In this document: one piece after another, positions 1 to 64,000 of the stretch
Layout: every line of letters begins with the position of its first letter
How positions within the stretch are numbered: the stretch's first letter is position 1
Origin: Hyalangium minutum
GTDB lineage: Bacteria; Myxococcota; Myxococcia; Myxococcales; Myxococcaceae
Assembly: GCF_000737315.1 (NCBI RefSeq)
Contig: NZ_JMCB01000005.1
Location: 248,001 to 312,000 of the forward strand
Reading direction: 5' to 3'
DNA: 64,000 bases
The notes under the pieces: generated by a model
What the model was told of the DNA's origin: nothing
The model's database searches: none
Seen by the model: only the letters and a program-made list of their open reading frames with translations
Position numbers and translations under genes: made by a program

Positions 1-663
1 GGTGGCCAGCAGGGTGACGACGCGCGAGTCCTGGCGGACGTACTCGCCCACGCCCACGGCGCGCTCGGCCACCAGCCCGTCGAAGGGTGCGCGGATGGTG
101 GTGTCCGCGAGGTTGTTCTCGATGAGGCTCAGGCGGGCCTCGGCGGCGGCGGCCTGAGCAGCGGCGTTGCGGCACTGCGCCTGCATCCGCTGGTGGTCCG
201 CGGCGGAGACGGAGCCGCCCTCGAAGAGCTTGTCGTTGCGGGCGCAGTCGGCCTCGGCGAGCTCCTTCTGCGTGCGGGCCAGCTCCACCTGGGCGCGGGC
301 CTCGGCGGCGCTGGCGCTGGCGGCGCGCGCATCCAGCCGGACGAGCACATCGCCCTTCTTTACCAGCGCGCCGCGCTCCACGTGCACGGAGAGCACTTTG
401 CCTGCGGCGCCCGCAGCCACGTCCGAGTCCTCGAACGCGGTGAGCGAGCCGGTCAGCGTGAGGAAGCGGGGCACGGCGGCCTCTCCCACCACCACCGTGG
501 AGGCCTGGACCGTGGGCATCGGCGCGGGGGCCACCTTCGCGGGAGCTGCGGCCTCATGGGAACCACAGCCTGCGCCCAGCACCGCCATCAGCCCACTCAG
601 CCCCAGGGCCCACAGGCCAGACCGAGAGAAGGCGCCGCCCCCTCGAAGAAACCGCTGCCGCAT
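1..663 (-). CDS. RND efflux periplasmic adaptor (membrane fusion protein), lipoprotein; 3' end runs off the left edge
   Basis: My translation from ATG at 663: MRQRFLRGG...LMAVLGAGC (lipobox), then LTGSLTAFEDSDVAAGAAGKVLSVHVERGALVKKGDVLVRLD (lipoyl-like half), an Ala-rich helical hairpin and TIRAPFDGLVAERAVAVGEYV. Not in the ORF track because it is open-ended. Confidence 0.9.
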   Translation of the reverse strand, partial: MRQRFLRGGGAFSRSGLWALGLSGLMAVLGAGCGSHEAAAPAKVAPAPMPTVQASTVVVGEAAVPRFLTLTGSLTAFEDSDVAAGAAGKVLSVHVERGALVKKGDVLVRLDARAASASAAEARAQVELARTQKELAEADCARNDKLFEGGSVSAADHQRMQAQCRNAAAQAAAAEARLSLIENNLADTTIRAPFDGLVAERAVGVGEYVRQDSRVVTLLAT

Positions 664-741
664 GACTGCTCTCCTGCGCCCTGTCCGGAAATGGCCAGGT
701 TCCATGGTGCACTGCACAACGAATGGGGCGAGCTTGTAGCC

Positions 742-770
742 CTCAATAGTTGAGCATGTCAATTGTCGAC
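742..770. promoter_or_regulatory. Tandem palindromic operator candidates, probably bound by the MarR regulator
   Basis: CTCAA-TAG-TTGAG (742-754, perfect) and GTCAA-TTG-TCGAC (758-770, one mismatch), 16 bp apart, between the divergent adaptor and marR starts. Confidence 0.6.
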
Positions 771-779
771 CTGTAACGA

Positions 780-1355
780 GTGAATTACGATGGAGCCATG
801 AGCAGGACGCACGGGGACAGGACGGAGGCACGCGCACGTCGAGGCGCGGAGGCAGCGGAGCCCGCGCAGCTTCAGGAGGAGCTGGCGCGCGAGGCGTGGG
901 CACCGCTTTTCGAGCTCATCCAGGATCGGATGCGGCACTTTCCACTGCTGGCGGCGGAGTTCGAGCTGTCGCCGGTGCAGGCGCACGTGTTGAGGACGCT
1001 GGGGTACGGCCCGCAGCCGATGAGCATGTTGGCCGACTACCTCTCGTGTGACGCGTCGAACGTGACGGGGCTGGTGGACCGGCTGGAGACGCGGGGCCTG
1101 GTGGAGCGGCGCAACGCGGAGCACGACCGGCGGGTGAAGATGCTGTGCCTGACGGCGGCGGGCGCGGAGGTGCGACGCCGGCTGATGGAGCGGCTGAGCG
1201 AGCCGCCGGTGGCCATCGCCGCGCTCAGCGCGGAGGACCTGCGCGTGCTGCGGGACGTGATGCTGCGCGCGGTGGACAAGCTGAAGGAGCAGTCCCAGGA
1301 GGGGCGCGGCGTATTTGGTCCGCCGCCTCTGCGCGGCGAGAAGACGGGCCCTTAG
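780..1355 (+). CDS. MarR family transcriptional regulator (start may be ATG 798)
   Basis: LSPVQAHVLRTL...MSMLADYLSCDASNVTGLVDRLETRGLVERRNAEHDRRVKMLCLTAAG is a typical MarR winged helix with DRR; divergent from an efflux gene. Confidence 0.93.
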   Translation: MNYDGAMSRTHGDRTEARARRGAEAAEPAQLQEELAREAWAPLFELIQDRMRHFPLLAAEFELSPVQAHVLRTLGYGPQPMSMLADYLSCDASNVTGLVDRLETRGLVERRNAEHDRRVKMLCLTAAGAEVRRRLMERLSEPPVAIAALSAEDLRVLRDVMLRAVDKLKEQSQEGRGVFGPPPLRGEKTGP

Positions 1356-1594
1356 CGGCGCACGGTCCAGCCGCTCGCTCTGACAGCGGTCCTCCTTGGG
1401 AGCTCACGCATCGCCGCTCCAATCCGAGCCCTGGGTCCTGCTGGAGCTGGAACAGAGGCGCCGCATCCAGCGGCGCAGGTTGTCACCACCGGGAGGCCAC
1501 CAAGCGAACCAGTCGAAGCGCTCTTCGTAGAAGAAGGGTTCCAGCAGATGTGCCAGGGCCCGGTACTTCGGCACTGTCAGGCGCGCAGCCCCCC

Positions 1595-2362
1595 TCAGCG
1601 CGGAGTGACGCGCCCGCCGATCTCCGGGAAGCGCTCGTAGGCCCTCTTCAGGGCGTCCAGGTGGGCGGAGGTGCCGAGTTCCAGCGGTGCCTCCGTGAGC
1701 TGGACCACCCACCCGCCCGACGCCGTGCGCCGCGCCCGAGAGAGCAATTCGGCGTCGCGCGAGGGGTCTGGGAATCCGATGGCGCGTGCGGCAGCGGCCG
1801 ACCAATAGTTCAGCCACCCGAGGTGAGCGGGAATCTCAGGCGAGCGCAGGTGCTCGAAGAGTTGCAGGGCGGGCAGCCCCCGGCGTGGGGACGGCGGCCC
1901 CTCTGGCGTGGGCGCTGTCTGATACGCGATGTCGAGCGCAGCGTCATCTGGCGTCGCGCGCCCCCACAGAGCGCACGCCCCCTCCGCCACGCCCTCCAGC
2001 AAAGCCGCCGCCGACGCGCTCACGCGCTCGTCCAGTGGCAGTTCCGCATACACTTCGAACAAGGGCTGACCGCCTGGGCTGAAAAGTCCATCTCTTCCCC
2101 TCCCGTTCACCGTCACGGGGTAGCTCTCGTCCCCGTTGCACAGGATGGGGAATTTCCCGCCCCGCGTCTTGTCTGCGAGCCACGCATCGCGTTGCGGCAA
2201 TGCGATGGGGCGCCCGCTGTCGGAGAGCCTCCACTCCAGACGCAAACCGGGGAGCGCCTTTTCCATCCCATGGACAATATCGAGCGTCCGACGGTCGTTG
2301 CCCACCAGCGCAGGCGCGAAGACCCTGACGATGAGGGTTCGATGCTGGGTCATCGTTGGCAC
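1595..2362 (-). CDS. DUF5953-like myxobacterial protein, putative immunity protein
   Basis: Motifs HLGWLNYWS, IGFPDP.RDAELL.RARRT..GGWVVQLTEAPL...HLDALKRAYERFPEIGGR match the myxobacterial DUF5953 family as I recall it; overlaps the stop of the upstream nuclease-like ORF. Confidence 0.75.
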   Translation of the reverse strand: MPTMTQHRTLIVRVFAPALVGNDRRTLDIVHGMEKALPGLRLEWRLSDSGRPIALPQRDAWLADKTRGGKFPILCNGDESYPVTVNGRGRDGLFSPGGQPLFEVYAELPLDERVSASAAALLEGVAEGACALWGRATPDDAALDIAYQTAPTPEGPPSPRRGLPALQLFEHLRSPEIPAHLGWLNYWSAAAARAIGFPDPSRDAELLSRARRTASGGWVVQLTEAPLELGTSAHLDALKRAYERFPEIGGRVTPR

Positions 2363-2856
2363 CCCGTGACGACGATATGGAGGGTGTCATCCCGTTGCAG
2401 CAGCGCGTCTTTGTGCGCTTGGGTGCTCACCCCAATCATGTAGTCATATCCGCATGCCGCCGCAGCTCTTCGCTCCTCTACTATCTGCTCCATTTCCTTC
2501 TCAATCTCCTGCCTTCGAATGAAGGCAGGGTATGTGTCGAATTGATGGGTCTTGATCTCCCACAGCCTGCGCACGCCCACTTGCAGCGCATCGAAGCGCA
2601 CACCGCCCACGAGCACGTCCATTCCGGGATAACGGTTGGGCGGAAACGTGTCAGCGCATGCGTTATGCGGGACATCCCCTCCCGCGTGCGGCACTGGGAT
2701 GGGCGCGCACTCCGGGCGGCGCTCCAGCGTCACTGGGGCAGGCGGGGCCTTCTTGTTCTCTCTGGACCTCTTCGGTGTGGGGTTCGCCTCCGGTTCCTGC
2801 GAGGCCCGAGGAGCGTCTCCGGCCCAAAGGCCCGGCTCCCGAGTGGGCGGCAACAC
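2350..2856 (-). pseudogene. DUF6310-like restriction-endonuclease-fold toxin C-terminal domain, apparently 5'-truncated
   Basis: CAPIPVPHAGGD.PHNACAD...VRFDALQVGVRRLWEIKTHQF has a D...ExK nuclease motif. It has no signal peptide or lipobox, begins 46 bp after the tonB stop, and an in-frame stop at 2932-2934 rules out a longer N-terminus. Confidence 0.65.
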
Positions 2857-2902
2857 GCGCGTGTGCGGGCTTCGCGGCAGGGGCTCGGGGCGGACCTGCC
2901 CT

Positions 2903-3691
2903 TTAGTCCAGCAGGAAGGTGTAGGCGTACTTCATCTCGGTGGAGACGGCCTCGCCGCCCTTGATGGCGGGCTTGAAGCGGAAGCGCTTGATGGCGTCTC
3001 GCGCGGCCTCGTTCAGCCCGTAGCCCGGCCCGGAGATGATCTTGGCGGCCACCACCTTGCCCTCGGGATCAATGGTGATGGAGAGGGTAACGGTGCCCTC
3101 GATGCCGGCGCGCCGGGCCTCCTCCGGGTAGGGAATCTTCACCTCGGAGGCGACCTTGGGCTCGGAGTCCACCTGGTAGATGGGCGTGTACTTGGGCGCC
3201 GCGTACTCCTTCACCTCGCTGGGCGCCTTGGCGGTGCCGTCCACCTTGCCATAGGCGGTGTTGCCCACGGGCGCGGCGAAGCCTCCGGCGCTGGTGGTAG
3301 AGGACATGGAGATGCCGACCACGAGCGGCACCGGCTTGGTGGGCTGCGGGGGCGGATCATTTGGAGGAGGCGGGGCCTGCTCCGGCGGCGGCGGAGGCGG
3401 CTTCTCGGCCACGGCCACCTTCACAGGGGGCGGCTTGGGCGGAGGCTTGGCCTTGGGTGGCTCGGGAGGCTTGGGCTCCTCCTTGGGCGGAGGAGGCGGC
3501 GGTGGGGGCTTCTGCACCTCCACCATGACGAGTTCCACGGGCTTCTGGACCACGGCAGCCGGGCGCTCCTTCATGCGGCTGAGCGCGAACAGGCCCACGC
3601 CGTGCGCCGTCAGCGAGACGATCACGAACACCAGCGTCGCCACGGAGGAGCGTCGAGGAGGGAGAGGGCTGTCGAGTGCCGCCTGGCTCAT
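2903..3691 (-). CDS. tonB: Energy transducer TonB
   Basis: N-terminal TM with SLTAH motif, Pro/Lys-rich linker, TonB_C (IPYPEEARRAGIEGTVTLSITIDPEGKV...AIKRFRFKPA); follows exbB-exbD. Confidence 0.93.
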   Translation of the reverse strand: MSQAALDSPLPPRRSSVATLVFVIVSLTAHGVGLFALSRMKERPAAVVQKPVELVMVEVQKPPPPPPPPKEEPKPPEPPKAKPPPKPPPVKVAVAEKPPPPPPEQAPPPPNDPPPQPTKPVPLVVGISMSSTTSAGGFAAPVGNTAYGKVDGTAKAPSEVKEYAAPKYTPIYQVDSEPKVASEVKIPYPEEARRAGIEGTVTLSITIDPEGKVVAAKIISGPGYGLNEAARDAIKRFRFKPAIKGGEAVSTEMKYAYTFLLD

Positions 3692-3703
3692 CGGCGCCGG
3701 TCC

Positions 3704-4147
3704 TCAGGGAGCTGCGGGGACGGCGGCCGGAACGGGCGCGGCGTCCTTCTGGATGTTGAGGGCGAACTTCGCGATGCCCTGGCCCTTCACCACGTCGATG
3801 AGCCGCATCACCCGGCCATAGGGCAGGGCCTGATCCGCGCTGATGATGGCGCGGGTGTCCTTGTCCTTGGCCACGGCCTCGGTGACTTTGCGGGACAGCT
3901 CGTCCTCGGCGACCTCGGTGCCGTCGAAGTAGAGCTTGCCGTCCTTGTCGATGACGACGTTGACGAGCCCCTGCACCGTCTCACCGCCATTGGCGGCGCG
4001 GGGCAGGTCCACCTCGACCGTCTCGCGGACGATGAAGTTGGCCGTCACCATGAAGATGATGAGGAGCACCAGCACGATGTCCACCAACGGGGTGACGTTG
4101 ATGCCGGTGATCTCTTCGTCGTTGTCCTGCTGAGCGCCGCCGGCCAT
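3704..4147 (-). CDS. exbD: ExbD/TolR biopolymer transport protein
   Basis: INVTPLVDIVLVLLIIFMVT signature; ISADQALPYGRVMRLIDVVK. Confidence 0.95.
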   Translation of the reverse strand: MAGGAQQDNDEEITGINVTPLVDIVLVLLIIFMVTANFIVRETVEVDLPRAANGGETVQGLVNVVIDKDGKLYFDGTEVAEDELSRKVTEAVAKDKDTRAIISADQALPYGRVMRLIDVVKGQGIAKFALNIQKDAAPVPAAVPAAP

Positions 4148-4150
4148 GAC

Positions 4151-4855
4151 TCAACGGCCCTCGCTGGGAGAGGAGTCCTTGCGGCCCTCGGCGCGCAGGC
4201 TGCCCACCAGGGCGAAGCCCAGGGCGTTGGTGCGGCTGGTGAGCGTCTTGAGCTGGCGGCTGAAGGCGTTGAAGGCGACCACGGCGGGGATGGCGACGGC
4301 CAGGCCCACGGCGGTGGCGACGAGCGCCTCGGAGATGCCGGCCATGACGGTCTGCTGGATGGCGGCGCCCTTCACGCTGGCGGAGCCCAAGTCATGGAAG
4401 GCCTTGATGATGCCGAGCACCGTGCCGAACAAGCCGATGAAGGGGGCGTTGTTGCCCAGGGTGCCGAGGAAGGAGAGGTAGCGCTCGTACTGGGGGCGCT
4501 CGCGGGAGATGGTGGAGGCGATGACTTGCTCGACGGTGTCGGCGCCCTGAGCGGTGGAGGCGAGGCCCTCGCGGATGACGGCGGCCTCCATGCCCTTCTT
4601 GCCCTGGATGGCGGTGCGAACGGCGTCGAACTCGCCGCGGGCCAGCTTGAGGGCGAGGGCCTCGGAGTCGGGCAGCCGGTGGGTGGCGAAGTAGACGGCG
4701 CGCTCCAGCATGAGGGCGATGGAGAGCACGGAGAGGACGACGAGGAGCCAGAGCACCCACTCGGCGCTGGTGAGGGTGACGCCGAGCAGCTTGCGGCTCA
4801 GCCAGCCGACCTCGGGAGTGGTGGCGGCCTGGGCGAGAAGGAGGAGGGACGTCAT
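4151..4855 (-). CDS. exbB: MotA/TolQ/ExbB proton channel protein
   Basis: FLGTLGNNAPFIGLFGTVLGIIKAF and GISEALVATAVGLAVAIPAV; start taken as ATG 4855 (MTSLLLLAQAAT) rather than the longer ORF start. Confidence 0.95.
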   Translation of the reverse strand: MTSLLLLAQAATTPEVGWLSRKLLGVTLTSAEWVLWLLVVLSVLSIALMLERAVYFATHRLPDSEALALKLARGEFDAVRTAIQGKKGMEAAVIREGLASTAQGADTVEQVIASTISRERPQYERYLSFLGTLGNNAPFIGLFGTVLGIIKAFHDLGSASVKGAAIQQTVMAGISEALVATAVGLAVAIPAVVAFNAFSRQLKTLTSRTNALGFALVGSLRAEGRKDSSPSEGR

Positions 4856-5124
4856 GGAAGCCTGGAAGAGAGAGGGCACCGGCAGAACACCGGCCTTGCG
4901 TGAAAATTCACCTGCCGGGTGGGACGAAGCGCCGCATCCATTCTTCTCCGGGGCCGAAAAGTCAAATGATTCGGCAGGTTGGCACGTGTTTCCCCAGGCG
5001 AGGAACCGGCCTCTGTCTTGGAGCGTGAGAATCAGCAGGCCTATGGCTCGGAGTGAAGGCTGAGGAGGAAGTAGGCGAACGTGCGCCTGCCGACGCGCCG
5101 TGAAACGAACCTGTGACGGGCGGA

Positions 5125-5901
5125 TCAGCTCACGCGCCGAGCGGTGACGAGGGGTTGGTAGAAGCCGCTCTCCTGCGGCATGTGCCAGCGCACCTCGCGG
5201 AACCCGGCGGCCGTGAGTGCGCGGCTCAGTTCCTCGCGTTTGAGTGCGCGGTAGCGGGTGCGAACGCTCGTGGTGCTCCAGCCTTCGCCTTGGGGTTGGA
5301 GGATGAACAGCTCCACTTCGTAGCTGCGGCCATCGGCGGCCCAGGTCCACACCTGGAACGTGATGCGCCGAGACTCGCCTTCTCCGAGGACTCGCATCTC
5401 CGTAGGTACCGACGCGCCGGGCTTGGACTCCACCGCGTCGTAGTCGCGGATGGTGGCGATGAGCAGGCCTCCCGGATTCAGCACGGTGTGAAGGTGGTGA
5501 GCTGCGGCGGCAAGCTCCGTGTCCTCGAGCAAATGGGGCAGGGCGTTGTCACAGCTCAGCACCACGTCGAAGCGCTGGTGGATCTGCTCGCTCAGCGTGC
5601 GCATGTCCGCCACGGCGAACCCCGTCAGCTTCAGGCCTGCGGCAGTGGCTTCTTGCTCGGCGCGTGCAATGGACACGGGGCTGATGTCCGAGGCGAAGAC
5701 ACGATGCCCCCGTGCCGCGAGCCCCAGTGCCTGAGTGCCGATCCCGCAGCTCGCGTCCATTACTTCCTTCTGGCCATCTCCGAGCGCCGCCCGAATCAGG
5801 CCGTCCAGGATCGCTCCCTGGCGCTCGCGCGAGGCGGCCCAGTCCATGAAGATGAGGTGGTATCGCTCGGCGAGCCCATCATAGAAGCCGGTCGGATCCA
5901 T
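5125..5901 (-). CDS. Class I SAM-dependent methyltransferase (glycine/sarcosine N-methyltransferase-like)
   Basis: Motif I VMDASCGIGTQ, acidic ASDIS, FDVVLSCDNALPHL, LNPGGLLI. Confidence 0.88.
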   Translation of the reverse strand: MDPTGFYDGLAERYHLIFMDWAASRERQGAILDGLIRAALGDGQKEVMDASCGIGTQALGLAARGHRVFASDISPVSIARAEQEATAAGLKLTGFAVADMRTLSEQIHQRFDVVLSCDNALPHLLEDTELAAAAHHLHTVLNPGGLLIATIRDYDAVESKPGASVPTEMRVLGEGESRRITFQVWTWAADGRSYEVELFILQPQGEGWSTTSVRTRYRALKREELSRALTAAGFREVRWHMPQESGFYQPLVTARRVS

Positions 5902-5997
5902 CCCGGGAGTATGGACAATGTAGGGGGCCGGGTGGGAGAGGGTGCTCCAGATGGCTTGTGGAAGCCCCTCCGGGTGACCGACACTCTGGTCCCAGCC

Positions 5998-7554
5998 ATG
6001 GCCGTCAGTGAAGAACGCCGTTTCGAGGCTCTCGTGCTCGCGCCCGTCCGGCGCGTGCAGCGGCGCCTCAATGCGGTGGCCTGGGCTGAGGCGGGCATCA
6101 TCCCCATGTGGGCCGCCGTCACGGTCTGTGTCGTCGCCCGCCTGCTGCTGCGCGACTCCGCCCTATGGACCGCCCCCGCGTTTCTCCTGGCCGGTGGCGC
6201 GTGGTGGGGCTACCGGGCTCGGCACCGGGGCATCTCGCTGGAGCACGCAGCCGTGCTCGCGGATCGCTCAGCCAATGCCGGCGGCCTGTTGCTGACCCGC
6301 CTGGAGCGCCCCGTCGGAGATTGGGAGCTCTCCGTCAACCAGCTCGCCCGCGCCGTGAAGCCCCCCGAAGTCCAGTGGCGGCGCCCCGTGGGAGCCCTGG
6401 CCGGTGCGCTCCTGTTCCTCGTCGTGGGCTTCCTGCTCCCGCTGCCTCCGCCTTCCTTGCGCCCCATCAATGCAGCCGCAGCGGCCAAGGTCGCCGCCGT
6501 CCAGGCCAAGGCCGAGACGCTCGCCAAGGAGGAGCCTCTGGGCGCTCCAATGGAGGAGGAACTGCGCCGGCTGGCCGAAGAGGTCGCCGAGGGCCGCTTC
6601 GACGCGGGCGACTGGGAAGCTGCTGACGGTCTGGAGAAGCGCCTCGCCGAGCGCGCTGCCGAGGCCGCCGCAGAACTGGCGGGAGCCTCCGAGGCCGCTC
6701 GCGAATTGGAGGAGGCGCTGGGAGCCTCGGGGGATGCGGAGCGCGCGGCCCGCGAGCGCGAGGAACTGGAGCGAGCGCTCATGGCGCTCAATGGGAACGC
6801 GACCGAGGGAGAGAACGGGCAGGGCGGGCAGGACGGCAAGGAACAGCAGGGCCAGCAGGGCGAGCAGAATGGCCAGGGTGAACAGAATGGCCAGAGTGGG
6901 CAGGAAGGGCAGGAAGGGCAGAGCGGCTCCGTGAAGGACGGCAACACGGGGCAGGACGGTCAGCAGGGTTCGCAGGGCTCGCGCCGTACCGCGTCCGCGC
7001 AGGCCGGTGGCAACCTCGATCAGATCTCCAATCTCCGGCGGACGTTGGAGCGGCGGCAGCAGCAGCTCGAAGAGCGCTTCGGCCAGGGCAACTCGGCGCA
7101 GGCGAACAACCGCCGCCAGTCCGGAACCGGGCGCCGAGGCTCCCGGCAGATGCAGGGCCAGGGGCAGGGCGAGGGGGAAAACGGCGAAGGCGAGGGTGAG
7201 GGCGAGGGTGAGGGCGAGGGCGAGGGCAGCAGCGATCACGTCAGCCGCCAGGTCCGGCAGGGCGAGGGCTCGGGCGCCTCGCGTGGCGGAGGGAGCAACC
7301 CGCTCGTCTTCGGAGGCGAGGCGGAGATGGACCCCAACCGCCTCGAGTTCCAGCCGCTGCCCGAGGGCCAGGGCGGAGAGGCGAACGAGCTGTGGGGCCT
7401 GAAGGCCGCCGATCCGCAACGGGAAGGCGTCACGGTGACGCCGTCGGCGGCGAAGGGGCAGGGCGTGCAGGGGGACGCGACGCCGGGGTACTCCTCGGGG
7501 CCGCTGTTGCCGCGCAACCGGGACCTCGTGAAGCGATATTTTGGTGATCAGTGA
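5998..7554 (+). CDS. Membrane protein with coiled coil and Gln/Gly/Glu-rich disordered region; first gene of the MoxR/vWA operon
   Basis: ATG 5998 (MAVSEERRF...), three hydrophobic segments, helical Ala/Glu-rich region, QG/GE low complexity, ends LVKRYFGDQ 15 bp before moxR. Confidence 0.75.
   Translation: MAVSEERRFEALVLAPVRRVQRRLNAVAWAEAGIIPMWAAVTVCVVARLLLRDSALWTAPAFLLAGGAWWGYRARHRGISLEHAAVLADRSANAGGLLLTRLERPVGDWELSVNQLARAVKPPEVQWRRPVGALAGALLFLVVGFLLPLPPPSLRPINAAAAAKVAAVQAKAETLAKEEPLGAPMEEELRRLAEEVAEGRFDAGDWEAADGLEKRLAERAAEAAAELAGASEAARELEEALGASGDAERAAREREELERALMALNGNATEGENGQGGQDGKEQQGQQGEQNGQGEQNGQSGQEGQEGQSGSVKDGNTGQDGQQGSQGSRRTASAQAGGNLDQISNLRRTLERRQQQLEERFGQGNSAQANNRRQSGTGRRGSRQMQGQGQGEGENGEGEGEGEGEGEGEGSSDHVSRQVRQGEGSGASRGGGSNPLVFGGEAEMDPNRLEFQPLPEGQGGEANELWGLKAADPQREGVTVTPSAAKGQGVQGDATPGYSSGPLLPRNRDLVKRYFGDQ
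7183..7227 (+). repeat. Hexamer tandem repeat (GGY GAR)n encoding (GE)7G
   Basis: GGCGAAGGCGAGGGTGAGGGCGAGGGTGAGGGCGAGGGCGAGGGC read directly. Confidence 0.85.
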
Positions 7555-7569
7555 CAGAGAGGAGCCGAC

Positions 7570-8565
7570 GTGTCTGAGCTTCTGAGCCCCGCCGAAGTCC
7601 AGGGGGCGGCGGAGGTTGCGGCCCAGCTGAAGAAGGGCCTCAACCAGGTGCTGCTCGATCAAGAGTCCGTGGTCGAGCAGGTCGTGGTCGCGGTGCTCGC
7701 GCGAGGCCACGTGCTGCTCGAGGGCCTGCCGGGTCTCGGCAAGACAGAGCTGTGCAAGGCGATGGCGCGGCTGCTGGCGCTGCCCTTCCGCCGCATCCAG
7801 TTCACCCCGGACCTGCTGCCCGGCGACATCACCGGCACCTACGTGCTGGAGGGAGAGGGCCGCCGCGAGTTCACCTTCCGCGAGGGCCCCCTGTTCGCCA
7901 GCGTTGTCCTCGCGGACGAGATCAACCGCTCCAGCCCCAAGACGCAGTCCGCGCTGCTGGAGGCGATGCAGGAGCGGAGCGTGACGGTGCTCGGGCAGAC
8001 GCGCGCGCTGCCGGATCCGTTCTTCGTGCTGGCCACGCAGAACCCCATCGAGCTGGAGGGCACCTACCCGCTGCCCGAGGCGCAGCTCGATCGCTTCCTC
8101 TTCCGCGTCCAGGTGCCGCCCGTAGGGGCCAAGACGCTGAGCACCCTGCTCACCACCCGCGTGCGCGGCGCGCCTCCCGCGCTCCCGTCCGTGCTCGACG
8201 GCGAGAGCCTGGGGCGCCTCTTCGCCGCGACGGACCGGGTGCACCTGCCCGGGCCCGTGGCCGACTTCATCGGCCGCCTGGTGGAGGCCAGCGACCCGCG
8301 TCAGGCCCACGCTCCGGACTCGGTGCGCCGGTTCGTTCGCTATGGGGCCTCGCCTCGTGCCGCGCTGGGACTCGCCGCTGCTGGCCGGGCGCTGGCGCTG
8401 CTCCGGGGCAAGCCCAACGTGGGCTTCGACGAGGTGACGACTGTGGCGCCCGCCATCCTCAACCACCGGCTCGTGCTCGCCTACGAGGCCTCGCTGGAGA
8501 AGGTGTCCTCCACCGAGGTCATCCGCGCGCTGCTCCAGGCTGTGCCCGAGGTGCCACGTGCGTAG
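7570..8565 (+). CDS. MoxR family AAA+ ATPase
   Basis: Walker A HVLLEGLPGLGKT, RIQFTPDLLPGDITG, Walker B LADEINRSSPKTQSALLEAMQE, ATQNPIELEGTYPLPEAQLDRF. Confidence 0.96.
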   Translation: MSELLSPAEVQGAAEVAAQLKKGLNQVLLDQESVVEQVVVAVLARGHVLLEGLPGLGKTELCKAMARLLALPFRRIQFTPDLLPGDITGTYVLEGEGRREFTFREGPLFASVVLADEINRSSPKTQSALLEAMQERSVTVLGQTRALPDPFFVLATQNPIELEGTYPLPEAQLDRFLFRVQVPPVGAKTLSTLLTTRVRGAPPALPSVLDGESLGRLFAATDRVHLPGPVADFIGRLVEASDPRQAHAPDSVRRFVRYGASPRAALGLAAAGRALALLRGKPNVGFDEVTTVAPAILNHRLVLAYEASLEKVSSTEVIRALLQAVPEVPRA

Positions 8566-10498
8566 CTCCGTGCAGGCCTGGCTTCTATGCGCCACGCTGC
8601 TGGCTGGGAGCGCCGGATTCGCGCAGCCCCTGGCCGCGAGTGTGTCTGGGCCTGTGGAACTCGTGCTGAGGACCTCGCCGCCGCCACCACCACCGCCGGT
8701 GGTTCCCGCTCCGGCGGAGGAAACAGACGCGGCACCCGAGGAGGCGGCTCCCGCGGATGACTCGGAGGCCACGGAGGACGCCACCGCCAAGGAGGCCGCT
8801 GTCGCCGAGGACGTCGAGCATGAAGTGGTGCGCTCCGGCTACGCGGACACAACGGGCAACCTGCAGAACCTGGAGGACATGGACGGGCTGCGCGTCTCGG
8901 TTCGCTCGGGCGCGCTGCGCGCGAAGCGCGGGTACACGCCCGTGGAGGTGACGCTGTACAACACTGAGAACGTGCCCAGGCCGGTGCGCCTCCGCTTCCA
9001 GGGGTACAGCTCGGGCTCCTCCACCACGGAGCGTGTGGTGGAGCTGGGCGCGCGACAGCGGCTCACCACGCACCTGCTCGTTCCCGCGCCCGTCGCGTCC
9101 GGCATGTTCACCGTGGATGGGCCTGGCATCCGTTCCCGCAACACGGGCGTGTACCTGGATGAGGGCAACACGCCCACGGCCCTGGTGCTCGGCTCCTCCA
9201 AGGCCTTCGAGGCGGTGACCGGGATTCACCGCGTTGAGGACCCCAAGCCCGCCGAGGTGGATGTCCGCTTCGTGCCCGTGCAGGACGCGCCCCGGGAGCT
9301 GGCCGCCTACGTGGGCTTCCCCGTGGTGCTGGTGACCGAGGAAGTGGCCTCGGTGCCCTCGGATGTGTGGGCGGCGCTGGAGAGCTACGCCGCGGCGGGG
9401 GGCTCTCTGCTGATAGCCCTGCCTCCGCGCGACCTGCCGCAGCGCCTGCCGCTGCTCAACCTGGAACCCCAGCGCGACACGTGGAACGACTACGGCTTCG
9501 GCCAGGTGTACCTGTGCCAGTCCGGAGCGAGGGACTGCGGCAACGCGGCGCTATTGGTGGATCAGGACAGCAAGCCTCCGGTGGACCCGATAGGGCCGCC
9601 GCCGCGCTGGGAGAACAACCGCTTCGCGCTGAACGGCGGTGAGACGCCGCTGCTGCCCAATGCCCTGGTGCCGCTGGGCCGCTTCCTCTTCTTCATCTTC
9701 CTGTTCTCACTGGCGGTGGGGCCGGGCGGGCTCATCCTTGCGCGACGCAAGGGCCCCGTGGCGCTGCTGATCGGCGTGCCCGCCGTGTCGCTGGTCACCT
9801 GCCTGGTCATCGTCGGCAACTCGTTGCTGGTGGACGGCTTCGTCACCCACGCCTCGCGCTACAGCTACACCTGGCTGGACCGGCCGAGAGACCGGGCCGT
9901 GACGGCGGTGGTGGGGGGCTACTACGCCAACCTCGCGGCCAGAACGGTGCGGCTCCCGTCCCACAGCGTGTTGATGGCGCCCGCGGAGATGGACGACTGG
10001 CTCGTCGACGTGAACTGGACGGGCGGAGGCATGGAGGCGGAGGGCTTCCTCCCGGCGCGCACCTATGTGGAGTGGGGCGAGGTGGCGGTGGCTCCTTCGC
10101 GGGCTCGGCTCGCGGTGCGCCGCGAGGGGAACACCGTGAAGGTGCAGAACGCGCTGGGGGCTCCCATCCAGCGGGGCTACCTCCGGTACGGGCAGCAGAG
10201 CTACTGGGTGCCCGAGCTCGCCGATGGCGCCGAGGCCGTGGCCATCGAGGTCACCTCGGAGAGCGGGAGCGAGAAGGAACGGCGCGAGGCGCAGGAGCGA
10301 AACATCCTGGAGATCGTGGACGCACCCACCCCGGTGAAGCGCCGGGTGACGAAGGTCGGCGTGGAGTTCTACGCGCCGCTCGGGGAGAGGGGCTTCGTGG
10401 TGCGGCTCAAGGGCATGGGCTACGGGCCGCTGGCGGGCATGAAGGTGGAGCTGCACGAAGGGCTCCACTACGTGCGCGGGCAGGTGGATGCGCCATGA
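8558..10498 (+). CDS. Secreted/membrane protein with GATase1-like alpha/beta domain and two TM helices
   Basis: Signal peptide MRSSVQAWLLCATLLAGSAGFA; WAALESYAAAGGSLLI segment; TM pair FLFFIFLFSLAVGPGGL / LLIGVPAVSLVTCLVIV; overlaps moxR stop. Confidence 0.75.
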   Translation: MRSSVQAWLLCATLLAGSAGFAQPLAASVSGPVELVLRTSPPPPPPPVVPAPAEETDAAPEEAAPADDSEATEDATAKEAAVAEDVEHEVVRSGYADTTGNLQNLEDMDGLRVSVRSGALRAKRGYTPVEVTLYNTENVPRPVRLRFQGYSSGSSTTERVVELGARQRLTTHLLVPAPVASGMFTVDGPGIRSRNTGVYLDEGNTPTALVLGSSKAFEAVTGIHRVEDPKPAEVDVRFVPVQDAPRELAAYVGFPVVLVTEEVASVPSDVWAALESYAAAGGSLLIALPPRDLPQRLPLLNLEPQRDTWNDYGFGQVYLCQSGARDCGNAALLVDQDSKPPVDPIGPPPRWENNRFALNGGETPLLPNALVPLGRFLFFIFLFSLAVGPGGLILARRKGPVALLIGVPAVSLVTCLVIVGNSLLVDGFVTHASRYSYTWLDRPRDRAVTAVVGGYYANLAARTVRLPSHSVLMAPAEMDDWLVDVNWTGGGMEAEGFLPARTYVEWGEVAVAPSRARLAVRREGNTVKVQNALGAPIQRGYLRYGQQSYWVPELADGAEAVAIEVTSESGSEKERREAQERNILEIVDAPTPVKRRVTKVGVEFYAPLGERGFVVRLKGMGYGPLAGMKVELHEGLHYVRGQVDAP

Positions 10499-10526
10499 GG
10501 AGCGCGAGACAGCAGGAGGTGCGGCG

Positions 10527-11507
10527 ATGAGCCTGTTGCAGGTGAAGGGGCTGCGGCGCGACTTTGGCTCGCTGCGCGCGGTAGATGACGTGACGTTCGA
10601 GCTGGCGGCGGGCACCATCCTGGGCTTCATCGGGCCCAACGGCGCGGGCAAGAGCACCACCATGCGCATCATCGCCACGCTGGACACGCCCAGTGCGGGC
10701 GAGGTGCTGCTGGATGGGCAGTCCGTGGTGGACACGCCGGACAAGGCCCGGCCGCTGATCGGCTACATGCCGGACCGCTACGGCACTTATGACGACGTCA
10801 CCGTGTGGGAGTTCCTCGACTTCTTCGCCCGGGCATACGGCCTGAAGGGTGCGGCGCGGAAGAAGCGGGTGGATTCGGTGATGGAGTTCACGGGGCTGGT
10901 TCCACTGAAGGACAAGCTCACCAGCGCGCTGTCCAAGGGCATGCGGCAGCGCGTGGCGCTCGGGCGGACGCTGCTGCATGACCCCAAGCTGCTCATCCTG
11001 GACGAGCCGGCGGACGGCCTGGATCCGCGCGCCCGCATCGAGCTGCGCGAGCTGCTGCGGGCCCTGGCGGATCAGGGCAAGGCGGTCCTCATCTCCAGCC
11101 ACATCCTCACGGAGCTGGCGGAGATCTGCGATACGTGCGCCATCATCGAGCAGGGCAAGCTGCTGGCCACGGGCAAGGTGGCGGACCTGCTGGCGCAGAG
11201 CCAGACGGGGGCCGGCACGGAGCTGACGATCCGGCTGGCGGTGGGCGCGGAGGGCGAGGCGGCCTACGAGCGCGCCGAGCGGGTGGTGCTGGAGCAGCCT
11301 CGGGTGGGGCAGGTGTCGCGAGAGCCTGGGCAGCTGCGCGTGCGGCTGGAACTGGAGGCGGGCGCGACGCGGACCCAAATGGATGAGGCGGCTGCGCGGC
11401 TGCTGGCGGCGCTGGTGACGGCGGGGGTGCCGGTCTGCGCCTTCAGCCACCGGGAGCTGAACCTCGAGGATGCCTTCATGACGGTGACGAAGGGGAGGGT
11501 CGCGTGA
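10527..11507 (+). CDS. ABC transporter ATP-binding protein (ABC-2/DRA type)
   Basis: GPNGAGKSTT, LSKGMRQR, LLILDEPADGLDP, LISSHIL; RBS GGAGGT at 10515-10520 supports ATG 10527. Confidence 0.96.
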   Translation: MSLLQVKGLRRDFGSLRAVDDVTFELAAGTILGFIGPNGAGKSTTMRIIATLDTPSAGEVLLDGQSVVDTPDKARPLIGYMPDRYGTYDDVTVWEFLDFFARAYGLKGAARKKRVDSVMEFTGLVPLKDKLTSALSKGMRQRVALGRTLLHDPKLLILDEPADGLDPRARIELRELLRALADQGKAVLISSHILTELAEICDTCAIIEQGKLLATGKVADLLAQSQTGAGTELTIRLAVGAEGEAAYERAERVVLEQPRVGQVSREPGQLRVRLELEAGATRTQMDEAAARLLAALVTAGVPVCAFSHRELNLEDAFMTVTKGRVA

Positions 11508-12985
11508 GCGCGCCCGTGGAGACCGTGGGGGCCAAGGGCTCGCTCAGCGAGCGGCTGGGAGACCGCATCAACCCCCTGGTGGTGAAGGAGATCCGCCAGG
11601 GCCTGCGCACCCGCATGTTCTGGGTGTGCTTCGGGCTGATGTTGCTGGCGTGCGTGCTGCTGTCGCTGATGGCGTACGCGGACGTGAAGGACGGTGGGTA
11701 CCGGGCGCGCGGGAACACGTACTTCTTCACCTACTTCGTGTGCCTGGGGCTGGTGCACTTCTTCGTCATTCCGTACAGCGCGTACCGCTCGCTGGCGCGC
11801 GAGCGCGAGGACGAGACGTGGGTGTTGCTGGCGCTCACGGGGCTGGGGCCCCGGCGCATCCTGCGGGGCAAGGTGACATCCTTCCTGGCGCAGGCGGCGC
11901 TGTACGCCTCGGCAGTGGGGCCCTTCCTGCTGTTCAGCTACTACCTCAACGGCATCGACCTGCCGACCATCCTCCTGGTGCTGGTGCTAGGGGCAGCGTG
12001 GCTGGTGTTCCTCACGGTGCTCGGGGTGTGCGCGGCGACGCTGGCGGACGCGCGGCTGGGGCGGGCGTTCGTGCACTTCCTGGTGCTGGGCCTGCTGGCC
12101 AGCGGCGTGGCGCAGGGGCTGGGCGGGGCGTTCGCGCTCAGCGAGGGCGGCTCGCGGCTGATGCGCGAGCGCGAGTTCTTCTCCGTCATCGGCGTCGCGC
12201 TGTGGCTGATGCTCAGCTATGGGTGGCTGCTGTTCGAGGCGGCGGCGGCGCGGCTGTCGCTGGTGACGGAGGACTACTCCCGAGGGCCTCGGCGGGCGCT
12301 CATCATTCAGGTGCTGGTGAGCGCGGCGATCGTGGTGGGACTGTGGGCGAATCAGTCACATGAGCGCGAGGTCGCGGTGATAGCTGGCGTGGCCGGGTGC
12401 ATGCACCTGACGCTGTGCGGGCTCTTCGTGGTCTCGGACGTGGATGGACAGGCGCGGGCGCTGCGGTCGTCGACGCGGCCCTGGAGTCTGCTGCGGCCTG
12501 GGGCGGTGCGCGGCTTCCGGCTCATGGTGTTGCTGATCGCGGGCTGGTCCATCTTCTGCGCGCTCTTGGGGCTGAGCTCGGATGACGTGCAGAGCAACTG
12601 GCGCTCGTTGATCTACGTCACCCTGGCGGCGGCTGCATACCCCGTCCTCTACTTCGCGGTGGCCATCCTGGTGGCGAAGATGCCGCGCTCGGATCGGTTG
12701 AGCTCTCCGGCGGCGGTGCGGGTGCTGTTCATATCGCTGGCGGGCCTGGGCGCGGTGCTGCCGCCGCTGTTGGCGCTGCTGGTGGACGAGCCTGCGGACA
12801 ACGGCCTCATCAACCTGCTCAACCCCATCGTGGGCCTGGTGAACTTCGGGCAGCACGACTACGGGACAGATCTGCCGAAGATGACGGTGGAGTTGCTGTG
12901 CTTCGTCTGCGGGGTGGCCGCGCTCGCCGCCTTCGCTGCGGATCGCACCCTGATCGAGCGAGAGCAGCGGGTCCACACCTCGTGA
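11504..12985 (+). CDS. ABC-2 type permease subunit
   Basis: INPLVVKEIRQGLR, LAREREDETWVLLALTGLGPRRILRGKV, more than 10 hydrophobic segments; GTGA overlap with the ATPase. Confidence 0.88.
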   Translation: MSAPVETVGAKGSLSERLGDRINPLVVKEIRQGLRTRMFWVCFGLMLLACVLLSLMAYADVKDGGYRARGNTYFFTYFVCLGLVHFFVIPYSAYRSLAREREDETWVLLALTGLGPRRILRGKVTSFLAQAALYASAVGPFLLFSYYLNGIDLPTILLVLVLGAAWLVFLTVLGVCAATLADARLGRAFVHFLVLGLLASGVAQGLGGAFALSEGGSRLMREREFFSVIGVALWLMLSYGWLLFEAAAARLSLVTEDYSRGPRRALIIQVLVSAAIVVGLWANQSHEREVAVIAGVAGCMHLTLCGLFVVSDVDGQARALRSSTRPWSLLRPGAVRGFRLMVLLIAGWSIFCALLGLSSDDVQSNWRSLIYVTLAAAAYPVLYFAVAILVAKMPRSDRLSSPAAVRVLFISLAGLGAVLPPLLALLVDEPADNGLINLLNPIVGLVNFGQHDYGTDLPKMTVELLCFVCGVAALAAFAADRTLIEREQRVHTS

Positions 12986-13839
12986 GCGCGGCGGACGAGA
13001 GCGAGGTGGCTCGGCTGGCGCCGGGGTTGGCGCTGGCGCTGCCTCGGGTGCCTCACCGGGGGCGGGTAGGCGAGGTGCGCGCCTCGTCCGCGGGCTCCTC
13101 GTTGGAACTGCACGACTTCCGGGTGTACCAGCCTGGGGATGACCTGCGGCAGGTGGACTGGAACGCGGTGGCGCGGACGGGGGAGATCATCCTCCGGGTG
13201 CGGCAGGACGAGGTGTCTCCGCGAGTAGAGGTGCTGGTGGATGCGTCGCGCTCCATGGCGTTGAGCCCGGCGAAGGAGGCGCGAGCGCGGGAGGTGGCGC
13301 TGCTGGCGGTGGAGGTGGCGGCGCTGCAGGGACTGACGCCCACGCTGCTCACCACGAGCGCCCGGCCGGAGCGGACACAGGGGCAGGTGTGCCGCTCGGC
13401 GCTGCGGGCGTCGGCGTTCGATGCGAAGGATGATCTGGGAGCCGCACTCGGGAGGATGCCGCCGCTGCGGCCGTGTGGCCTGCGGGTGGTGGTGAGCGAC
13501 TTCCTCTTCGAGGCGGACTTGTCTGGGCTGATGGCTCGGCTGGCGCGAGGGGCCTCGGCGCTGTTCGTGGTGCAGGTGCTGGACGCGGAGGACCTGGATC
13601 CCACGGGAGGCGAGGGGGCGCGGCTGGTGGACGCGGAGAGCGGCGCGGCGTTGGAGGAACTGCTGACCGAGGACGTGCTGGCCGCCTACGCACGCCGCTT
13701 CGCCGAGCACCAGCGCGCGCTGCGGGCTGCAGCGGCTCGGGCGAGGGCGACCCTGGTGACAGCGCCCGCACCGGAGCGGCTGAGCACGCTGGTGCGAGGC
13801 CCGCTGCGGCCGCTCTTCGTATCGGGAGGAGCGGCGTGA
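12982..13839 (+). CDS. DUF58 family protein (vWA-like)
   Basis: GSSLELHDFRVYQPGDDLRQVDWNAVAR and EVLVDASRSM (DxSxS); GTGA overlap. Confidence 0.92.
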   Translation: MSAADESEVARLAPGLALALPRVPHRGRVGEVRASSAGSSLELHDFRVYQPGDDLRQVDWNAVARTGEIILRVRQDEVSPRVEVLVDASRSMALSPAKEARAREVALLAVEVAALQGLTPTLLTTSARPERTQGQVCRSALRASAFDAKDDLGAALGRMPPLRPCGLRVVVSDFLFEADLSGLMARLARGASALFVVQVLDAEDLDPTGGEGARLVDAESGAALEELLTEDVLAAYARRFAEHQRALRAAAARARATLVTAPAPERLSTLVRGPLRPLFVSGGAA

Positions 13840-15554
13840 GCTTTGGCTTCCCATGGGGGCTGCTGGCGCTGGGGGCGTTGGTGCCACTGGCGGCGGCGTA
13901 CTTCCTGCGGCGGCGGCAGAAGCCGGTGACGGTGAGCGCGCTGTTCCTGTGGCGCACGCCTCGGCCACGCGCGGAGGCGGGTCCGCGCTTCGAGCGCTTC
14001 ACGCGGGAGTCCTCGCTGCTGCTGGAGGCGCTGGCGGTGGTGGCGGCGGCGCTGTTCCTGGCGGACGTGCGCTTCAGCGAGGACACGCGGGCGCGGCACG
14101 TGGTGCTGGTGGTGGATGGGAGCCTCTCGTTGTCGGCGCGAGGGGCGGATGGGGTGACGGTGCTGGAGCGGGTACGCCGGGAGGCGGCCAGGCGGGTGGA
14201 GGAGGAGCGCGCCACGCGGGTGACGGTGCTGGCGAGCGGCTCGGTGCCTCGGGCGATCGCGGGCCCGGAGGCGGAGCCCTCGCGGGCGCTGGGAGCGTTG
14301 GAGTCCTTTCAGGCGCTGGGGGCGGACCACGACGTGACGGCCACGCTGCTGTGGGCGCAGGAACTGGCGGGGCCGGGACGTCGGGTGCACTTCTTCACGG
14401 ACGTGCTGCCAGCCGAGGGTGCGGTGGTGCCTCCGGCGGTGCGGTGGACGGCGCTGGGGACGGTTCGGGACAACGTGGCGCTCGTGTCGGCGCAGCGGCG
14501 GGACGAGGGCACGAAGGCGACGGTGACGCTGCGGGTGGCACGGTTTGGCGGGCCGGACTCGGTGGAGGTGCGGGTACGCGCGCAGCCGGGGCCGGGAGCG
14601 AAGGAGGGGACCGAGCAGCGCGAGGTGGTGCGGCTGCCCACGGAAGGTGCGGCGACTGTGCGCTTCACCTTTGAGAACGCGGGCGATGTGGAGGTGATGT
14701 TGCCGGACGACGCGCTGCCGGAGGATGGGCAGGCTCGGCTGGTGCCCTCGGCGGTGCGTCGGGTGCGTGTGGCGCTGGCGGAGGGACTGGAGCCGCGGAC
14801 GAAGCAGGCGCTGGAGCGCTTCCTATCGGTGGCACCCGATGTGGAGACGGCGGCCGGGGAGGGCGCGCTGATCGTGGGGCCGAGGGGCACGACCGCGAGA
14901 GTGACGGTGGGGGCGGGGGGCACGCTGCGGACATTCCTGGGGCCGTTCTTCTCGGAGAAGGGGCACCCGCTGCTGGACGACGTGCAGCTCGCGGGTGTGC
15001 GGTGGACGGCGGGAGACAATCCACCGGGCCGGGCGCTCATCACGGCGGGGGACGCGGTGCTGCTGGCCGAGGAGGACGGGCGGGTGCACGTCAACCTGGA
15101 ACTGTCGCGTTCGAATCTGCAGCGCACGCCCGCGTGGCCCGTGCTGCTGGGCAACCTGCTGCGCGAGGCCCAGCGCACGCGGGAGGGATTCCCGCGCAGG
15201 CATCTGACGCTGGGAGAGCCCCTGCCGGTGGTGACGCAGCCAGGGGCGCGCTACACGCTGGAGGGCCCGCTGGGAGAGAAGCCAGTCTTCGGAGCGGGCT
15301 CGTTGACCCTGCCTGCGCCGCCCGTGCCGGGCCGCTACACGCTGGAGCGGGATGGAGAGCCGGTGGACGCGACGGAGGTGCTGGCGCTGGACGCACGCGA
15401 GTCGGATCTGCGCGCGAGGAGCAGCGGCGAGCGGGAGGCCACTGCGGCGGAGAAAGAGGAGAGCAGCACGGGCTCATCGAGCCGGGCGCGCTGGCCCCTG
15501 CTGGTGTTGCTGGGAGCGCTGTTGGCGGACTTCTACGTCACACGGCGGAAGTAG
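13836..15554 (+). CDS. BatA-type N-terminal double-TM plus vWA domain protein
   Basis: MSFGFPWGLLALGALVPLAAAYFLRRRQKPVTVSALFLW (BatA N-terminus), VVLVVDGSLSLS MIDAS, C-terminal TM; GTGA overlap. Confidence 0.9.
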   Translation: MSFGFPWGLLALGALVPLAAAYFLRRRQKPVTVSALFLWRTPRPRAEAGPRFERFTRESSLLLEALAVVAAALFLADVRFSEDTRARHVVLVVDGSLSLSARGADGVTVLERVRREAARRVEEERATRVTVLASGSVPRAIAGPEAEPSRALGALESFQALGADHDVTATLLWAQELAGPGRRVHFFTDVLPAEGAVVPPAVRWTALGTVRDNVALVSAQRRDEGTKATVTLRVARFGGPDSVEVRVRAQPGPGAKEGTEQREVVRLPTEGAATVRFTFENAGDVEVMLPDDALPEDGQARLVPSAVRRVRVALAEGLEPRTKQALERFLSVAPDVETAAGEGALIVGPRGTTARVTVGAGGTLRTFLGPFFSEKGHPLLDDVQLAGVRWTAGDNPPGRALITAGDAVLLAEEDGRVHVNLELSRSNLQRTPAWPVLLGNLLREAQRTREGFPRRHLTLGEPLPVVTQPGARYTLEGPLGEKPVFGAGSLTLPAPPVPGRYTLERDGEPVDATEVLALDARESDLRARSSGEREATAAEKEESSTGSSSRARWPLLVLLGALLADFYVTRRK

Positions 15555-15598
15555 CGAGGAGTGCGCGGATAAGCCTGCGCCTCGAGAACCGCCTACCC

Positions 15599-15629
15599 GG
15601 GCTCCAGCACGAACAGATGGCCCTCACTG
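15599..15629 (+). repeat. Left copy of a 31-bp direct repeat (28/31 identical to 17504-17534); on the minus strand it encodes a DUF4261-like C-terminal remnant
   Basis: GGGCTCCAGCACGAACAGATGGCCCTCACTG; the minus strand reads S-E-G-H-L-F-V-L-E-P-G-stop (TAG 15593-15595). Confidence 0.85.
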
Positions 15630-15880
15630 GTCACTCACGAGAGAAGCTCCGGCGGGTTGCAATGCGTCTTGTGGGGGAACTGCCGCTGTTGCCGGGCGCT
15701 GGTCTCAAGAACCTGTCTGACAAGTAGACCACCTCGCTTCAGGCTCTTGGGAAAGGGAGTCAACTGGAGCCCTGCAGCGGTCTGGTAGCACTCTGGACCT
15801 GGGGGATCGTGTGTGCGGCAGCCGACCCATGAGGTAGGTTCTATCCCTGCAGAGGAAGCTCAGCCTGCAGGGAGCGAAAG

Positions 15881-17473
15881 ATGGACGTGCCGCTGCTCGA
15901 TGCGGATGCGGACGTGAGGAGCCTTCCGCATGGGACGAGGGTTGGACCCTGGCGGCTGAAGGGGGGACGGGGTATCGGGGCTTACGGCGCCGTGTACCGC
16001 GCTGAGCGGGTGGGCCACGAGGAAGCGGGAGATGCTGCCCTCAAGATGGCCCTCCACCCCAGGGATCCTCGCTTCAAGAGGGAAGCAGAGATGCTGAGGC
16101 GGACGCGTCATCCGAATGTACCGCGCCTGCTCGACAGCGGAGAGTGGCGGCATCCGAACGGCTTCCACCATCCGTTCATCGTGATGGAGCGCATCGATGG
16201 TGAGCCACTCTACGCGTGGGCCGAGCGCCGCAACCCGGACACGAGGCAGGTGCTGCGGTTGTTGGCTCAGGCCGCTCGGGCCCTGCAAGCTACGCATGAG
16301 GCGGGGGGAGTGCACCGGGACGTCAAGGGCGACAATGTCCTGGTTCGGCCCGTGGATGAATGGCTCTTCCTGATGGACTTCGGAGCGGGGGATTACGTGG
16401 GAGCAGAGCGGTTGACCGCCTCCCGCCTGCCGCCAGGAACTCCGCCCTACCGCAGCCCTGAGGCGTGGGCCGCCAGCAGAAACCCCTGGAGGAAGCCGCA
16501 CGAGCGATATGTTGCCGGGCCCGCCGATGATGTGTTCGCCTTGGGTGTCATGGCCTACCGGTTGGTGACAGACGAGTATCCGCCCTTCACGGATGCGAGC
16601 AGCGAAGAGGGCCAGTGCTGGCAACCTGGGGGCAGTGGGCCTCGGCCGCCAAGCGAGGTGAATTCCCGAGTGGGCCCCGAACTGGATGCCGTCATCCAAC
16701 GCATGCTGTCGCTGAACCCGAAGAAGCGGGGAACCGCCCAGGAGTTGGCGGAGGTAATGGAGCAGAGCGCCGCGCAGGTCCGTTCCGTGTCGGGCGAAGG
16801 CTTGTTCCAGTGGGAGACGCCGCAGTCCTCTGCATGGTCCCACGGGGAGGCGACCGACGTCGAGCGGCTCGGGCATCGCTTGCGGCGAAGAAACAGGAAG
16901 GCGGTGCTCGCGGCGGTGGACGCGGACGCCACCAAGAGAGCAACGGTCCATCGTCAGCAGGCAGTGGCAGGCGCCAAGACCGCGCTGCGTGGTGAGCGCG
17001 AGGTGTTGAGGGCACAGGGCCTGTCTGGGTTCGCCTTGATGGCGGCGACGGCCCTGGCGGTCCTGTTGTTATGGCTGCAGCAGCGGGAGTCCCTGAGTTC
17101 CCAGGAGGGAGTACCTGTTGCTCGCGGCACGCGCTCGGGGGAGCAGCGCGATGGAGGAGTCACCCACGTAGGGGACACCGCAGTGTCCGCTGTCTCCTCT
17201 GGTGAGCAGTCTCCGATGGGCAAGGGTGTTGCGGTCGAAGCGCCGCCCAAGCCTTTCCCAGGCCAGCTCAGGCCTGATCTCAACGGCCGCTGCCGGAAGG
17301 GGCAGTATTCGATCAACGGAGGGTGTTGGCTGAGAGTGGAGGTGAGTGACTTGGAGGACTGCAAAGGCGTCAAAAACGGCGTTGAGTTCGAGCAGTCCTG
17401 CTACACGCCGATTTTCCCTTCCAAACGAGAGCCGACCTCTGCTCCCGTGAGTCCCGTAGAACCGGAGCGTTGA
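15881..17473 (+). CDS. Ser/Thr protein kinase with C-terminal TM and Cys-containing extracytoplasmic tail
   Basis: GIGAYGAVY, ALKMA, VHRDVKGDN, LMDFGAG, GTPPYRSPE; TM FALMAATALAVLLLWL; PPKPFPGQLRPD..GRC...INGGCW tail typical of an expanded myxobacterial kinase family. Confidence 0.93.
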   Translation: MDVPLLDADADVRSLPHGTRVGPWRLKGGRGIGAYGAVYRAERVGHEEAGDAALKMALHPRDPRFKREAEMLRRTRHPNVPRLLDSGEWRHPNGFHHPFIVMERIDGEPLYAWAERRNPDTRQVLRLLAQAARALQATHEAGGVHRDVKGDNVLVRPVDEWLFLMDFGAGDYVGAERLTASRLPPGTPPYRSPEAWAASRNPWRKPHERYVAGPADDVFALGVMAYRLVTDEYPPFTDASSEEGQCWQPGGSGPRPPSEVNSRVGPELDAVIQRMLSLNPKKRGTAQELAEVMEQSAAQVRSVSGEGLFQWETPQSSAWSHGEATDVERLGHRLRRRNRKAVLAAVDADATKRATVHRQQAVAGAKTALRGEREVLRAQGLSGFALMAATALAVLLLWLQQRESLSSQEGVPVARGTRSGEQRDGGVTHVGDTAVSAVSSGEQSPMGKGVAVEAPPKPFPGQLRPDLNGRCRKGQYSINGGCWLRVEVSDLEDCKGVKNGVEFEQSCYTPIFPSKREPTSAPVSPVEPER

Positions 17474-17494
17474 AGCTCAGTCTCATCAGGCCGT

Positions 17495-18352
17495 TCACTT
17501 CTGGGGCTCCAGCACGAACAACTGGCCCTCAGTGTCGAGGAACTTCGTCTCCCTGCCGCGCGGCAGTCGGAGCTTCACGTGGCGGCCGTTCCACTCCGCC
17601 GTGTGCCCGTCCGAGAAGCTCCGCCCGGACGTCCGCAGATAATCCAGCAGGCCGGAGAACATCCCGAACGTCTCTTCTCCCTCGGCGTGGCTCCGCGCGT
17701 GCCAGGCCAGCTCCGGCAGCCCCAGCATCGGCGCTCCATATGTCCGCATCCACACCCCCGCCTCCCCCTCCACTTCCAGCTTTACGAAGCCTACGTAGAG
17801 CGCCGTGAGCGGCATCGTCCGCAGCAGTTCCAGCAGGTCCTCTCCCTCCTCTGGAATCAACGCCTGCGCCGGGAACGAGGTGTGCGCGCTCTCGTTCAGC
17901 ACCACCAGCGCCCCCTCCTTCGCCAGCGCCACCGCCACCAGCCCCAGTGCCACGAACTGTTCCAGCCGGTCCGGCTCCTCCCCCGCGTAGAACAGCAGCG
18001 CGTGCGCCGCATGCGCCCGGGCCTGTTCCTTCAAGTCGGCCCCGAAGTGCGCTGGCCCCACGCACAGCTCCACCACCGCCCCCGGCATCGGCTTGCTGAA
18101 CACCACCACCTGCACCCCGTGCTTGCCCCACCGCGCCACGCCGACCTCGGCGCCCATCGTGGTGCTCGCCTGCCGGTCGAACTCGAAGCGCGCGCCGGAG
18201 AGCGAGGGGTGAAACCCCTGGAGCGTCCGCGACAGCACATTCACGTCCAGCCGCAGCGGGCGGGGAAGCAGGAGCTGGAGGCTCAACGGCGTCTCACGAC
18301 GCGGAGCCGCTTCCGTCTTCTGCCTTCCCAAGATTCGATCGAAGAAGCCCAT
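17495..18352 (-). CDS. DUF4261-like protein
   Basis: MGFFDRILG start (ATG 18352); QARAHAAHALLFY, GALVVLNESAHTSFP, WMRTYGAPMLGLPELA, FSDGHT motifs. Confidence 0.7.
   Translation of the reverse strand: MGFFDRILGRQKTEAAPRRETPLSLQLLLPRPLRLDVNVLSRTLQGFHPSLSGARFEFDRQASTTMGAEVGVARWGKHGVQVVVFSKPMPGAVVELCVGPAHFGADLKEQARAHAAHALLFYAGEEPDRLEQFVALGLVAVALAKEGALVVLNESAHTSFPAQALIPEEGEDLLELLRTMPLTALYVGFVKLEVEGEAGVWMRTYGAPMLGLPELAWHARSHAEGEETFGMFSGLLDYLRTSGRSFSDGHTAEWNGRHVKLRLPRGRETKFLDTEGQLFVLEPQK
17504..17534 (+). repeat. Right copy of the 31-bp direct repeat, within the 3' end of the DUF4261-like gene
   Basis: GGGCTCCAGCACGAACAACTGGCCCTCAGTG; the minus strand encodes TEGQLFVLEP. Confidence 0.85.
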
Positions 18353-18409
18353 GCCCCGGCGGCTTACCACACCCTCCCGAGGCATAGGCTCCGGTCTCAG
18401 TGGCTCCGA

Positions 18410-18940
18410 CTACTGGATGTAGCCGACGGTCTCGCCGCGGTCGAGGAACTCACCCTTGGAGGTGTAGCTGGAGTACCAGGAGGTGTTGTTCGTGCCGTAG
18501 CGGTCGTACTGCATGTGGGTGTGGGGGCCGGTGACGTTGCCCGTGCCGCCCTCGTCGCCAATCTGGCAGCGGTCGCAGGTCTTGTCGACCGAGGTGGGCT
18601 CCTTGAGGAAGTGCCACTGGCGGATGACGTAGTCATTCGCGAAGGTGTGCTTCACCTCGTTCTGGTTGCCGCTGCCGTTGCCGTAGCACACGACGGCGGT
18701 GGTGCGGATGGTGACGTTCCAGGACATCGAACCCACCACGCCCGTCTCGACACCCCAGTAGCCGCAAGCGTTGCGGCTGGAGATGTCCACCGCGCCGTGG
18801 AACGTGCCGCTCGAGTAATAGGTGGTGGCCGTCACATCGCCCGGGAAGGGCGAGCCCACCCGGTACGACGCGATCGCGACCGCGGGGATGAACGCCAGGG
18901 AGGCCAGCACTGCCATCGTTGTCTTCATCGTCTTGCGCAT
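18410..18940 (-). CDS. Secreted minimal M23 family metallopeptidase
   Basis: Signal peptide; HGAVD (HxxxD) and IGDEGGTGNVTGPHTH (GxTG..TGPHxH) zinc motifs; 4 Cys. Confidence 0.8.
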   Translation of the reverse strand: MRKTMKTTMAVLASLAFIPAVAIASYRVGSPFPGDVTATTYYSSGTFHGAVDISSRNACGYWGVETGVVGSMSWNVTIRTTAVVCYGNGSGNQNEVKHTFANDYVIRQWHFLKEPTSVDKTCDRCQIGDEGGTGNVTGPHTHMQYDRYGTNNTSWYSSYTSKGEFLDRGETVGYIQ

Positions 18941-18986
18941 CGTTGTTCCTCTCGGGCCGGAAGTCCGGCCCCCGGGGGGAGGGGTA

Positions 18987-19994
18987 CTACCGAGCCTGCT
19001 GCAACCGCTGCTTCTCCCTCTGGATCAGGCTCCAATCCTGAAGGTTCATGTTGAGGACTCGAATCCAGGAGTCGATCTCCGGCGCGAGGCTCGGGTCGAC
19101 GCCGCGCAACCGCTGGAGCTCGGGCACCGCGCCGGCGAAGCCGAGCTGGGCGATGCTCTGGAGGATGGACTTGCGCACGGCCGTGTCCTGCTCGCCGCGG
19201 TACATGCCGAGCAGCGCCTGCCGGGCGTTGGTCATCTCCGCCACGGGCACGCCTCCGAGCGCGGTGGAGGCCGCCGCGCGAATCTCCGCGGAGTCGCTGC
19301 GCAGCAACTGCTCGAGCGTGCGGGCGGACCCGGCGCTGATCTCCCCCGTCATGAGCTGACCGAGGATCTGCGTCGTCACCTTCGGGTCCGAGGAGGCCAC
19401 CGCCGCCGCCGCGGCCACGGCGGTGTCCGCCGCCCGGGCGTCGCGCCCGCCGTAGACATGCCGGTTGTCCTCGACGAGGTTGGTCGCGGCCTCTTGGCGC
19501 ACCTCGGGCGAGGGATCTCTCACCAGCCGCTCGTACATGTCCCCCGTGCGCTCCAGGGCGCCGGTGCGCCGCAGCGCGCGGATCGTGGCGGCGCGAAGGC
19601 TCGGGTCCCTGTCCTCCAGGGCGCGCTTCGCGACGGCCTGCATCGCCTCGTCCTCCAGGCCCCGTTCGGTGCGCGCCACCAGGGCCGCCGCGAGGTGCTC
19701 GACCATGACGGGGTCGTACTCGCGCTCGAAGGCGGCCTGGAGCTCGGGGAGGGGCAGGTTGACGGCGGACTCGCGCAGGAGCGTGCGCAGGTAGAGCTTG
19801 TAGGCCTCGGACTTCGAGCCGAGCCCACGGCGGATGGAGCCCATCAATCCCTCGACCGAGCAGGTGCCGGCCTTGAGGGTGGGAGCCTCGGACGAGGAGG
19901 CCGGCGGCTCGGCCAGGGCCAGCGCCGGAGCGAGGAGGCCGACGGTGAGGGCCAGGGTGGGGAGCACATTCATGCGAGGGAAGAGGCGGGTCAT
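18987..19994 (-). CDS. Secreted HEAT-repeat protein
   Basis: Signal peptide ...LLAPALALA; repeats DRDPSLRAATIRAL, DPSPEVRQEAATNL, SDSAEIRAAASTALG, EQDTAVRKSILQSIA. Confidence 0.82.
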   Translation of the reverse strand: MTRLFPRMNVLPTLALTVGLLAPALALAEPPASSSEAPTLKAGTCSVEGLMGSIRRGLGSKSEAYKLYLRTLLRESAVNLPLPELQAAFEREYDPVMVEHLAAALVARTERGLEDEAMQAVAKRALEDRDPSLRAATIRALRRTGALERTGDMYERLVRDPSPEVRQEAATNLVEDNRHVYGGRDARAADTAVAAAAAVASSDPKVTTQILGQLMTGEISAGSARTLEQLLRSDSAEIRAAASTALGGVPVAEMTNARQALLGMYRGEQDTAVRKSILQSIAQLGFAGAVPELQRLRGVDPSLAPEIDSWIRVLNMNLQDWSLIQREKQRLQQAR

Positions 19995-20011
19995 GGGGAG
20001 AGCTCCGGACG

Positions 20012-21226
20012 CTATTCCTCGTGGCGGTCGAGGCAGCCGAAGGGATCGTCCGTCGGCAGGGAGAACCAGATCCGGCCGAAGTCGACGATGCCGCTGGCGT
20101 AGAGCCGCTCGAAGTCCCGGTAGTTGCCCTGGAAGCGCGGGTCGATGATCGCCATGTTCGCCATGGCCGGGAGCGCATCCTTGCCGGCGGTGCGGGCGGC
20201 GAAGCGGAAGAGGGCCCAGCGGACACAGATGTCCTTCTCGGTCTCGAAGTTCTGGGTGAAGAGCTCCAGCACCCGGGTCTTGTCCTCGGACAGGGACAGG
20301 TCGTGCGCGGCCACCTGGCGGACGTCCTCGCTGCCCTCGGTGGCCAGCAACTTCGCCAGCCGGTCCGTGTCCTGCTTGTTGAGCGGCACCTCGGCGTGCA
20401 TCTCCATCTCGAGCGCGAGGTAGCGGACCTGCTCATCCAGCGACTCGGTGCCGATGGTGAGGAGCTTGTCGAGGTAGGGCCTGGCGTTGCCGGTTCGCTT
20501 GAAGTCCTCCTGCATCACTCGGCCGATGGCGCGCGTGGTGACCCAGCCGGCTTCGGCCGAGGAGGCGTCCTTGGCGAAGTGGGCCAGCTTGTCGAGTGCC
20601 GCTGGCTCGAGCCGGGGCATGTGCTGCAACTCATCCAGGAACCCCGCGCGCCGCCCGAGGTCGAGCTTCTCGTCAAGACCCAGGTCCGTAAGCTGCGCGG
20701 TGAGCTTGGGCAGGGCCTGGGACTGGCGCAGGCCGCCCATGAGCAGCTTGAACTCCGCGGGCGAGGCCTCGCGCGCCCAGCCCAGCACTTCCGTTGCGCG
20801 GCCCGCGTCATCGCCGATGATCTCGGCCAGACGCCCCTTGAGGTACTCGAGGACGAGCGGATCCTTCGAGGCCAGCAGGGGGGCGGCCCACTCGCGGAAC
20901 GTCCCGAGGGTGACGTTGTCGTTGAAGCGCTCCAGGTCCTCCCAGCAGGTGGTGCCGTTGAAGCGGGGAGCCTTCTCCTGGGACTGGCCGACGCCGCCCT
21001 GGCGGGTGTGCCCGGCGCCGCCCGTCTGAGACGCGCCCCCGGACTGGGAGCCGGAGACTGCGGCCAGGTGCTGCTCGCTCTGGCTCTCGGCTGCGGAGGG
21101 GCCACTGAAGATCACCCCCACGCCGAGGAGCAAGGCCGCGGCTCCCAATGCGACGAGCACGCCCCCGAGTGATCGGAGGCGGTCGGACGAGACTGCGTTG
21201 GAAGGGTGCGAAGGGTCGGCTCTCAT
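20012..21226 (-). CDS. Membrane-anchored HEAT-repeat protein
   Basis: N-terminal TM GVLVALGAAALLLGVGVIF, Gly/Ser/Gln linker, repeats LDEQVRYLALE, GSEDVRQVAAHDL, EKDICVRWALFR. Confidence 0.78.
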   Translation of the reverse strand: MRADPSHPSNAVSSDRLRSLGGVLVALGAAALLLGVGVIFSGPSAAESQSEQHLAAVSGSQSGGASQTGGAGHTRQGGVGQSQEKAPRFNGTTCWEDLERFNDNVTLGTFREWAAPLLASKDPLVLEYLKGRLAEIIGDDAGRATEVLGWAREASPAEFKLLMGGLRQSQALPKLTAQLTDLGLDEKLDLGRRAGFLDELQHMPRLEPAALDKLAHFAKDASSAEAGWVTTRAIGRVMQEDFKRTGNARPYLDKLLTIGTESLDEQVRYLALEMEMHAEVPLNKQDTDRLAKLLATEGSEDVRQVAAHDLSLSEDKTRVLELFTQNFETEKDICVRWALFRFAARTAGKDALPAMANMAIIDPRFQGNYRDFERLYASGIVDFGRIWFSLPTDDPFGCLDRHEE

Positions 21227-21314
21227 CGCTCATTATGAGGGGCCGACTTCCCAGCCATCCCAAAAAAATCGTAAAAAGACGATTATTGTCCGGATGTTCC
21301 TAAAATCCCTGGAG

Positions 21315-21363
21315 TTTCATCGGGTTGCAGTGAGGGCCAAGGGAACTCGAATTTCCGATGAAA
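21315..21363. promoter_or_regulatory. 9-bp inverted repeat in the AT-rich divergent promoter between the HEAT operon and the kinase
   Basis: TTTCATCGG (21315-21323) ... CCGATGAAA (21355-21363), 31-bp spacer. Confidence 0.4.
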
Positions 21364-21409
21364 TGGCAATGCTTGGGAAAATGGGGCTCTTGCTAGCGTG
21401 AGCGCAAAC

Positions 21410-24400
21410 ATGGGCTGCCCCGATGAGAATGCGCTGAGCAACTTCTACGGGGGCCTGCTCCCGGAGGAGCAGAGGGTTGCCATCCTCGCTCACGTGGAGG
21501 GGTGTACCAGCTGTCAGCGGGCGTTGGCGGCGGCGGCGGAGACGGGGACAGCCTCGGATGTGGCGCACGAGGTCTCGGACGGAGGCGCCGCGCTGGCCCG
21601 TGGGGCCACCCTCTCTCGCTACGTGGTGCTCGAGCGGATCGGCCATGGAGCCATGGGCGTGGTGTACGCGGCCTATGATCCAGAGCTGGATCGCCAGGTG
21701 GCCCTCAAGCTGCTGCGCCCTCGGGGACGCCAGTTGGAAGAGCTGCGGCGGAGGCTGCTGCTCGAGGCCCAGTCGCTGGCCCGCCTCTCTCACCCGAACG
21801 TCGTCGCCGTGCATGACGTGGGCACGGCGGGCGATGTCGTCTTCCTGGCCCTGGAGCTGGTGGAGGGCACCTCGCTCGAGCGCTGGATGGCCGAGCCTCG
21901 CCCCTGGCGCGAGGTGCTGCGCGTGTTCCTCGATGCCGGACGGGGACTGACGGCCGCGCACGCGGCGGGCCTGGTGCACCGCGACTTCAAGCCCGCCAAT
22001 GTGCTCCTTGGCAAGGATGGACGGGCGCGGGTGACGGACTTCGGGCTGGCGCGGCCCTCCAACCGTGCGGGTTTGTCCGAGGGCGGCACCGCGCCACGCG
22101 AGGTCTCCGTCGGAGGGCTCGTCTCCTCGAGCTCGGGAGGCCGCCTGCTGGCGGGAACGCCGGCCTATATGTCTCCGGAGCAGCTCCTCGGACAGGGGAT
22201 AGATGCGCTCTCGGATCAGTTCAGCTTCTGTGTGGCTCTCTTCGAGGCCCTCTTCCGTGCGCGGCCCTTCGAGGGGCACGGTGTCGAGGCGCTGACCCGG
22301 AACGTGAGCGAGGGGAAGGTGCGGCCGATTCCTCGCGAGTCGAAGGTTCCGGCCTCGGTCCGCCGCGCGGTGCTGCGAGGGCTCCGTGCCAGGCCCGAGG
22401 AGCGGTTCCCCTCCATGGATACCCTGTTGGAGGCGCTCACCCCGCGCTCCATGAGGGTGCGCACGTGGCTGGCCGCCGCGGGGGTCGCGGTGGGCCTGCT
22501 GGGAGTGCCCGCGGGCTATGTGCTCTCTCACCGGCGCGAGGTGCGCTGCGCGCAGGAGGCGGACAAGCTCGCCGCGGCCTGGAGCCCCGAGCGTCGCGAG
22601 CGGGTGCATGCGGCCTTTCTCGCCACCGGCACGGCTTACGCCCCCGCGGCCTGGGAGAAGTTCTCCGCGGCGCTGGAAGCCCATGCCGCCCAGTGGCGCG
22701 AGCTGCGCACCGAGGCTTGCCTCGCGACGGAGGGCAGCAAGGCGGACACCGCGTGGCAGACGGCCGCGTGCCTGGACAGCCGGCTGTGGCAGCTCGCCGC
22801 CGTCACCGGACTGCTGGAGAAGGCGGACGCGCAGGCGGTGCAGAACTCGCAGCAGCTGCTGGCCTCGCTCGATGGGCTCGCAGGGTGCAAGGAGGCACCG
22901 GCGCTGTCCACCCGGCCGCAGCCGCCGGATGCGCTCCGCCCTCGTGTGGACGAGGCACGGCGCAGGCTGGCCGAGGCCCGGGCCCGCATGGACGCGGGCC
23001 GGCACACCGAGGGCATCGAGCTGACCAAGGCGCTGCTGAAGGACATCCAGGGGCTGGACTACCGCCCGCTGGAGGCGGAGGTGCTCCTGCTGAATGGCCA
23101 GGTCCACGCGCTCGCCGGTAAGCTCAAGGAGGCGGAGGAGAGCCTCTACAAGGCCCTCTGGGCCGCCGAGGCCGGGCGGGATGACGAGACGGTGGCCCGC
23201 GTGTGGAACATGCTCGTCTGGGTGGTGGGGGATCAGCAGGCGCGCGCCAGCGAGGTGGAGCGCATCGTCCAGCACGCCGAGGCCGCGGTGGAGCGCCTGG
23301 GCCGGGATCGCTTCCCCGCCATCGCCATTGATCTCCACCTGAGGATGGGAGGGATGCTGCTGGTGCAGGGCAAGCTGGAGGAGGCGGACGCGGAGTACTC
23401 CCAGGGCCTGGTGCTGTCGCGAAAGGCGGATGCAGGCCCGGAAAGCTCGCGCACGGCCTACTTCCTCTCGGGCCTGGGCCGCGTCCGCAGCCGGCAGAAC
23501 CGCCCCACGGAGGCGCTGGAGCTCTATCGACAGTCCCAGGCGGTGCGTGAGCGCCTCTGGGGACCCGAGCACCCTGCGCAGGCGCTCAGCCTCAACAACA
23601 TCGCCATCGAGCTGCTCGCGCTGGGGCGGCGGGAGGAGGCGATCGCCACGTGGCGCCGTGCCCTGGCGCTGCTGGAGGCCTCGCGCCCGCCGGACCATCC
23701 CAGCTTCGCCGCCCCGCTCATCAACCTCGCCTCGGTGCTTCGCAGCATGGGGCGCTTGGATGAGGCCAAGAAGAACCTGGAGCGTGCCCTGGCCATCTCC
23801 GAGAAGAGCAAGGGACCGGATCATCCCAACACGGCCAGCGCCATCAGTGAGCTGGGGATGGTGGCCTTCGACTCGCAGCGGCTGGACGAGGCCCGTGCCT
23901 ACCACCAGCAGGCGCTGGAGCGCGTTCAGCGGGCGCTGGGGCCGGACACGTCGCGTGCCGCTCCGCTGCTGACCTCTCTGGGCATCATTGATCTGCGCGA
24001 GGGCCGCTACGCCGAGGCCCGGAAAGAGCTGACGCGTGCCCTGCAGCTCTGGGAGAAGGAGGGGGGACCCGATGCCTCCTCGGTCACCCAGGCGCTGCGG
24101 CCGATGGCGCGTCTCGAGGTGGCCACGAGTGCACCGCGCAATGCGCTGGAGCACTGCCAGAGGGCCCTGGCCGTGGATGAGCGGGTGCAGGGCGCCAATG
24201 CCCCGGACGTCGCGCTGGATCTCGCCTGCCTCGCGGAGGGGCACCTGGCCCTGGGCGAGCCGGAGCAGGCCGTGCCGTTGCTGGAGCGGGCCCGGCAGCT
24301 CCACGCGAGTGCCCCGAGGGATCCACTCGATGAGGCCTGGGCTGCTTTTCTGCTGGCCCGGGCGCTCGGTGAGCAGCGGCGTGCGCCAGATCGCACGCGT

Positions 24401-24511
24401 GCGGCGGCGCTGGCCGAGGAGGCGCGCGAGCGCATGGAGAGCCTGGGGCTCCGCGCCCGCGTGGAGCTGAAGCACGTGCTGGCCTGGCAGCGGCGGGGAG
24501 AGGGCCCATGA
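21410..24511 (+). CDS. Ser/Thr kinase with N-terminal zf-HC2 (ZAS) motif, TM helix and C-terminal TPR array
   Basis: C...HVEGCTSC zinc motif; IGHGAMGVVY, VALKLL, LVHRDFKPAN, VTDFGLA, GTPAYMSPE; TM WLAAAGVAVGLLGVPAGYVL; TPR_12-like repeats (GPEHPAQALSLNNIA, GPDHPNTASAISELG). Confidence 0.93.
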   Translation: MGCPDENALSNFYGGLLPEEQRVAILAHVEGCTSCQRALAAAAETGTASDVAHEVSDGGAALARGATLSRYVVLERIGHGAMGVVYAAYDPELDRQVALKLLRPRGRQLEELRRRLLLEAQSLARLSHPNVVAVHDVGTAGDVVFLALELVEGTSLERWMAEPRPWREVLRVFLDAGRGLTAAHAAGLVHRDFKPANVLLGKDGRARVTDFGLARPSNRAGLSEGGTAPREVSVGGLVSSSSGGRLLAGTPAYMSPEQLLGQGIDALSDQFSFCVALFEALFRARPFEGHGVEALTRNVSEGKVRPIPRESKVPASVRRAVLRGLRARPEERFPSMDTLLEALTPRSMRVRTWLAAAGVAVGLLGVPAGYVLSHRREVRCAQEADKLAAAWSPERRERVHAAFLATGTAYAPAAWEKFSAALEAHAAQWRELRTEACLATEGSKADTAWQTAACLDSRLWQLAAVTGLLEKADAQAVQNSQQLLASLDGLAGCKEAPALSTRPQPPDALRPRVDEARRRLAEARARMDAGRHTEGIELTKALLKDIQGLDYRPLEAEVLLLNGQVHALAGKLKEAEESLYKALWAAEAGRDDETVARVWNMLVWVVGDQQARASEVERIVQHAEAAVERLGRDRFPAIAIDLHLRMGGMLLVQGKLEEADAEYSQGLVLSRKADAGPESSRTAYFLSGLGRVRSRQNRPTEALELYRQSQAVRERLWGPEHPAQALSLNNIAIELLALGRREEAIATWRRALALLEASRPPDHPSFAAPLINLASVLRSMGRLDEAKKNLERALAISEKSKGPDHPNTASAISELGMVAFDSQRLDEARAYHQQALERVQRALGPDTSRAAPLLTSLGIIDLREGRYAEARKELTRALQLWEKEGGPDASSVTQALRPMARLEVATSAPRNALEHCQRALAVDERVQGANAPDVALDLACLAEGHLALGEPEQAVPLLERARQLHASAPRDPLDEAWAAFLLARALGEQRRAPDRTRAAALAEEARERMESLGLRARVELKHVLAWQRRGEGP

Positions 24512-25398
24512 GCGAGTCAGGAGACCGGGGTGCCCTCTCGGCGCTCATGAGGACCCACGTGTCCCCGGAGCGGCGCGCCGCGCTGGACCTTGTGGAGGGA
24601 CTGGAGGCCCTGCTGCGAGGGCACCACGCGGCGGGACAGGCCCAGTGGCCGTCGGTGCCGCTGAGCCCGGAGCGCTTCGTGAAGCACCTGGCCCGGCACA
24701 TGCCCGAGGGTTCGGGGGAGGCACTGCGTTCGCTCCACGCCGCGGATCTCTACCTGGCTTGTGCTTGCTCTGACGGAGAGCCTCGTGGGCTCCAAGCCTT
24801 CGAGCAGCACATCCTCCGGCGAGTCCCCTCGCGGCTGGGACAGCTCGCGGACTTCACCGTGGATGATGTCCTGCAGGAGCTCCGCCAGCGGCTGCTGGTG
24901 GGCCGAGGCGACGCGCCGCCTCGCATCGCTGACTACTCGGGCCGGGGGCCGCTCCTGGCATGGGTGCGCATCATCGCCACGCGCATCGTGGGCGAGCTGG
25001 CGCACCAGCAAGGGCGCCAGGTGCTCTTCGACGAGCCGCCCGAGGTGCTCGCCCGGATGCTGGCCTCGAGTGATCCGGAGCGCGAGCTGCTCCGCGAGGA
25101 CACCCGACAGGCCCTCACCGAGGCGCTCCGCAACGCCCTGGTGGCGCTCTCCGATAAGGATCGCGCCCTGCTGCGCCTGCACCACCTCCACGGCCTCACC
25201 ATGGACCGGCTCTCGGCGATGTACGGCGAGTCCCGCTCGGGCGTGGCGCGCCGGGTGGCGCAGGCCCGCGAGCGGCTGATGGAGCTCACGCGCAAGGATC
25301 TGGCCTCGCGGCTGAACCTGGGCGGCACGGAAGTGGAGAGCCTGCTCGAGCTGGTGCAGAGCCGTCTGGACCTCAGCCTCCAAGGGTTGTTGGGGTAG
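24508..25398 (+). CDS. Myxobacterial ECF-type sigma-70 factor (Myxococcales family)
   Basis: LHAADLYLACAC, DDVLQELRQRLLV, IADYSGRGPLLAWVR (region 2) and LLRLHHLHGLTMDRLSAMYGESRSGVARRV (region 4 HTH); ATGA overlap with the kinase. Confidence 0.85.
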   Translation: MSESGDRGALSALMRTHVSPERRAALDLVEGLEALLRGHHAAGQAQWPSVPLSPERFVKHLARHMPEGSGEALRSLHAADLYLACACSDGEPRGLQAFEQHILRRVPSRLGQLADFTVDDVLQELRQRLLVGRGDAPPRIADYSGRGPLLAWVRIIATRIVGELAHQQGRQVLFDEPPEVLARMLASSDPERELLREDTRQALTEALRNALVALSDKDRALLRLHHLHGLTMDRLSAMYGESRSGVARRVAQARERLMELTRKDLASRLNLGGTEVESLLELVQSRLDLSLQGLLG

Positions 25399-25404
25399 GG
25401 GACC

Positions 25405-25458
25405 GGAACCGAAGTTCAGTGAGATCCGTCGATCAGGGCTCCAAGATCCGTTGATCAG
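25405..25458 (+). promoter_or_regulatory. ECF-type promoter (GGAAC-N17-CGTC) overlapping a 15-bp direct repeat upstream of ku
   Basis: GGAAC 25405-25409 and CGTC 25427-25430; AGATCCGTCGATCAG (25422-25436) and AGATCCGTTGATCAG (25444-25458), 22 bp apart. Confidence 0.55.
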
Positions 25459-25591
25459 AGTCGTCTGCCCGCCGATCGGCGGAGCCGTGGCGCGGTTTGC
25501 CGCGACGCCCCGCCGGATCGAACTTCCAGACATCGCCGTCGCAGCCGAGGCCGATTTTCTGGCCTCCGGCGCGATTCCAAGGAGGTGTCGA

Positions 25592-26500
25592 ATGGCGCGC
25601 CCGATGTGGAAGGGCTCGGTCAACTTTGGTCTCGTGAACGTTCCGATCCGGATGTACCGGGCGGTCTCTCCGCGGGACGTGCGCTTCCATCAGCTCCACG
25701 CCAAGGACAAGGCACGCATCCGCGAGCGGCGCATCTGCGAAGCCGAGGGCACCGAGGTCCCCTACGACGAGATCATCAAAGGCTACGAGATCAGCAAGGG
25801 CGTCTACGTCACCATCACGCCCGAGGAGCTCAAGGCGCTGGCGCCCAAGGGCACCTACGCCATCGATATCGAGGACTTCGTTCCCTCGAATGACATCCAC
25901 CCGCTCTTCTATGACGCCCACTATCACCTGGTGCCGGAGACGAACGCCGCGCGTGCGTACGCACTGCTGAGCCAGGCGCTGGAGAGCTCCGGGCGGATTG
26001 GCGTGGGGCGCGTGGTGCTGAGGACGAAGCAGTACACCTGCGCCGTGCGGCCCAACGGGCCGGGGTTGATGCTCTCGTTGATGAACAGCGTGGACGAGGT
26101 GCTTCCGCTGGAGCAGATCGACGGGATGCCCTCGCACATGCCCAAGGTGAACGCACGCGAGCTGGCCACGGCTGAGCAGCTCATCGAGTCGCTCAGTGCT
26201 CCGTTCGATCCCGAGAAGTACCGGGACGTCTACCGCGAGCAGCTCGAAGAGGTGCTGAAGCAGAAGGCGGGCGGCGTGGAGATCCGCCCGTCGCCTGCGG
26301 CCGAGCCGGAGTACAGCGCCCCGGCGAATCTGATGGAGGCCCTGAAGAAGAGCCTCGCGGCCGCGAAGCGCACGCGGGACCGGGAGGAGGAGGCCACCAA
26401 GCCCCAACGCGCCACCCGCGCCACGCGCACCTCGGGGACGCGCCGGGTCCGCTCACAGGCCGCGGCCCGCACGGCCCGGAGCCGCAAGAAGAAGTCCTGA
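25592..26500 (+). CDS. ku: Non-homologous end-joining protein Ku
   Basis: MARPMWKGSVNFGLVNVPIRMY, VPYDEIIKGYE, AIDIEDFV, FDPEKYRDVYREQL, NLMEALKKSL, basic tail; RBS AAGGAGGT before ATG 25592. Confidence 0.95.
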   Translation: MARPMWKGSVNFGLVNVPIRMYRAVSPRDVRFHQLHAKDKARIRERRICEAEGTEVPYDEIIKGYEISKGVYVTITPEELKALAPKGTYAIDIEDFVPSNDIHPLFYDAHYHLVPETNAARAYALLSQALESSGRIGVGRVVLRTKQYTCAVRPNGPGLMLSLMNSVDEVLPLEQIDGMPSHMPKVNARELATAEQLIESLSAPFDPEKYRDVYREQLEEVLKQKAGGVEIRPSPAAEPEYSAPANLMEALKKSLAAAKRTRDREEEATKPQRATRATRTSGTRRVRSQAAARTARSRKKKS

Positions 26501-26614
26501 GTCCGGCTGCTCGTGCCTGGCTCTGGAGCAAGCGGGATGACCCGGGGCTGCCGTCACAGGTGGGCCCGGGGCTCTCCTTCTCGATGACCCCCAAGTCGTC
26601 CAAGGAGACGCACG

Positions 26615-26797
26615 ATGAGCAACCCCAAGAACCAGAACCTCGCCCCCCGTGACACCCTGAGCATTACCAACGGCCAGTCGCTGATCGAGCTCGAGCCCGA
26701 GCAGCTGCGGGCCGTCGTCGGTGGCACGAGGAAGAACCCGAAGATCGACGTGACCGTGAAGCCGGACGGCACCATCATCATCAAGGTGAACCCCTAG
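26615..26797 (+). CDS. 60-aa peptide with double-glycine leader (bacteriocin/RiPP/pheromone precursor-like)
   Basis: RBS AAGGAG; strong GC3 codon bias; leader ends ELEPEQLRAVVGG; 23-aa core TRKNPKIDVTVKPDGTIIIKVNP. Confidence 0.75.
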   Translation: MSNPKNQNLAPRDTLSITNGQSLIELEPEQLRAVVGGTRKNPKIDVTVKPDGTIIIKVNP

Positions 26798-26799
26798 CG

Positions 26800-26816
26800 C
26801 ACCGCCGTCGGCGGTG
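26800..26816 (+). terminator. GC hairpin right after the peptide gene (no U-tract; terminator or stabiliser)
   Basis: CACCGCC-GTC-GGCGGTG. Confidence 0.4.
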
Positions 26817-26915
26817 GGTGTTCGTGCCGCGCCCACCGCCGGCAGTGGCTCGAAAGCCAGATCCCCATGGGGGCGACGGGGCTTGGACGTAGTAGAGTGC
26901 CCGCCACTCGTCTTC

Positions 26916-29657
26916 ATGAGCTTCTCCCTGCCTCAGGCGCTGGTGTTGCTCGTGCCCCTCGGGCTCTTCCTCTGGAAGCGCGGGGCACGCCCGGGTCCGC
27001 CCATGCCCTTGCGGTGGGGCCTGCTGGTGCTCGCCGTGGCCGCGCTCGCCGGGCCCGAACTGCTGCTGCGCGACGCGGGGAGTGATGTGGTGGTGGTGGT
27101 CGATCGCTCGCGCTCCATGCCACTGGACGCGGACCGTGTCGCCCTGGAGCTGGTGAAGCTGCTGGAGGCCCAACGCCGTCCAGGGGACCGGCTGGGCGTC
27201 ATCACCTTTGGACGCGAGGCGCGGGTGGAGCAGCCGCCGAGCGCCGCGGGCTCCTTTGGAGGCTTCTCGCGGCCGGTGGATGTGGATGCCTCGGATCTCT
27301 CGGCGGCGCTGGATGCGGCGGCCGCGCTGATTCCCGCGGAGCGCACGGGCCGGGTGCTCGTGGTGTCGGACGGGCGGAGCACGGGAGCGGATGCCCGGGG
27401 AGCGGCCCGGAGGCTGGCGGCCCGAGGCATCGCCGTGGACTTCCGCCAGGTGGCCCGCGAGGAGGTGCCGCTGGACCTGGCCGTCGTCTCGGTGGATGTG
27501 CCGTCGGCGGTGGCGGTGCGCGAGCCCTTCCAGTTCTCCGCCGTGGTGTTCGCCTCGGGCGCCGTCACCGGCACGGTGAAGCTGGAGCGCAGCGGCCAGC
27601 TCCTGGTGAAGGGGCCCTATGACTTCCGGCCGGGCAACAACGTGCTGCCCTTCCGGGATCTCATCGAGAAGGAGGGCCTGGCCAGCTACCGGCTCACGGT
27701 GGAGGCACCCGGAGATGGCGTGGTGGAGAACGACGAGGGCCGCGCGGTGCTGCGCGTCGAGGGCCCGCCCCGGGTGCTGGTGCTGACCCGGCAGCCGAAG
27801 GGGGCCCTGGCCCAGGCCTTGGAGGCCGCGGGGATGCGGCTGGAGGTGCGCGAGCCCTTCCCCGTCTCGTTGGATGCGCTGGATGGCGTGGCGTCGGTGG
27901 TGCTGGAGAACGTGGACGCCAACGCCCTGGGCGAGCCTGGATTGAACGCGCTGGCCTCGTACGTGGAGCAGGCGGGCGGTGGGCTGGTGATGACGGGCGG
28001 GCGGGACAGCTTCGGGCAGGGAGGCTACCGGCGCTCACCGCTGGAGCCAGTGCTGCCAGTGTCCCTGGAGCTGCGCGAGGAGCAGCGTCGCACGGCCATC
28101 GCCATGAGCGTGCTGATGGATTGCAGCTGCTCCATGGGCGTCAACGTGCCGGATGGGCGCACGAAGATGGAGGTGGCTGCCGAGGGTGTGGTGGGCGCGC
28201 TCACGCTCCTCAACGACAATGACGAGGCCTCCGTCCACATGGTGGACACGGAGAGCCACGAGATCTTCCCGCTGAGCCCGGTGAGCGAGGGGCTCCCGCT
28301 GGGCAAGGTGGCGCGAGGCTTCAGCGGCGGCGGCGGCATCTACGTGGGCGAGGCGCTGCGCACCGGGAAGAAGGAGATCCTCCAGAGCGAGAAAGTGACC
28401 CGGCACGTGCTGCTCTTCTCGGACGCGGCGGACTCCGAGGCGCCGGACGACTACAAGGCGACCATCTCCGCACTGCGCAGGGCGAACGTGACGGTGTCCG
28501 TCATCGGGCTCGGCACGCCGAAGGACTCGGACGCAAAGCTGCTGCAGGAGGTGGCCGCGCTGGGCGGCGGGCGCATGTACTTCGCCCAGGACGCCATGAG
28601 CCTGCCGCGCATCTTCAGCCAGGAGACCATCACCGTGGCGCGCTCGGCCTTCGTGGACGTGCCTACCTCCCTGGAGGCCGCGCCGGATCTGCCGCTGCTC
28701 GGGAAGCTCTCGCCGCAGGGGCTTCCGCAGGCGGGCGGCTACAACCTCACGTACCTCAAGCCGGGTGCGAACGTGGCGCTGCGGACGCTGGACGAGAACG
28801 CCGCGCCCCTGCTGGCCATGTGGCCGCGCGGCTCCGGCCGCTCGGTGGCCTTCATGGGCGAGGTGGATGGGGAGTTCAGCGGTGAGCTTCGCCAGTGGAG
28901 CGGCCTGCGCGCGGCGGTGGAGAGCATGGTGCGCTGGTCCATGGCCGGCGGTGGCAAGCCCGAGGGCGAGGCGGTGGCGCGAGCGGAGCGGCAGGGCAAC
29001 CTGCTGCGCGTGACGTTGGACCTCGCGCCCGGGGAGCCGATGCCCACGGCGCTGCCCTCACTGGTGGTGCTCCCGGGCGATGGCAGCTCCGCGCCGGTGG
29101 AAGTGCCGATGCGCTGGGAGGATGAGGACCGGCTCTCGGCCGAGTACCCGCTGCCGGGACGCGGCACGTGGCACCCGGTGGTGAAGCTGGGCGCAAGGGC
29201 CCTGCGCGCACCGCCCGTGGCGCTGCCGTACGCGCCGGAGTTCGAGCCGGGCAGCCCGAAGGAGGGGCTCGCGGTGCTGCGCGCGGTGGCGGCGGTAGGC
29301 GGAGGCGTGGAGCGGCTCTCCATGGCAGAGCTGTTCAAGGATGCGCCGGTGTCCGAGGGGCGCGTGGCGCTCGCGCCTTGGCTGGTGGGGTTCGCGGTGC
29401 TGGTGCTGCTGGCGGAGGTGGTGGTGCGCCGGTTCTTCTCCACGCCTCGGTTGCGCAAGCTGGCTCCCGCGAAGGTGCCAGGGCTGGCCGAGGCTCCCGC
29501 TGGCGCGGCGCGCAGCCCCGAGCAACCCCGAGAGGCTCCGTCCACGCAGCCTGGGGCGGACGAAGGCGCGAAGGCCGCTCCGGAGAAGCCGGACGGCAAT
29601 GTGGACTCGGCGCTGGAGGCTGCCCGCGCCCGCTCCCGCAAGCGCCTGGGCCGCTGA
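26916..29657 (+). CDS. Membrane protein with two vWA domains and a GATase1-like (DUF1355-type) domain
   Basis: MSFSLPQALVLLVPLG N-terminal TMs; MIDAS VVVVDRSRSM and SVLMDCSCSM; LASYVEQAGGGLVMTGGRDSFGQGGY; C-terminal TM. Confidence 0.9.
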   Translation: MSFSLPQALVLLVPLGLFLWKRGARPGPPMPLRWGLLVLAVAALAGPELLLRDAGSDVVVVVDRSRSMPLDADRVALELVKLLEAQRRPGDRLGVITFGREARVEQPPSAAGSFGGFSRPVDVDASDLSAALDAAAALIPAERTGRVLVVSDGRSTGADARGAARRLAARGIAVDFRQVAREEVPLDLAVVSVDVPSAVAVREPFQFSAVVFASGAVTGTVKLERSGQLLVKGPYDFRPGNNVLPFRDLIEKEGLASYRLTVEAPGDGVVENDEGRAVLRVEGPPRVLVLTRQPKGALAQALEAAGMRLEVREPFPVSLDALDGVASVVLENVDANALGEPGLNALASYVEQAGGGLVMTGGRDSFGQGGYRRSPLEPVLPVSLELREEQRRTAIAMSVLMDCSCSMGVNVPDGRTKMEVAAEGVVGALTLLNDNDEASVHMVDTESHEIFPLSPVSEGLPLGKVARGFSGGGGIYVGEALRTGKKEILQSEKVTRHVLLFSDAADSEAPDDYKATISALRRANVTVSVIGLGTPKDSDAKLLQEVAALGGGRMYFAQDAMSLPRIFSQETITVARSAFVDVPTSLEAAPDLPLLGKLSPQGLPQAGGYNLTYLKPGANVALRTLDENAAPLLAMWPRGSGRSVAFMGEVDGEFSGELRQWSGLRAAVESMVRWSMAGGGKPEGEAVARAERQGNLLRVTLDLAPGEPMPTALPSLVVLPGDGSSAPVEVPMRWEDEDRLSAEYPLPGRGTWHPVVKLGARALRAPPVALPYAPEFEPGSPKEGLAVLRAVAAVGGGVERLSMAELFKDAPVSEGRVALAPWLVGFAVLVLLAEVVVRRFFSTPRLRKLAPAKVPGLAEAPAGAARSPEQPREAPSTQPGADEGAKAAPEKPDGNVDSALEAARARSRKRLGR

Positions 29658-29805
29658 GAGAACAGGCGGGCAGCCAGGGGCTCCAGCGCCCGTCCAGGTG
29701 ACCATCGAACCTGCGGTCCCTCTTGTCTGTCCTTGGCCCGACACGTTGTCGGAGCGCCGCACGCTCCACACCGTTTCCGCACTGACACATCAGCCCGGAG
29801 ACACC

Positions 29806-30186
29806 ATGAAGAATCTTCTAGGAGCCATCGCGGCCGCGATGTTGCTCGGCGCAGGTTGTGCTCATGAGCGGGTGAGCACCACCCAGACCGAGGCGTCATC
29901 GGCCCCGCGAGCCTCGATGGGCACTGCGGGCGTGTCCAGCGACCTCACCTGTGAGGCCATCAATGGCAATGCTGCGGGAGTCTCCAGCTCCGCGCCGGTG
30001 GTGAACGATTCCAGCGAAGCCTGGGGCGGCTCGTCCTCCCGAGAGGGTATTGCCGAGGGCAAAGCCAGCGGTGGTTCGGGCTCGGAGATGGACACCTCCG
30101 ACAAGGCCCCCGTGGATGATTCGGCCTCTGAGACCCAGTCCTTCGAGGACACGGACATGGGCGGCACTGGGGGCGGTGGAGGGTGA
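29806..30186 (+). CDS. Small Ser/Gly/acidic, probably disordered lipoprotein
   Basis: MKNLLGAIAAAMLLGAGC lipobox; RBS GGAG. Confidence 0.7.
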   Translation: MKNLLGAIAAAMLLGAGCAHERVSTTQTEASSAPRASMGTAGVSSDLTCEAINGNAAGVSSSAPVVNDSSEAWGGSSSREGIAEGKASGGSGSEMDTSDKAPVDDSASETQSFEDTDMGGTGGGGG

Positions 30187-30194
30187 GGTGAGCC

Positions 30195-31259
30195 ATGGCC
30201 TCCGCAGCAGTGGTTTCTCTCCTCATCGCTGCGGTGCTCGCCACTCCGGCCTCAGAAGCCATCGGAGAGCGCCCCGTCGTGGGGTGGCTCTCCGGGCTCG
30301 CTCCCGGTGTCGAGGAGGTCGCGAGAGACTTTGAGGGTGAGCTCTCGCTCTACGTCCTCAACGTCGAGGACGGCGAGTCCTATGCCTACGATGCCGACAC
30401 GCCGACGTACCTCTCGTCCGCTATCAAGATCATGGTGATGCTGGAAGTACTGCATCAAGTGGAACTCCAGCAACTCTCCTGGGATGAGCTGCTCGAGCTC
30501 AGGCCCGATGACCTCCGGGATGGCATGCACCGGCTCGGCAGCGCCCGGCCCGGTGAGCGGCTGTCGATCGCGACGCTCCTCGAATACATGATGGGGGACA
30601 GCGACAACGCCGCCGCGGATCTCCTCATTCGCCGAGTCGGTCTCGACCGGGTGAAGGCGCAGCTCGCCGCCCGAGGAATCCAGACGGGCCCGCTCACCTC
30701 GCTCCTGGAGGAGCGCCAGCGCATCTACGGCAAGCTGGACCCCAGAGCCCGGGAGTTCACTCCGGCCCAGATTCAAGCGCTGGGTCAGCATGCCTCGCTG
30801 GCCTCTCGCGCCCGGTTTCTCTCCGGTCTCTTGGAGCACTCGCCCGCATGGACGGGCCGGGAGCTCGATCAGGCCTTCAGCTCCTTCTACGAGGAGAAGG
30901 TGAACTCTGCCTCCATGCGGGACATGGGGCGGCTGCTCGCGCAAGTGGCCCGCTGTGAGGGACTGAGCGCGGACAGCTGTTCCCGGGCTCATCAACTCAT
31001 GCGGGGATGCCGCACGGGCCGGGGACGAATCGCGGCGGGACTGCCCAAGACCGCTGCATGGGCGCACAAGACCGGGACTCAGCACCGACGCGCCTGCGAT
31101 TTGGGCTTCCTGGAGCTCCGGCCCGGTCAGACGATTGTCATCGCCGCGTGCACCCGGGGTTTCTGGCATGTCGCGGATGCTGAGCGCCTGTTCGCACGCT
31201 TGGGAAAGCTCATCTCGACCGCTGCGAGCACGCCCGCGCCCAGACACCCCGAGCTGTAG
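30195..31259 (+). CDS. Class A beta-lactamase-like serine hydrolase
   Basis: Signal peptide; SAIK (SxxK), SDN, HKTGT motifs. Confidence 0.85.
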   Translation: MASAAVVSLLIAAVLATPASEAIGERPVVGWLSGLAPGVEEVARDFEGELSLYVLNVEDGESYAYDADTPTYLSSAIKIMVMLEVLHQVELQQLSWDELLELRPDDLRDGMHRLGSARPGERLSIATLLEYMMGDSDNAAADLLIRRVGLDRVKAQLAARGIQTGPLTSLLEERQRIYGKLDPRAREFTPAQIQALGQHASLASRARFLSGLLEHSPAWTGRELDQAFSSFYEEKVNSASMRDMGRLLAQVARCEGLSADSCSRAHQLMRGCRTGRGRIAAGLPKTAAWAHKTGTQHRRACDLGFLELRPGQTIVIAACTRGFWHVADAERLFARLGKLISTAASTPAPRHPEL

Positions 31260-31329
31260 GATGTAGTCAGTAGGCGCAGCTTCAGGCGTTCTCATGGAAT
31301 AGGCTGCTGGCTTCGCCGTCCTTGAGGAC

Positions 31330-32100
31330 ATGATGAACCGCATCCTTGGCTTTGCATCTCTGGGGCTCTCCGTTGTCGCACTCGCAGTCGCCTTCTCGGG
31401 GCAGCGGGAGGCTTCAGAACCCCCCTCCAGGGAGGAGCGGCCGTCCTCCAGCGCTCCCCAGGACGTGCAAGCGCTCGAGAAGCGGTTGAAGGCCCTGGAG
31501 GTCACGGCGGTGGGCCTGTCCGAGCGGGTGATGGCGCTCGAGCGGCGGCCCGCGGGCGCGGACGGGAGCGGCGGTGCAGTGGGCGGTGCGGCGCCGGTTG
31601 GGCTCGCCCAGGAGGTGGAGCAGCTCCGGACGGAGGTGCGAGGCATGATCGCGGGTGAGGCCCTGAACTCCGAGGGCGGCCGCGACTACCTCAAGGCGAT
31701 GGTGCGCTCCGTCCAGGACGAGATGCGGACCGAGCAGCGGCAGGAGCGGGACCAACGGTGGGTTCAGGCACAGTCCCAGGCCCAGACACAGCGCTCCGAG
31801 CGCTTGCGCAAGTTCGTCTCCGAGGCAGGTCTGAACTACTCCCAGGAGCAGGAGTTCACTCGCCGGATGCAGGAAGAGGACACGCGCCGTCAGGCCCTCT
31901 TCGACGAGCTGAGCGCGGGCGGTAAGGCGCCTCGCGACATCCGGCAGGAACTGCGCGCGATTCGCAAGCAGACGGACGATGCGATGCAGAAGGTGCTCTC
32001 CGAGCCGCAGCGGGCCCAGTACGAAGAGCTGCGGCGCGAGGATCGCGGCGGCAACCAGCGTCCGGGCCGCGGACGGCAGGGCGAGCAGCCGGCGCCCTGA
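31330..32100 (+). CDS. Membrane-anchored coiled-coil protein with Spy/CpxP (LTxxQ)-like C-terminus
   Basis: N-terminal hydrophobic anchor; GLNYSQEQ and VLSEPQRAQY resemble the two LTxxQ motifs. Confidence 0.6.
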   Translation: MMNRILGFASLGLSVVALAVAFSGQREASEPPSREERPSSSAPQDVQALEKRLKALEVTAVGLSERVMALERRPAGADGSGGAVGGAAPVGLAQEVEQLRTEVRGMIAGEALNSEGGRDYLKAMVRSVQDEMRTEQRQERDQRWVQAQSQAQTQRSERLRKFVSEAGLNYSQEQEFTRRMQEEDTRRQALFDELSAGGKAPRDIRQELRAIRKQTDDAMQKVLSEPQRAQYEELRREDRGGNQRPGRGRQGEQPAP

Positions 32101-32123
32101 GGTGCTCTCTCCGCGAGCCGGGA

Positions 32124-34205
32124 TTAGGAGAGGGGAGGGTGCTCCCCCTCCGCCTTGATTTCCGCCGAGGGAGGGTGCCGCACCGGGAGCTGGAGCACGA
32201 ACGTTGCCCCCTCACCCGGGTGGCTCTCGACATGAATCGTCCCGCCGTGGGACTCGACGATCTGCCGGGCCAGGAACAGCCCCAGGCCCAGCCCTCCATA
32301 CCGATTGGACGACACCGCGCGCTCAAAGCGCTCGAAGATGCGCTCCAGCGCCTCGGGCTCGATGCCGATGCCGTGATCCGTCACCGCGATGCGCACCCAA
32401 GGGCCCACACCCGAGACGTGGACCTCGATGGGCTGCCCCGCCCCGAACTTGAGCGAGTTTGCCAGCAGGTTGGCGAGCGCCTGCTCGACGCGGCCTCGGT
32501 CCCACCACGCAACGAGGCCTGTCTGGGCCTCCACCTTCAGCGTGACGCCCGCCCTCCGGGCCTCCTCGCTGAAGCCTTCCACCACCTGTTCGACCAGCTC
32601 GTGCACTTCCACGCGCTCCGGATGGAGCTCCATCCGGCCCGTGGTGATTCGGCCCACATCCAGCAGGCGCTCGACGAGCTGGCCCAGGCGCCCGAGCTGG
32701 CGTGACGCCGCGCGGAGCTTCTCGTGGGCCTCGTCGGAGGCTCGCTCCCGCTGGAGCAGCCCCTCCAGGCTCCGCATGCGCAGCGTGAGCGCCGTCAACG
32801 GCGTGCGCAGCTCGTGGGCGGCAATGGCGATGAACTCGTTGCGCACCTCGATGGCCTGGCGCGCCTCCTCATAGAGACGCGCGTTCTCCAGGGCCATGCT
32901 GAAACGGTGGGCCAGGTCCTCGGCCAGCCGGAGGTCCGTGGTGCCAGCGCACCGGGTCAACTCGTCGCTCATGAGCACGAGCGCGCCCTTCGCGCTGCCG
33001 TGCACCCACAGCGGTGCCAACACCACCGTGCCCTCCTCGGTATGCCAGCGCCGCGAGGCCGTGGGCAGGGGCGGCAGTGCACCGCGCACGCGTGCCTCTC
33101 GCTCCGGGCTCCACCCCGCCTGGACAATGCGCTCCAGCAGCCCGTTCTCACCCTCCAGCCACACCGCGAACCCGGTGCACGTATGAGGCACGACGAGCCG
33201 GGCCACGCGTGGAATCGTCTCGCGGACGTCCAGCGAGGCAGCCAGCACCGCGCCCGCATCCACCAGGAGCTGCTGGAGACGCTCGGCCCGGCGCCTCTCG
33301 GAGACCACCGCGGCCAGCATCAGCGCCATCATGGAGAGGATCGTCAGGAAGATCTGAAGGGTGAGCACCTCCTGGAGTGCGGACGTGTGCAGGGTGCCGA
33401 AGGGGCCTCGGCCGAGCAGGGTGTGCCAGACCGCGAAGAACGCCACCACGGCCGAGGCGCTCGCGCCGCCCAGGGGGCCCAGCCGCAGCGCACCCCACAT
33501 GACGAAGGCGAAGCTGACATAGGCCAGCGAGGCCCAGACTCCCGAGGCCGAGGGCTGCGCGAAGATGAGGTTCGCGCTCAGCGCCGTCAAGGTGAGCATC
33601 GCCACCAGCTCCATCAGGCGCCGGAAACGGCCGGGTGAGAGAACCGTGGAGGACCAGGTTAGCAGCAGCGGCGCTACCAGCATCGTCCCCAGTCCATCGC
33701 TCAGCCACCAGATCACCCAATGGCTCAGGGAGAAGGATCCCTGCCATACGAGAATGCCGAGCCCTCCCAGCGTGGCGCTGGCGATGGGGCTCACCAGGCC
33801 TCCGAAGAGGAGCAACCCGGCCACCTCCCAGCTCCGGGAGAGCCGGATGGAGGTGCCTACGAAGCGCCGCATCAACCACGCGCCCCACAGCGAGCGCAGG
33901 CAGTTGCCCAGGCTCCAGAGGAGGGCGGTGCCCAGAGGAATGCCGGTCTTATGGAGCAGCACCGAGGCGAACTCCGCCACGAAGATGGCGGTGAGCAAGA
34001 CAGGCCACTCCCGAGGAGATGCCCGCATGAGGAAGACGAGCGAGAGTCCGCTCGGCAGCCAGAGCAGGGCATTCGGAGTCGGAGGAAAGACGAACCGCAC
34101 GGCCAGCAGGCCCAGTGCGAAGAAGCTCACTCCGAGCACCAGCGCACGGAGCCAGAGTGTCTTCTGCTGCGAGCCCTTCAGGCCAAGGTTCAAGGAGAGT
34201 GCCAT
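32124..34205 (-). CDS. MASE1-GAF sensor histidine kinase (orphan)
   Basis: MASE1 TMs (WLPSG, WWLSDGLG), GAF (LRLAEDLAHRFSMALENARLY), H-box AAHELRTPLT, N box NLLANSLKF, DHGIGI, GLGLGLF. Confidence 0.93.
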   Translation of the reverse strand: MALSLNLGLKGSQQKTLWLRALVLGVSFFALGLLAVRFVFPPTPNALLWLPSGLSLVFLMRASPREWPVLLTAIFVAEFASVLLHKTGIPLGTALLWSLGNCLRSLWGAWLMRRFVGTSIRLSRSWEVAGLLLFGGLVSPIASATLGGLGILVWQGSFSLSHWVIWWLSDGLGTMLVAPLLLTWSSTVLSPGRFRRLMELVAMLTLTALSANLIFAQPSASGVWASLAYVSFAFVMWGALRLGPLGGASASAVVAFFAVWHTLLGRGPFGTLHTSALQEVLTLQIFLTILSMMALMLAAVVSERRRAERLQQLLVDAGAVLAASLDVRETIPRVARLVVPHTCTGFAVWLEGENGLLERIVQAGWSPEREARVRGALPPLPTASRRWHTEEGTVVLAPLWVHGSAKGALVLMSDELTRCAGTTDLRLAEDLAHRFSMALENARLYEEARQAIEVRNEFIAIAAHELRTPLTALTLRMRSLEGLLQRERASDEAHEKLRAASRQLGRLGQLVERLLDVGRITTGRMELHPERVEVHELVEQVVEGFSEEARRAGVTLKVEAQTGLVAWWDRGRVEQALANLLANSLKFGAGQPIEVHVSGVGPWVRIAVTDHGIGIEPEALERIFERFERAVSSNRYGGLGLGLFLARQIVESHGGTIHVESHPGEGATFVLQLPVRHPPSAEIKAEGEHPPLS

Positions 34206-34335
34206 TCCTGTCCTTCCCTCGAAGGCTATGCCTTCAATCCGCAAGCTGCCCCCCTGGGGAACACGGATCAGAGAGGGACGATCGCCTCCCTGCCTGAAGG
34301 GGTGGCGGTCCGGAATGGCCTGCCGGGCAGGGGCC

Positions 34336-35571
34336 CTAGGGTTCGCTGGAGACCGCTGGCGGTTGGTAGGTGGCCTTCGGATCCACCTCGGCCGCGTAGG
34401 CACTGTTCCATGTGTCCGAGAAGAAGCGCTCCAGCTGCTGGGCGAAGGCCGTGCCCTCGATGATCAGGCCCACGTTGCGCGTCTGGGTGAAGTAGTCGCG
34501 CTCCCAGTTGCTCGTGCCCACCCAGGCGGCCTCGCCATCCACCACCATGTACTTGGCGTGCACCACGCGCGCGAAGGGGATGAAGCCGCCGGACCAGCGG
34601 GGGATGGTGACGAGCTTCACGGTGAGCCCGGGCGGAGCGTGGAGCGCCTGAAGCCCTTCGATGGTGCCCGAGCGCTTGCTCCAGTCCGCCACCATCAGCT
34701 CCACCTTTACCCCGCGGGCGCTGGCCCGCTTCAGCGCGTCCTCCAGCTCGTGGAACTCGCTCCCGTCGCGAGCGCGGGCCCGGTAGGTGAGGACCTGCAC
34801 GCGCACGGAGCGCTTCGCCCCATCGATGAGCTCCACCAGCCGAGGCAGATCCCACGTGGTGGGGTCCGGCAGGTAACCCTGAGGGCTGAAGACGGGCGTC
34901 ACGCGCACCGTCTCTCCGCCGAAGGAGACGGGGAGCGGCCCGGGCACTTTCTCCGTGGAGGCAGGGGGCGAGCCACCCGCCGCCAGAGTCCAGTCGAGCT
35001 CGAAGATGGTACCGAGGGCCCGCACCACCTCGGGCACGCGCACGCGGAGGCCGAGCTCCTGGATGTGCTCGAGCGAGCGCCAGTCGAAGTTCTGGCTGCC
35101 GAAGTACGCCTCGCGCCCATCCACGATGAAGTACTTGGCGTGCTGCACTCCGCCCATGGACTTGGCCGTGTCCATTCGGCGCACCTCGACGCGGCGGGCC
35201 GCCAGCCGTTCCAGGGTCTCCGGGTACTGCTTCACGAACTTCTCGTCCACGAGCAGCCGCACTCGCACGCCGCGAGCCGCTGCGGCCTCGATGGCCTCAA
35301 TGACGGGCTCCAACCGGCTGCCGGGCGCGTTGCTCACATAGAACTGCTCGATCTCCAAGGTGCGCGCGGCCGCGCCGATCATCTCCGGCCAGACGCGCCA
35401 CGCATCGGGGATGTCCGCATGGTCCAGCGCCGTCTCCACCGGGCTGCTCTCCACGAGCACCAGCCCGGGTTCAGCGGAGGCGGTGGTGGCTTCAGAGGTG
35501 AGCGGATGCGGCGAGGAGGTGGCGCACGCGAGCGAGAGGCACGCGCTGAGCAGCAGGAGGCGCAGGGACAT
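34336..35571 (-). CDS. Phospholipase D family lipoprotein
   Basis: Lipobox LSLAC; two HxKxxxxD motifs, HAKYFIVD and HAKYMVVD. Confidence 0.92.
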   Translation of the reverse strand: MSLRLLLLSACLSLACATSSPHPLTSEATTASAEPGLVLVESSPVETALDHADIPDAWRVWPEMIGAAARTLEIEQFYVSNAPGSRLEPVIEAIEAAAARGVRVRLLVDEKFVKQYPETLERLAARRVEVRRMDTAKSMGGVQHAKYFIVDGREAYFGSQNFDWRSLEHIQELGLRVRVPEVVRALGTIFELDWTLAAGGSPPASTEKVPGPLPVSFGGETVRVTPVFSPQGYLPDPTTWDLPRLVELIDGAKRSVRVQVLTYRARARDGSEFHELEDALKRASARGVKVELMVADWSKRSGTIEGLQALHAPPGLTVKLVTIPRWSGGFIPFARVVHAKYMVVDGEAAWVGTSNWERDYFTQTRNVGLIIEGTAFAQQLERFFSDTWNSAYAAEVDPKATYQPPAVSSEP

Positions 35572-35611
35572 GCGGCCATGTTCTCGCATTCCCCAGCGTC
35601 CTCGGCGCGTC

Positions 35612-35652
35612 AAAAAGAAGAGGGGCCCCCACGCGATGCGCGGGAGCCCCTC
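35612..35652 (-). terminator. Rho-independent terminator of the TonB-dependent receptor gene
   Basis: Minus strand GAGGGGCUCCCGCGC-AUC-GCGUGGGGGCCCCUC forms a 15-bp stem with two G-U pairs that only work on this strand, followed by UUCUUUUU. Confidence 0.88.
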
Positions 35653-35675
35653 GGATTCAGCAGCTCAGCCCTGGC

Positions 35676-38498
35676 TCAGTTGCGGAAGCGCAGGAGCAGC
35701 TCCGCCTGCAGCGGGCGGTTGCGGAAGTTGGAGGTACCAAACGTGTTGGTGCCCGTGGCCGAGTACCGGTCGTTGATGGTGGACACGTCCGTGTTGTTGA
35801 ACAGGTTCACCACCAGCAGCGTCAGCTCCAGCTTCTGCTTCATGCCCAGCGGGCGGCCGAGATCGTAGCGGGCCTGCGCGTCCAGGAGGAAGGTGTCCGG
35901 GTTGCGCAGCTCGGACACGGTGGACGGATCGTTGAAATCCGGCCGGCCCGTGGCCGCGTTGACGGAGTGGCCGGTGCCGCGCTCGGAGCGGTACAGCGTG
36001 CCGCCGCCCGCGTTGACGCTGTTCATCCACAGCGGGGTGCCCGTCAGGTAGCGGAACCGGAAGCCGAAATCGAGGCCGAAGTCCGTCGCGTACGAGATGG
36101 AGCCCTTGACGGTGTGCCGGATGTCGTCCGGGTTCGGGCCCTCCGCGAAGGACTTCATGCGCGGGTTGAAGCCGTAGTTGTCGAAGTAGTTGCCCACCGT
36201 GCCGTTGGCGAACGCCAGCGTGTAGTTGGCCAGCAGGTCCCACGGGCCCGACTTGCCCTGCACCCACAGGTCCATGCCCTTGTAGTCACGCCACGCGTCG
36301 TCCGGCGAGGTGATCTTCGTGATCTGCCGCGGCTCGCCGTTCACGTAGCCCACCACGCGCGTACCGGACGGATCCCAGATTTGGTTGACCTCCTCGTCCA
36401 CCCAGAGGTTGGAGTACTTGCGGTAGGTGAAGTCCGCGCCCACCACCGCCTTGTCGCCCACCGCTTGGTGCAGGCCAAAGCTCAGCTCGTCCACCTTCGG
36501 CGTCTTCGCGTCCCGGTCGAAGATGCGGCCGGTGGGGCCACCCGCCGTCTGGCAGCCCGTCTCGGTGCCGAACGGCGTGCACTCGGCGAAGCTGTTGGTC
36601 GTGGTGTTCCAGCGCGTCGTCACCTGCGTCAGGTCCGGGTTGCCGTGCTGGGCCACGAACACGTCGCCCACGTCCGTGGAGCGGCCGAAGTGCGCCTTGA
36701 GCAGCGTGGTGCGGTCGCCGAACAGGTCATACGTGCCCGACAGACGCGGGCCGAACCCCGTCAGGTTCTTGATGAACTTGCCATCGTCCGAGTACAGCCG
36801 CCCCGCGTCGAAGCGCAGGCCGCCCACCACCGTGAAGTGGCGGTTGAGGGTGAAGCGGTCCTGGATGAACGTGCCCAGCGTCAGCACCGAGGCGTCCGTG
36901 GACAGCGGCTTCTGCTCGCCGTTCGGATCGTAGAAGTCGATGCGCCGGTCGCAGTACGCGAACGTCGTCGGATCATCCGGGTTGCACACGCCGCCGCTGC
37001 GGTCGATGTAGCGCTGGTTGCCGGTGACGCCCTGGGTCTGGCCGCCCGTCAGGTAGCCAATCTGGATGCCACCCTTCATCTGGTGCTTGTCCAGCTTGAA
37101 GGTCAGCGTCGGATCGAGCTGGAAGCGGCGCTTGGTCTCGTCCTGGTAGTTGCCCACGCGGCCGCTGCCCAGCGAGCCCGAGCTGAAGCGCGTCACGTTG
37201 CCGTCGCTGTGCGAGACGGCGTCGTCATCGTCGTTCTGCGGCCCGAAGTGCGCGTCCTTGTACGTGGTACCCGCGGACACCTGGAACAGCATGGTGTCGG
37301 TCAGCGGCCGGTCGTAGTTGACGATGAAGAAGAAGCCGCCGCGGTTGATCTTCGACTCGGCGTCCAGCGCGGTGCTGGAGTTGGAGATGTTGTTGTCGAT
37401 GAGGTTCCGGTCGTAGTTGAACGCGAAGGAGATGCGGTCCTTGGCCGTGGGCTGCCAGGTGAGCTTCAGGCGCGCCAGCCGCGTCTCCGTGTCCTTCGGG
37501 CGGTTGGTCAGCTCCTCACCGGGCAGGGTGATGGGCGTCTCCTGGTGCGAGAAGTTCCACTGGCCCGAGGCGTAGAACCACAGCCGGTCCTTCACGATGG
37601 GGCCACCGAAGGCCACCAGCGGGCTGTAGAAGCTCGTCTCCGCCTGCGGGGTGTCGTTCTGGATGAAGCCGCCCACCGCGCTGCTCTGGTTGGAGGCCGA
37701 CAGCGCCTTGGCGTTGGACCACGCCGGCGACAGCACCATCGTCACGTCATAGGTGAAGTCGTTGGAGCCGCTCTTGGTGACGACGTTCTCGATCATGCCC
37801 AGCGAGTTGTACTGAGCGTCCAGACCGCCGGTGATCACTTCGAAGTTCTCCACGGCGTAGAAGTTGAACGGGGCGCTGATGCTGCCGTCCGTCACGTCCG
37901 TGGTGTCCATGCCGTCCACGAAGCTCTTGCCGTAGCGCGACAGGCCGCCGCGGCTGCTGGGCGCGTTGCCCGGGCCCACGCCCGCCACCAGCTGGGGAAT
38001 GGCCTGCACCTGGTTGAACACGGGGGTGGCCGAGGCCTTCTCCGCCGTCAGCACCGCGCCCGTCTGCGCCGAGTCCGGGTTGATGATGGGGTTGACCTGG
38101 GTGACGATCTCATAGGTGGCCACCGCCTCCGTCTCGGTGAGCACCTCGAGCTTCACGTCCACCGGGGACGTCTGCCCCAGGCGCACGTTGATGCCCGTCT
38201 TCTTGATGGGCGTGAAGCCCTCCACCTTCACCTCGAGCGCGTACTTCTCGCCCGGCGGCACCAGGGTGAACTCGAAGCGGCCGTCATCGCCGCTCGTCGT
38301 CGTCTGCGGCTGCTGCATGGACGGGCCGCTCAGCGTCAGCGGAACCTCGGCCAGCGGAGCGCCGGTGGGGTCATACACGTAGCCAGACACCTGGCCGTAG
38401 TTCTCGCCCGCCGCCAGCGCGGTCTGGGGCAGCGCAACGAGCGCCAGCAGGGCCAGGAGCAGCACCCGGCCGCCGAGAGACAGAAGGGAGGTCTTCAT
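35676..38498 (-). CDS. TonB-dependent receptor with N-terminal carboxypeptidase-regulatory-like domain (Oar-like)
   Basis: Signal peptide; GQVSGYVYDPTGAPLAEVPLTL; plug motif VENFEVITGGLDAQY; beta-barrel with YSPLVAFGGPIVKDRLWFY. Confidence 0.92.
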   Translation of the reverse strand: MKTSLLSLGGRVLLLALLALVALPQTALAAGENYGQVSGYVYDPTGAPLAEVPLTLSGPSMQQPQTTTSGDDGRFEFTLVPPGEKYALEVKVEGFTPIKKTGINVRLGQTSPVDVKLEVLTETEAVATYEIVTQVNPIINPDSAQTGAVLTAEKASATPVFNQVQAIPQLVAGVGPGNAPSSRGGLSRYGKSFVDGMDTTDVTDGSISAPFNFYAVENFEVITGGLDAQYNSLGMIENVVTKSGSNDFTYDVTMVLSPAWSNAKALSASNQSSAVGGFIQNDTPQAETSFYSPLVAFGGPIVKDRLWFYASGQWNFSHQETPITLPGEELTNRPKDTETRLARLKLTWQPTAKDRISFAFNYDRNLIDNNISNSSTALDAESKINRGGFFFIVNYDRPLTDTMLFQVSAGTTYKDAHFGPQNDDDDAVSHSDGNVTRFSSGSLGSGRVGNYQDETKRRFQLDPTLTFKLDKHQMKGGIQIGYLTGGQTQGVTGNQRYIDRSGGVCNPDDPTTFAYCDRRIDFYDPNGEQKPLSTDASVLTLGTFIQDRFTLNRHFTVVGGLRFDAGRLYSDDGKFIKNLTGFGPRLSGTYDLFGDRTTLLKAHFGRSTDVGDVFVAQHGNPDLTQVTTRWNTTTNSFAECTPFGTETGCQTAGGPTGRIFDRDAKTPKVDELSFGLHQAVGDKAVVGADFTYRKYSNLWVDEEVNQIWDPSGTRVVGYVNGEPRQITKITSPDDAWRDYKGMDLWVQGKSGPWDLLANYTLAFANGTVGNYFDNYGFNPRMKSFAEGPNPDDIRHTVKGSISYATDFGLDFGFRFRYLTGTPLWMNSVNAGGGTLYRSERGTGHSVNAATGRPDFNDPSTVSELRNPDTFLLDAQARYDLGRPLGMKQKLELTLLVVNLFNNTDVSTINDRYSATGTNTFGTSNFRNRPLQAELLLRFRN

Positions 38499-38530
38499 GG
38501 GGGCGTTCTCGAAGGAAGCGAGGGAGGAGC

Positions 38531-39532
38531 TCACGGCGCACCCGTGGTGAGGAAGAGGGTGCCGGTGTACCGGGTCGCCTTGCTCATATCCACGGCGGTG
38601 GCGGCGCACGGCGCGTCGTAGCAGAGGCTCTTGAACGAGGCGGGCGTGGTGCCCGTGGGCGCGGTGAACTCACGCAGCTTCACCACCGGAGACCAGTCTT
38701 TCTCGCCGGGCCGCGCGAACAGCACCAGCACGTTGTTGGCCGTCGTCGAAGAAGCCGTGCCCGTGGTCGGGTTGACGATGACGCCGTCCATCGTCTTCAC
38801 CACGTCCACCATGGCGTTGTCCGTGCCCACCGGCTGCTGCTCGGTGGGGACATTGCCCGCGTCCAGGTAGTTGAGCAGCAGTCCCTTGAACCAGCCCAGA
38901 GGCGGCGTGTACGCGGTGCCGTCGGATCGGCGCACCTCGGCTGCGGCGATGACCGGCCGCATGACCACGGTGGTAGCGGGCTCATCGTCTGAGGGTTCTT
39001 GCTTCGCCAGGTTGAACTCACCCTTGTCGATGGTGACGGCGCTCTTGAGCGCGTTGCAGTCGTACGCGCCCGAGCCCGTCCACTTCACCAACTTCATCAG
39101 AGGCAGCACCGCCGGCGCGGTCGAGGAGGTGTTGGCCACCGGGATGCGCGTGAAGACCGGGTACTGCGTCGTCGCATCGAACGCGTCGGTGCGCGGATCA
39201 TACGCCTCGCCGGCCTTGCAGCCCTCCGGGAACTCGTACACGGAAGTGGCCAGGCTCTCGGTGATGAGGAACGGCGGCGCCTTGGTCTTGTCCGTGTTGG
39301 GGTTGGCGACCAGGCCCAGGTTGTAGACGAGGACGGGATCATTATTCACCGTCACCGTCTGCGGCAGGTAGCACCTGGCGCTGCCGCACGAGCCCGCGGG
39401 CAGGAACTTCGAATCCAGCACGCTGGTATCGATATAGCCCTGGAACTTGTCTTCCGTCTGCTCGGAGTCACCACACGACACCACGCTCAGGGCCGCTACG
39501 AGCCCGAGCGTCTGCTTCCATGGAATCTGCAC
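38531..39532 (-). CDS. Lipoprotein co-transcribed with the TonB-dependent receptor (start uncertain)
   Basis: TLGLVAALSVVSC lipobox; ends 32 bp before the receptor start; several Cys. Confidence 0.75.
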   Translation of the reverse strand: MQIPWKQTLGLVAALSVVSCGDSEQTEDKFQGYIDTSVLDSKFLPAGSCGSARCYLPQTVTVNNDPVLVYNLGLVANPNTDKTKAPPFLITESLATSVYEFPEGCKAGEAYDPRTDAFDATTQYPVFTRIPVANTSSTAPAVLPLMKLVKWTGSGAYDCNALKSAVTIDKGEFNLAKQEPSDDEPATTVVMRPVIAAAEVRRSDGTAYTPPLGWFKGLLLNYLDAGNVPTEQQPVGTDNAMVDVVKTMDGVIVNPTTGTASSTTANNVLVLFARPGEKDWSPVVKLREFTAPTGTTPASFKSLCYDAPCAATAVDMSKATRYTGTLFLTTGAP

Positions 39533-39643
39533 GCAATACCTCTTCGGGAGGGGGGGACGAAGATGGGCGCGCGCACCCTGCCATGTGTCCACTGCCGATC
39601 ACCAGACCCACCCAGGACGTAGGTCATACGAATAACTTATGAT

Positions 39644-39708
39644 ATCCATTTGACACATGGATGAAACGGGTTTGACACAGAATCCCGTTTATGGGCGGCA
39701 AACGGGTT
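39644..39708. promoter_or_regulatory. AT-rich divergent promoter with two TTGACAC boxes and nested inverted repeats
   Basis: TTGACAC at 39650 and 39672 (22 bp apart); ATCCAT/ATGGAT flank the first, AAACGGG/CCCGTTT flank the second; another AAACGGG at 39700. Confidence 0.55.
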
Positions 39709-39796
39709 GTCTGCCTCACTTCACTCAGGGCGTTGGGTGCACCCCCGGGGGCTGTGGTATGGCCACTCATCACCCGCGCGGAGCCCCCAACCACCC

Positions 39797-40543
39797 ATGT
39801 TCGCGCAGCAGCTCGCCCCTCCTCCTTCCTCACGCTTCGCAGGCTTCGCGTTCTTCTCGGTGGTCGTCCACGCCGCGGTGATCGGCGGGCTCATCCTCTG
39901 GGCCGATAGGAAGCAGGACCTCCAGGAGAAGGAGGTGAAGGTCGTCTTCATGGCGGCCAAGGCCGCTCCCCCGCCGCCACCTCCTCCCCCGCCGCCTCCT
40001 CCGGCGCCTCGGAAGGTGACCCCCAAGGTCACTCCCAAGCCCAAGGAAATCGTCATCCCCAAGGAGGTGAAGCCCATCGAACCTCCCAAGGAGGAGAAGC
40101 CGCCGGAGCCGGAGCCCGAGCCCACGCCCGAGCCCGAGACGACGGAGGCGGTAGAGGGCGGCGAGGAGGGCGGCGTGGCCGGAGGCGTGATTGGCGGTGT
40201 CGTCGGCGGGGTGGTGGGCGGGGTGGTGGGCAGCACCGGGACGGTGCCCGAGCCGGCGAAGCCCAAGAACGTGCCGGAGTTCGTCATCAAGCGAGACTTG
40301 GTGCGCCAGGTGCCGCCCAAGCTCTCCGAGGTCTTCAAGCAGTCCCACCGCAACGACGGCGCGGTGAAGGGCAAGTACCGCATCTGCGTGGGCACGGACG
40401 GGCACGTCTACGACGTCATCCCCGAGGAGCCCATCCCCGGCGCGGACGAGGACATCATCTCCGGCATCAAGGAGGGCTGGGAGTACAAGCCCCAGAAGGT
40501 GCCGGTCTGCTTCCTCTACATCATGTCCATCAAGATTCAGTGA
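39797..40543 (+). CDS. TonB-like energy transducer with divergent C-terminal domain
   Basis: TM FSVVVHAAVIGG (SxxxH), poly-Pro linker, EGGEEGGVAGGVIGGVVGG motif, TonB_C-like tail (GKYRICVGTDGHVYDV...WEYKP). Confidence 0.8.
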   Translation: MFAQQLAPPPSSRFAGFAFFSVVVHAAVIGGLILWADRKQDLQEKEVKVVFMAAKAAPPPPPPPPPPPPAPRKVTPKVTPKPKEIVIPKEVKPIEPPKEEKPPEPEPEPTPEPETTEAVEGGEEGGVAGGVIGGVVGGVVGGVVGSTGTVPEPAKPKNVPEFVIKRDLVRQVPPKLSEVFKQSHRNDGAVKGKYRICVGTDGHVYDVIPEEPIPGADEDIISGIKEGWEYKPQKVPVCFLYIMSIKIQ

Positions 40544-40549
40544 GCGGAG

Positions 40550-40576
40550 CGGGCCCCGCAAAAACCACGGGGCCCG
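40550..40576. terminator. Hairpin between convergent tonB-like and wall-hydrolase genes
   Basis: CGGGCCCCG-CAAAAACCA-CGGGGCCCG, 9-bp stem. Confidence 0.55.
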
Positions 40577-40672
40577 GAGCTTGCGCTCCAGACCCCGTGC
40601 CGGTTCTTCATCACCGGTGCGAGGCCGCGAGCTCCAGGTCCAAGGTCCCGGGCTCGCGCCTCACTTCGTTTC

Positions 40673-42400
40673 TCAGCCCAGGACGTTCAGCGCGCGGCGG
40701 TAGTAGGCCTCGCGGCTGGACAGCCCGTTGTAGCCGCCGTTGATGCGGCGCGTGACTTCGCGGAAGTTGCCCGCGTCCGCGTACTTGTTCAGGCCGCGGC
40801 TGTTCCAGAACCACGCGGCGGTGCGGAAGCCCACGTCGATGTCCGCGGCGCGCTTCGGGTTGTGCTCCAGGTCGATGCCCAGCGCCTTGCCCGCCGCCCG
40901 GTAGTTGGCGCGGCCGGTCAGCTGGATGGGGCCACGGCCCTTGAAGCGCACGCCGTCGCCCGGCTGGGTGTTGCCCAGGTCCTTGCGGCCCTCGTACGCC
41001 GCGCCCGAGGCAATCTCCTCGAAGTAGCGCAGCTCGCCGCTCTCGTGCGCCAGCTGGGCCAGGAAGGCCGCCTGACGCTTCGGCGTGTTGATCTGGGCCT
41101 CCTGCATCGCCTTGTTCAGGTGCGGAAGCACCTGGCGCGCCTTCGCGTCCGACAGGTTCGGCATGACCTTCTTCAGCTGCTGCAGGGAGACGCCGCCCTT
41201 GACCGGACCCGGATCCGCCGGCTTCACGCCGCCCGTGCCGGTGGTCGTGCCGCCGCCGCTGCTGCCGCCCACCTTGGCGCCCAGCTTCTCGAAGGCCTTC
41301 CGGGTCAGCGGCCCGTAGTAGCCCGTGGCCGGCACGTTGTGCGCCTTCTGGAACTCCTTGAGCGCCGACTCGGTGCGGGGACCGAAGACGCCGGGGCCCG
41401 TGTTCATCTCCTTCTGCGTCATGTTGCCGGCCTTCACCAGCGCCGCCTGGAGCTGCTTCACCGCCGCGCCCTGCGCGCCGCGCTTCAGGTCACCGCCCGG
41501 CACCGCGGCACCCTTCACCGAGGTGGAGGGCTTCGGCTCCGGCTTGCTCGGGGTGGAGGGCTTGGTCGGCGTGGAGGGCTTCGGCGCCGTGCCCGGGTTC
41601 GGGTTGCCGCCGGAGAACGTCACCAGCTGGCCCGTGGACTTGTAGCTCTTGGGGCCGCCCACCAGCCGGTTGCCCACCTGGTTCAGGGTGATCTGCTTCC
41701 CGGTGGCCGGATCATTGGCGTAGTAGACGTTCTTGCCGCCCTCGCGGCCGCGGCCCGTCACGGTGATCCAGTGGTCGGTGCCGTTGGCGCCGCCGTTGCT
41801 GCCGGCCTTGTAGTCCACGCCGATCACCACCGGCCGGCCCTTGTCGATCTGCTTGTTGATGGTGTCCAGGTTCCACGACTGCTTGGCGGCGCCCAGGCCC
41901 CCCATCTGCGCGGCCTTGCCCCAGATGAGGCCGTTGCCCGCGTAGCCGCCGTGCGTATCCAGGTACTGATCCATCTCGCCGGGGTTGATGACCTTGCCGG
42001 TGATCTTGCTCACCGCCATGGAGGTGGCCGTCATGGCGCAGCCCGCCGCCGCCAGGCTGGAGCTGGTGCCCAGGCGCCGGCCGCCCCACTGCGGGTCTCC
42101 CTGGCGGTACATCGGCGTGCCGTCACGCGAGGTGGGGAACTTGCGGCCGTCGCCATCCTTCACCGGGCCGCGCGCCGCTGCCGAGGCCTGGGGCGCCGAG
42201 CCGCCCCCGCTGGACGCAGGGCGCGAGGCCGGCTTGGAGTCGAACCCGTCCGACTTGCCGGGGACGGTCAGCTTCTGCCCGGCGAAGATCTTGTTGGGGT
42301 TGGAGATGTGGTTGGCCTTGGCCAGCGCCGAGACCGACGTGTTGAACCGGGCCGCGATGGCGCTCAGGGTGTCGCCGTTTCGAATCGAGTAAGTGGACAC
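40673..42400 (-). CDS. Multidomain cell-wall hydrolase: LysM, C39-like cysteine peptidase, PG-binding-1, GH19
   Basis: YSIRNGDTLSAIAARFNTSVSALAKAN (LysM); YRQGDPQW...AGCAMT...DHWITV...ANDP (C39_2-like); LKRGAQGAAVKQLQAAL (PG_binding_1); QAAFLAQLAHESGEL...FKGRGPIQLTGRANY (GH19). GTG start at 42400; no signal peptide. Confidence 0.88.
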   Translation of the reverse strand: MSTYSIRNGDTLSAIAARFNTSVSALAKANHISNPNKIFAGQKLTVPGKSDGFDSKPASRPASSGGGSAPQASAAARGPVKDGDGRKFPTSRDGTPMYRQGDPQWGGRRLGTSSSLAAAGCAMTATSMAVSKITGKVINPGEMDQYLDTHGGYAGNGLIWGKAAQMGGLGAAKQSWNLDTINKQIDKGRPVVIGVDYKAGSNGGANGTDHWITVTGRGREGGKNVYYANDPATGKQITLNQVGNRLVGGPKSYKSTGQLVTFSGGNPNPGTAPKPSTPTKPSTPSKPEPKPSTSVKGAAVPGGDLKRGAQGAAVKQLQAALVKAGNMTQKEMNTGPGVFGPRTESALKEFQKAHNVPATGYYGPLTRKAFEKLGAKVGGSSGGGTTTGTGGVKPADPGPVKGGVSLQQLKKVMPNLSDAKARQVLPHLNKAMQEAQINTPKRQAAFLAQLAHESGELRYFEEIASGAAYEGRKDLGNTQPGDGVRFKGRGPIQLTGRANYRAAGKALGIDLEHNPKRAADIDVGFRTAAWFWNSRGLNKYADAGNFREVTRRINGGYNGLSSREAYYRRALNVLG

Positions 42401-42470
42401 GAGAATTTCTCTCCGCTTGAGAGTGACTTGCCCAGGTTTTCGTCCGATTCGAGAATCAAGTTGCGCGATG

Positions 42471-42571
42471 GAGCGAACATTCTTGATAAAATGTTTGCTC
42501 GATGCAGGAAGCGGCACTGAGGGTGCCTACATGTACACTCCATGTAGGCATTCCAGATCGACATTTCGATC
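42471..42571 (-). promoter_or_regulatory. Cluster of four inverted repeats including a sigma54-like -24/-12 element upstream of the wall hydrolase
   Basis: GAGCGAACATT/AATGTTTGCTC (42471-42500); GGCAC-TGAGG-GTGCC (42513-42527; minus strand AGGCAC-N5-GTGC); perfect TGCCTACATG-N7-CATGTAGGCA (42524-42550); GATCGA/TCGATC (42556-42571). Confidence 0.5.
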
Positions 42572-42605
42572 AATAGGTGCCTGAGTCACCTGAATTCCGG
42601 GCTGA

Positions 42606-43316
42606 TCATTTCATCCCGAACTGGGCGGCGCCGGGGATGAGGGTGGCGGAGAGGACCTCGGGCAGGGTGTCCTCGAGCTGCTGGCCGTCCGATGCCGTGA
42701 CGCGCACGCGGATGGGGCCAGCGCCCATGCCGGGCTGCACGAAGTAGTTATAGGAGGTGCGGGGGATGTCGGTCCAAGCGCCGTCCTTCATCCACTCCAG
42801 CTTCTGGATGGGCAGCAGGTGGTTGCGCACCTGGATGGCGGCCCAGTACGGGTTGCTGTCCTCCTTGAAGCGGTACTGCACGGGGCCTGTCACCGGGCAG
42901 GTGACGTAGCGCCAGCGGAGGGTCGTCTGGAGGAAATCCGAGGCGCCCACCTGGTCGAACACGTGCTTGCTGAGGCCGACCTGCTCCGCCGCGCAGCTGT
43001 AGCAGCGGTCCACGACGCGGGCGACCACGGGCTTCTGGTTGGGGCCAACGACTTCGATGCAGGCCCCGCACATGAAGCCCTCGCCGTAGTCGCTGTCGTT
43101 CAGCGCGGCCAAGCTCAGGTCAGCCGGGCTCGCGTCGAAGTTGCAGTTGCCCGTGCCGTCCGTCTCGACGCGCGTGGCGACGGTGTCCTGCGGATCCGAG
43201 ATGGGCTCGACAGGGACAGGGACTCCTTCTTCGGGAGTGGTACCAGAGCACGCCGCCAGGCTCAGCATTCCGGCGGCGATGAGCGCGGAAGGAAGGAGAA
43301 CGTTCTCGCGTCGCAT
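42606..43316 (-). CDS. Bacterial expansin (EXLX1-like) lipoprotein, copy 1
   Basis: Lipobox SLAAC; GFMCGACIEV, VVDRCYSC (conserved Asp), NPYWAAIQVRNH, YNYFV. Confidence 0.9.
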   Translation of the reverse strand: MRRENVLLPSALIAAGMLSLAACSGTTPEEGVPVPVEPISDPQDTVATRVETDGTGNCNFDASPADLSLAALNDSDYGEGFMCGACIEVVGPNQKPVVARVVDRCYSCAAEQVGLSKHVFDQVGASDFLQTTLRWRYVTCPVTGPVQYRFKEDSNPYWAAIQVRNHLLPIQKLEWMKDGAWTDIPRTSYNYFVQPGMGAGPIRVRVTASDGQQLEDTLPEVLSATLIPGAAQFGMK

Positions 43317-43330
43317 GAAGACTCCTGGGT

Positions 43331-43358
43331 GAGGGGGGCCTCAGGATACGCCCCCCTC
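43331..43358 (-). terminator. Intercistronic hairpin between the two expansin genes
   Basis: GAGGGGGGC-N10-GCCCCCCTC, perfect 9-bp stem just upstream of the RBS of copy 1. Confidence 0.45.
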
Positions 43359-43421
43359 GGTGTCTCATGCTGGACAGATCAGAACTCCTTGAAATCACGG
43401 AGAAACGAGGTGAAACATGTT

Positions 43422-44138
43422 TCACTGCAATGCGAACTGTTTCGCGCCGTTGAAGATCTGGTTCGCCTCGATTTCCGGCAGGGTGTCCACGAGCTGCTGG
43501 CCGTCCGTGGCGGTGAGGCGGAGCTGCACGGGGCCCTTGCCCATGCCGGAGGACGCGACGAAGTAGTTATAGGACTCGCGCTTCACCTCGACCCAGGAGC
43601 CGCTCTTCATCCACTCCAGCTTCTGGATGGGCAGCAGGTGGTTGCGCACCTGGATGGCGGCCCAGTCTGGGTTGCTGCCCTCCTTGATGCGGTAGCGCAC
43701 GGGGCCCTGCACGGCGCAGCTGACGAGCCGCCAGCGCGTCTGCACGCGGCCCGCGTCGACGGGAGAGATCTTCGCGAAGGCCTCCTTGCTCAGGTCCAGG
43801 TGGCCGGCGGCGCACTCGGGGCAGCTGTCGGTGATGCGCACGCGCACGGTGCCCTGGGGGCCCTCCACCTCCGCGCACGCGCCGCACATCGCGCTGTTGT
43901 TGAACTCGGAGGCGTTCATCGCCGCCACGTCCATGTCGTTCGGGCTCTTGTCATAGCCGCAGTGGCCCGAGCCATCCGCGTAGTACCAGGTGGCGATTCC
44001 GTTCTTGAAGTCGGTCAGGCCTTTGACGCCGTCGATCACCTCTCCCTTGAAAGACTCCGAGGAGGAGCACGCCGCCAGGCCCAGCGTGCAGGCCAGAGCG
44101 GTGAGACAACGAAGAGAGGACAGAGAAGTGGCTCGCAT
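43422..44138 (-). CDS. Bacterial expansin (EXLX1-like) lipoprotein, copy 2
   Basis: Lipobox GLAAC; GIATWYYADGSGHCGY, CGACAEV, ITDSCPEC..GHLDLSKEAF, WAAIQVRNH. Confidence 0.92.
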   Translation of the reverse strand: MRATSLSSLRCLTALACTLGLAACSSSESFKGEVIDGVKGLTDFKNGIATWYYADGSGHCGYDKSPNDMDVAAMNASEFNNSAMCGACAEVEGPQGTVRVRITDSCPECAAGHLDLSKEAFAKISPVDAGRVQTRWRLVSCAVQGPVRYRIKEGSNPDWAAIQVRNHLLPIQKLEWMKSGSWVEVKRESYNYFVASSGMGKGPVQLRLTATDGQQLVDTLPEIEANQIFNGAKQFALQ

Positions 44139-44293
44139 GGAGAGGCTCCTTGACCCGTGGGTGCTTGCTCGGGTGGGCCTCGATCGTAACGGCCTTGGCG
44201 GGCTGCGTGCTCTCTTGCTTGCAGCCTGGCTGCTTGCCCGTTCGCCCCTGGGAGAAGAGTTCGGTGGCTCTGGAAAGCCGGGGGCGGTGGGGC

Positions 44294-47200
44294 TCAGTAA
44301 TCCTTGCTCCAGATGAGGTCCAGACCGCCGGAGCGCGCATCGCCGTAGTTGGCTTCCAAGCTCCACTGAGGCGTGAACTGGTACTCGAAGCGGACGGCGT
44401 TGGCGTTCTCGCGGCTCTGCGCGCCGGTGGTGGTGCCCGTGGTGCCGACGCGGCCGGTGTAGCCCACGTAGATCTTGTCCGTGAGGTACTTGCCCACCTC
44501 GAGCTGCGTGCCCGCGAGCCCGTTCTCGCCGGCCTCGATGGAGAACACGTCCAGCGGCAGCTCGGCGGACAGCGCCTTCTGGGCCTGCGAGGCCACCAGT
44601 GAGCCCACCACCGAGGCGGCCTGGGCGCCCGTCATGGACGAGCCCGAGTTGCGCTCCAGGTTGCGGCGGCCCGTGGCCACCAGCGTGTAGATCTCCGTCT
44701 CGGACATGGGCGGCTCACTGGTGGGCTCGATGGTGAAGTCCTTGCCCTGGCCGCGCACGTGGACGAAGACGGTGACGTTCTCGCGCTCGTTGACGTGCTG
44801 CGCGGTGACATTGAGGTAGGGCGACAGCGGCGGGCCGGTGAAGATGACGCGGCTGTTCTCCTCCACGTCGAAGCGGCGCCCGAGCGCGTTGACACGGCCG
44901 CGCTTCACGATGACCTCGCCGGACAAATAGAGGTCGTTCGTATAGGAGACCTCGAAGTCCTTGGAGAGCCCCAGCTCGATGTTCACGTCCGAGCCGCGCA
45001 CCCAGAGGTTGCGCGGGGCGTTCACCAGGATGCGGTACGTGCGCTGGACCTCCTTCTCTGATTCGTCGACCTCGACCGCGTCCTCCACGCGCTGACCGGC
45101 GCCCGCGCCGCCGACCCCTGCACCGGGGGCCCGCGTATTGCCCGCGAAGGATGCATCGCCCGGAGACACCACGCCCTTGCTGGGAGGCTGGTTGGGAACC
45201 GTGTCCTTGCCCGACGTCTCAGCCGGCTTGGTGCCGTTGGCGGTGGCCGAGTTCGTGGGGGTGGCGCGCTTGCGGCGCTTCTCCACGGGGACGCCGTTGC
45301 GGACCAGGACGATGTCGGGAGCTCGCTCGAGCGGCTGGAGATCCTTGCGCGAGACTTCAGGCAGCTCGATGTGGGCCTCGGGAATGGCGAGGTTGTGGAT
45401 GTTGACGCTGTCCAGGCTGAGGCTGCCCTCCAGGGTCGTGCGCAGCGAGGCGATGGCCACCAGCTGATCCTCGGAGATGATGGGGAACTCCTTGAGCTGG
45501 CCCTCGCCCTTCAGCGCGAAGGCGCCGCTCTTGGAGCGCACCGCGTTGGCGGTGAGGCGCAGCTCGCCGGAGCCGCCCCGGGCGAAGAGCTGCTGGAGGT
45601 CGATGCGCTCCTCCGTCACGCCGAGCGCCACCTGGATGTCGCGGTACTCGCCGAAGCCCATCAGCCCCAGCTTGCCGTTCTTCCAGTTCACGTTGCCCTT
45701 CAGCGTGGGCGCGCCCGAGGTGCCGGCGATGTGCGCGTCCGCCTCGAGCACGCCGCCCAGGCTGCGCACCATCTCATGCGCGCCGGAGAGGAAGGCCATG
45801 TCGAAGCCCTTGGCCACCACCGTCACGTCCAGCGGCACCTTCTCGGTGTCCAAGCCCTGCTGCACGGCGGGCAGGGACAGCTCCAGTGGGACGTCAGCGC
45901 GAACCGTCAGGGTGCCTCCAGCGGGCGCGGTGACGGTCGCGTTCAAGCCGGAGCGCGCTTTCGCATAGGTGTAGTGAACGTGGGCCTGGCCGAGCGCGAG
46001 CTTACCCACGCCGAGCTGCTGGGCGCCCAGGTCGAGCACGACCTCGGGCCTGTCAGGCGTGCCCCGGGCGGCCAGCTCCAGCGAGAGGACGCCCTGCAGC
46101 CCCTGGTCGCGCAGCGAGGGATTCGCCTGGGACAGGCCGAGCAGCTCCTTGATGTGCGTGGGGTGCAGGCGCGCCTTCACGTCGAAGGGCACCCAGCCGA
46201 TGACGTCGGGATCCTGGATGGCGCCGAGCGGTGCATCGAGCGTGGCGCTCAGCTCCGCCAGCGGCGTGGCCTGGTCACCCTCGTACCGGAGCGTGGAGAG
46301 CTGCGCGCGGATGTCCTTGCTTCCACCCGCGAGCGTGAGGTGGGCGTCGAGCGGCGGCAGTCCGTTCGCGGTGACACGCCTGGCCTGCACGTCCACCTTG
46401 GCCTCGGGCACGAGGAAGGTGCCCGAGACGGCGAACGTCGCGGACAAGGTGCCGCCTGGCTTCTGGAGACCGCCCACCGCCGGAGGCGCCGCCTGGGCCG
46501 AGGCAGGCTGTGCGCCCTGAGCAGTCGGCACCGGCTGAAACTGGGACGCGGCGGCAACCAAGGCGAAGGGCAGCTCGGTGATGGCGCCTTCCACGTTGAG
46601 CTGGGCGCGCATGACCTCGTCCGCTGTGGGGGGCTTCGCCATCAGCCCGCCGAGCGTGAAGGGCGTCTGGAGCGTCACGTAGGCCTCCTGGCCCACGCCG
46701 ATGAGGTTCAGGCGTGCGTCGAGCGTGCCATCCGAGGCATCCGACGCGGCGGTCAGCGTGAAGCCGAGGTCCTCGGGCAGCGTGCCCGCGGGCAGGGCCG
46801 CGTAGTTGAGCCGCTCGCCCTTCATCGTGAAGGAGAAGCGGGGATCGCGCGCGGGGCCGGAGACCTCGAGCGTCGCGGTGATGTCGCCGCTCACGGGCTC
46901 GGGGCGGCCGAGCATCTTCTGCACCTCGTCGATGCTCAGGCGCGAAAGGTTCACCTTGAGGCTCAGCTCATCCTTGCGGCGCTTGAGCACGCCCTGCACG
47001 GGCACGTCGAAGTCCGCGCTGATGTTGGCGGCCGGCACGTTCGCGGTGAGGGTGCCGGTGGCGCGGTCCTTCAGGTAGGTGGCCTTCACGTCCGCGTTGA
47101 GCTCCTTGTACGTCTGGAAGCGGCCGTCCTGGAGCTTCACGGAGAGCTCGGCGTCGGGGCGGGGCAGGAGGCCCTTGGCGCTCACGCGCGCGGAGACCGT

Positions 47201-49162
47201 GCCGCCCAGTCCGAGCGACTCGGGCACGAAAGCCCGGGGCAGCTTCGTCAGGTCCAGCGCGTCCGCCGTCACGAGTCCGTTGATGCGCTCGCCCTCCATC
47301 ATCATCGCCACGGAGAGGCGCTGCGTGTCCGAGGCGAGCGTGAGGGCGGGCTTCACCTCCACGCGTCCACCGCCGAAGCCCACGTGGCTGGGGCCCTGGA
47401 GCGTCCAGGTGGCCTCGGGCCAGGCGAGGGTCATCGCGCTCAGTGCGAGTCCCTCCTGGTCCTGGTCCACGGTGCCCGCGAGCGAGAGGCTCATCACCAC
47501 ATCGCCCGCGGTGCGCACGTTGGCCTGCAGCGCCCGGTTCCGCGTGGCGATGGCGGCCGAGAGGTTCTGCAGGGTGCGCCCGCCCGTCTTCAGCTCATCC
47601 ACCACGAGCGAGGCGTCCAGGATGAGCGGCTTGGTGACGTCCGGCAGCGCGGCCTTCAGGTTGAGGCCCTTGATCTGGTTGTCCTCGTAGCCCAGAGAGG
47701 CGAAGGAGCCCGAGAGCTCCACGCCGGGAGTGCGCAGCGGCCCCTCCACCTGGAAGTCCAGGCCTCCACTGCCATTCAGTGGGAGTGACGGGCCGGGGCC
47801 CAGCTTGCCCACCGTGTGCCCGAGCACCGCGAGATCCGACGCGCTCAGGCTGCCCTTCACCTGGACGCGGTCCACGGTGCCCTGGCCCTTCGCCTGCAGC
47901 GAGGCGCCTGGCATGAGCACCAGCAGGCGCGACAGCTCATAGCGGCCATTCTTGGCACTGGCGCGCAGCTCCACCGGCCCGAGCGGCTGTCCCTTGAACT
48001 TCGAGGGCGAGACGGTGAACTCCACCTCACCCTCCAGCGTCTCCAGGCTCTTGCCACCGCCGCGAGCGGTGAGGTTGGCGACGATGTTGGTGGGCGCTGC
48101 GTTCTCCACCAGCTCCGCGAGGTTGATGTCGCGGGCCCTCAGGGTGACGCCATCGCTGCGGAAGGTGGCGATGTTGAAGGAGCCATTCAAATCCATCGTG
48201 GCGCTGCCGACCTTCAGGTCCAGGCTGGTCCGGGCCACGTCTCCCTGCTTCTGGCCATTGCCCGCCACGGACACGGGCACCAGCAGCGGGTAGGAGGGCA
48301 CGAAGGCACGCACCGTCTCCGGAGCGAGCGACAGCTGCTTCAGCTCCAGCCAGGCCTCATTCAGGTCGCGCATGCCGCCGCGAGCGTGCAGCTCGAGCCC
48401 CGCCACGGTGGCGTCCACGTCCGCGGAGAGGTTCAGATCCTCGCCCTGGCCGCGCAGGTTCAGTTTCACCGGCCCGGAGAGGGGACGGGAGAGGCCGCCG
48501 GTGGCCTCCAGCCGCGCGTTGAAGGCCTGCTTCGCCGCGCCATAGAAAGCACCGCCCGAGGCATCGAAGTCCTCCAGCCGCACCTGCTGCGGCGGGCCCT
48601 CGCCGGTGTCGCTCGTGAAGTCGACGTACCCATCCTCCAGCTGGAGGTCCTTGAGCGTGAGTCGCAGCGAGCCCCGGCCGGTGTCCGGTTCCTCGGGCTT
48701 GGGCTGCTTGGGCTCGATGGCGCGCTGGAGGTTGAGGCCCCGCTCGTCCTGCACGAGGTACAAGCGCGGGCGCTCCAGGCGCGCGGAGGTGATGACCACA
48801 TGCTGCGCCGCCAGGGGAGCCAGGGAGAGGCGCGCGTCCACCAGCGCCACCTCGGCCACCAGCTCGCCCTCGGGCGTATAGAGCTTCACGTCCCGCAGGG
48901 TGAGCCCATTGGGGCTCAGGTCCACCGAGCCCGCTTCCAGCTTTCCGGAGAGCTGCTCGTTGGCAACCGTGAGGGCCTTGGCGAGCGTCCATCGCTCACC
49001 GGCGGGCGAGGTGAGCCAGGCCACCACCCCCACCACGGCCAGCAACACCAACACCCCGAGCCCCACCGTGCCCCAGACGATGCGCCGCACCCATCGTCGC
49101 CAGGGCGCATGCCGGGGCTTCGAGGGAGGGGGCGGGGGAGGTGTGGCAGCGGCTTCCGTCAA
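44294..49162 (-). CDS. tamB: Translocation and assembly module TamB
   Basis: 1622 aa; N-terminal signal anchor, long beta-taenia, C-terminal DUF490-like region (LEVGKYLTDKIYVGY...FEYQFTPQWSLE); TTGA overlap with tamA. Confidence 0.92.
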   Translation of the reverse strand: MTEAAATPPPPPPSKPRHAPWRRWVRRIVWGTVGLGVLVLLAVVGVVAWLTSPAGERWTLAKALTVANEQLSGKLEAGSVDLSPNGLTLRDVKLYTPEGELVAEVALVDARLSLAPLAAQHVVITSARLERPRLYLVQDERGLNLQRAIEPKQPKPEEPDTGRGSLRLTLKDLQLEDGYVDFTSDTGEGPPQQVRLEDFDASGGAFYGAAKQAFNARLEATGGLSRPLSGPVKLNLRGQGEDLNLSADVDATVAGLELHARGGMRDLNEAWLELKQLSLAPETVRAFVPSYPLLVPVSVAGNGQKQGDVARTSLDLKVGSATMDLNGSFNIATFRSDGVTLRARDINLAELVENAAPTNIVANLTARGGGKSLETLEGEVEFTVSPSKFKGQPLGPVELRASAKNGRYELSRLLVLMPGASLQAKGQGTVDRVQVKGSLSASDLAVLGHTVGKLGPGPSLPLNGSGGLDFQVEGPLRTPGVELSGSFASLGYEDNQIKGLNLKAALPDVTKPLILDASLVVDELKTGGRTLQNLSAAIATRNRALQANVRTAGDVVMSLSLAGTVDQDQEGLALSAMTLAWPEATWTLQGPSHVGFGGGRVEVKPALTLASDTQRLSVAMMMEGERINGLVTADALDLTKLPRAFVPESLGLGGTVSARVSAKGLLPRPDAELSVKLQDGRFQTYKELNADVKATYLKDRATGTLTANVPAANISADFDVPVQGVLKRRKDELSLKVNLSRLSIDEVQKMLGRPEPVSGDITATLEVSGPARDPRFSFTMKGERLNYAALPAGTLPEDLGFTLTAASDASDGTLDARLNLIGVGQEAYVTLQTPFTLGGLMAKPPTADEVMRAQLNVEGAITELPFALVAAASQFQPVPTAQGAQPASAQAAPPAVGGLQKPGGTLSATFAVSGTFLVPEAKVDVQARRVTANGLPPLDAHLTLAGGSKDIRAQLSTLRYEGDQATPLAELSATLDAPLGAIQDPDVIGWVPFDVKARLHPTHIKELLGLSQANPSLRDQGLQGVLSLELAARGTPDRPEVVLDLGAQQLGVGKLALGQAHVHYTYAKARSGLNATVTAPAGGTLTVRADVPLELSLPAVQQGLDTEKVPLDVTVVAKGFDMAFLSGAHEMVRSLGGVLEADAHIAGTSGAPTLKGNVNWKNGKLGLMGFGEYRDIQVALGVTEERIDLQQLFARGGSGELRLTANAVRSKSGAFALKGEGQLKEFPIISEDQLVAIASLRTTLEGSLSLDSVNIHNLAIPEAHIELPEVSRKDLQPLERAPDIVLVRNGVPVEKRRKRATPTNSATANGTKPAETSGKDTVPNQPPSKGVVSPGDASFAGNTRAPGAGVGGAGAGQRVEDAVEVDESEKEVQRTYRILVNAPRNLWVRGSDVNIELGLSKDFEVSYTNDLYLSGEVIVKRGRVNALGRRFDVEENSRVIFTGPPLSPYLNVTAQHVNERENVTVFVHVRGQGKDFTIEPTSEPPMSETEIYTLVATGRRNLERNSGSSMTGAQAASVVGSLVASQAQKALSAELPLDVFSIEAGENGLAGTQLEVGKYLTDKIYVGYTGRVGTTGTTTGAQSRENANAVRFEYQFTPQWSLEANYGDARSGGLDLIWSKDY

Positions 49163-51264
49163 AACGCTTCTCCGATGGACAACTGGAACGTGCAGAGCCC
49201 TTCTGGGGCACCCGCGTACGTCGACTTCTTGCCTCCCAGGCCGAAGCAGGTCCCAGAGGCAGGATAGGTGTACCCGTCACCCTCGACCGGCAAGGGGGGG
49301 CCGACATTCAACCGGCGGGCGATGTCCACTCGGATAGGCCCCACGACGGTGAGGTAGCGCAACCCCAGGCCCACCGCGTGGTAGAGCCCGCTGTCGAAGG
49401 GGTTGATCTGGCGCGACGCCAGCGAGCCGCTGCCCACGAAGCCCGAGTCCAAGAAGGAGGCCAGTGCCAGGCTCTCGGTAATGCGGTAGCGCGCCTCCAA
49501 GGAGGACTCCCAGAGGCTGTTGCCGCCCACGGGCACGGTGCCGGCCTCGGGCCGGGAGGGATCCACGGCCACCTGGGGCGACAACCGCTGGCTGTTGAAG
49601 CCGCGCATGGACGAGCCGCCGCCCGAGAAGAAGCGGTTGACGATGGAGCTCTGCTTCTCTTTCGTCTGCTTGTTGGTGAAGGGCACCAGCGTGCCCAGGC
49701 GCAGCTTGCCGGCCAGGGTCAGCCGCTGCTGCAGCCCGAAGGAGCGGTAGTAGCGCAAGTCCGGCAGCAGCCGGATGTAGGTGAAGTCACCGAACAGCGG
49801 ACCGCCACCGGCCTGGAGGGAGAACGCCGCGTAGTAGCCGTTGCGCGGCTCGAGCTTGTCGTCCCGCCGGTCCCATTGCACGGTGGTCTCCAAGTAGCTG
49901 AGCCGGATGGTGCACGGCTTGCCCGCTTCGGCGGAGGTCTTGTTGATGCAACCCAAGGTGATGGGAGGAATTCCCTGCTCGTTGGCGCCCACTTTTCCCG
50001 CCAGCTCGTACACCTCCAGGTTGTAGGCGGGGAACACGGACAGGTCCGGGTGCGGCTGCCAGATGACGCCGCTGCGCAGGCGCCCGCCGATGAAGGAGTA
50101 CGCCTGCTCCAGGCCCTTCTCGCCCGACAGCGAGGCCTGGAGGCGCAAGTCTCGGAACACGAAGCGCGGCTGCTCGAACTCGGTGGTGGCGTCGAAGATG
50201 ACGTCGCTCTTGGCGCCCTCATCGCCCCGGCTCACGCCATAGATGGAGGGCAGGAAGGCGTAGCCCACGCGGCCCTTCACCGTGAGGCGGCGCAGCCCGC
50301 CGAAGATGTTGCGGTTGGTCCACTCCGCCAGCAGACGGCCCTCCTGGCGCGCGGCATCCACACCGAGACCACCACCCAGGCGGATGGAGCGCAGCGGGGC
50401 CTCGCGCACGTCCACCACCACCGGCACCGTGGCGTTTGCTCGGTCCGGGGCGCCGCGGTTGACCTTCACCGCGCCGAACACACCCATGGCGAACACACGG
50501 GCCTGCGCCTCGGCGAGCCCCGTCTCGCTGTACCACTCGCCCTTGCGCACGGCGCCTTGGGCCTGCTCGATGATGCGCTTGGGCGCCACCTGCGGGTTGT
50601 TGTCCGTGGCGACGAAGATGTTGCCGAACTTGTAGCGAGGGCCCGGGTTCACCTCGAGGACGACCGCCGCCTGGTGCGTCACCACGTCCACCTGCGTCTC
50701 GCCGCCCACCTCCGCCTCGGCGTAGCCCAGCTCGCGCAGCCGCCCCTGGATGAGCTCCTTCACGCCCTCCCAGTTCTCCTCGCGGAAGATCTCCCCCGTC
50801 TTCAGCGGCAGCTCCGCCTTGACCCGCCGCTGGTGATCCTCGGGCAATGGGTCCAGCCCCCGCAGCTCCACCGTGGAGATGCGCGTGGGCTCGCCCTCGC
50901 GCACCTGAGCCACCAGCTTCACCGCCTCCTTGCCCTCCGGCTGGACCGTGTCGGAGATGACCTGGGCCTGGTAGTAGCCCTCGGCTTGGTAGAAGCGCTC
51001 GATGCGGCGCAGGTCCGCCTGCCACGCGTTGGGATCAAAGTAGGCGGGGCCCTTGTCAAAGGGCCACAGCGGCTCCCACCACGGCGTGTCCGCCGTGAGG
51101 ATCTTCGCCTTGATGTCCCCTCCGCCGACCTGATCGGTTCCTTCGATCTTCAGGTCCTTCACCTCGAGGGCGTCGGGGCGCGGCTTGCCCGCGGCGCACG
51201 CGCAGGCCAGGGAGAGCAGGAGCAGGGGGGCAAACAGCCGGTGTCGGAAGAAGGCTACGTCCAC
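49159..51264 (-). CDS. tamA: TamA/BamA family outer-membrane protein with POTRA domains
   Basis: Lipobox-like N-terminus, three POTRA-like segments, RFFSGGGSSMRGF (VRGY/F motif), GPIRVDIA, C-terminal FQLSIGEAF. Confidence 0.92.
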   Translation of the reverse strand: MDVAFFRHRLFAPLLLLSLACACAAGKPRPDALEVKDLKIEGTDQVGGGDIKAKILTADTPWWEPLWPFDKGPAYFDPNAWQADLRRIERFYQAEGYYQAQVISDTVQPEGKEAVKLVAQVREGEPTRISTVELRGLDPLPEDHQRRVKAELPLKTGEIFREENWEGVKELIQGRLRELGYAEAEVGGETQVDVVTHQAAVVLEVNPGPRYKFGNIFVATDNNPQVAPKRIIEQAQGAVRKGEWYSETGLAEAQARVFAMGVFGAVKVNRGAPDRANATVPVVVDVREAPLRSIRLGGGLGVDAARQEGRLLAEWTNRNIFGGLRRLTVKGRVGYAFLPSIYGVSRGDEGAKSDVIFDATTEFEQPRFVFRDLRLQASLSGEKGLEQAYSFIGGRLRSGVIWQPHPDLSVFPAYNLEVYELAGKVGANEQGIPPITLGCINKTSAEAGKPCTIRLSYLETTVQWDRRDDKLEPRNGYYAAFSLQAGGGPLFGDFTYIRLLPDLRYYRSFGLQQRLTLAGKLRLGTLVPFTNKQTKEKQSSIVNRFFSGGGSSMRGFNSQRLSPQVAVDPSRPEAGTVPVGGNSLWESSLEARYRITESLALASFLDSGFVGSGSLASRQINPFDSGLYHAVGLGLRYLTVVGPIRVDIARRLNVGPPLPVEGDGYTYPASGTCFGLGGKKSTYAGAPEGLCTFQLSIGEAF

Positions 51265-51430
51265 GGGGGATGTACATAGTCATTCCCCTGAGGATTGACT
51301 CGTCCGCCGTGCACGGAAGAGGCCACTCTGTCGCGTTTCGCGAGCCCGAGCCCCTCTGGAAGGGCAGATCCCGGACACTTGGCGCCGTCAAGCGTGCAAG
51401 CAGGCGCGGCCTGCGCCAGAGTGACTCCAT

Positions 51431-51733
51431 ATGAACTGGAAAATGAGGGGGCTGCTCGGGGTGGCCCTGGCGGCAGTGCTCTCCTGTGGCCCTGGCAAGG
51501 ACGACGCCATGCGCCTCAAGGAGGGCTCAAACCTGGATGACGTCGTGGAGTGCCCCTTCCTGCTGTGTTCCAACGTGGACGAGCTGTGCACGGAGCTGCT
51601 CTTCGAGTACGGCCGGTCGCCGCCGCTGTGCGTACCAGACAACATCTGCGAGCGGATGGACTGCCTGGAGGAGGGACGCCGCTGCGTCATCTTCGAGGGC
51701 ATCCCCTTCGAGGCCCGCTGCATCAAGAAGTGA
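51431..51733 (+). CDS. Small Cys-rich lipoprotein
   Basis: LGVALAAVLSC lipobox plus 8 further Cys; its stop abuts the malQ stop with no spacer. Confidence 0.7.
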   Translation: MNWKMRGLLGVALAAVLSCGPGKDDAMRLKEGSNLDDVVECPFLLCSNVDELCTELLFEYGRSPPLCVPDNICERMDCLEEGRRCVIFEGIPFEARCIKK

Positions 51734-53284
51734 CTAGCGCCGCGCGGAGGCGGTGAGCCACGACAGCCGCTCGGCGGCGCCGCGTGACTGCTCGTCCTTC
51801 AGCAAGTCCTCCACATCCTGGGTGATGCGGTAGGCCCAGTTGCTGTCGCTCATGGTGCCCGGCAGGTTGATGCGCTCGCGCGTGCCGAGGATGTCCTGCC
51901 AGGGCAGCACGCACAGGTTGCTGCTGGAGTTGAGCGCGGCGGCCAGCATGGCCCGGTGGATCTCCGGGGTGAACTCCTTCGTCACCGGGACGCCCTGGTA
52001 CTCCGGCCACGCACGCGCCACGGCGGCGCGCTCATCGTCCCGGGCCGCATCCCACCAGTCCGCCATGGGCTCCGTGTCGTGGGTGCCTGTGGTCACCAGC
52101 GAGATGGGCGGGTACTGGTGCGGGTTGCGGTACGTGTTGTCGTCCCGTTCCCAGCGCATCACCCGGTAGCCGGGCAGCCCCAGGTCCGCGAGAATCCTTC
52201 GCACGAACGGCGGGATGACGCCCAGGTCCTCGGCGATGATGCCCGCGTCTTGCGACAGCAGGCGGAAGTGGCGCTCGCCGAACTTCTTGTGGCTCTCCTC
52301 GTCCGAGGGGATGAAGCGCCCGGTGGGCGTCTTCTCATCGCGGATCCACTGGCGGAAGTAGCCCACCGCGTGGTCCACCCGGCGCAAGTCGTAGTAGCTG
52401 GCCGCCTTCACCGCGCGGGCCTTGAGCCAGCGGTAGTCTTCCTTCTCCATGGCGGCGAAGTCGAAGTAGGGCAGGCCCCAGTCCTGGCCGGTGGCGGAGA
52501 AGTCATCCGGCGGCACACCCAGGCGTGCGTCCCGGCGCAGGATGTCCGGGTGCGCCCAGGTGTCCGCGCTGTCCTGGCCGATGATGAAGGGCTCGTCGCC
52601 GCACAGGAGGATGCCCCGGGCCTTGGCCTGGGCACGCACCTGGTTCCACTGCTGCTCGGCCACCCACTGCAGCCACGCGTGGTAGCGCACGCGCCGCTCC
52701 AGCCGCTGCCCCTCGGCCTTGAGCGCCTCGGGCTGCCGGTGCTTCAGCGGCTCCGGCCACTCCCACCACGCCCGGCGCTGCTGGTCCTCGGAGATGGCGG
52801 TGAACAGCGCGTAGCTCTCCAGCCACTCGCCCTGGGCCTCGCGCCACGCCTGGAACTCCTTCGCGCGGGCCGTCTTCGCGCCCCACTCGTGCCGGTCGAA
52901 GTGGTCGAACGCCCGGCCAAAGGCGGCGTCCTTGAGCGGGAACACCAAATCGTAGCGGACGCGGTGCGCCGCGCGGGCCTCGGCCAGCTGGCGCTTCTGC
53001 TCGTCGGAGAAGGCGCCCTCGCCGCCGGTGGCCTGGAACTCCGGCAGCTGGTGCACGTCGATGAAGAGCGGGTTGAGTCCGAAGGCGGAGCGCGTGGCGT
53101 AGGGGCTCGAGTCCCCAGGCGCCGTCGGCAGCAGGGGCAGGACCATCAGGATCTTCTGGCGGGCCTCATTCATCCAACGGAAGAGGCCCTCCATGGCGCC
53201 GAAGTTGCCAATGCCGAAGTCCGTGCGCGAGCGCAGGGAGAACACGGGGAGCAAGAGACCGGAGAGCCGGCCAGTAGGGAGCAT
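51734..53284 (-). CDS. malQ: 4-alpha-glucanotransferase (GH77)
   Basis: SGLLLPVFSL...GIGNFG, SSPY...SAFGLNP, GVPPDDFSATGQDWGLP, RVDHAVG, IAEDLG, TGTHDT, INLPGT..NW. Confidence 0.95.
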   Translation of the reverse strand: MLPTGRLSGLLLPVFSLRSRTDFGIGNFGAMEGLFRWMNEARQKILMVLPLLPTAPGDSSPYATRSAFGLNPLFIDVHQLPEFQATGGEGAFSDEQKRQLAEARAAHRVRYDLVFPLKDAAFGRAFDHFDRHEWGAKTARAKEFQAWREAQGEWLESYALFTAISEDQQRRAWWEWPEPLKHRQPEALKAEGQRLERRVRYHAWLQWVAEQQWNQVRAQAKARGILLCGDEPFIIGQDSADTWAHPDILRRDARLGVPPDDFSATGQDWGLPYFDFAAMEKEDYRWLKARAVKAASYYDLRRVDHAVGYFRQWIRDEKTPTGRFIPSDEESHKKFGERHFRLLSQDAGIIAEDLGVIPPFVRRILADLGLPGYRVMRWERDDNTYRNPHQYPPISLVTTGTHDTEPMADWWDAARDDERAAVARAWPEYQGVPVTKEFTPEIHRAMLAAALNSSSNLCVLPWQDILGTRERINLPGTMSDSNWAYRITQDVEDLLKDEQSRGAAERLSWLTASARR

Positions 53285-53440
53285 GCGCGCAATCTGCCCC
53301 AGCCCCAGGCGCCTGTGAACTGTTTGGCGCAGGCGTCTTGCGCATCCGGGCGCTCGGATGCTCGTCTGGGGGTAGCCCTGGGGATAAAGCTCTGGGCAGC
53401 AGCCGTTGTACCCGAGGACAATTCCACTCCCCTGCCCCCT

Positions 53441-54019
53441 GTGCGCCTGCCCGAGTCCTTCTTCGCCCGCCCTGCGCTGACCGTTGCCCGAGAGCTGCTC
53501 GGCACCCACCTCGTCTTCGAGGAGGGGAGCCAGCGCCGTGTAGGCCGCATCGTCGAGACGGAGGCCTACATCGGTGAGCACGACCTGGCGTGCCACGCGG
53601 CCAAGGGTGTCACCCCTCGGACAGAGGTCATGTTCGGTCCACCGGGGCGCTCCTACGTCTATTTGATCTACGGCATGCACCGCTGCTTCAACATCGTCAC
53701 CGACGCGCCCGGGGTGGGGGCGGCGGTGCTGGTGCGAGCCGTGGAGCCGGTGGAGGGCTTGGACCCCGGAGCCCGCACGGATGGACCGGGGCGCCTGTGC
53801 CGGGCCTTGGGGATCACCCTGGCCCACAATCGGTTGGATCTCCAGATAGCTTCACTCTATGTAGCGCCAGGTGAGCCTGTGCCGGAGGCGCAGGTGGCCC
53901 GAGGGCCGAGGATTGGCGTGGAGTACGCAGGGGCGTGGGCGGCGGAGCCGTTCCGGTTGTGGGTGAAGGACAGTCGGCACGTAAGCAAGCCCTCGTCGCG
54001 GGCGAGAGGCCGGCCTTGA
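53441..54019 (+). CDS. mpg: DNA-3-methyladenine glycosylase (MPG/AAG family)
   Basis: FFARPALTVARELLG, RIVETEAY, YVYLIYGMHRCFNIV, AVLVRAVEP, GPGRLCRALGI, GPRIGV. Confidence 0.94.
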   Translation: MRLPESFFARPALTVARELLGTHLVFEEGSQRRVGRIVETEAYIGEHDLACHAAKGVTPRTEVMFGPPGRSYVYLIYGMHRCFNIVTDAPGVGAAVLVRAVEPVEGLDPGARTDGPGRLCRALGITLAHNRLDLQIASLYVAPGEPVPEAQVARGPRIGVEYAGAWAAEPFRLWVKDSRHVSKPSSRARGRP

Positions 54020-54054
54020 CGTCGGCCGCCATGGCTGGAAGGGTGCACCCCCAC

Positions 54055-54687
54055 ATGTCTCAAGAGGTCGCTACAGCCCCGGAGGATCGCCAGGAAGAGG
54101 ACCGGCAGCTGCTGGCCCAGGCTCAAGCTGGCGACATGGCCGCCTTCGAGGCGCTGGTGGAGGCCCACCGGGACAAGGTGTTCGGCCTGGCGCTGCGGAT
54201 GACGCGCTCCGAGGCGGACGCGGCGGAGATTACGCAGGACTCCTTCCTGTCGGCGTACCAACACCTCAAGGATTTCCGAGGGGATGCAGCGTTCGGCTCG
54301 TGGGTCCACCGCATTGCGGCAAACCACGCGCTGATGCGGCTGCGTCACCGCCGGGTCGTCCAGGCCGCCGAGGAGGAGATCAAGGGCCCGGAGTTCACCG
54401 AGCGGGGCTCCCTGGCGGAGTACCCGGAGCGGGACTGGAGCCGGGACGCGGAGGAGAAGGCCCTGGACGCGGAGCTGGGCCATGCCATCCAGCAAGCGTC
54501 TGAGCGGCTGCCCGAGGGCTACCGCGAGGTCTTTCTCTTGAAAGACGTGGAGGGCCTCAGTTACGAACAGATCTCCGAGCTGACGGGGGACTCTGTGCCG
54601 GCCATCAAGAGCCGGCTTCATCGGGCGCGGCTTGCTCTGCGAGAGGCCATCGACCAGTTCTATAACCAGGGCACGCTGCAGGAGTGA
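54055..54687 (+). CDS. ECF RNA polymerase sigma factor
   Basis: DAAEITQDSFLSAY, FRGDAAFGSWVHRIAANHA, EGLSYEQISELTG..VPAIKSRLHRAR. Confidence 0.95.
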   Translation: MSQEVATAPEDRQEEDRQLLAQAQAGDMAAFEALVEAHRDKVFGLALRMTRSEADAAEITQDSFLSAYQHLKDFRGDAAFGSWVHRIAANHALMRLRHRRVVQAAEEEIKGPEFTERGSLAEYPERDWSRDAEEKALDAELGHAIQQASERLPEGYREVFLLKDVEGLSYEQISELTGDSVPAIKSRLHRARLALREAIDQFYNQGTLQE

Positions 54688-54756
54688 AACGCGTGGACGC
54701 CCTGGGCATCTTCGGAAAGAGGACGTGGTTCGCGGAAGGCTGCGGTCGAGGTTCGG

Positions 54757-54996
54757 ATGTATACCTGTAAAGACTCCATCAACCTTCTGTTGGACTTCCT
54801 CGACGGCGAGCTGACGCCCGAGGACACGCAGCACCTGCGAGAGCACCTGCAAGGGTGTTCCCCTTGCGTGGACTTCCTGCGCACGTACCGGGCTACGCCG
54901 GGGCTGTGCAAGAAGGCGCTGGCGCAGAAGATGCCGCAGGAGATGTCCACGAAGCTGACCGAGTTCCTTCGGTCGAAGATCAAGTCCGCGTCGTGA
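54757..54996 (+). CDS. Soluble zinc-binding anti-sigma factor (zf-HC2)
   Basis: C...LLDFLDGEL...HLQGCSPC (HxxxCxxC). Confidence 0.9.
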   Translation: MYTCKDSINLLLDFLDGELTPEDTQHLREHLQGCSPCVDFLRTYRATPGLCKKALAQKMPQEMSTKLTEFLRSKIKSAS

Positions 54997-56054
54997 ACCT
55001 CAAGCAACTGTCGCTCCCAGAGCTGGAGCAGGCTCTGGCGCCGCTGGCGCCCACCCCCACGGCGGTCCGCAAGGTGTTTGCCGCGGTGTTCGCGCACGGG
55101 GCCACCACGGTGGAGGACGTGTGCCGGGCGCCACAGGTGCCCAAGCGCGTGGCCGAGCACCTTCGAGCGCACGCGGAGCTGCCGCGCTTGGAGGTGGTGG
55201 AGCGGCGCAAGGCGGAGGACGGCTTCGTGAAGTACCTCTTCGCCTCGCCCCTGGGAGGGCGGGTGGAGGCGGTGCGCATCCCCATCTTCGACGAGAAGTA
55301 CATCGTCTGCGTGTCGAGCCAGGTGGGCTGCGCGCTGGCGTGCGACTTCTGCATGACGGGGAAGCTGGGGTTCCAGCGCAACCTGAAGACCTGGGAGATT
55401 TTGGATCAGGTGCTGCAGGTGCGGGCGGAGGCAGACCGGCCGGTGCGCGGCGTGGTGTTCATGGGGATGGGCGAGCCGCTGCTGAACTACGCGGAGACGA
55501 TTCGCGCGGCGCAGGTGCTGTCGAACCCGGCGGGCCTGGCGATCTCGGGCACGGCGATCACCTTCTCCACGGCGGGGATGGTGCCGCAGATCCGGCGGTA
55601 TACGAAGGAGGGGCACCCGTACCGGCTGACGTTCTCGGTGACGAGCGCGATTCCGGAGAAGCGGCTCAAGGTGCTGCCCATCGAGAAGGCGCACCCGCTG
55701 CCGGAGCTGGTGGATGCCATTCGCGAGTACACGCAGGTGCGGCGCGAGCGCGCGATGATCGCGTACGTGGCCATCTCCGGGTTCAACCTGGGGCTGGAGG
55801 ACGCACTGGCGCTGAAGGACGCGTTCGAGGGGATCCCCATCAAGGTGGATCTGATCGACGTGACGGATCCGACGGGGAAGTACCAACCGCCCACGGCGGA
55901 GGAGCTAAAGGCGTTCCGGGATCACCTGCAGGTGCTGAAGTCTCCCATCGCCCGGCGGTACTCGGGAGGGAAGGACATCGGCGCGGCGTGCGGGACGCTG
56001 GAGGCCAGCCAGTACGGTGGCACGCTGCTGACGCCCCGGGTGACGGGCGCGTAG
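54993..56054 (+). CDS. RlmN/Cfr-like radical SAM protein, divergent paralogue
   Basis: CVSSQVGCALACDFC (CxxxCxxC), VFMGMGEP, DIGAACG; GTGA overlap with the anti-sigma gene. Confidence 0.88.
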   Translation: MNLKQLSLPELEQALAPLAPTPTAVRKVFAAVFAHGATTVEDVCRAPQVPKRVAEHLRAHAELPRLEVVERRKAEDGFVKYLFASPLGGRVEAVRIPIFDEKYIVCVSSQVGCALACDFCMTGKLGFQRNLKTWEILDQVLQVRAEADRPVRGVVFMGMGEPLLNYAETIRAAQVLSNPAGLAISGTAITFSTAGMVPQIRRYTKEGHPYRLTFSVTSAIPEKRLKVLPIEKAHPLPELVDAIREYTQVRRERAMIAYVAISGFNLGLEDALALKDAFEGIPIKVDLIDVTDPTGKYQPPTAEELKAFRDHLQVLKSPIARRYSGGKDIGAACGTLEASQYGGTLLTPRVTGA

Positions 56055-56104
56055 CAGGCGCTCGTTGCATCTTCAGGGGACGTAGGAAATGGTCCGTGGT
56101 GACC

Positions 56105-56614
56105 ATGATTTCTCGTTTCGAGCGCATCCTCGTTTTGGGAGGCTTGAGCTTGGTGGGGTGTGCTCACGCACCAGCTCGACAGTTCGCCGCTCTGGGAAAT
56201 GGAAGTCCACCGCTGGCACAGTCCAAGACGCTCCGCGCTTCTCATGCGGGGGTTCAGGCCGGAGATGACGATCAGCCCTCTTGGACGTCGACGCCGTTGC
56301 CTCCTCCTCGGTCCAAAGAGGAAGAACCCAGTTTTTGTCGGCTGAATCCCGGTGGCTGTCCGCCTCTTCCGTCAGCCGAAGAGCCAGACCCTGGCGAGCT
56401 TGAAGGCCAGGCTCACGACCCGTGGAAGTCGTTCGCATGCATTCAAGCATGTGAGGCAGGTGCCGCAGCCATGGAGCGCTTCTGTCAGGCGCTTCCAGAT
56501 AGGACCAAGCGGCAGAAAGAGATCAGAGCTGCGTGCTGGGGAGTGAGCAGAGGCAGCAAGGCCGCGTGCGTCGTGTTCTGCCGGGCCTACTTCGGCCCTC
56601 CGAGGACCCCTTGA
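56105..56614 (+). CDS. Lipoprotein with Pro-rich linker and 6-Cys C-terminal domain (toxin-like)
   Basis: MISRFERILVLGGLSLVGC lipobox; CIQAC...FC...ACW...ACVVFC. Confidence 0.65.
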   Translation: MISRFERILVLGGLSLVGCAHAPARQFAALGNGSPPLAQSKTLRASHAGVQAGDDDQPSWTSTPLPPPRSKEEEPSFCRLNPGGCPPLPSAEEPDPGELEGQAHDPWKSFACIQACEAGAAAMERFCQALPDRTKRQKEIRAACWGVSRGSKAACVVFCRAYFGPPRTP

Positions 56615-56625
56615 GGTGAAGGCTC

Positions 56626-57000
56626 ATGATGAATGACGACTGGCGCCCGAAGTTGACCCAAGTGGAAGACCCCATCGCCGACGATTACTGGGAGTACGTC
56701 ACTCCGCAGGGCCAGCGCCATACGGCGAGATTGACGGTGGGGCGGCCTGTCCAACACCCGCCCGCGAGAGCTTGGTATTGCCCTCTCTGGATTGAGGGAC
56801 ACACGCCGGGCATCGATGCGGTGTTTGGGCAGGGGCCCGTGGATGCGTTGATGAACGCGATGGGCGTGGTCCGGGCGTTCTTCGACCAGAACTCTCAGAT
56901 TGTGCCAGGGGGCAAGCCTAGAGGGGCCACTCGGAAGAGGGGCTCCACGGTCAAGCGGCCACAGCACCGAGCGGCCAAGAGAAAATCCAAAGCCACCTAG
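56626..57000 (+). CDS. DUF6968-like small protein (putative immunity)
   Basis: TVGRP...WYCPLWIEG....AVFGQGPVDALMNA motif; starts 11 bp after the lipoprotein stop with an RBS overlapping that stop. Confidence 0.6.
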   Translation: MMNDDWRPKLTQVEDPIADDYWEYVTPQGQRHTARLTVGRPVQHPPARAWYCPLWIEGHTPGIDAVFGQGPVDALMNAMGVVRAFFDQNSQIVPGGKPRGATRKRGSTVKRPQHRAAKRKSKAT

Positions 57001-57093
57001 CGTCTCCAAGGGTGGAGTGGCCCTCGACCGGCAGCCTGCGCATACGCCTGGGCCAGGAGGGCTGCGCTGGGAGAAGTCTCGCGAACTGAAGGC

Positions 57094-57591
57094 TCAGGTG
57101 GCGCGGCGGAAGCCGTACACCCACGCGCCCGCGGCCGCGAGTGCCGGCAGCACCACGGTGGCGGTGAGCGTCAGGAAGATGGCGTCATTGGCCGGCTGGC
57201 CGATGAGGTCCACGCCCGACACGCGCAGCCACGCCTTCACGCCCGTCACCGCCCAGTTGGAGAAGTTGGCGACGATGACGAGCCAAGCCAGGCGCTGCTG
57301 GCCCACGGGACCGTAGCGCAGCATGGGCAGCGTCCACGCCACGCCGAGCAGGAAGAAAGTCCCCATCAGCGCGTTCAAGTGGGCGGCCAGCGCCATGTGT
57401 GGATCCGCAGGCAGCTTGCCCGTCATGGCCGAGGAGACATAGCCACCGGTGAGCAGTCCGAGCAGCATCAGCCAGGCGGCGGCGTGCGCCATCAAGCGTG
57501 CGGCGGGCAGGGGCGCGGAGGTGGCAGTGGGCGCCGGAGTGAGGGAAGCTTCACCGCTCGAGGGTGGGGCGAGGTGGGGGGCAGGGGGCAT
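57094..57591 (-). CDS. Styrene-oxide isomerase (StyC)/hydroxylaminobenzene mutase (Hab)-like 4-TM protein
   Basis: LMLLGLLTG...MALAAHLNALMGTFFLLGVAW...ANFSNWAVT resembles the LFLLGLLTG...AHLEG...Y.NW pattern of that family. Confidence 0.6.
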   Translation of the reverse strand: MPPAPHLAPPSSGEASLTPAPTATSAPLPAARLMAHAAAWLMLLGLLTGGYVSSAMTGKLPADPHMALAAHLNALMGTFFLLGVAWTLPMLRYGPVGQQRLAWLVIVANFSNWAVTGVKAWLRVSGVDLIGQPANDAIFLTLTATVVLPALAAAGAWVYGFRRAT

Positions 57592-57702
57592 GGTAGGTGT
57601 CCGCCATCTTACGGCGACACCGGGATGGATGACGAACCGGGTTGCCGGGGCTGGCTGCCCGGCCCACCTCGGAACGGTGCTTATAAGGAGGTGGGTGCGC
57701 AG

Positions 57703-58314
57703 ATGGTGGAGTCCATTGATCACTTCATCATGGCGCTGGGCATGGCGGGGCTGCTCGTGCTCGGGCTGGCGGCGATGCTGGAGTACATCGTTCCGCCCTT
57801 CCCGGGGGACACCATCACCCTTCTGGGCGGGGTGTACGCGGTGCGCGGCGACCACCCGTGGCCGCTCGTCTTCCTCATCATCACCGCGGGCAGCGTGGCG
57901 GGTGCGGCCATCAACTATTGGTTCGGCACCTGGCTGGCGCGCCGCTTCGAGGCGAACCCCCACAAGAGCTTCTTCGGCCTCACCCACGCCCGGCTGGAGG
58001 AAGTCCAAGCCCGGATGCGCCAGAGGGGGCCGTGGCTGCTGCTGGTCAACCGTTTCCTGCCGGGCATCCGGGGCGTCATCTTCATCGCGGCGGGGGCCGC
58101 GCGCATTCCCCGCCGCAACGCGCTGCTGCTCGGGGCGATGTCCGCCATGGCGCACAACGGGCTGGTGTTGACCATTGGCCGGGCGGTGGGCGGCAACCTC
58201 GAGCGGCTGGAGTCCCTGGTGGCGAAGTACCAGATGGCCGTGGTGATTCTGGTGCTCATTGGCGTGATCGCGGTGCTGGTTCGCGCCTTGGCGCGGCGCA
58301 CGCCGGCCACCTGA
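57703..58314 (+). CDS. DedA family membrane protein
   Basis: LEYIVPPFPGDTITLLGG, AGSVAGAAINYWFG, LLVNRFLPGIRG...AGA; RBS AAGGAGGT. Confidence 0.93.
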   Translation: MVESIDHFIMALGMAGLLVLGLAAMLEYIVPPFPGDTITLLGGVYAVRGDHPWPLVFLIITAGSVAGAAINYWFGTWLARRFEANPHKSFFGLTHARLEEVQARMRQRGPWLLLVNRFLPGIRGVIFIAAGAARIPRRNALLLGAMSAMAHNGLVLTIGRAVGGNLERLESLVAKYQMAVVILVLIGVIAVLVRALARRTPAT

Positions 58315-58379
58315 GAGCAGTGAGCACTGGGGCCGGCTTCCTCTTCAGGCGCTGCCTCGAAGCTGGTTAAGTCCGGCCC

Positions 58380-60521
58380 ATGCTCCGCACTCGGCCCTGG
58401 CTCTTGTTCCTCGTGGCGCTCGTGATCGCGGGCGCCTGCCGGTGTGACGAGCCAGGCGTGGGCGGCGCGCGCGGGGACTTCCGGCCGAGAGAGACCGAGG
58501 TGGTCTTTGGCCGCGTGTTGGAGGGCGAGCAGGCCCGCCGCACAGTGACGCTGCTGGGCACGGGGCGCGCGGGCATCACGGTGGCGGCGACGACGGACAG
58601 TCCCTTCTCGGTGACGGAAGGCTCGGTGTTCGTCCCGGGCGGAGGGACGGCGACGGTGGAGGTGGTGTTCACCGCGGGCAGCGAGCCGGTGGAGGGGACG
58701 CTGGTGCTCACCGCGGGAAGCCGCACGGAGAACGTGGTGCTTCGAGGCGAGGGAGTGCGGCCGCTGGCGTGCATTCCCACGGTGCAGTGCCACGAGTCCC
58801 ATTTCGAGCTGGAGCCGGGCGTGTGTGTGGACACCCCCGCGCCGGATGGGACGGCCTGCATTCCCTCCAGCCGGTGCGAGGAGAAGGGCCGCTGCCAGGC
58901 GGGCACCTGCGTGGGCTCTCCGCGCCTGTGTGACGATGATGACCCGTGCACGGTGGATGCGTGCTCGCCCACGGACGGCTGTGTGACGGCGGATGTCGTG
59001 TGTCCTCAGCCCGCGAACCCGTGCAAGGTGGGTGTGTGCCGGAGGACGAGTGGCTGCGGCGAGGAGAACGCCGCGGACTTCTCCTTCTGTGGCAGCGTGG
59101 ACTGCCGGACGGCAAACCTGTGCCTCGCTGGGACGTGCCGCGCCCTGCCCACGCCCGAGGGCACCATGTGCTCACCCGCGACTCCGTGCCAGGGAGAGGG
59201 CAAGTGCACCTCGGGGGAGTGCGTGCGGCCGGATGCGGGAGAGCTTCGCCCGGCGTTCTCGCAGCGGCTCGGCGGGGTGCCCGTAGCGGAGCCTGGGGGC
59301 CCGGTGCTGCTCGTCCACGAGGGAGGGCTCTACACCTCCGTGTGTGACGAGGACGCGGGCTGCCGGCTCGTGGCCTTCACGGAGAACGGGCTGGTGCGCT
59401 TCCAGGCGCCCTACTCGGATGGAGGGCCGCGCACGCTGCTGACCGTGTCCGACGGCGGCGTGTTGGTGCGCGATCCCGAGGCCCTCGAGAGCTATGCGCT
59501 GACGAGTCCGGGCGAGCAGCTGTGGCAGACCTCGCTGTCGGGGGGCGTTCCTTCCCACTGGGGCGTGGAGCCGACGACGGGTGTGGGAAGGGTGGCGCTC
59601 ACGGCGGACGGGGAGGTGGTGGCGCTCGTGTCGTGGCGGGCCGCGGGCGATGGCGGGGTGGAGCGGGATGGAGGCGTGGATGCTGGCCCCGCCGAGCCGT
59701 TCGCGACGCTCATGGTGCTGGGCAAGGACGGAGGCCTTCGCCGGGCTGGGCCGGTGGACGGATTCACCGGCGCGGGCGCACGCGTGGCGATCGACGAGCA
59801 GGGCACCGTTCTATTGAGTGCGGAGGGAACGGGGAGCGTGTCACGCGTGGATCCGGAGCCGGAGGACGCGGGCACGGGCTTCATCACCACGCCGGTGGTG
59901 GGCGCGCAGGACGACGGGGGAACGTCGCTGGCGGTGGCGGGTGGGCGCCTCTTCACAGGGGCACGGCACTTCTTCAACCGGGAGGACGCGGGCGTGGCAT
60001 GGGTGGACTGGGATGGGGGCACGGAGCCGCTCACACCCTTGGACGAGCCGGCGCTGCTGCTGGATGGCGTGGGCTATGCCTTCGCGCGGTCCTGCCCGGA
60101 CGCAGGCAGCGCTCCCTGCCCGCGCGAGCTCGAGAGGCTGGTGCTGCGCGCCATGAATGCGCAGACGGGACAGACCGCCTGGCAGGTGCCGGTGCTCCCG
60201 CTGGACGCTCCGGGCACGCTCTACGAGGCCTCGCTGGTGCGCGGTGGCGCGGTGGGCACGCTCACGGACGTGGAGCTCGATGGCGGCCCGCTGGCCCATG
60301 TGCAGCTCTTCGCCGCGGGGGAGCGGGTGGCCATCTGCCCGCTCAGGGACAGGCCCCACATCGCCGGAGCGGCGCACGTGGGACGCTTCCTCTATGTCGT
60401 GTTGGAGCGGGAAGGCACGTGGCGGCTGGAGGCATTCGACTTGGGCCCGTTCAACACCGCCGAGACACGGGGCTGGCCCGAGCGCCATGGCGTCTCGGGG
60501 ACCCGCCGCGCCGTGCCCTGA
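58380..60521 (+). CDS. Cys-rich surface lipoprotein: Ig-like (ASH) domain, Cys repeats, beta-propeller-like C-terminus
   Basis: LVIAGAC lipobox; VVFGRV...RTVTL...FSV...VEVVF..LRGEG; CDDDDPCTVDAC.P..GC and DGT.C repeats. Confidence 0.75.
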   Translation: MLRTRPWLLFLVALVIAGACRCDEPGVGGARGDFRPRETEVVFGRVLEGEQARRTVTLLGTGRAGITVAATTDSPFSVTEGSVFVPGGGTATVEVVFTAGSEPVEGTLVLTAGSRTENVVLRGEGVRPLACIPTVQCHESHFELEPGVCVDTPAPDGTACIPSSRCEEKGRCQAGTCVGSPRLCDDDDPCTVDACSPTDGCVTADVVCPQPANPCKVGVCRRTSGCGEENAADFSFCGSVDCRTANLCLAGTCRALPTPEGTMCSPATPCQGEGKCTSGECVRPDAGELRPAFSQRLGGVPVAEPGGPVLLVHEGGLYTSVCDEDAGCRLVAFTENGLVRFQAPYSDGGPRTLLTVSDGGVLVRDPEALESYALTSPGEQLWQTSLSGGVPSHWGVEPTTGVGRVALTADGEVVALVSWRAAGDGGVERDGGVDAGPAEPFATLMVLGKDGGLRRAGPVDGFTGAGARVAIDEQGTVLLSAEGTGSVSRVDPEPEDAGTGFITTPVVGAQDDGGTSLAVAGGRLFTGARHFFNREDAGVAWVDWDGGTEPLTPLDEPALLLDGVGYAFARSCPDAGSAPCPRELERLVLRAMNAQTGQTAWQVPVLPLDAPGTLYEASLVRGGAVGTLTDVELDGGPLAHVQLFAAGERVAICPLRDRPHIAGAAHVGRFLYVVLEREGTWRLEAFDLGPFNTAETRGWPERHGVSGTRRAVP

Positions 60522-60536
60522 GCCCGCGAGCGCCGC

Positions 60537-61439
60537 CTACTTCTTCGGCTGGGCGCGGACGATCTCCTCGATGCTTGACTCGAAGACGTTCCGAGGCACG
60601 AAGCCCAGCACGCGCTGTGCCTTCTCGTTCGAGAAGCGTCCCCGGAACGATAGGAACTCGGGCACCTGGTCCGCGTCATGCGAGGGGAGGGTGCCCCGGG
60701 CGAAGGGCCGGGTGTACCGGTACCAGGGCACATGGCCGTCGATGATGTTGAAGGTCTGCCCACTCGCCTGATCGGCGCGGAGAGCGAGGACGACCGCCTC
60801 CGTGAGGCTGCTGATGTGGAGGTAGCCCATCGTCGTGTTGCCGTCATCCACATGGGGGAACTTGCCCTCCGCGATGAACGGCGGGAACACCGCGCCCCAG
60901 GTGGAGGTGGGGTGCACACCGAGGATGGCGCCAGGGCGCAGGATGACGGTGGAGAGCCCCTTGGCCGCCACGGCGTTCAAGGCCTGCTCCGCCTCGGCCT
61001 TGCTCAAGCCGTAGGCGTCTCCCGAGGTGAGCAGCGGAACGGCTTCCTCCACCACGCCGCTCCGATTTCGCAGGGGATAGACGGCCACGGTGGAGATGTG
61101 CACGAAGCGCTGGCAGCCTGCGGCGAGCGCGGCCTCGGCCAGGGAGGCGGTGGCCTGGGTGTTCACGCGGCGGGCCTCGGGCAGCTCGGGCGCGGCGCTG
61201 GCGGCGGTGTGCACCACGCAGGAGACTCCGCGCACGGCGGCCTCCTGGACGCGCGCATCCGTGATGTCTCCCAGGAGGACCTCGACTCCGGCCCGCTCCA
61301 GCTCCGCCTGGGCTTCGGGTTTCCGGACCACCGCCCGGACGCGCATGCCCTCGGTGAGCAGGCGCTGGACCACGTACGACCCCACGAACCCATTGGCCCC
61401 CGTGACGAGGACCCCTTTGTCTCGCAGCTCCATGTCCAC
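60537..61439 (-). CDS. NAD-dependent epimerase/dehydratase (extended SDR)
   Basis: VLVTGANGFVG, FVHISTVAVY, YGLSK, ILRPG. Confidence 0.93.
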   Translation of the reverse strand: MDMELRDKGVLVTGANGFVGSYVVQRLLTEGMRVRAVVRKPEAQAELERAGVEVLLGDITDARVQEAAVRGVSCVVHTAASAAPELPEARRVNTQATASLAEAALAAGCQRFVHISTVAVYPLRNRSGVVEEAVPLLTSGDAYGLSKAEAEQALNAVAAKGLSTVILRPGAILGVHPTSTWGAVFPPFIAEGKFPHVDDGNTTMGYLHISSLTEAVVLALRADQASGQTFNIIDGHVPWYRYTRPFARGTLPSHDADQVPEFLSFRGRFSNEKAQRVLGFVPRNVFESSIEEIVRAQPKK

Positions 61440-61466
61440 TCTTCCTTCGTAGGCACTTCGGGGAAG

Positions 61467-64000
61467 TCAGGGCGTGCCGTCGGTGTCCACCCAGAGGTCC
61501 TCGAAGCGGACCTGGGGAGGCGTCATGTGCAGCCGCAGGGCCTGCACGAAGGGGCTCGCCATGGCGTAGATGCGGTCGTGGTACAGGGGAATGAGCGGGC
61601 AGTCCTGCACGAAGAGGTGCTCCGCGCGGCGGTAGAGCTGGTAGCGCAGGTCCGGATCGATGGACACCCGCGCCTCGGCGGTCAGCCTGTCCAGCTCCGG
61701 GTTCTTGTAGCCCAGCGGATAGATGGTCTGCGCGCTCGAGTTGAGCAGGAAGTAGAGGAAGTTGTCCGGGTCCGGGTAGTCCGCGATCCACAGCGTGCGG
61801 AAGGCGGGGATGCGGCCGGAGCGCAGCCGCGAGGTGTAGTCCTGCGGCGGCAGCTCCACGTGGTGCAGCTCCAGCAGGCCCGCCTCGATGAGCGGCCGGA
61901 ACAGCACCTTGTCCTCGGCGGAGGTATCCCGCCCGGTGGGGAAGTAGATGGTGAGAGGAATCTTGCGCACGCCCGCGTCGCGCAGCAGCAGCTCGGCCTT
62001 GGTCACATCCGGGCGCGGCATGACGGGGGAGTTGGTGTCCTGCAGCAGCTCGGGCGGGGTGAGGGTGCTCGCCATGCGCGCCCCCGGGTGGAAGTGCTCC
62101 ACCAGGGTGGGGATGTCCAGGCCCGCGCGGATGGCCTGGCGCACCCGGACGTCGTCATAGAGGGGCTCTCGCAGGTTCAAGCCCACGAAGGCGGTGGAGG
62201 GCGTGGTGCTGGCGGTGACCTGGAACAGCTCCATGCCGGACGCTTGGGTCTGCTCGGCATGCAAGTACGAGACGAAGTCCAGCTCTCCTGCCCGGAGCTG
62301 GTCCAGCGCCTCCTGCCGGGAGTCCGTCAGCCGGAACTCGAGCCGGTCCAGCAGGGGATGGCCCTCGCGGAAGTAGGTGGTGTTGCGCTCGAGGACGATG
62401 CGCTCGGCCTCGAAGCGCTCCAGGCGGTAGGGGCCGGTGCCCTGCAGGTTGCCCATCGCGTCCACGCGGGCGATGGCCGTGGGGGTGAGCGCGAGCAGGT
62501 GGAGGAAGAAGGCCTTGGGCTCCTTGAGGCGGATCTCCAGCGTCGCGTCGTCGATGATCTGGATGCCGTGCACCTCGCGCGTGGTGCCGGCGATGTAGTC
62601 CGTCGCGCCCGCGATGTCCTCCAGCAGGGTGCGGTCCGGCGAGCGGACCTCCGGGTTCAGCAGGCGCTCGAAGTGGCGCTTCACGTCGTAGGCCGACAGC
62701 TTCACCCCGTCATGGAAGGTGACACCGCGGCGCAGGAAGAAGCGGAAGATGCGCGCGGAGGGGTCCGCCTCCCACCGCTCGGCGAGGTCCGGGGCCAGCA
62801 CGCCATCCTCCAGGCGCAGCAGGCCGATGAAGACGCAGGCGCAGAGCTCCGAGAGCTGGTTCTCCACGCAGAAGAGGGGATCCAGCGTCTGCCGCGAGCG
62901 CAGCCCCGCGGACTGGTGGATGCCCACGCGCAGCAGGCCTCCCGCGCGGGGCTGGGGCAGGCGGAAGCGGAACACCTCCGCCTCCAGGTTCGACGTCTCG
63001 TGGCTGAGCTGATCCACGGTGCGGCTGAGCTCGTCGCCGATGCGGATGACGCGGCGGGCGTCCTCTCGCACGCGGGTGACTTCCTCGCGGATGGATTTCT
63101 CTCCGCCGGTGAGGACGCCGTGAGCCTTGCGGATGTCGTCGATGGCCGCCGTCAGGCGGACCACGGACTCGGAGAGCTGGTGGTTGGTGCGGGACTGGCC
63201 CTCCACCTTGTCCGTGGCATCGCGCGCCAGCCGTGCCATCTCTCCGGTCTGCCGGACGAGCTCGCGTGCATGGCCCACCTGCTCGATGGCGGCGCGGGTG
63301 ACGTCGTCCACCTGCAGGGCCACCCGGCGGCTGGCTTCCACGACGGTGGTGCCCTGCTGCTCCAGGCGCTTGGTCTCCTCGACCGTGGACTCCACGGCGG
63401 TGAAGGTGCGCTGGGTGATGTTGCGGATCTCCGCCAGCGCGGCCGCGGCCCGGTCTCCCAGCTGCACGCCCACGGTGGTCTGCTGGCGGCCCTCGCGCAC
63501 CAGGACCACGGCGGTGCCCACCGCCTCGCGCACGCCGGTGACCATGGTGGCGATCTCACGGGTGGAGCGAGCGGTGCGCTCGGCCAGCCCGCGAATCTCA
63601 TTGGCCACCACGCCGAAGGGGCGCCCGTGCTCACCGGCCTGCGCGGCGATGATGGAGGCGTTGAGCGCCAGCAGGTTCGTCTGGTCGGCGATGTCCTGGA
63701 TGACGTCGACGATGCGGCCGATCTCCGAGGAGCGCACCCCGAGCGAGTCAACGAGCGCGGCGGTTTTGCGCACCGTCTCCTCGACTTGGTACATGCCCTT
63801 GACGCTGTCGTTGACGAGCTCCTCGCCGCGCTTGGCGGTGTCCGTCACGGCGACGGCGAGCTGGTTCGTCTCACTGGCGCGGCGGCGCACGGCGTCGATG
63901 CCGCTGCCCACCAGGGAGACGAAGCTCTCGGCCTCGTTGGCGAAGCGGGCCAGCTCGTCGCCCGCCATGGCGATGTGGGCCAGGCGCTCGCTCATGGCCT
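61467..64000 (-). CDS. Methyl-accepting chemotaxis protein fused to a family-5 solute-binding domain; 5' end beyond the right edge
   Basis: [40 protein letters not shown] (MCP tip) in frame with [44 protein letters not shown] (SBP_bac_5). Confidence 0.9.

Follow-up and report, generated by a model that had tools for sequence, protein, structure and literature searches.

Class II bacteriocins, colicin V-type microcins and ComC are the described systems that most closely resemble the small peptide reported here. Like them, the peptide carries a double-glycine (GG) leader with hydrophobic residues at positions -4, -7, -12 and -15 and acidic residues at about -8, -9 and -13, and like them its family has a short cationic core (presumably unmodified in the present case), with a C39-ABC exporter and HlyD encoded beside relatives. 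There are also differences: the core of the family is conserved over two phyla instead of being hypervariable, the Hyalangium locus has neither an immunity gene nor a linked exporter, and the leader, at 37 aa, is long and begins with a polar extension of variable, low-complexity sequence. A terminal helix-GG module is also shared with the TIGR03898 (mersacidin/lichenicidin-type) and Nif11 (TIGR03798) precursors, which are found in the same exporter loci (L010, L019 and L017). Neither the IIRAWKDP nor the Nif11 leader domain of these precursors is present in the hairpin peptide, which also has no Cys, and no match of the family to the TIGR03898, PF07862, TIGR03798 or NHLP models was obtained. 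Tachyplesin, protegrin, thanatin and arenicin are disulfide-stabilised beta-hairpin peptides of eukaryotic host defence. By analogy only, the predicted core is comparable to them, being a cationic, amphipathic two-stranded hairpin of about 20 residues, whereas the family has no Cys, hence no disulfides, and a different biogenesis. In Synechococcus elongatus PCC 7942, a cyanobacterium, the small GG-motif proteins EbfG1-4 are secreted by a C39-peptidase transporter (PteB) and enable biofilm formation (PMC4997328). This system, which is likened to ours by description and not by sequence, may serve as a precedent for a non-antibiotic role of conserved GG peptides, at surfaces or in the matrix. The ebfG genes adjoin pteB, whereas the gene studied here is unlinked from any exporter; the Nostoc member of the family does adjoin a C39-ABC exporter (PCAT). 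As PCAT cargo, the peptide thus belongs to a known kind of system; what makes it noteworthy is the conserved core family, its cross-phylum association with the exporter, and the uncoupled position of the gene.

The gene lies on contig JMCB01000005.1 (assembly GCA_000737315.1) of Hyalangium minutum DSM 14724T (JMCB00000000; PMC5441343), to which the Ku protein encoded immediately before it is an exact match. The window, i.e. the whole stretch of DNA that was analysed, is 64 kb long. Numbered from the first nucleotide of the window, the gene and its surroundings comprise the following features:

26515-26521 and 26554-26560, + strand: conserved upstream blocks GCCTGGC and TCACAGG, respectively, kept in nine orthologous intergenic regions in which the surrounding bases vary
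26572-26608, + strand: predicted stem-loop of the 5' UTR, formed by a conserved (C)TCTCCTT (26572-26579) and the Shine-Dalgarno sequence AAGGAGA (26602-26608); inner stem GATGA/TCGTC
26602-26608, + strand: AAGGAGA ribosome-binding site, separated from the ATG by 6 nt, read from the sequence and invariant in nine orthologues
26615-26797, + strand: precursor peptide gene, 60 codons plus TAG, identified from the ORF, its GC3 of 0.93, homologues and purifying selection
26615-26725, + strand: double-glycine leader, residues 1-37, a polar variable N-terminus followed by SLIELEPEQLRAVVGG
26726-26794, + strand: predicted mature 23-aa core TRKNPKIDVTVKPDGTIIIKVNP, with the hairpin predicted at residues 43-59 (26741-26791)
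26802-26847, + strand: GC-rich terminator-like hairpin with a 15-bp core (26807-26843), about 70 nt before the start of the VWA gene (26916)

The full 60-residue product of the ORF at 26615-26797 (+ strand) is MSNPKNQNLAPRDTLSITNGQSLIELEPEQLRAVVGGTRKNPKIDVTVKPDGTIIIKVNP, in which the predicted cleavage point separates MSNPKNQNLAPRDTLSITNGQSLIELEPEQLRAVVGG from TRKNPKIDVTVKPDGTIIIKVNP. The ribosome-binding site, the strong GC3 bias and the downstream hairpin that the initial annotation had attributed to this 60-codon ORF are all present. The interval given there (26615-26816) has the correct ORF start; its limits do not fit the unit as a whole, as the ribosome-binding site precedes the start and the hairpin extends beyond the end, to 26847. 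The GC contents at the three codon positions of the peptide ORF are 0.54, 0.38 and 0.93, a pattern that is typical of coding sequence in DNA of 69% GC. Two overlapping antisense ORFs (26554-26784 and 26453-26917) were discarded on the basis of codon-position GC (0.53/0.53/0.82 and 0.79/0.61/0.60) and of the pattern of conservation. Among the orthologues of the peptide gene, every indel is in frame and all are located within the N-terminal third of the gene, which is nearly unconstrained (pN/pS 0.8). Since this third is so free to vary and dS is compressed by the GC3 bias, dN/dS computed over the whole gene (0.2-1.5) is uninformative, and the partition made up of the leader helix and the core of the closer orthologues was used instead, for which dN/dS is 0.05-0.25. 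The ORF is therefore confirmed as a real gene under purifying selection. The initial annotation had also expected that the gene could easily be missed. In fact, it is already called on JMCB01000005.1 as a hypothetical protein and is present in UniRef (P0001 cluster); all named relatives of the peptide likewise bear the name "hypothetical protein".

Cleavage is predicted to occur after G37, between nucleotides 26725 and 26726, where residues 34-37 (VVGG) meet T38. The leader of the window peptide has L-15, E-13, L-12, E-11, E-9, L-7, V-4 and Gly at -2 and -1, and the assignments made at the outset for -13, -12, -7, -4 and the GG pair stand as given. Across the aligned family, L-7, G-2 and G-1 are each found in 62/62 members, as are E or D at -13, L, I or M at -12, and V or I at -4, and position -15 is hydrophobic. 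Homologues thus exist and all 62 keep the GG site. Because the leader positions that do not vary among the 62 homologues are those that C39 peptidases recognise, we regard the leader, from its sequence, as a genuine double-glycine leader. The ComC, bacteriocin_sig and Bacteriocin_IIc models of Pfam and NCBIfam gave weak matches that cover the leader region alone, those to ComC occurring in three of the 62 members. One further protein (P0026) combines the same leader with an unrelated, Cys-containing core, which means that the leader is a transferable module.

The 23-aa core, TRKNPKIDVTVKPDGTIIIKVNP, has a side-chain charge of +3, no Cys, and a monoisotopic mass of 2545.496 Da if unmodified; its length, net charge and lack of Cys agree with what had first been proposed, and a hairpin around the PDG turn is also what AlphaFold2 predicts. 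With the family alignment as input, AlphaFold2 places strands at residues 43-48 and 54-59 on either side of KPDGT, with a pLDDT of about 85, and predicts the leader part to be disordered. One face of the predicted hairpin consists of I44, V46, V48, I54, I56 and V58, and the opposite face is polar and cationic. In the family, the core is 18-29 aa long (mode 20), its net charge is usually +2, and Cys occurs in none of the 62 members. The core motif of these members can be written [VI]x[VI]KPDGT[IV][IV][IV], with DGT invariant, Ile/Val alternating to either side of it, the Pro preceding it present in 57 of the 62 sequences, and the Lys nearly invariant. In the predicted hairpin, a type I turn with a G1 bulge would fully explain KPDGT. 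No Pfam or NCBIfam model was found for the core when the single peptide and all 62 members were searched; the GRASP-target model matches one family member, weakly. A comparison with the PDB gave matches at chance level (best E = 0.08).

It had been expected that a survey of homologues would uncover conserved leaders joined to variable cores. The family shows a different pattern, in that core and leader show equal conservation among the 62 homologues, even when Myxococcota are compared with Cyanobacteria. A peptide whose core is as well kept as its leader from Nostoc to Hyalangium is unlike a bacteriocin engaged in an arms race, and the sequence comparison thus argues against a typical fast-diversifying bacteriocin. 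The conserved core points instead to constraint by structure, or to a partner or target that is likewise conserved, and the amphipathic Ile/Val face of the modelled hairpin suggests activity at membranes or surfaces, or self-association.

The family is small. In a set of 5.8 billion proteins, 19 close homologues were found with E-values of 1e-11 to 1e-28, and a family profile retrieved 65 proteins from the same set, 62 of which were taken into the family alignment. When 1.84 billion representative proteins were searched exhaustively with a profile, only eight matches were obtained, and a search of 185,579 species-representative genomes gave only two loci, which indicates that the family is rare. 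A scan of metagenomes with a subset of the alignment gave seven loci, including four new ones of the type seen in the window (with Ku and VWA genes; see below) and one on a short low-GC contig. The range of the family covers Archangiaceae myxobacteria and cyanobacteria, the named sources being Hyalangium sp., H. gracile, H. versicolor, Stigmatella sp. ncwal1 (S. ashevillena), S. aurantiaca DW4/3-1, a Myxococcaceae MAG, Nostoc sphaeroides and Nostoc sp. Three members (P0020, P0022 and P0025) are on contigs too short for gene context. A full-text literature search for KPDGTI gave a single match, in an unrelated ASFV paper, and the motif is absent from the survey of cyanobacterial bacteriocins by Wang et al. 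2011 and its supplements. The peptide is the first-described member of a beta-hairpin family of about 62 sequences that is covered by no existing model.

The most telling gene neighbourhoods are those in which the peptide gene lies beside an exporter. In Stigmatella sp. ncwal1 (L010), the family gene (P0023) is 57 bp from a convergent gene for a 742-aa protein with Peptidase_C39, ABC_membrane and ABC_tran domains; this PCAT gene is accompanied by two HlyD-type genes, and an 85-aa GG precursor of the TIGR03898 lanthipeptide type is encoded on the other side of P0023. No LanM is encoded within 10 kb of this locus. The same layout is seen around P0055 in an uncultured relative (L019/L020), whose PCAT is 87% identical to that of Stigmatella, with the addition of a LanM (TIGR03897, 1016 bits) and two TIGR03898 LanA precursors. 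The family gene of Nostoc sphaeroides (P0059; L017/L018) is convergent with an operon encoding a rotamase, HlyD and a cNMP-C39-ABC protein, and comes after a pair of Nif11-leader precursors and a radical-SAM maturase of the TIGR04103 type. The PCATs of all three settings keep the C39 active-site motifs Q..CG, H[FY][VI]V and DP, and in exporter-linked loci the peptide gene is always convergent with the exporter operon. Adjacency to a PCAT was counted as two independent lineages, with Stigmatella sp. ncwal1 and the uncultured relative as one, Nostoc as the other, and S. aurantiaca left out. The peptide is thus associated with the transporter and not with any one class of modifying enzyme, in two phyla and with two RiPP chemistries. 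The best argument for viewing the peptide as exporter cargo, with no need of a dedicated modifying enzyme, is that it travels with the exporter across chemistries and phyla. Against this stands the presence of other GG precursors (LanA and Nif11) at the same loci, which the exporter may primarily serve, and the conserved Thr, Asp and Lys of the core could be modification sites.

In the Hyalangium-type arrangement, the peptide gene is flanked by a Ku gene and by a gene for a VWA/GATase1-like protein of about 920 aa. This arrangement was found in at least 10 distinct loci, and in some of these genomes an extra gene is inserted on either side of the peptide gene. As had been noted at first, no PCAT, HlyD or modifying enzyme is encoded in the 64 kb window, as judged by tblastn with a PCAT and by scanning the ten largest ORFs against Pfam, and no modifying enzyme was found near the peptide gene in the Hyalangium loci examined. 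The window contains no other GG-leader-like ORF with coding-type GC3. The protein with the only C39-like match of the window, a Peptidase_C39_2 domain (40673-42526), was considered as a local processor and rejected, as it is a secreted LysM/PG_binding/GH19 wall hydrolase with no ABC part. Each genome apparently carries one copy of the family, either linked to an exporter (Stigmatella, Nostoc) or in the Ku/VWA locus (Hyalangium-type).

A search of the H. minutum genome for a PCAT was rewarded on another contig. KFE69668.1 (WP_044187054.1; P0216) is a 740-aa protein with C39, ABC_membrane and ABC_tran domains that is 78% identical to the Stigmatella PCAT over its full length and is its orthologue, and its catalytic motifs are intact (QLSETECGAAC, HFVVFE and VDPG). 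It is not named among the best 120 PCAT matches and was recovered as a member of the P0080 cluster. Its gene is on a contig of 540,313 bp, whereas the window belongs to one of 504,291 bp. H. gracile and H. versicolor each have both a family peptide and a PCAT orthologue, and in H. gracile the peptide is at the Ku/VWA locus and the PCAT on a different contig. In a metagenomic Hyalangium-type PCAT locus (L022), the gene order is HlyD-HlyD-PCAT and no ORF for a GG peptide occurs within 10 kb of the PCAT, which fits an exporter that serves unlinked substrates. By orthology, KFE69668.1 is the best candidate for the exporter of the window peptide. The suggestion of the initial annotation that the peptide is processed in trans is well supported by inference, since an orthologous PCAT is encoded on another contig of the same genome and relatives of the peptide gene adjoin PCAT genes. 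On the most economical reading, the peptide gene and the exporter locus came apart in the Hyalangium lineage, and the exporter would still process the peptide in trans.

From these comparisons we infer the cleavage site, the export, the absence of modification and the activity of the peptide, and the following route can be proposed. The amphipathic leader helix, with L-15, L-12, L-7, V-4, G-2 and G-1, would dock in the C39 peptidase domain of the PCAT, which would cut after Gly37. The unmodified 23-mer TRKNPKIDVTVKPDGTIIIKVNP would then be exported by the PCAT together with HlyD-type adaptors and an outer-membrane channel. Outside the cell, the face made up entirely of Ile and Val may act on membranes or surfaces, or by self-association.

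The surroundings of the gene suggest that it has its own expression signals. The two upstream blocks, GCCTGGC and TCACAGG, are candidates for the promoter or operator of the peptide gene. A consensus scan found no sigma-70 promoter upstream of the gene; by eye, the TGGC...GCA block has the wrong spacing for a sigma-54 promoter, and the blocks are too far apart for an ECF-type promoter. Folding of the 5' UTR with RNAalifold gave a stem-loop of 12 pairs, in which every change between orthologues affects one side of a pair and leaves the pairing intact, compensatory double changes being absent; the single-sequence fold has an energy of -20.1 kcal/mol (z = -1.67). There is thus a weak indication that this stem-loop may control translation by sequestering the Shine-Dalgarno sequence. 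The downstream hairpin has a predicted energy of -40.4 kcal/mol (z = -3.58), and compensatory double changes were found at 8 of its 16 pairs among nine orthologues. It has no U-tract, which is why the consensus terminator scan calls no terminator there. On the evidence of the conserved frame, the low dN/dS, the invariant ribosome-binding site, the upstream blocks and the covarying downstream hairpin, the peptide gene looks like a self-contained, monocistronic transcription unit.

Altogether, the gene is probably a functional, independently transcribed precursor of a small exported GG-leader peptide with an amphipathic hairpin core, which would be exported by a PCAT in trans. What such a peptide does is a separate matter, and here our proposal is tentative: the KPDGT hairpins may be a distinct class of unmodified PCAT cargo that spans phyla and accompanies RiPP exporters without being a bacteriocin. 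They would act as a self-assembling or surface-coating factor of matrix, biofilm or interface, as with EbfG in Synechococcus, or as a conserved extracellular cue. In the Hyalangium lineage, the gene would have lost its link to the exporter locus and come under the control of a promoter of its own and of the 5' UTR that possibly sequesters the Shine-Dalgarno sequence, and the peptide would have become a stand-alone social or developmental factor. A related and rather unlikely possibility is that of a pheromone or induction factor, i.e. a PCAT-cleaved cationic peptide sensed by a histidine kinase and controlling RiPP or bacteriocin production or social behaviour, on the model of ComC and of the GG-leader induction peptides at class II bacteriocin loci. 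A core of 18-29 aa with positive charge, no Cys and presumably no modification does resemble induction peptides, three members show the weak leader-based ComC matches, and a conserved receptor would suit a conserved core better than an arms race does. On the other hand, pherotypes usually diverge, whereas the core here is near-identical from Nostoc to Hyalangium. As for a receptor, L019 encodes a hybrid kinase and a response regulator of the LuxR type within 5-9 kb, and all loci of the Ku/VWA type have a MASE1 histidine kinase 5 kb downstream (in the window, at 32124-34463, - strand, inside the syntenic block). However, in no locus is a kinase or regulator gene co-transcribed with the peptide gene, and none is adjacent to it. 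The linkage to the MASE1 kinase is itself uninformative, because the region is syntenic throughout and the kinase gene is on the opposite strand, with a variable number of genes in between.

It is also doubtful that the peptide is a modified RiPP whose enzyme is encoded elsewhere, for instance through LanM dehydration of Thr, or through a radical-SAM or other change at K-P-D-G-T. Relatives do occur within a LanM cluster and within a Nif11/radical-SAM cluster, the D, G and T of the motif never vary and its K and P hardly do, and there is the weak GRASP-target match of one member. However, the lack of Cys in all 62 members means that no lanthionine can be formed, and the same core is found in two contexts of unrelated chemistry. 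Moreover, LanM is missing within 10 kb of the Stigmatella sp. ncwal1 gene, no modifying enzyme is encoded in the vicinity of the gene in the Hyalangium loci, and the predicted hairpin turn already accounts for KPDGT. Very little likelihood was given to the product not being exported at all, being instead an intracellular small protein or, together with the terminator, a leader ORF that attenuates the VWA gene. The strong hairpin between the small ORF and the VWA gene, and the 5' stem that possibly sequesters the Shine-Dalgarno sequence, would suit attenuation. Yet the peptide sequence itself is conserved, also in loci that have no VWA gene, in some loci another gene stands between the peptide and VWA genes, and an attenuator would not require PCAT-recognition residues in its leader. 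That the gene is a decaying relic, left behind after its separation from the exporter locus, is equally improbable: the Hyalangium lineage indeed shows no PCAT linkage, but at least 10 distinct Ku/VWA-type loci keep the frame, the ribosome-binding site, the leader residues, the core and the terminator with low dN/dS, and an orthologous PCAT has been retained in the same genome. The reading as an exported, PCAT-processed hairpin peptide is thus the one that we retain.

Double-glycine peptides of Gram-negative bacteria are poorly charted, and unlinked ("orphan") precursors such as this one are invisible to cluster-based genome mining. The present case provides a new family with a simple diagnostic motif, common to two gliding, multicellular groups (Archangiaceae and Nostocales), and a concrete, testable pair in a culturable myxobacterium, namely the 60-aa precursor and the PCAT KFE69668.1. 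Since the link to the exporter spans unrelated RiPP chemistries and the core is unusually conserved, the family suggests a function other than strain-level warfare. Should the 23-mer prove to be antimicrobial, it would offer a short, Cys-free and easily synthesised scaffold; should it be a hairpin that self-assembles or signals, PCAT cargo would have a wider range of roles than is known at present.

The region upstream of the hairpin peptide gene, a 60-codon gene with a double-glycine leader, contains the following features of the window:

21398-25398 and 25592-26500, forward strand: Ser/Thr kinase and sigma-70 region-4 protein genes, then Ku
26515-26521 and 26554-26560, forward strand: conserved blocks GCCTGGC and TCACAGG, from orthologue comparison
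26572-26608, forward strand: candidate 5′ UTR stem-loop with the conserved CTCTCCTT element and the Shine-Dalgarno sequence, from complementarity in nine orthologues

The kinase carries TPR repeats and is 1037 aa long, and its gene shares a 4-nt overlap with that of the 296-aa sigma-70 region-4 protein, with Ku next. This trio is syntenic in most Ku-type loci, i.e. those with the peptide gene between Ku and VWA genes, though not in all: the locus of H. gracile is of the Ku type and lacks it. When the orthologous Ku-peptide intergenic regions were compared, GCCTGGC and TCACAGG were present in every one. Neither a sigma-70 match nor, as judged by eye, sigma-54 spacing was found for these blocks, which are candidates for a promoter or operator. 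Within the 5′ UTR, CTCTCCTT is complementary to the invariant Shine-Dalgarno AAGGAGA, and the inner stem is formed by GATGA/TCGTC. The pairing is kept in the nine orthologues, with changes that are exclusively one-sided and pair-preserving; the z-score of the stem was only -1.67. Judging from this complementarity, pairing of CTCTCCTT with AAGGAGA, together with the inner stem, could sequester the ribosome-binding site.

Exporter genes (PCAT, the C39-peptidase ABC exporter) were recorded at four other loci:

L019, uncultured Stigmatella-like, 5779-14281: class II lanthipeptide cluster
L010, Stigmatella sp. ncwal1, 9530-14340: matching exporter locus
L017, Nostoc sphaeroides CP045226.1, 6893-15626: Nif11/radical-SAM/exporter locus
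L022, metagenome assembly, 10001-13093: Hyalangium-type PCAT

The L019 cluster encodes a LanM, two TIGR03898 precursors, the hairpin peptide, a PCAT and two HlyD proteins. The exporter and one LanA-like precursor are retained in strain ncwal1, where LanM was not found within 10 kb. An earlier survey listed HlyD as the sole neighbour of a S. aurantiaca LanT (PMC3951391). At the Nostoc locus, the hairpin peptide is accompanied by a TIGR04103 nif11-class radical-SAM maturase and by two precursors that have Nif11 leaders and repeats of a PLYGV motif; these YG-repeat precursors may resemble spliceotide-type substrates. The locus also encodes a PpiC-type rotamase, HlyD and a cNMP-binding C39-ABC exporter. 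The gene call for the L022 PCAT reaches 1030 aa through a change of reading frame near residue 600, after which the new frame stays open; this is probably an assembly frameshift and not a real fusion. Separately, a metagenomic protein of 481 aa (P0024) contains about eight tandem cassettes. In each of them a double-glycine leader of the IELSEEDLEAIVGG type precedes both a short core that contains Cys and an NHNETL motif. The protein appears to be a polyprecursor of repeated leader-core units.

One further protein of the window has a C39-like domain but is not a PCAT:

40673-42526, reverse strand: 617-aa protein with LysM, Peptidase_C39_2, PG_binding_1 and GH19 chitinase/lysozyme-like domains

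It resembles a secreted cell-wall hydrolase with several domains and may be a predatory lysin.
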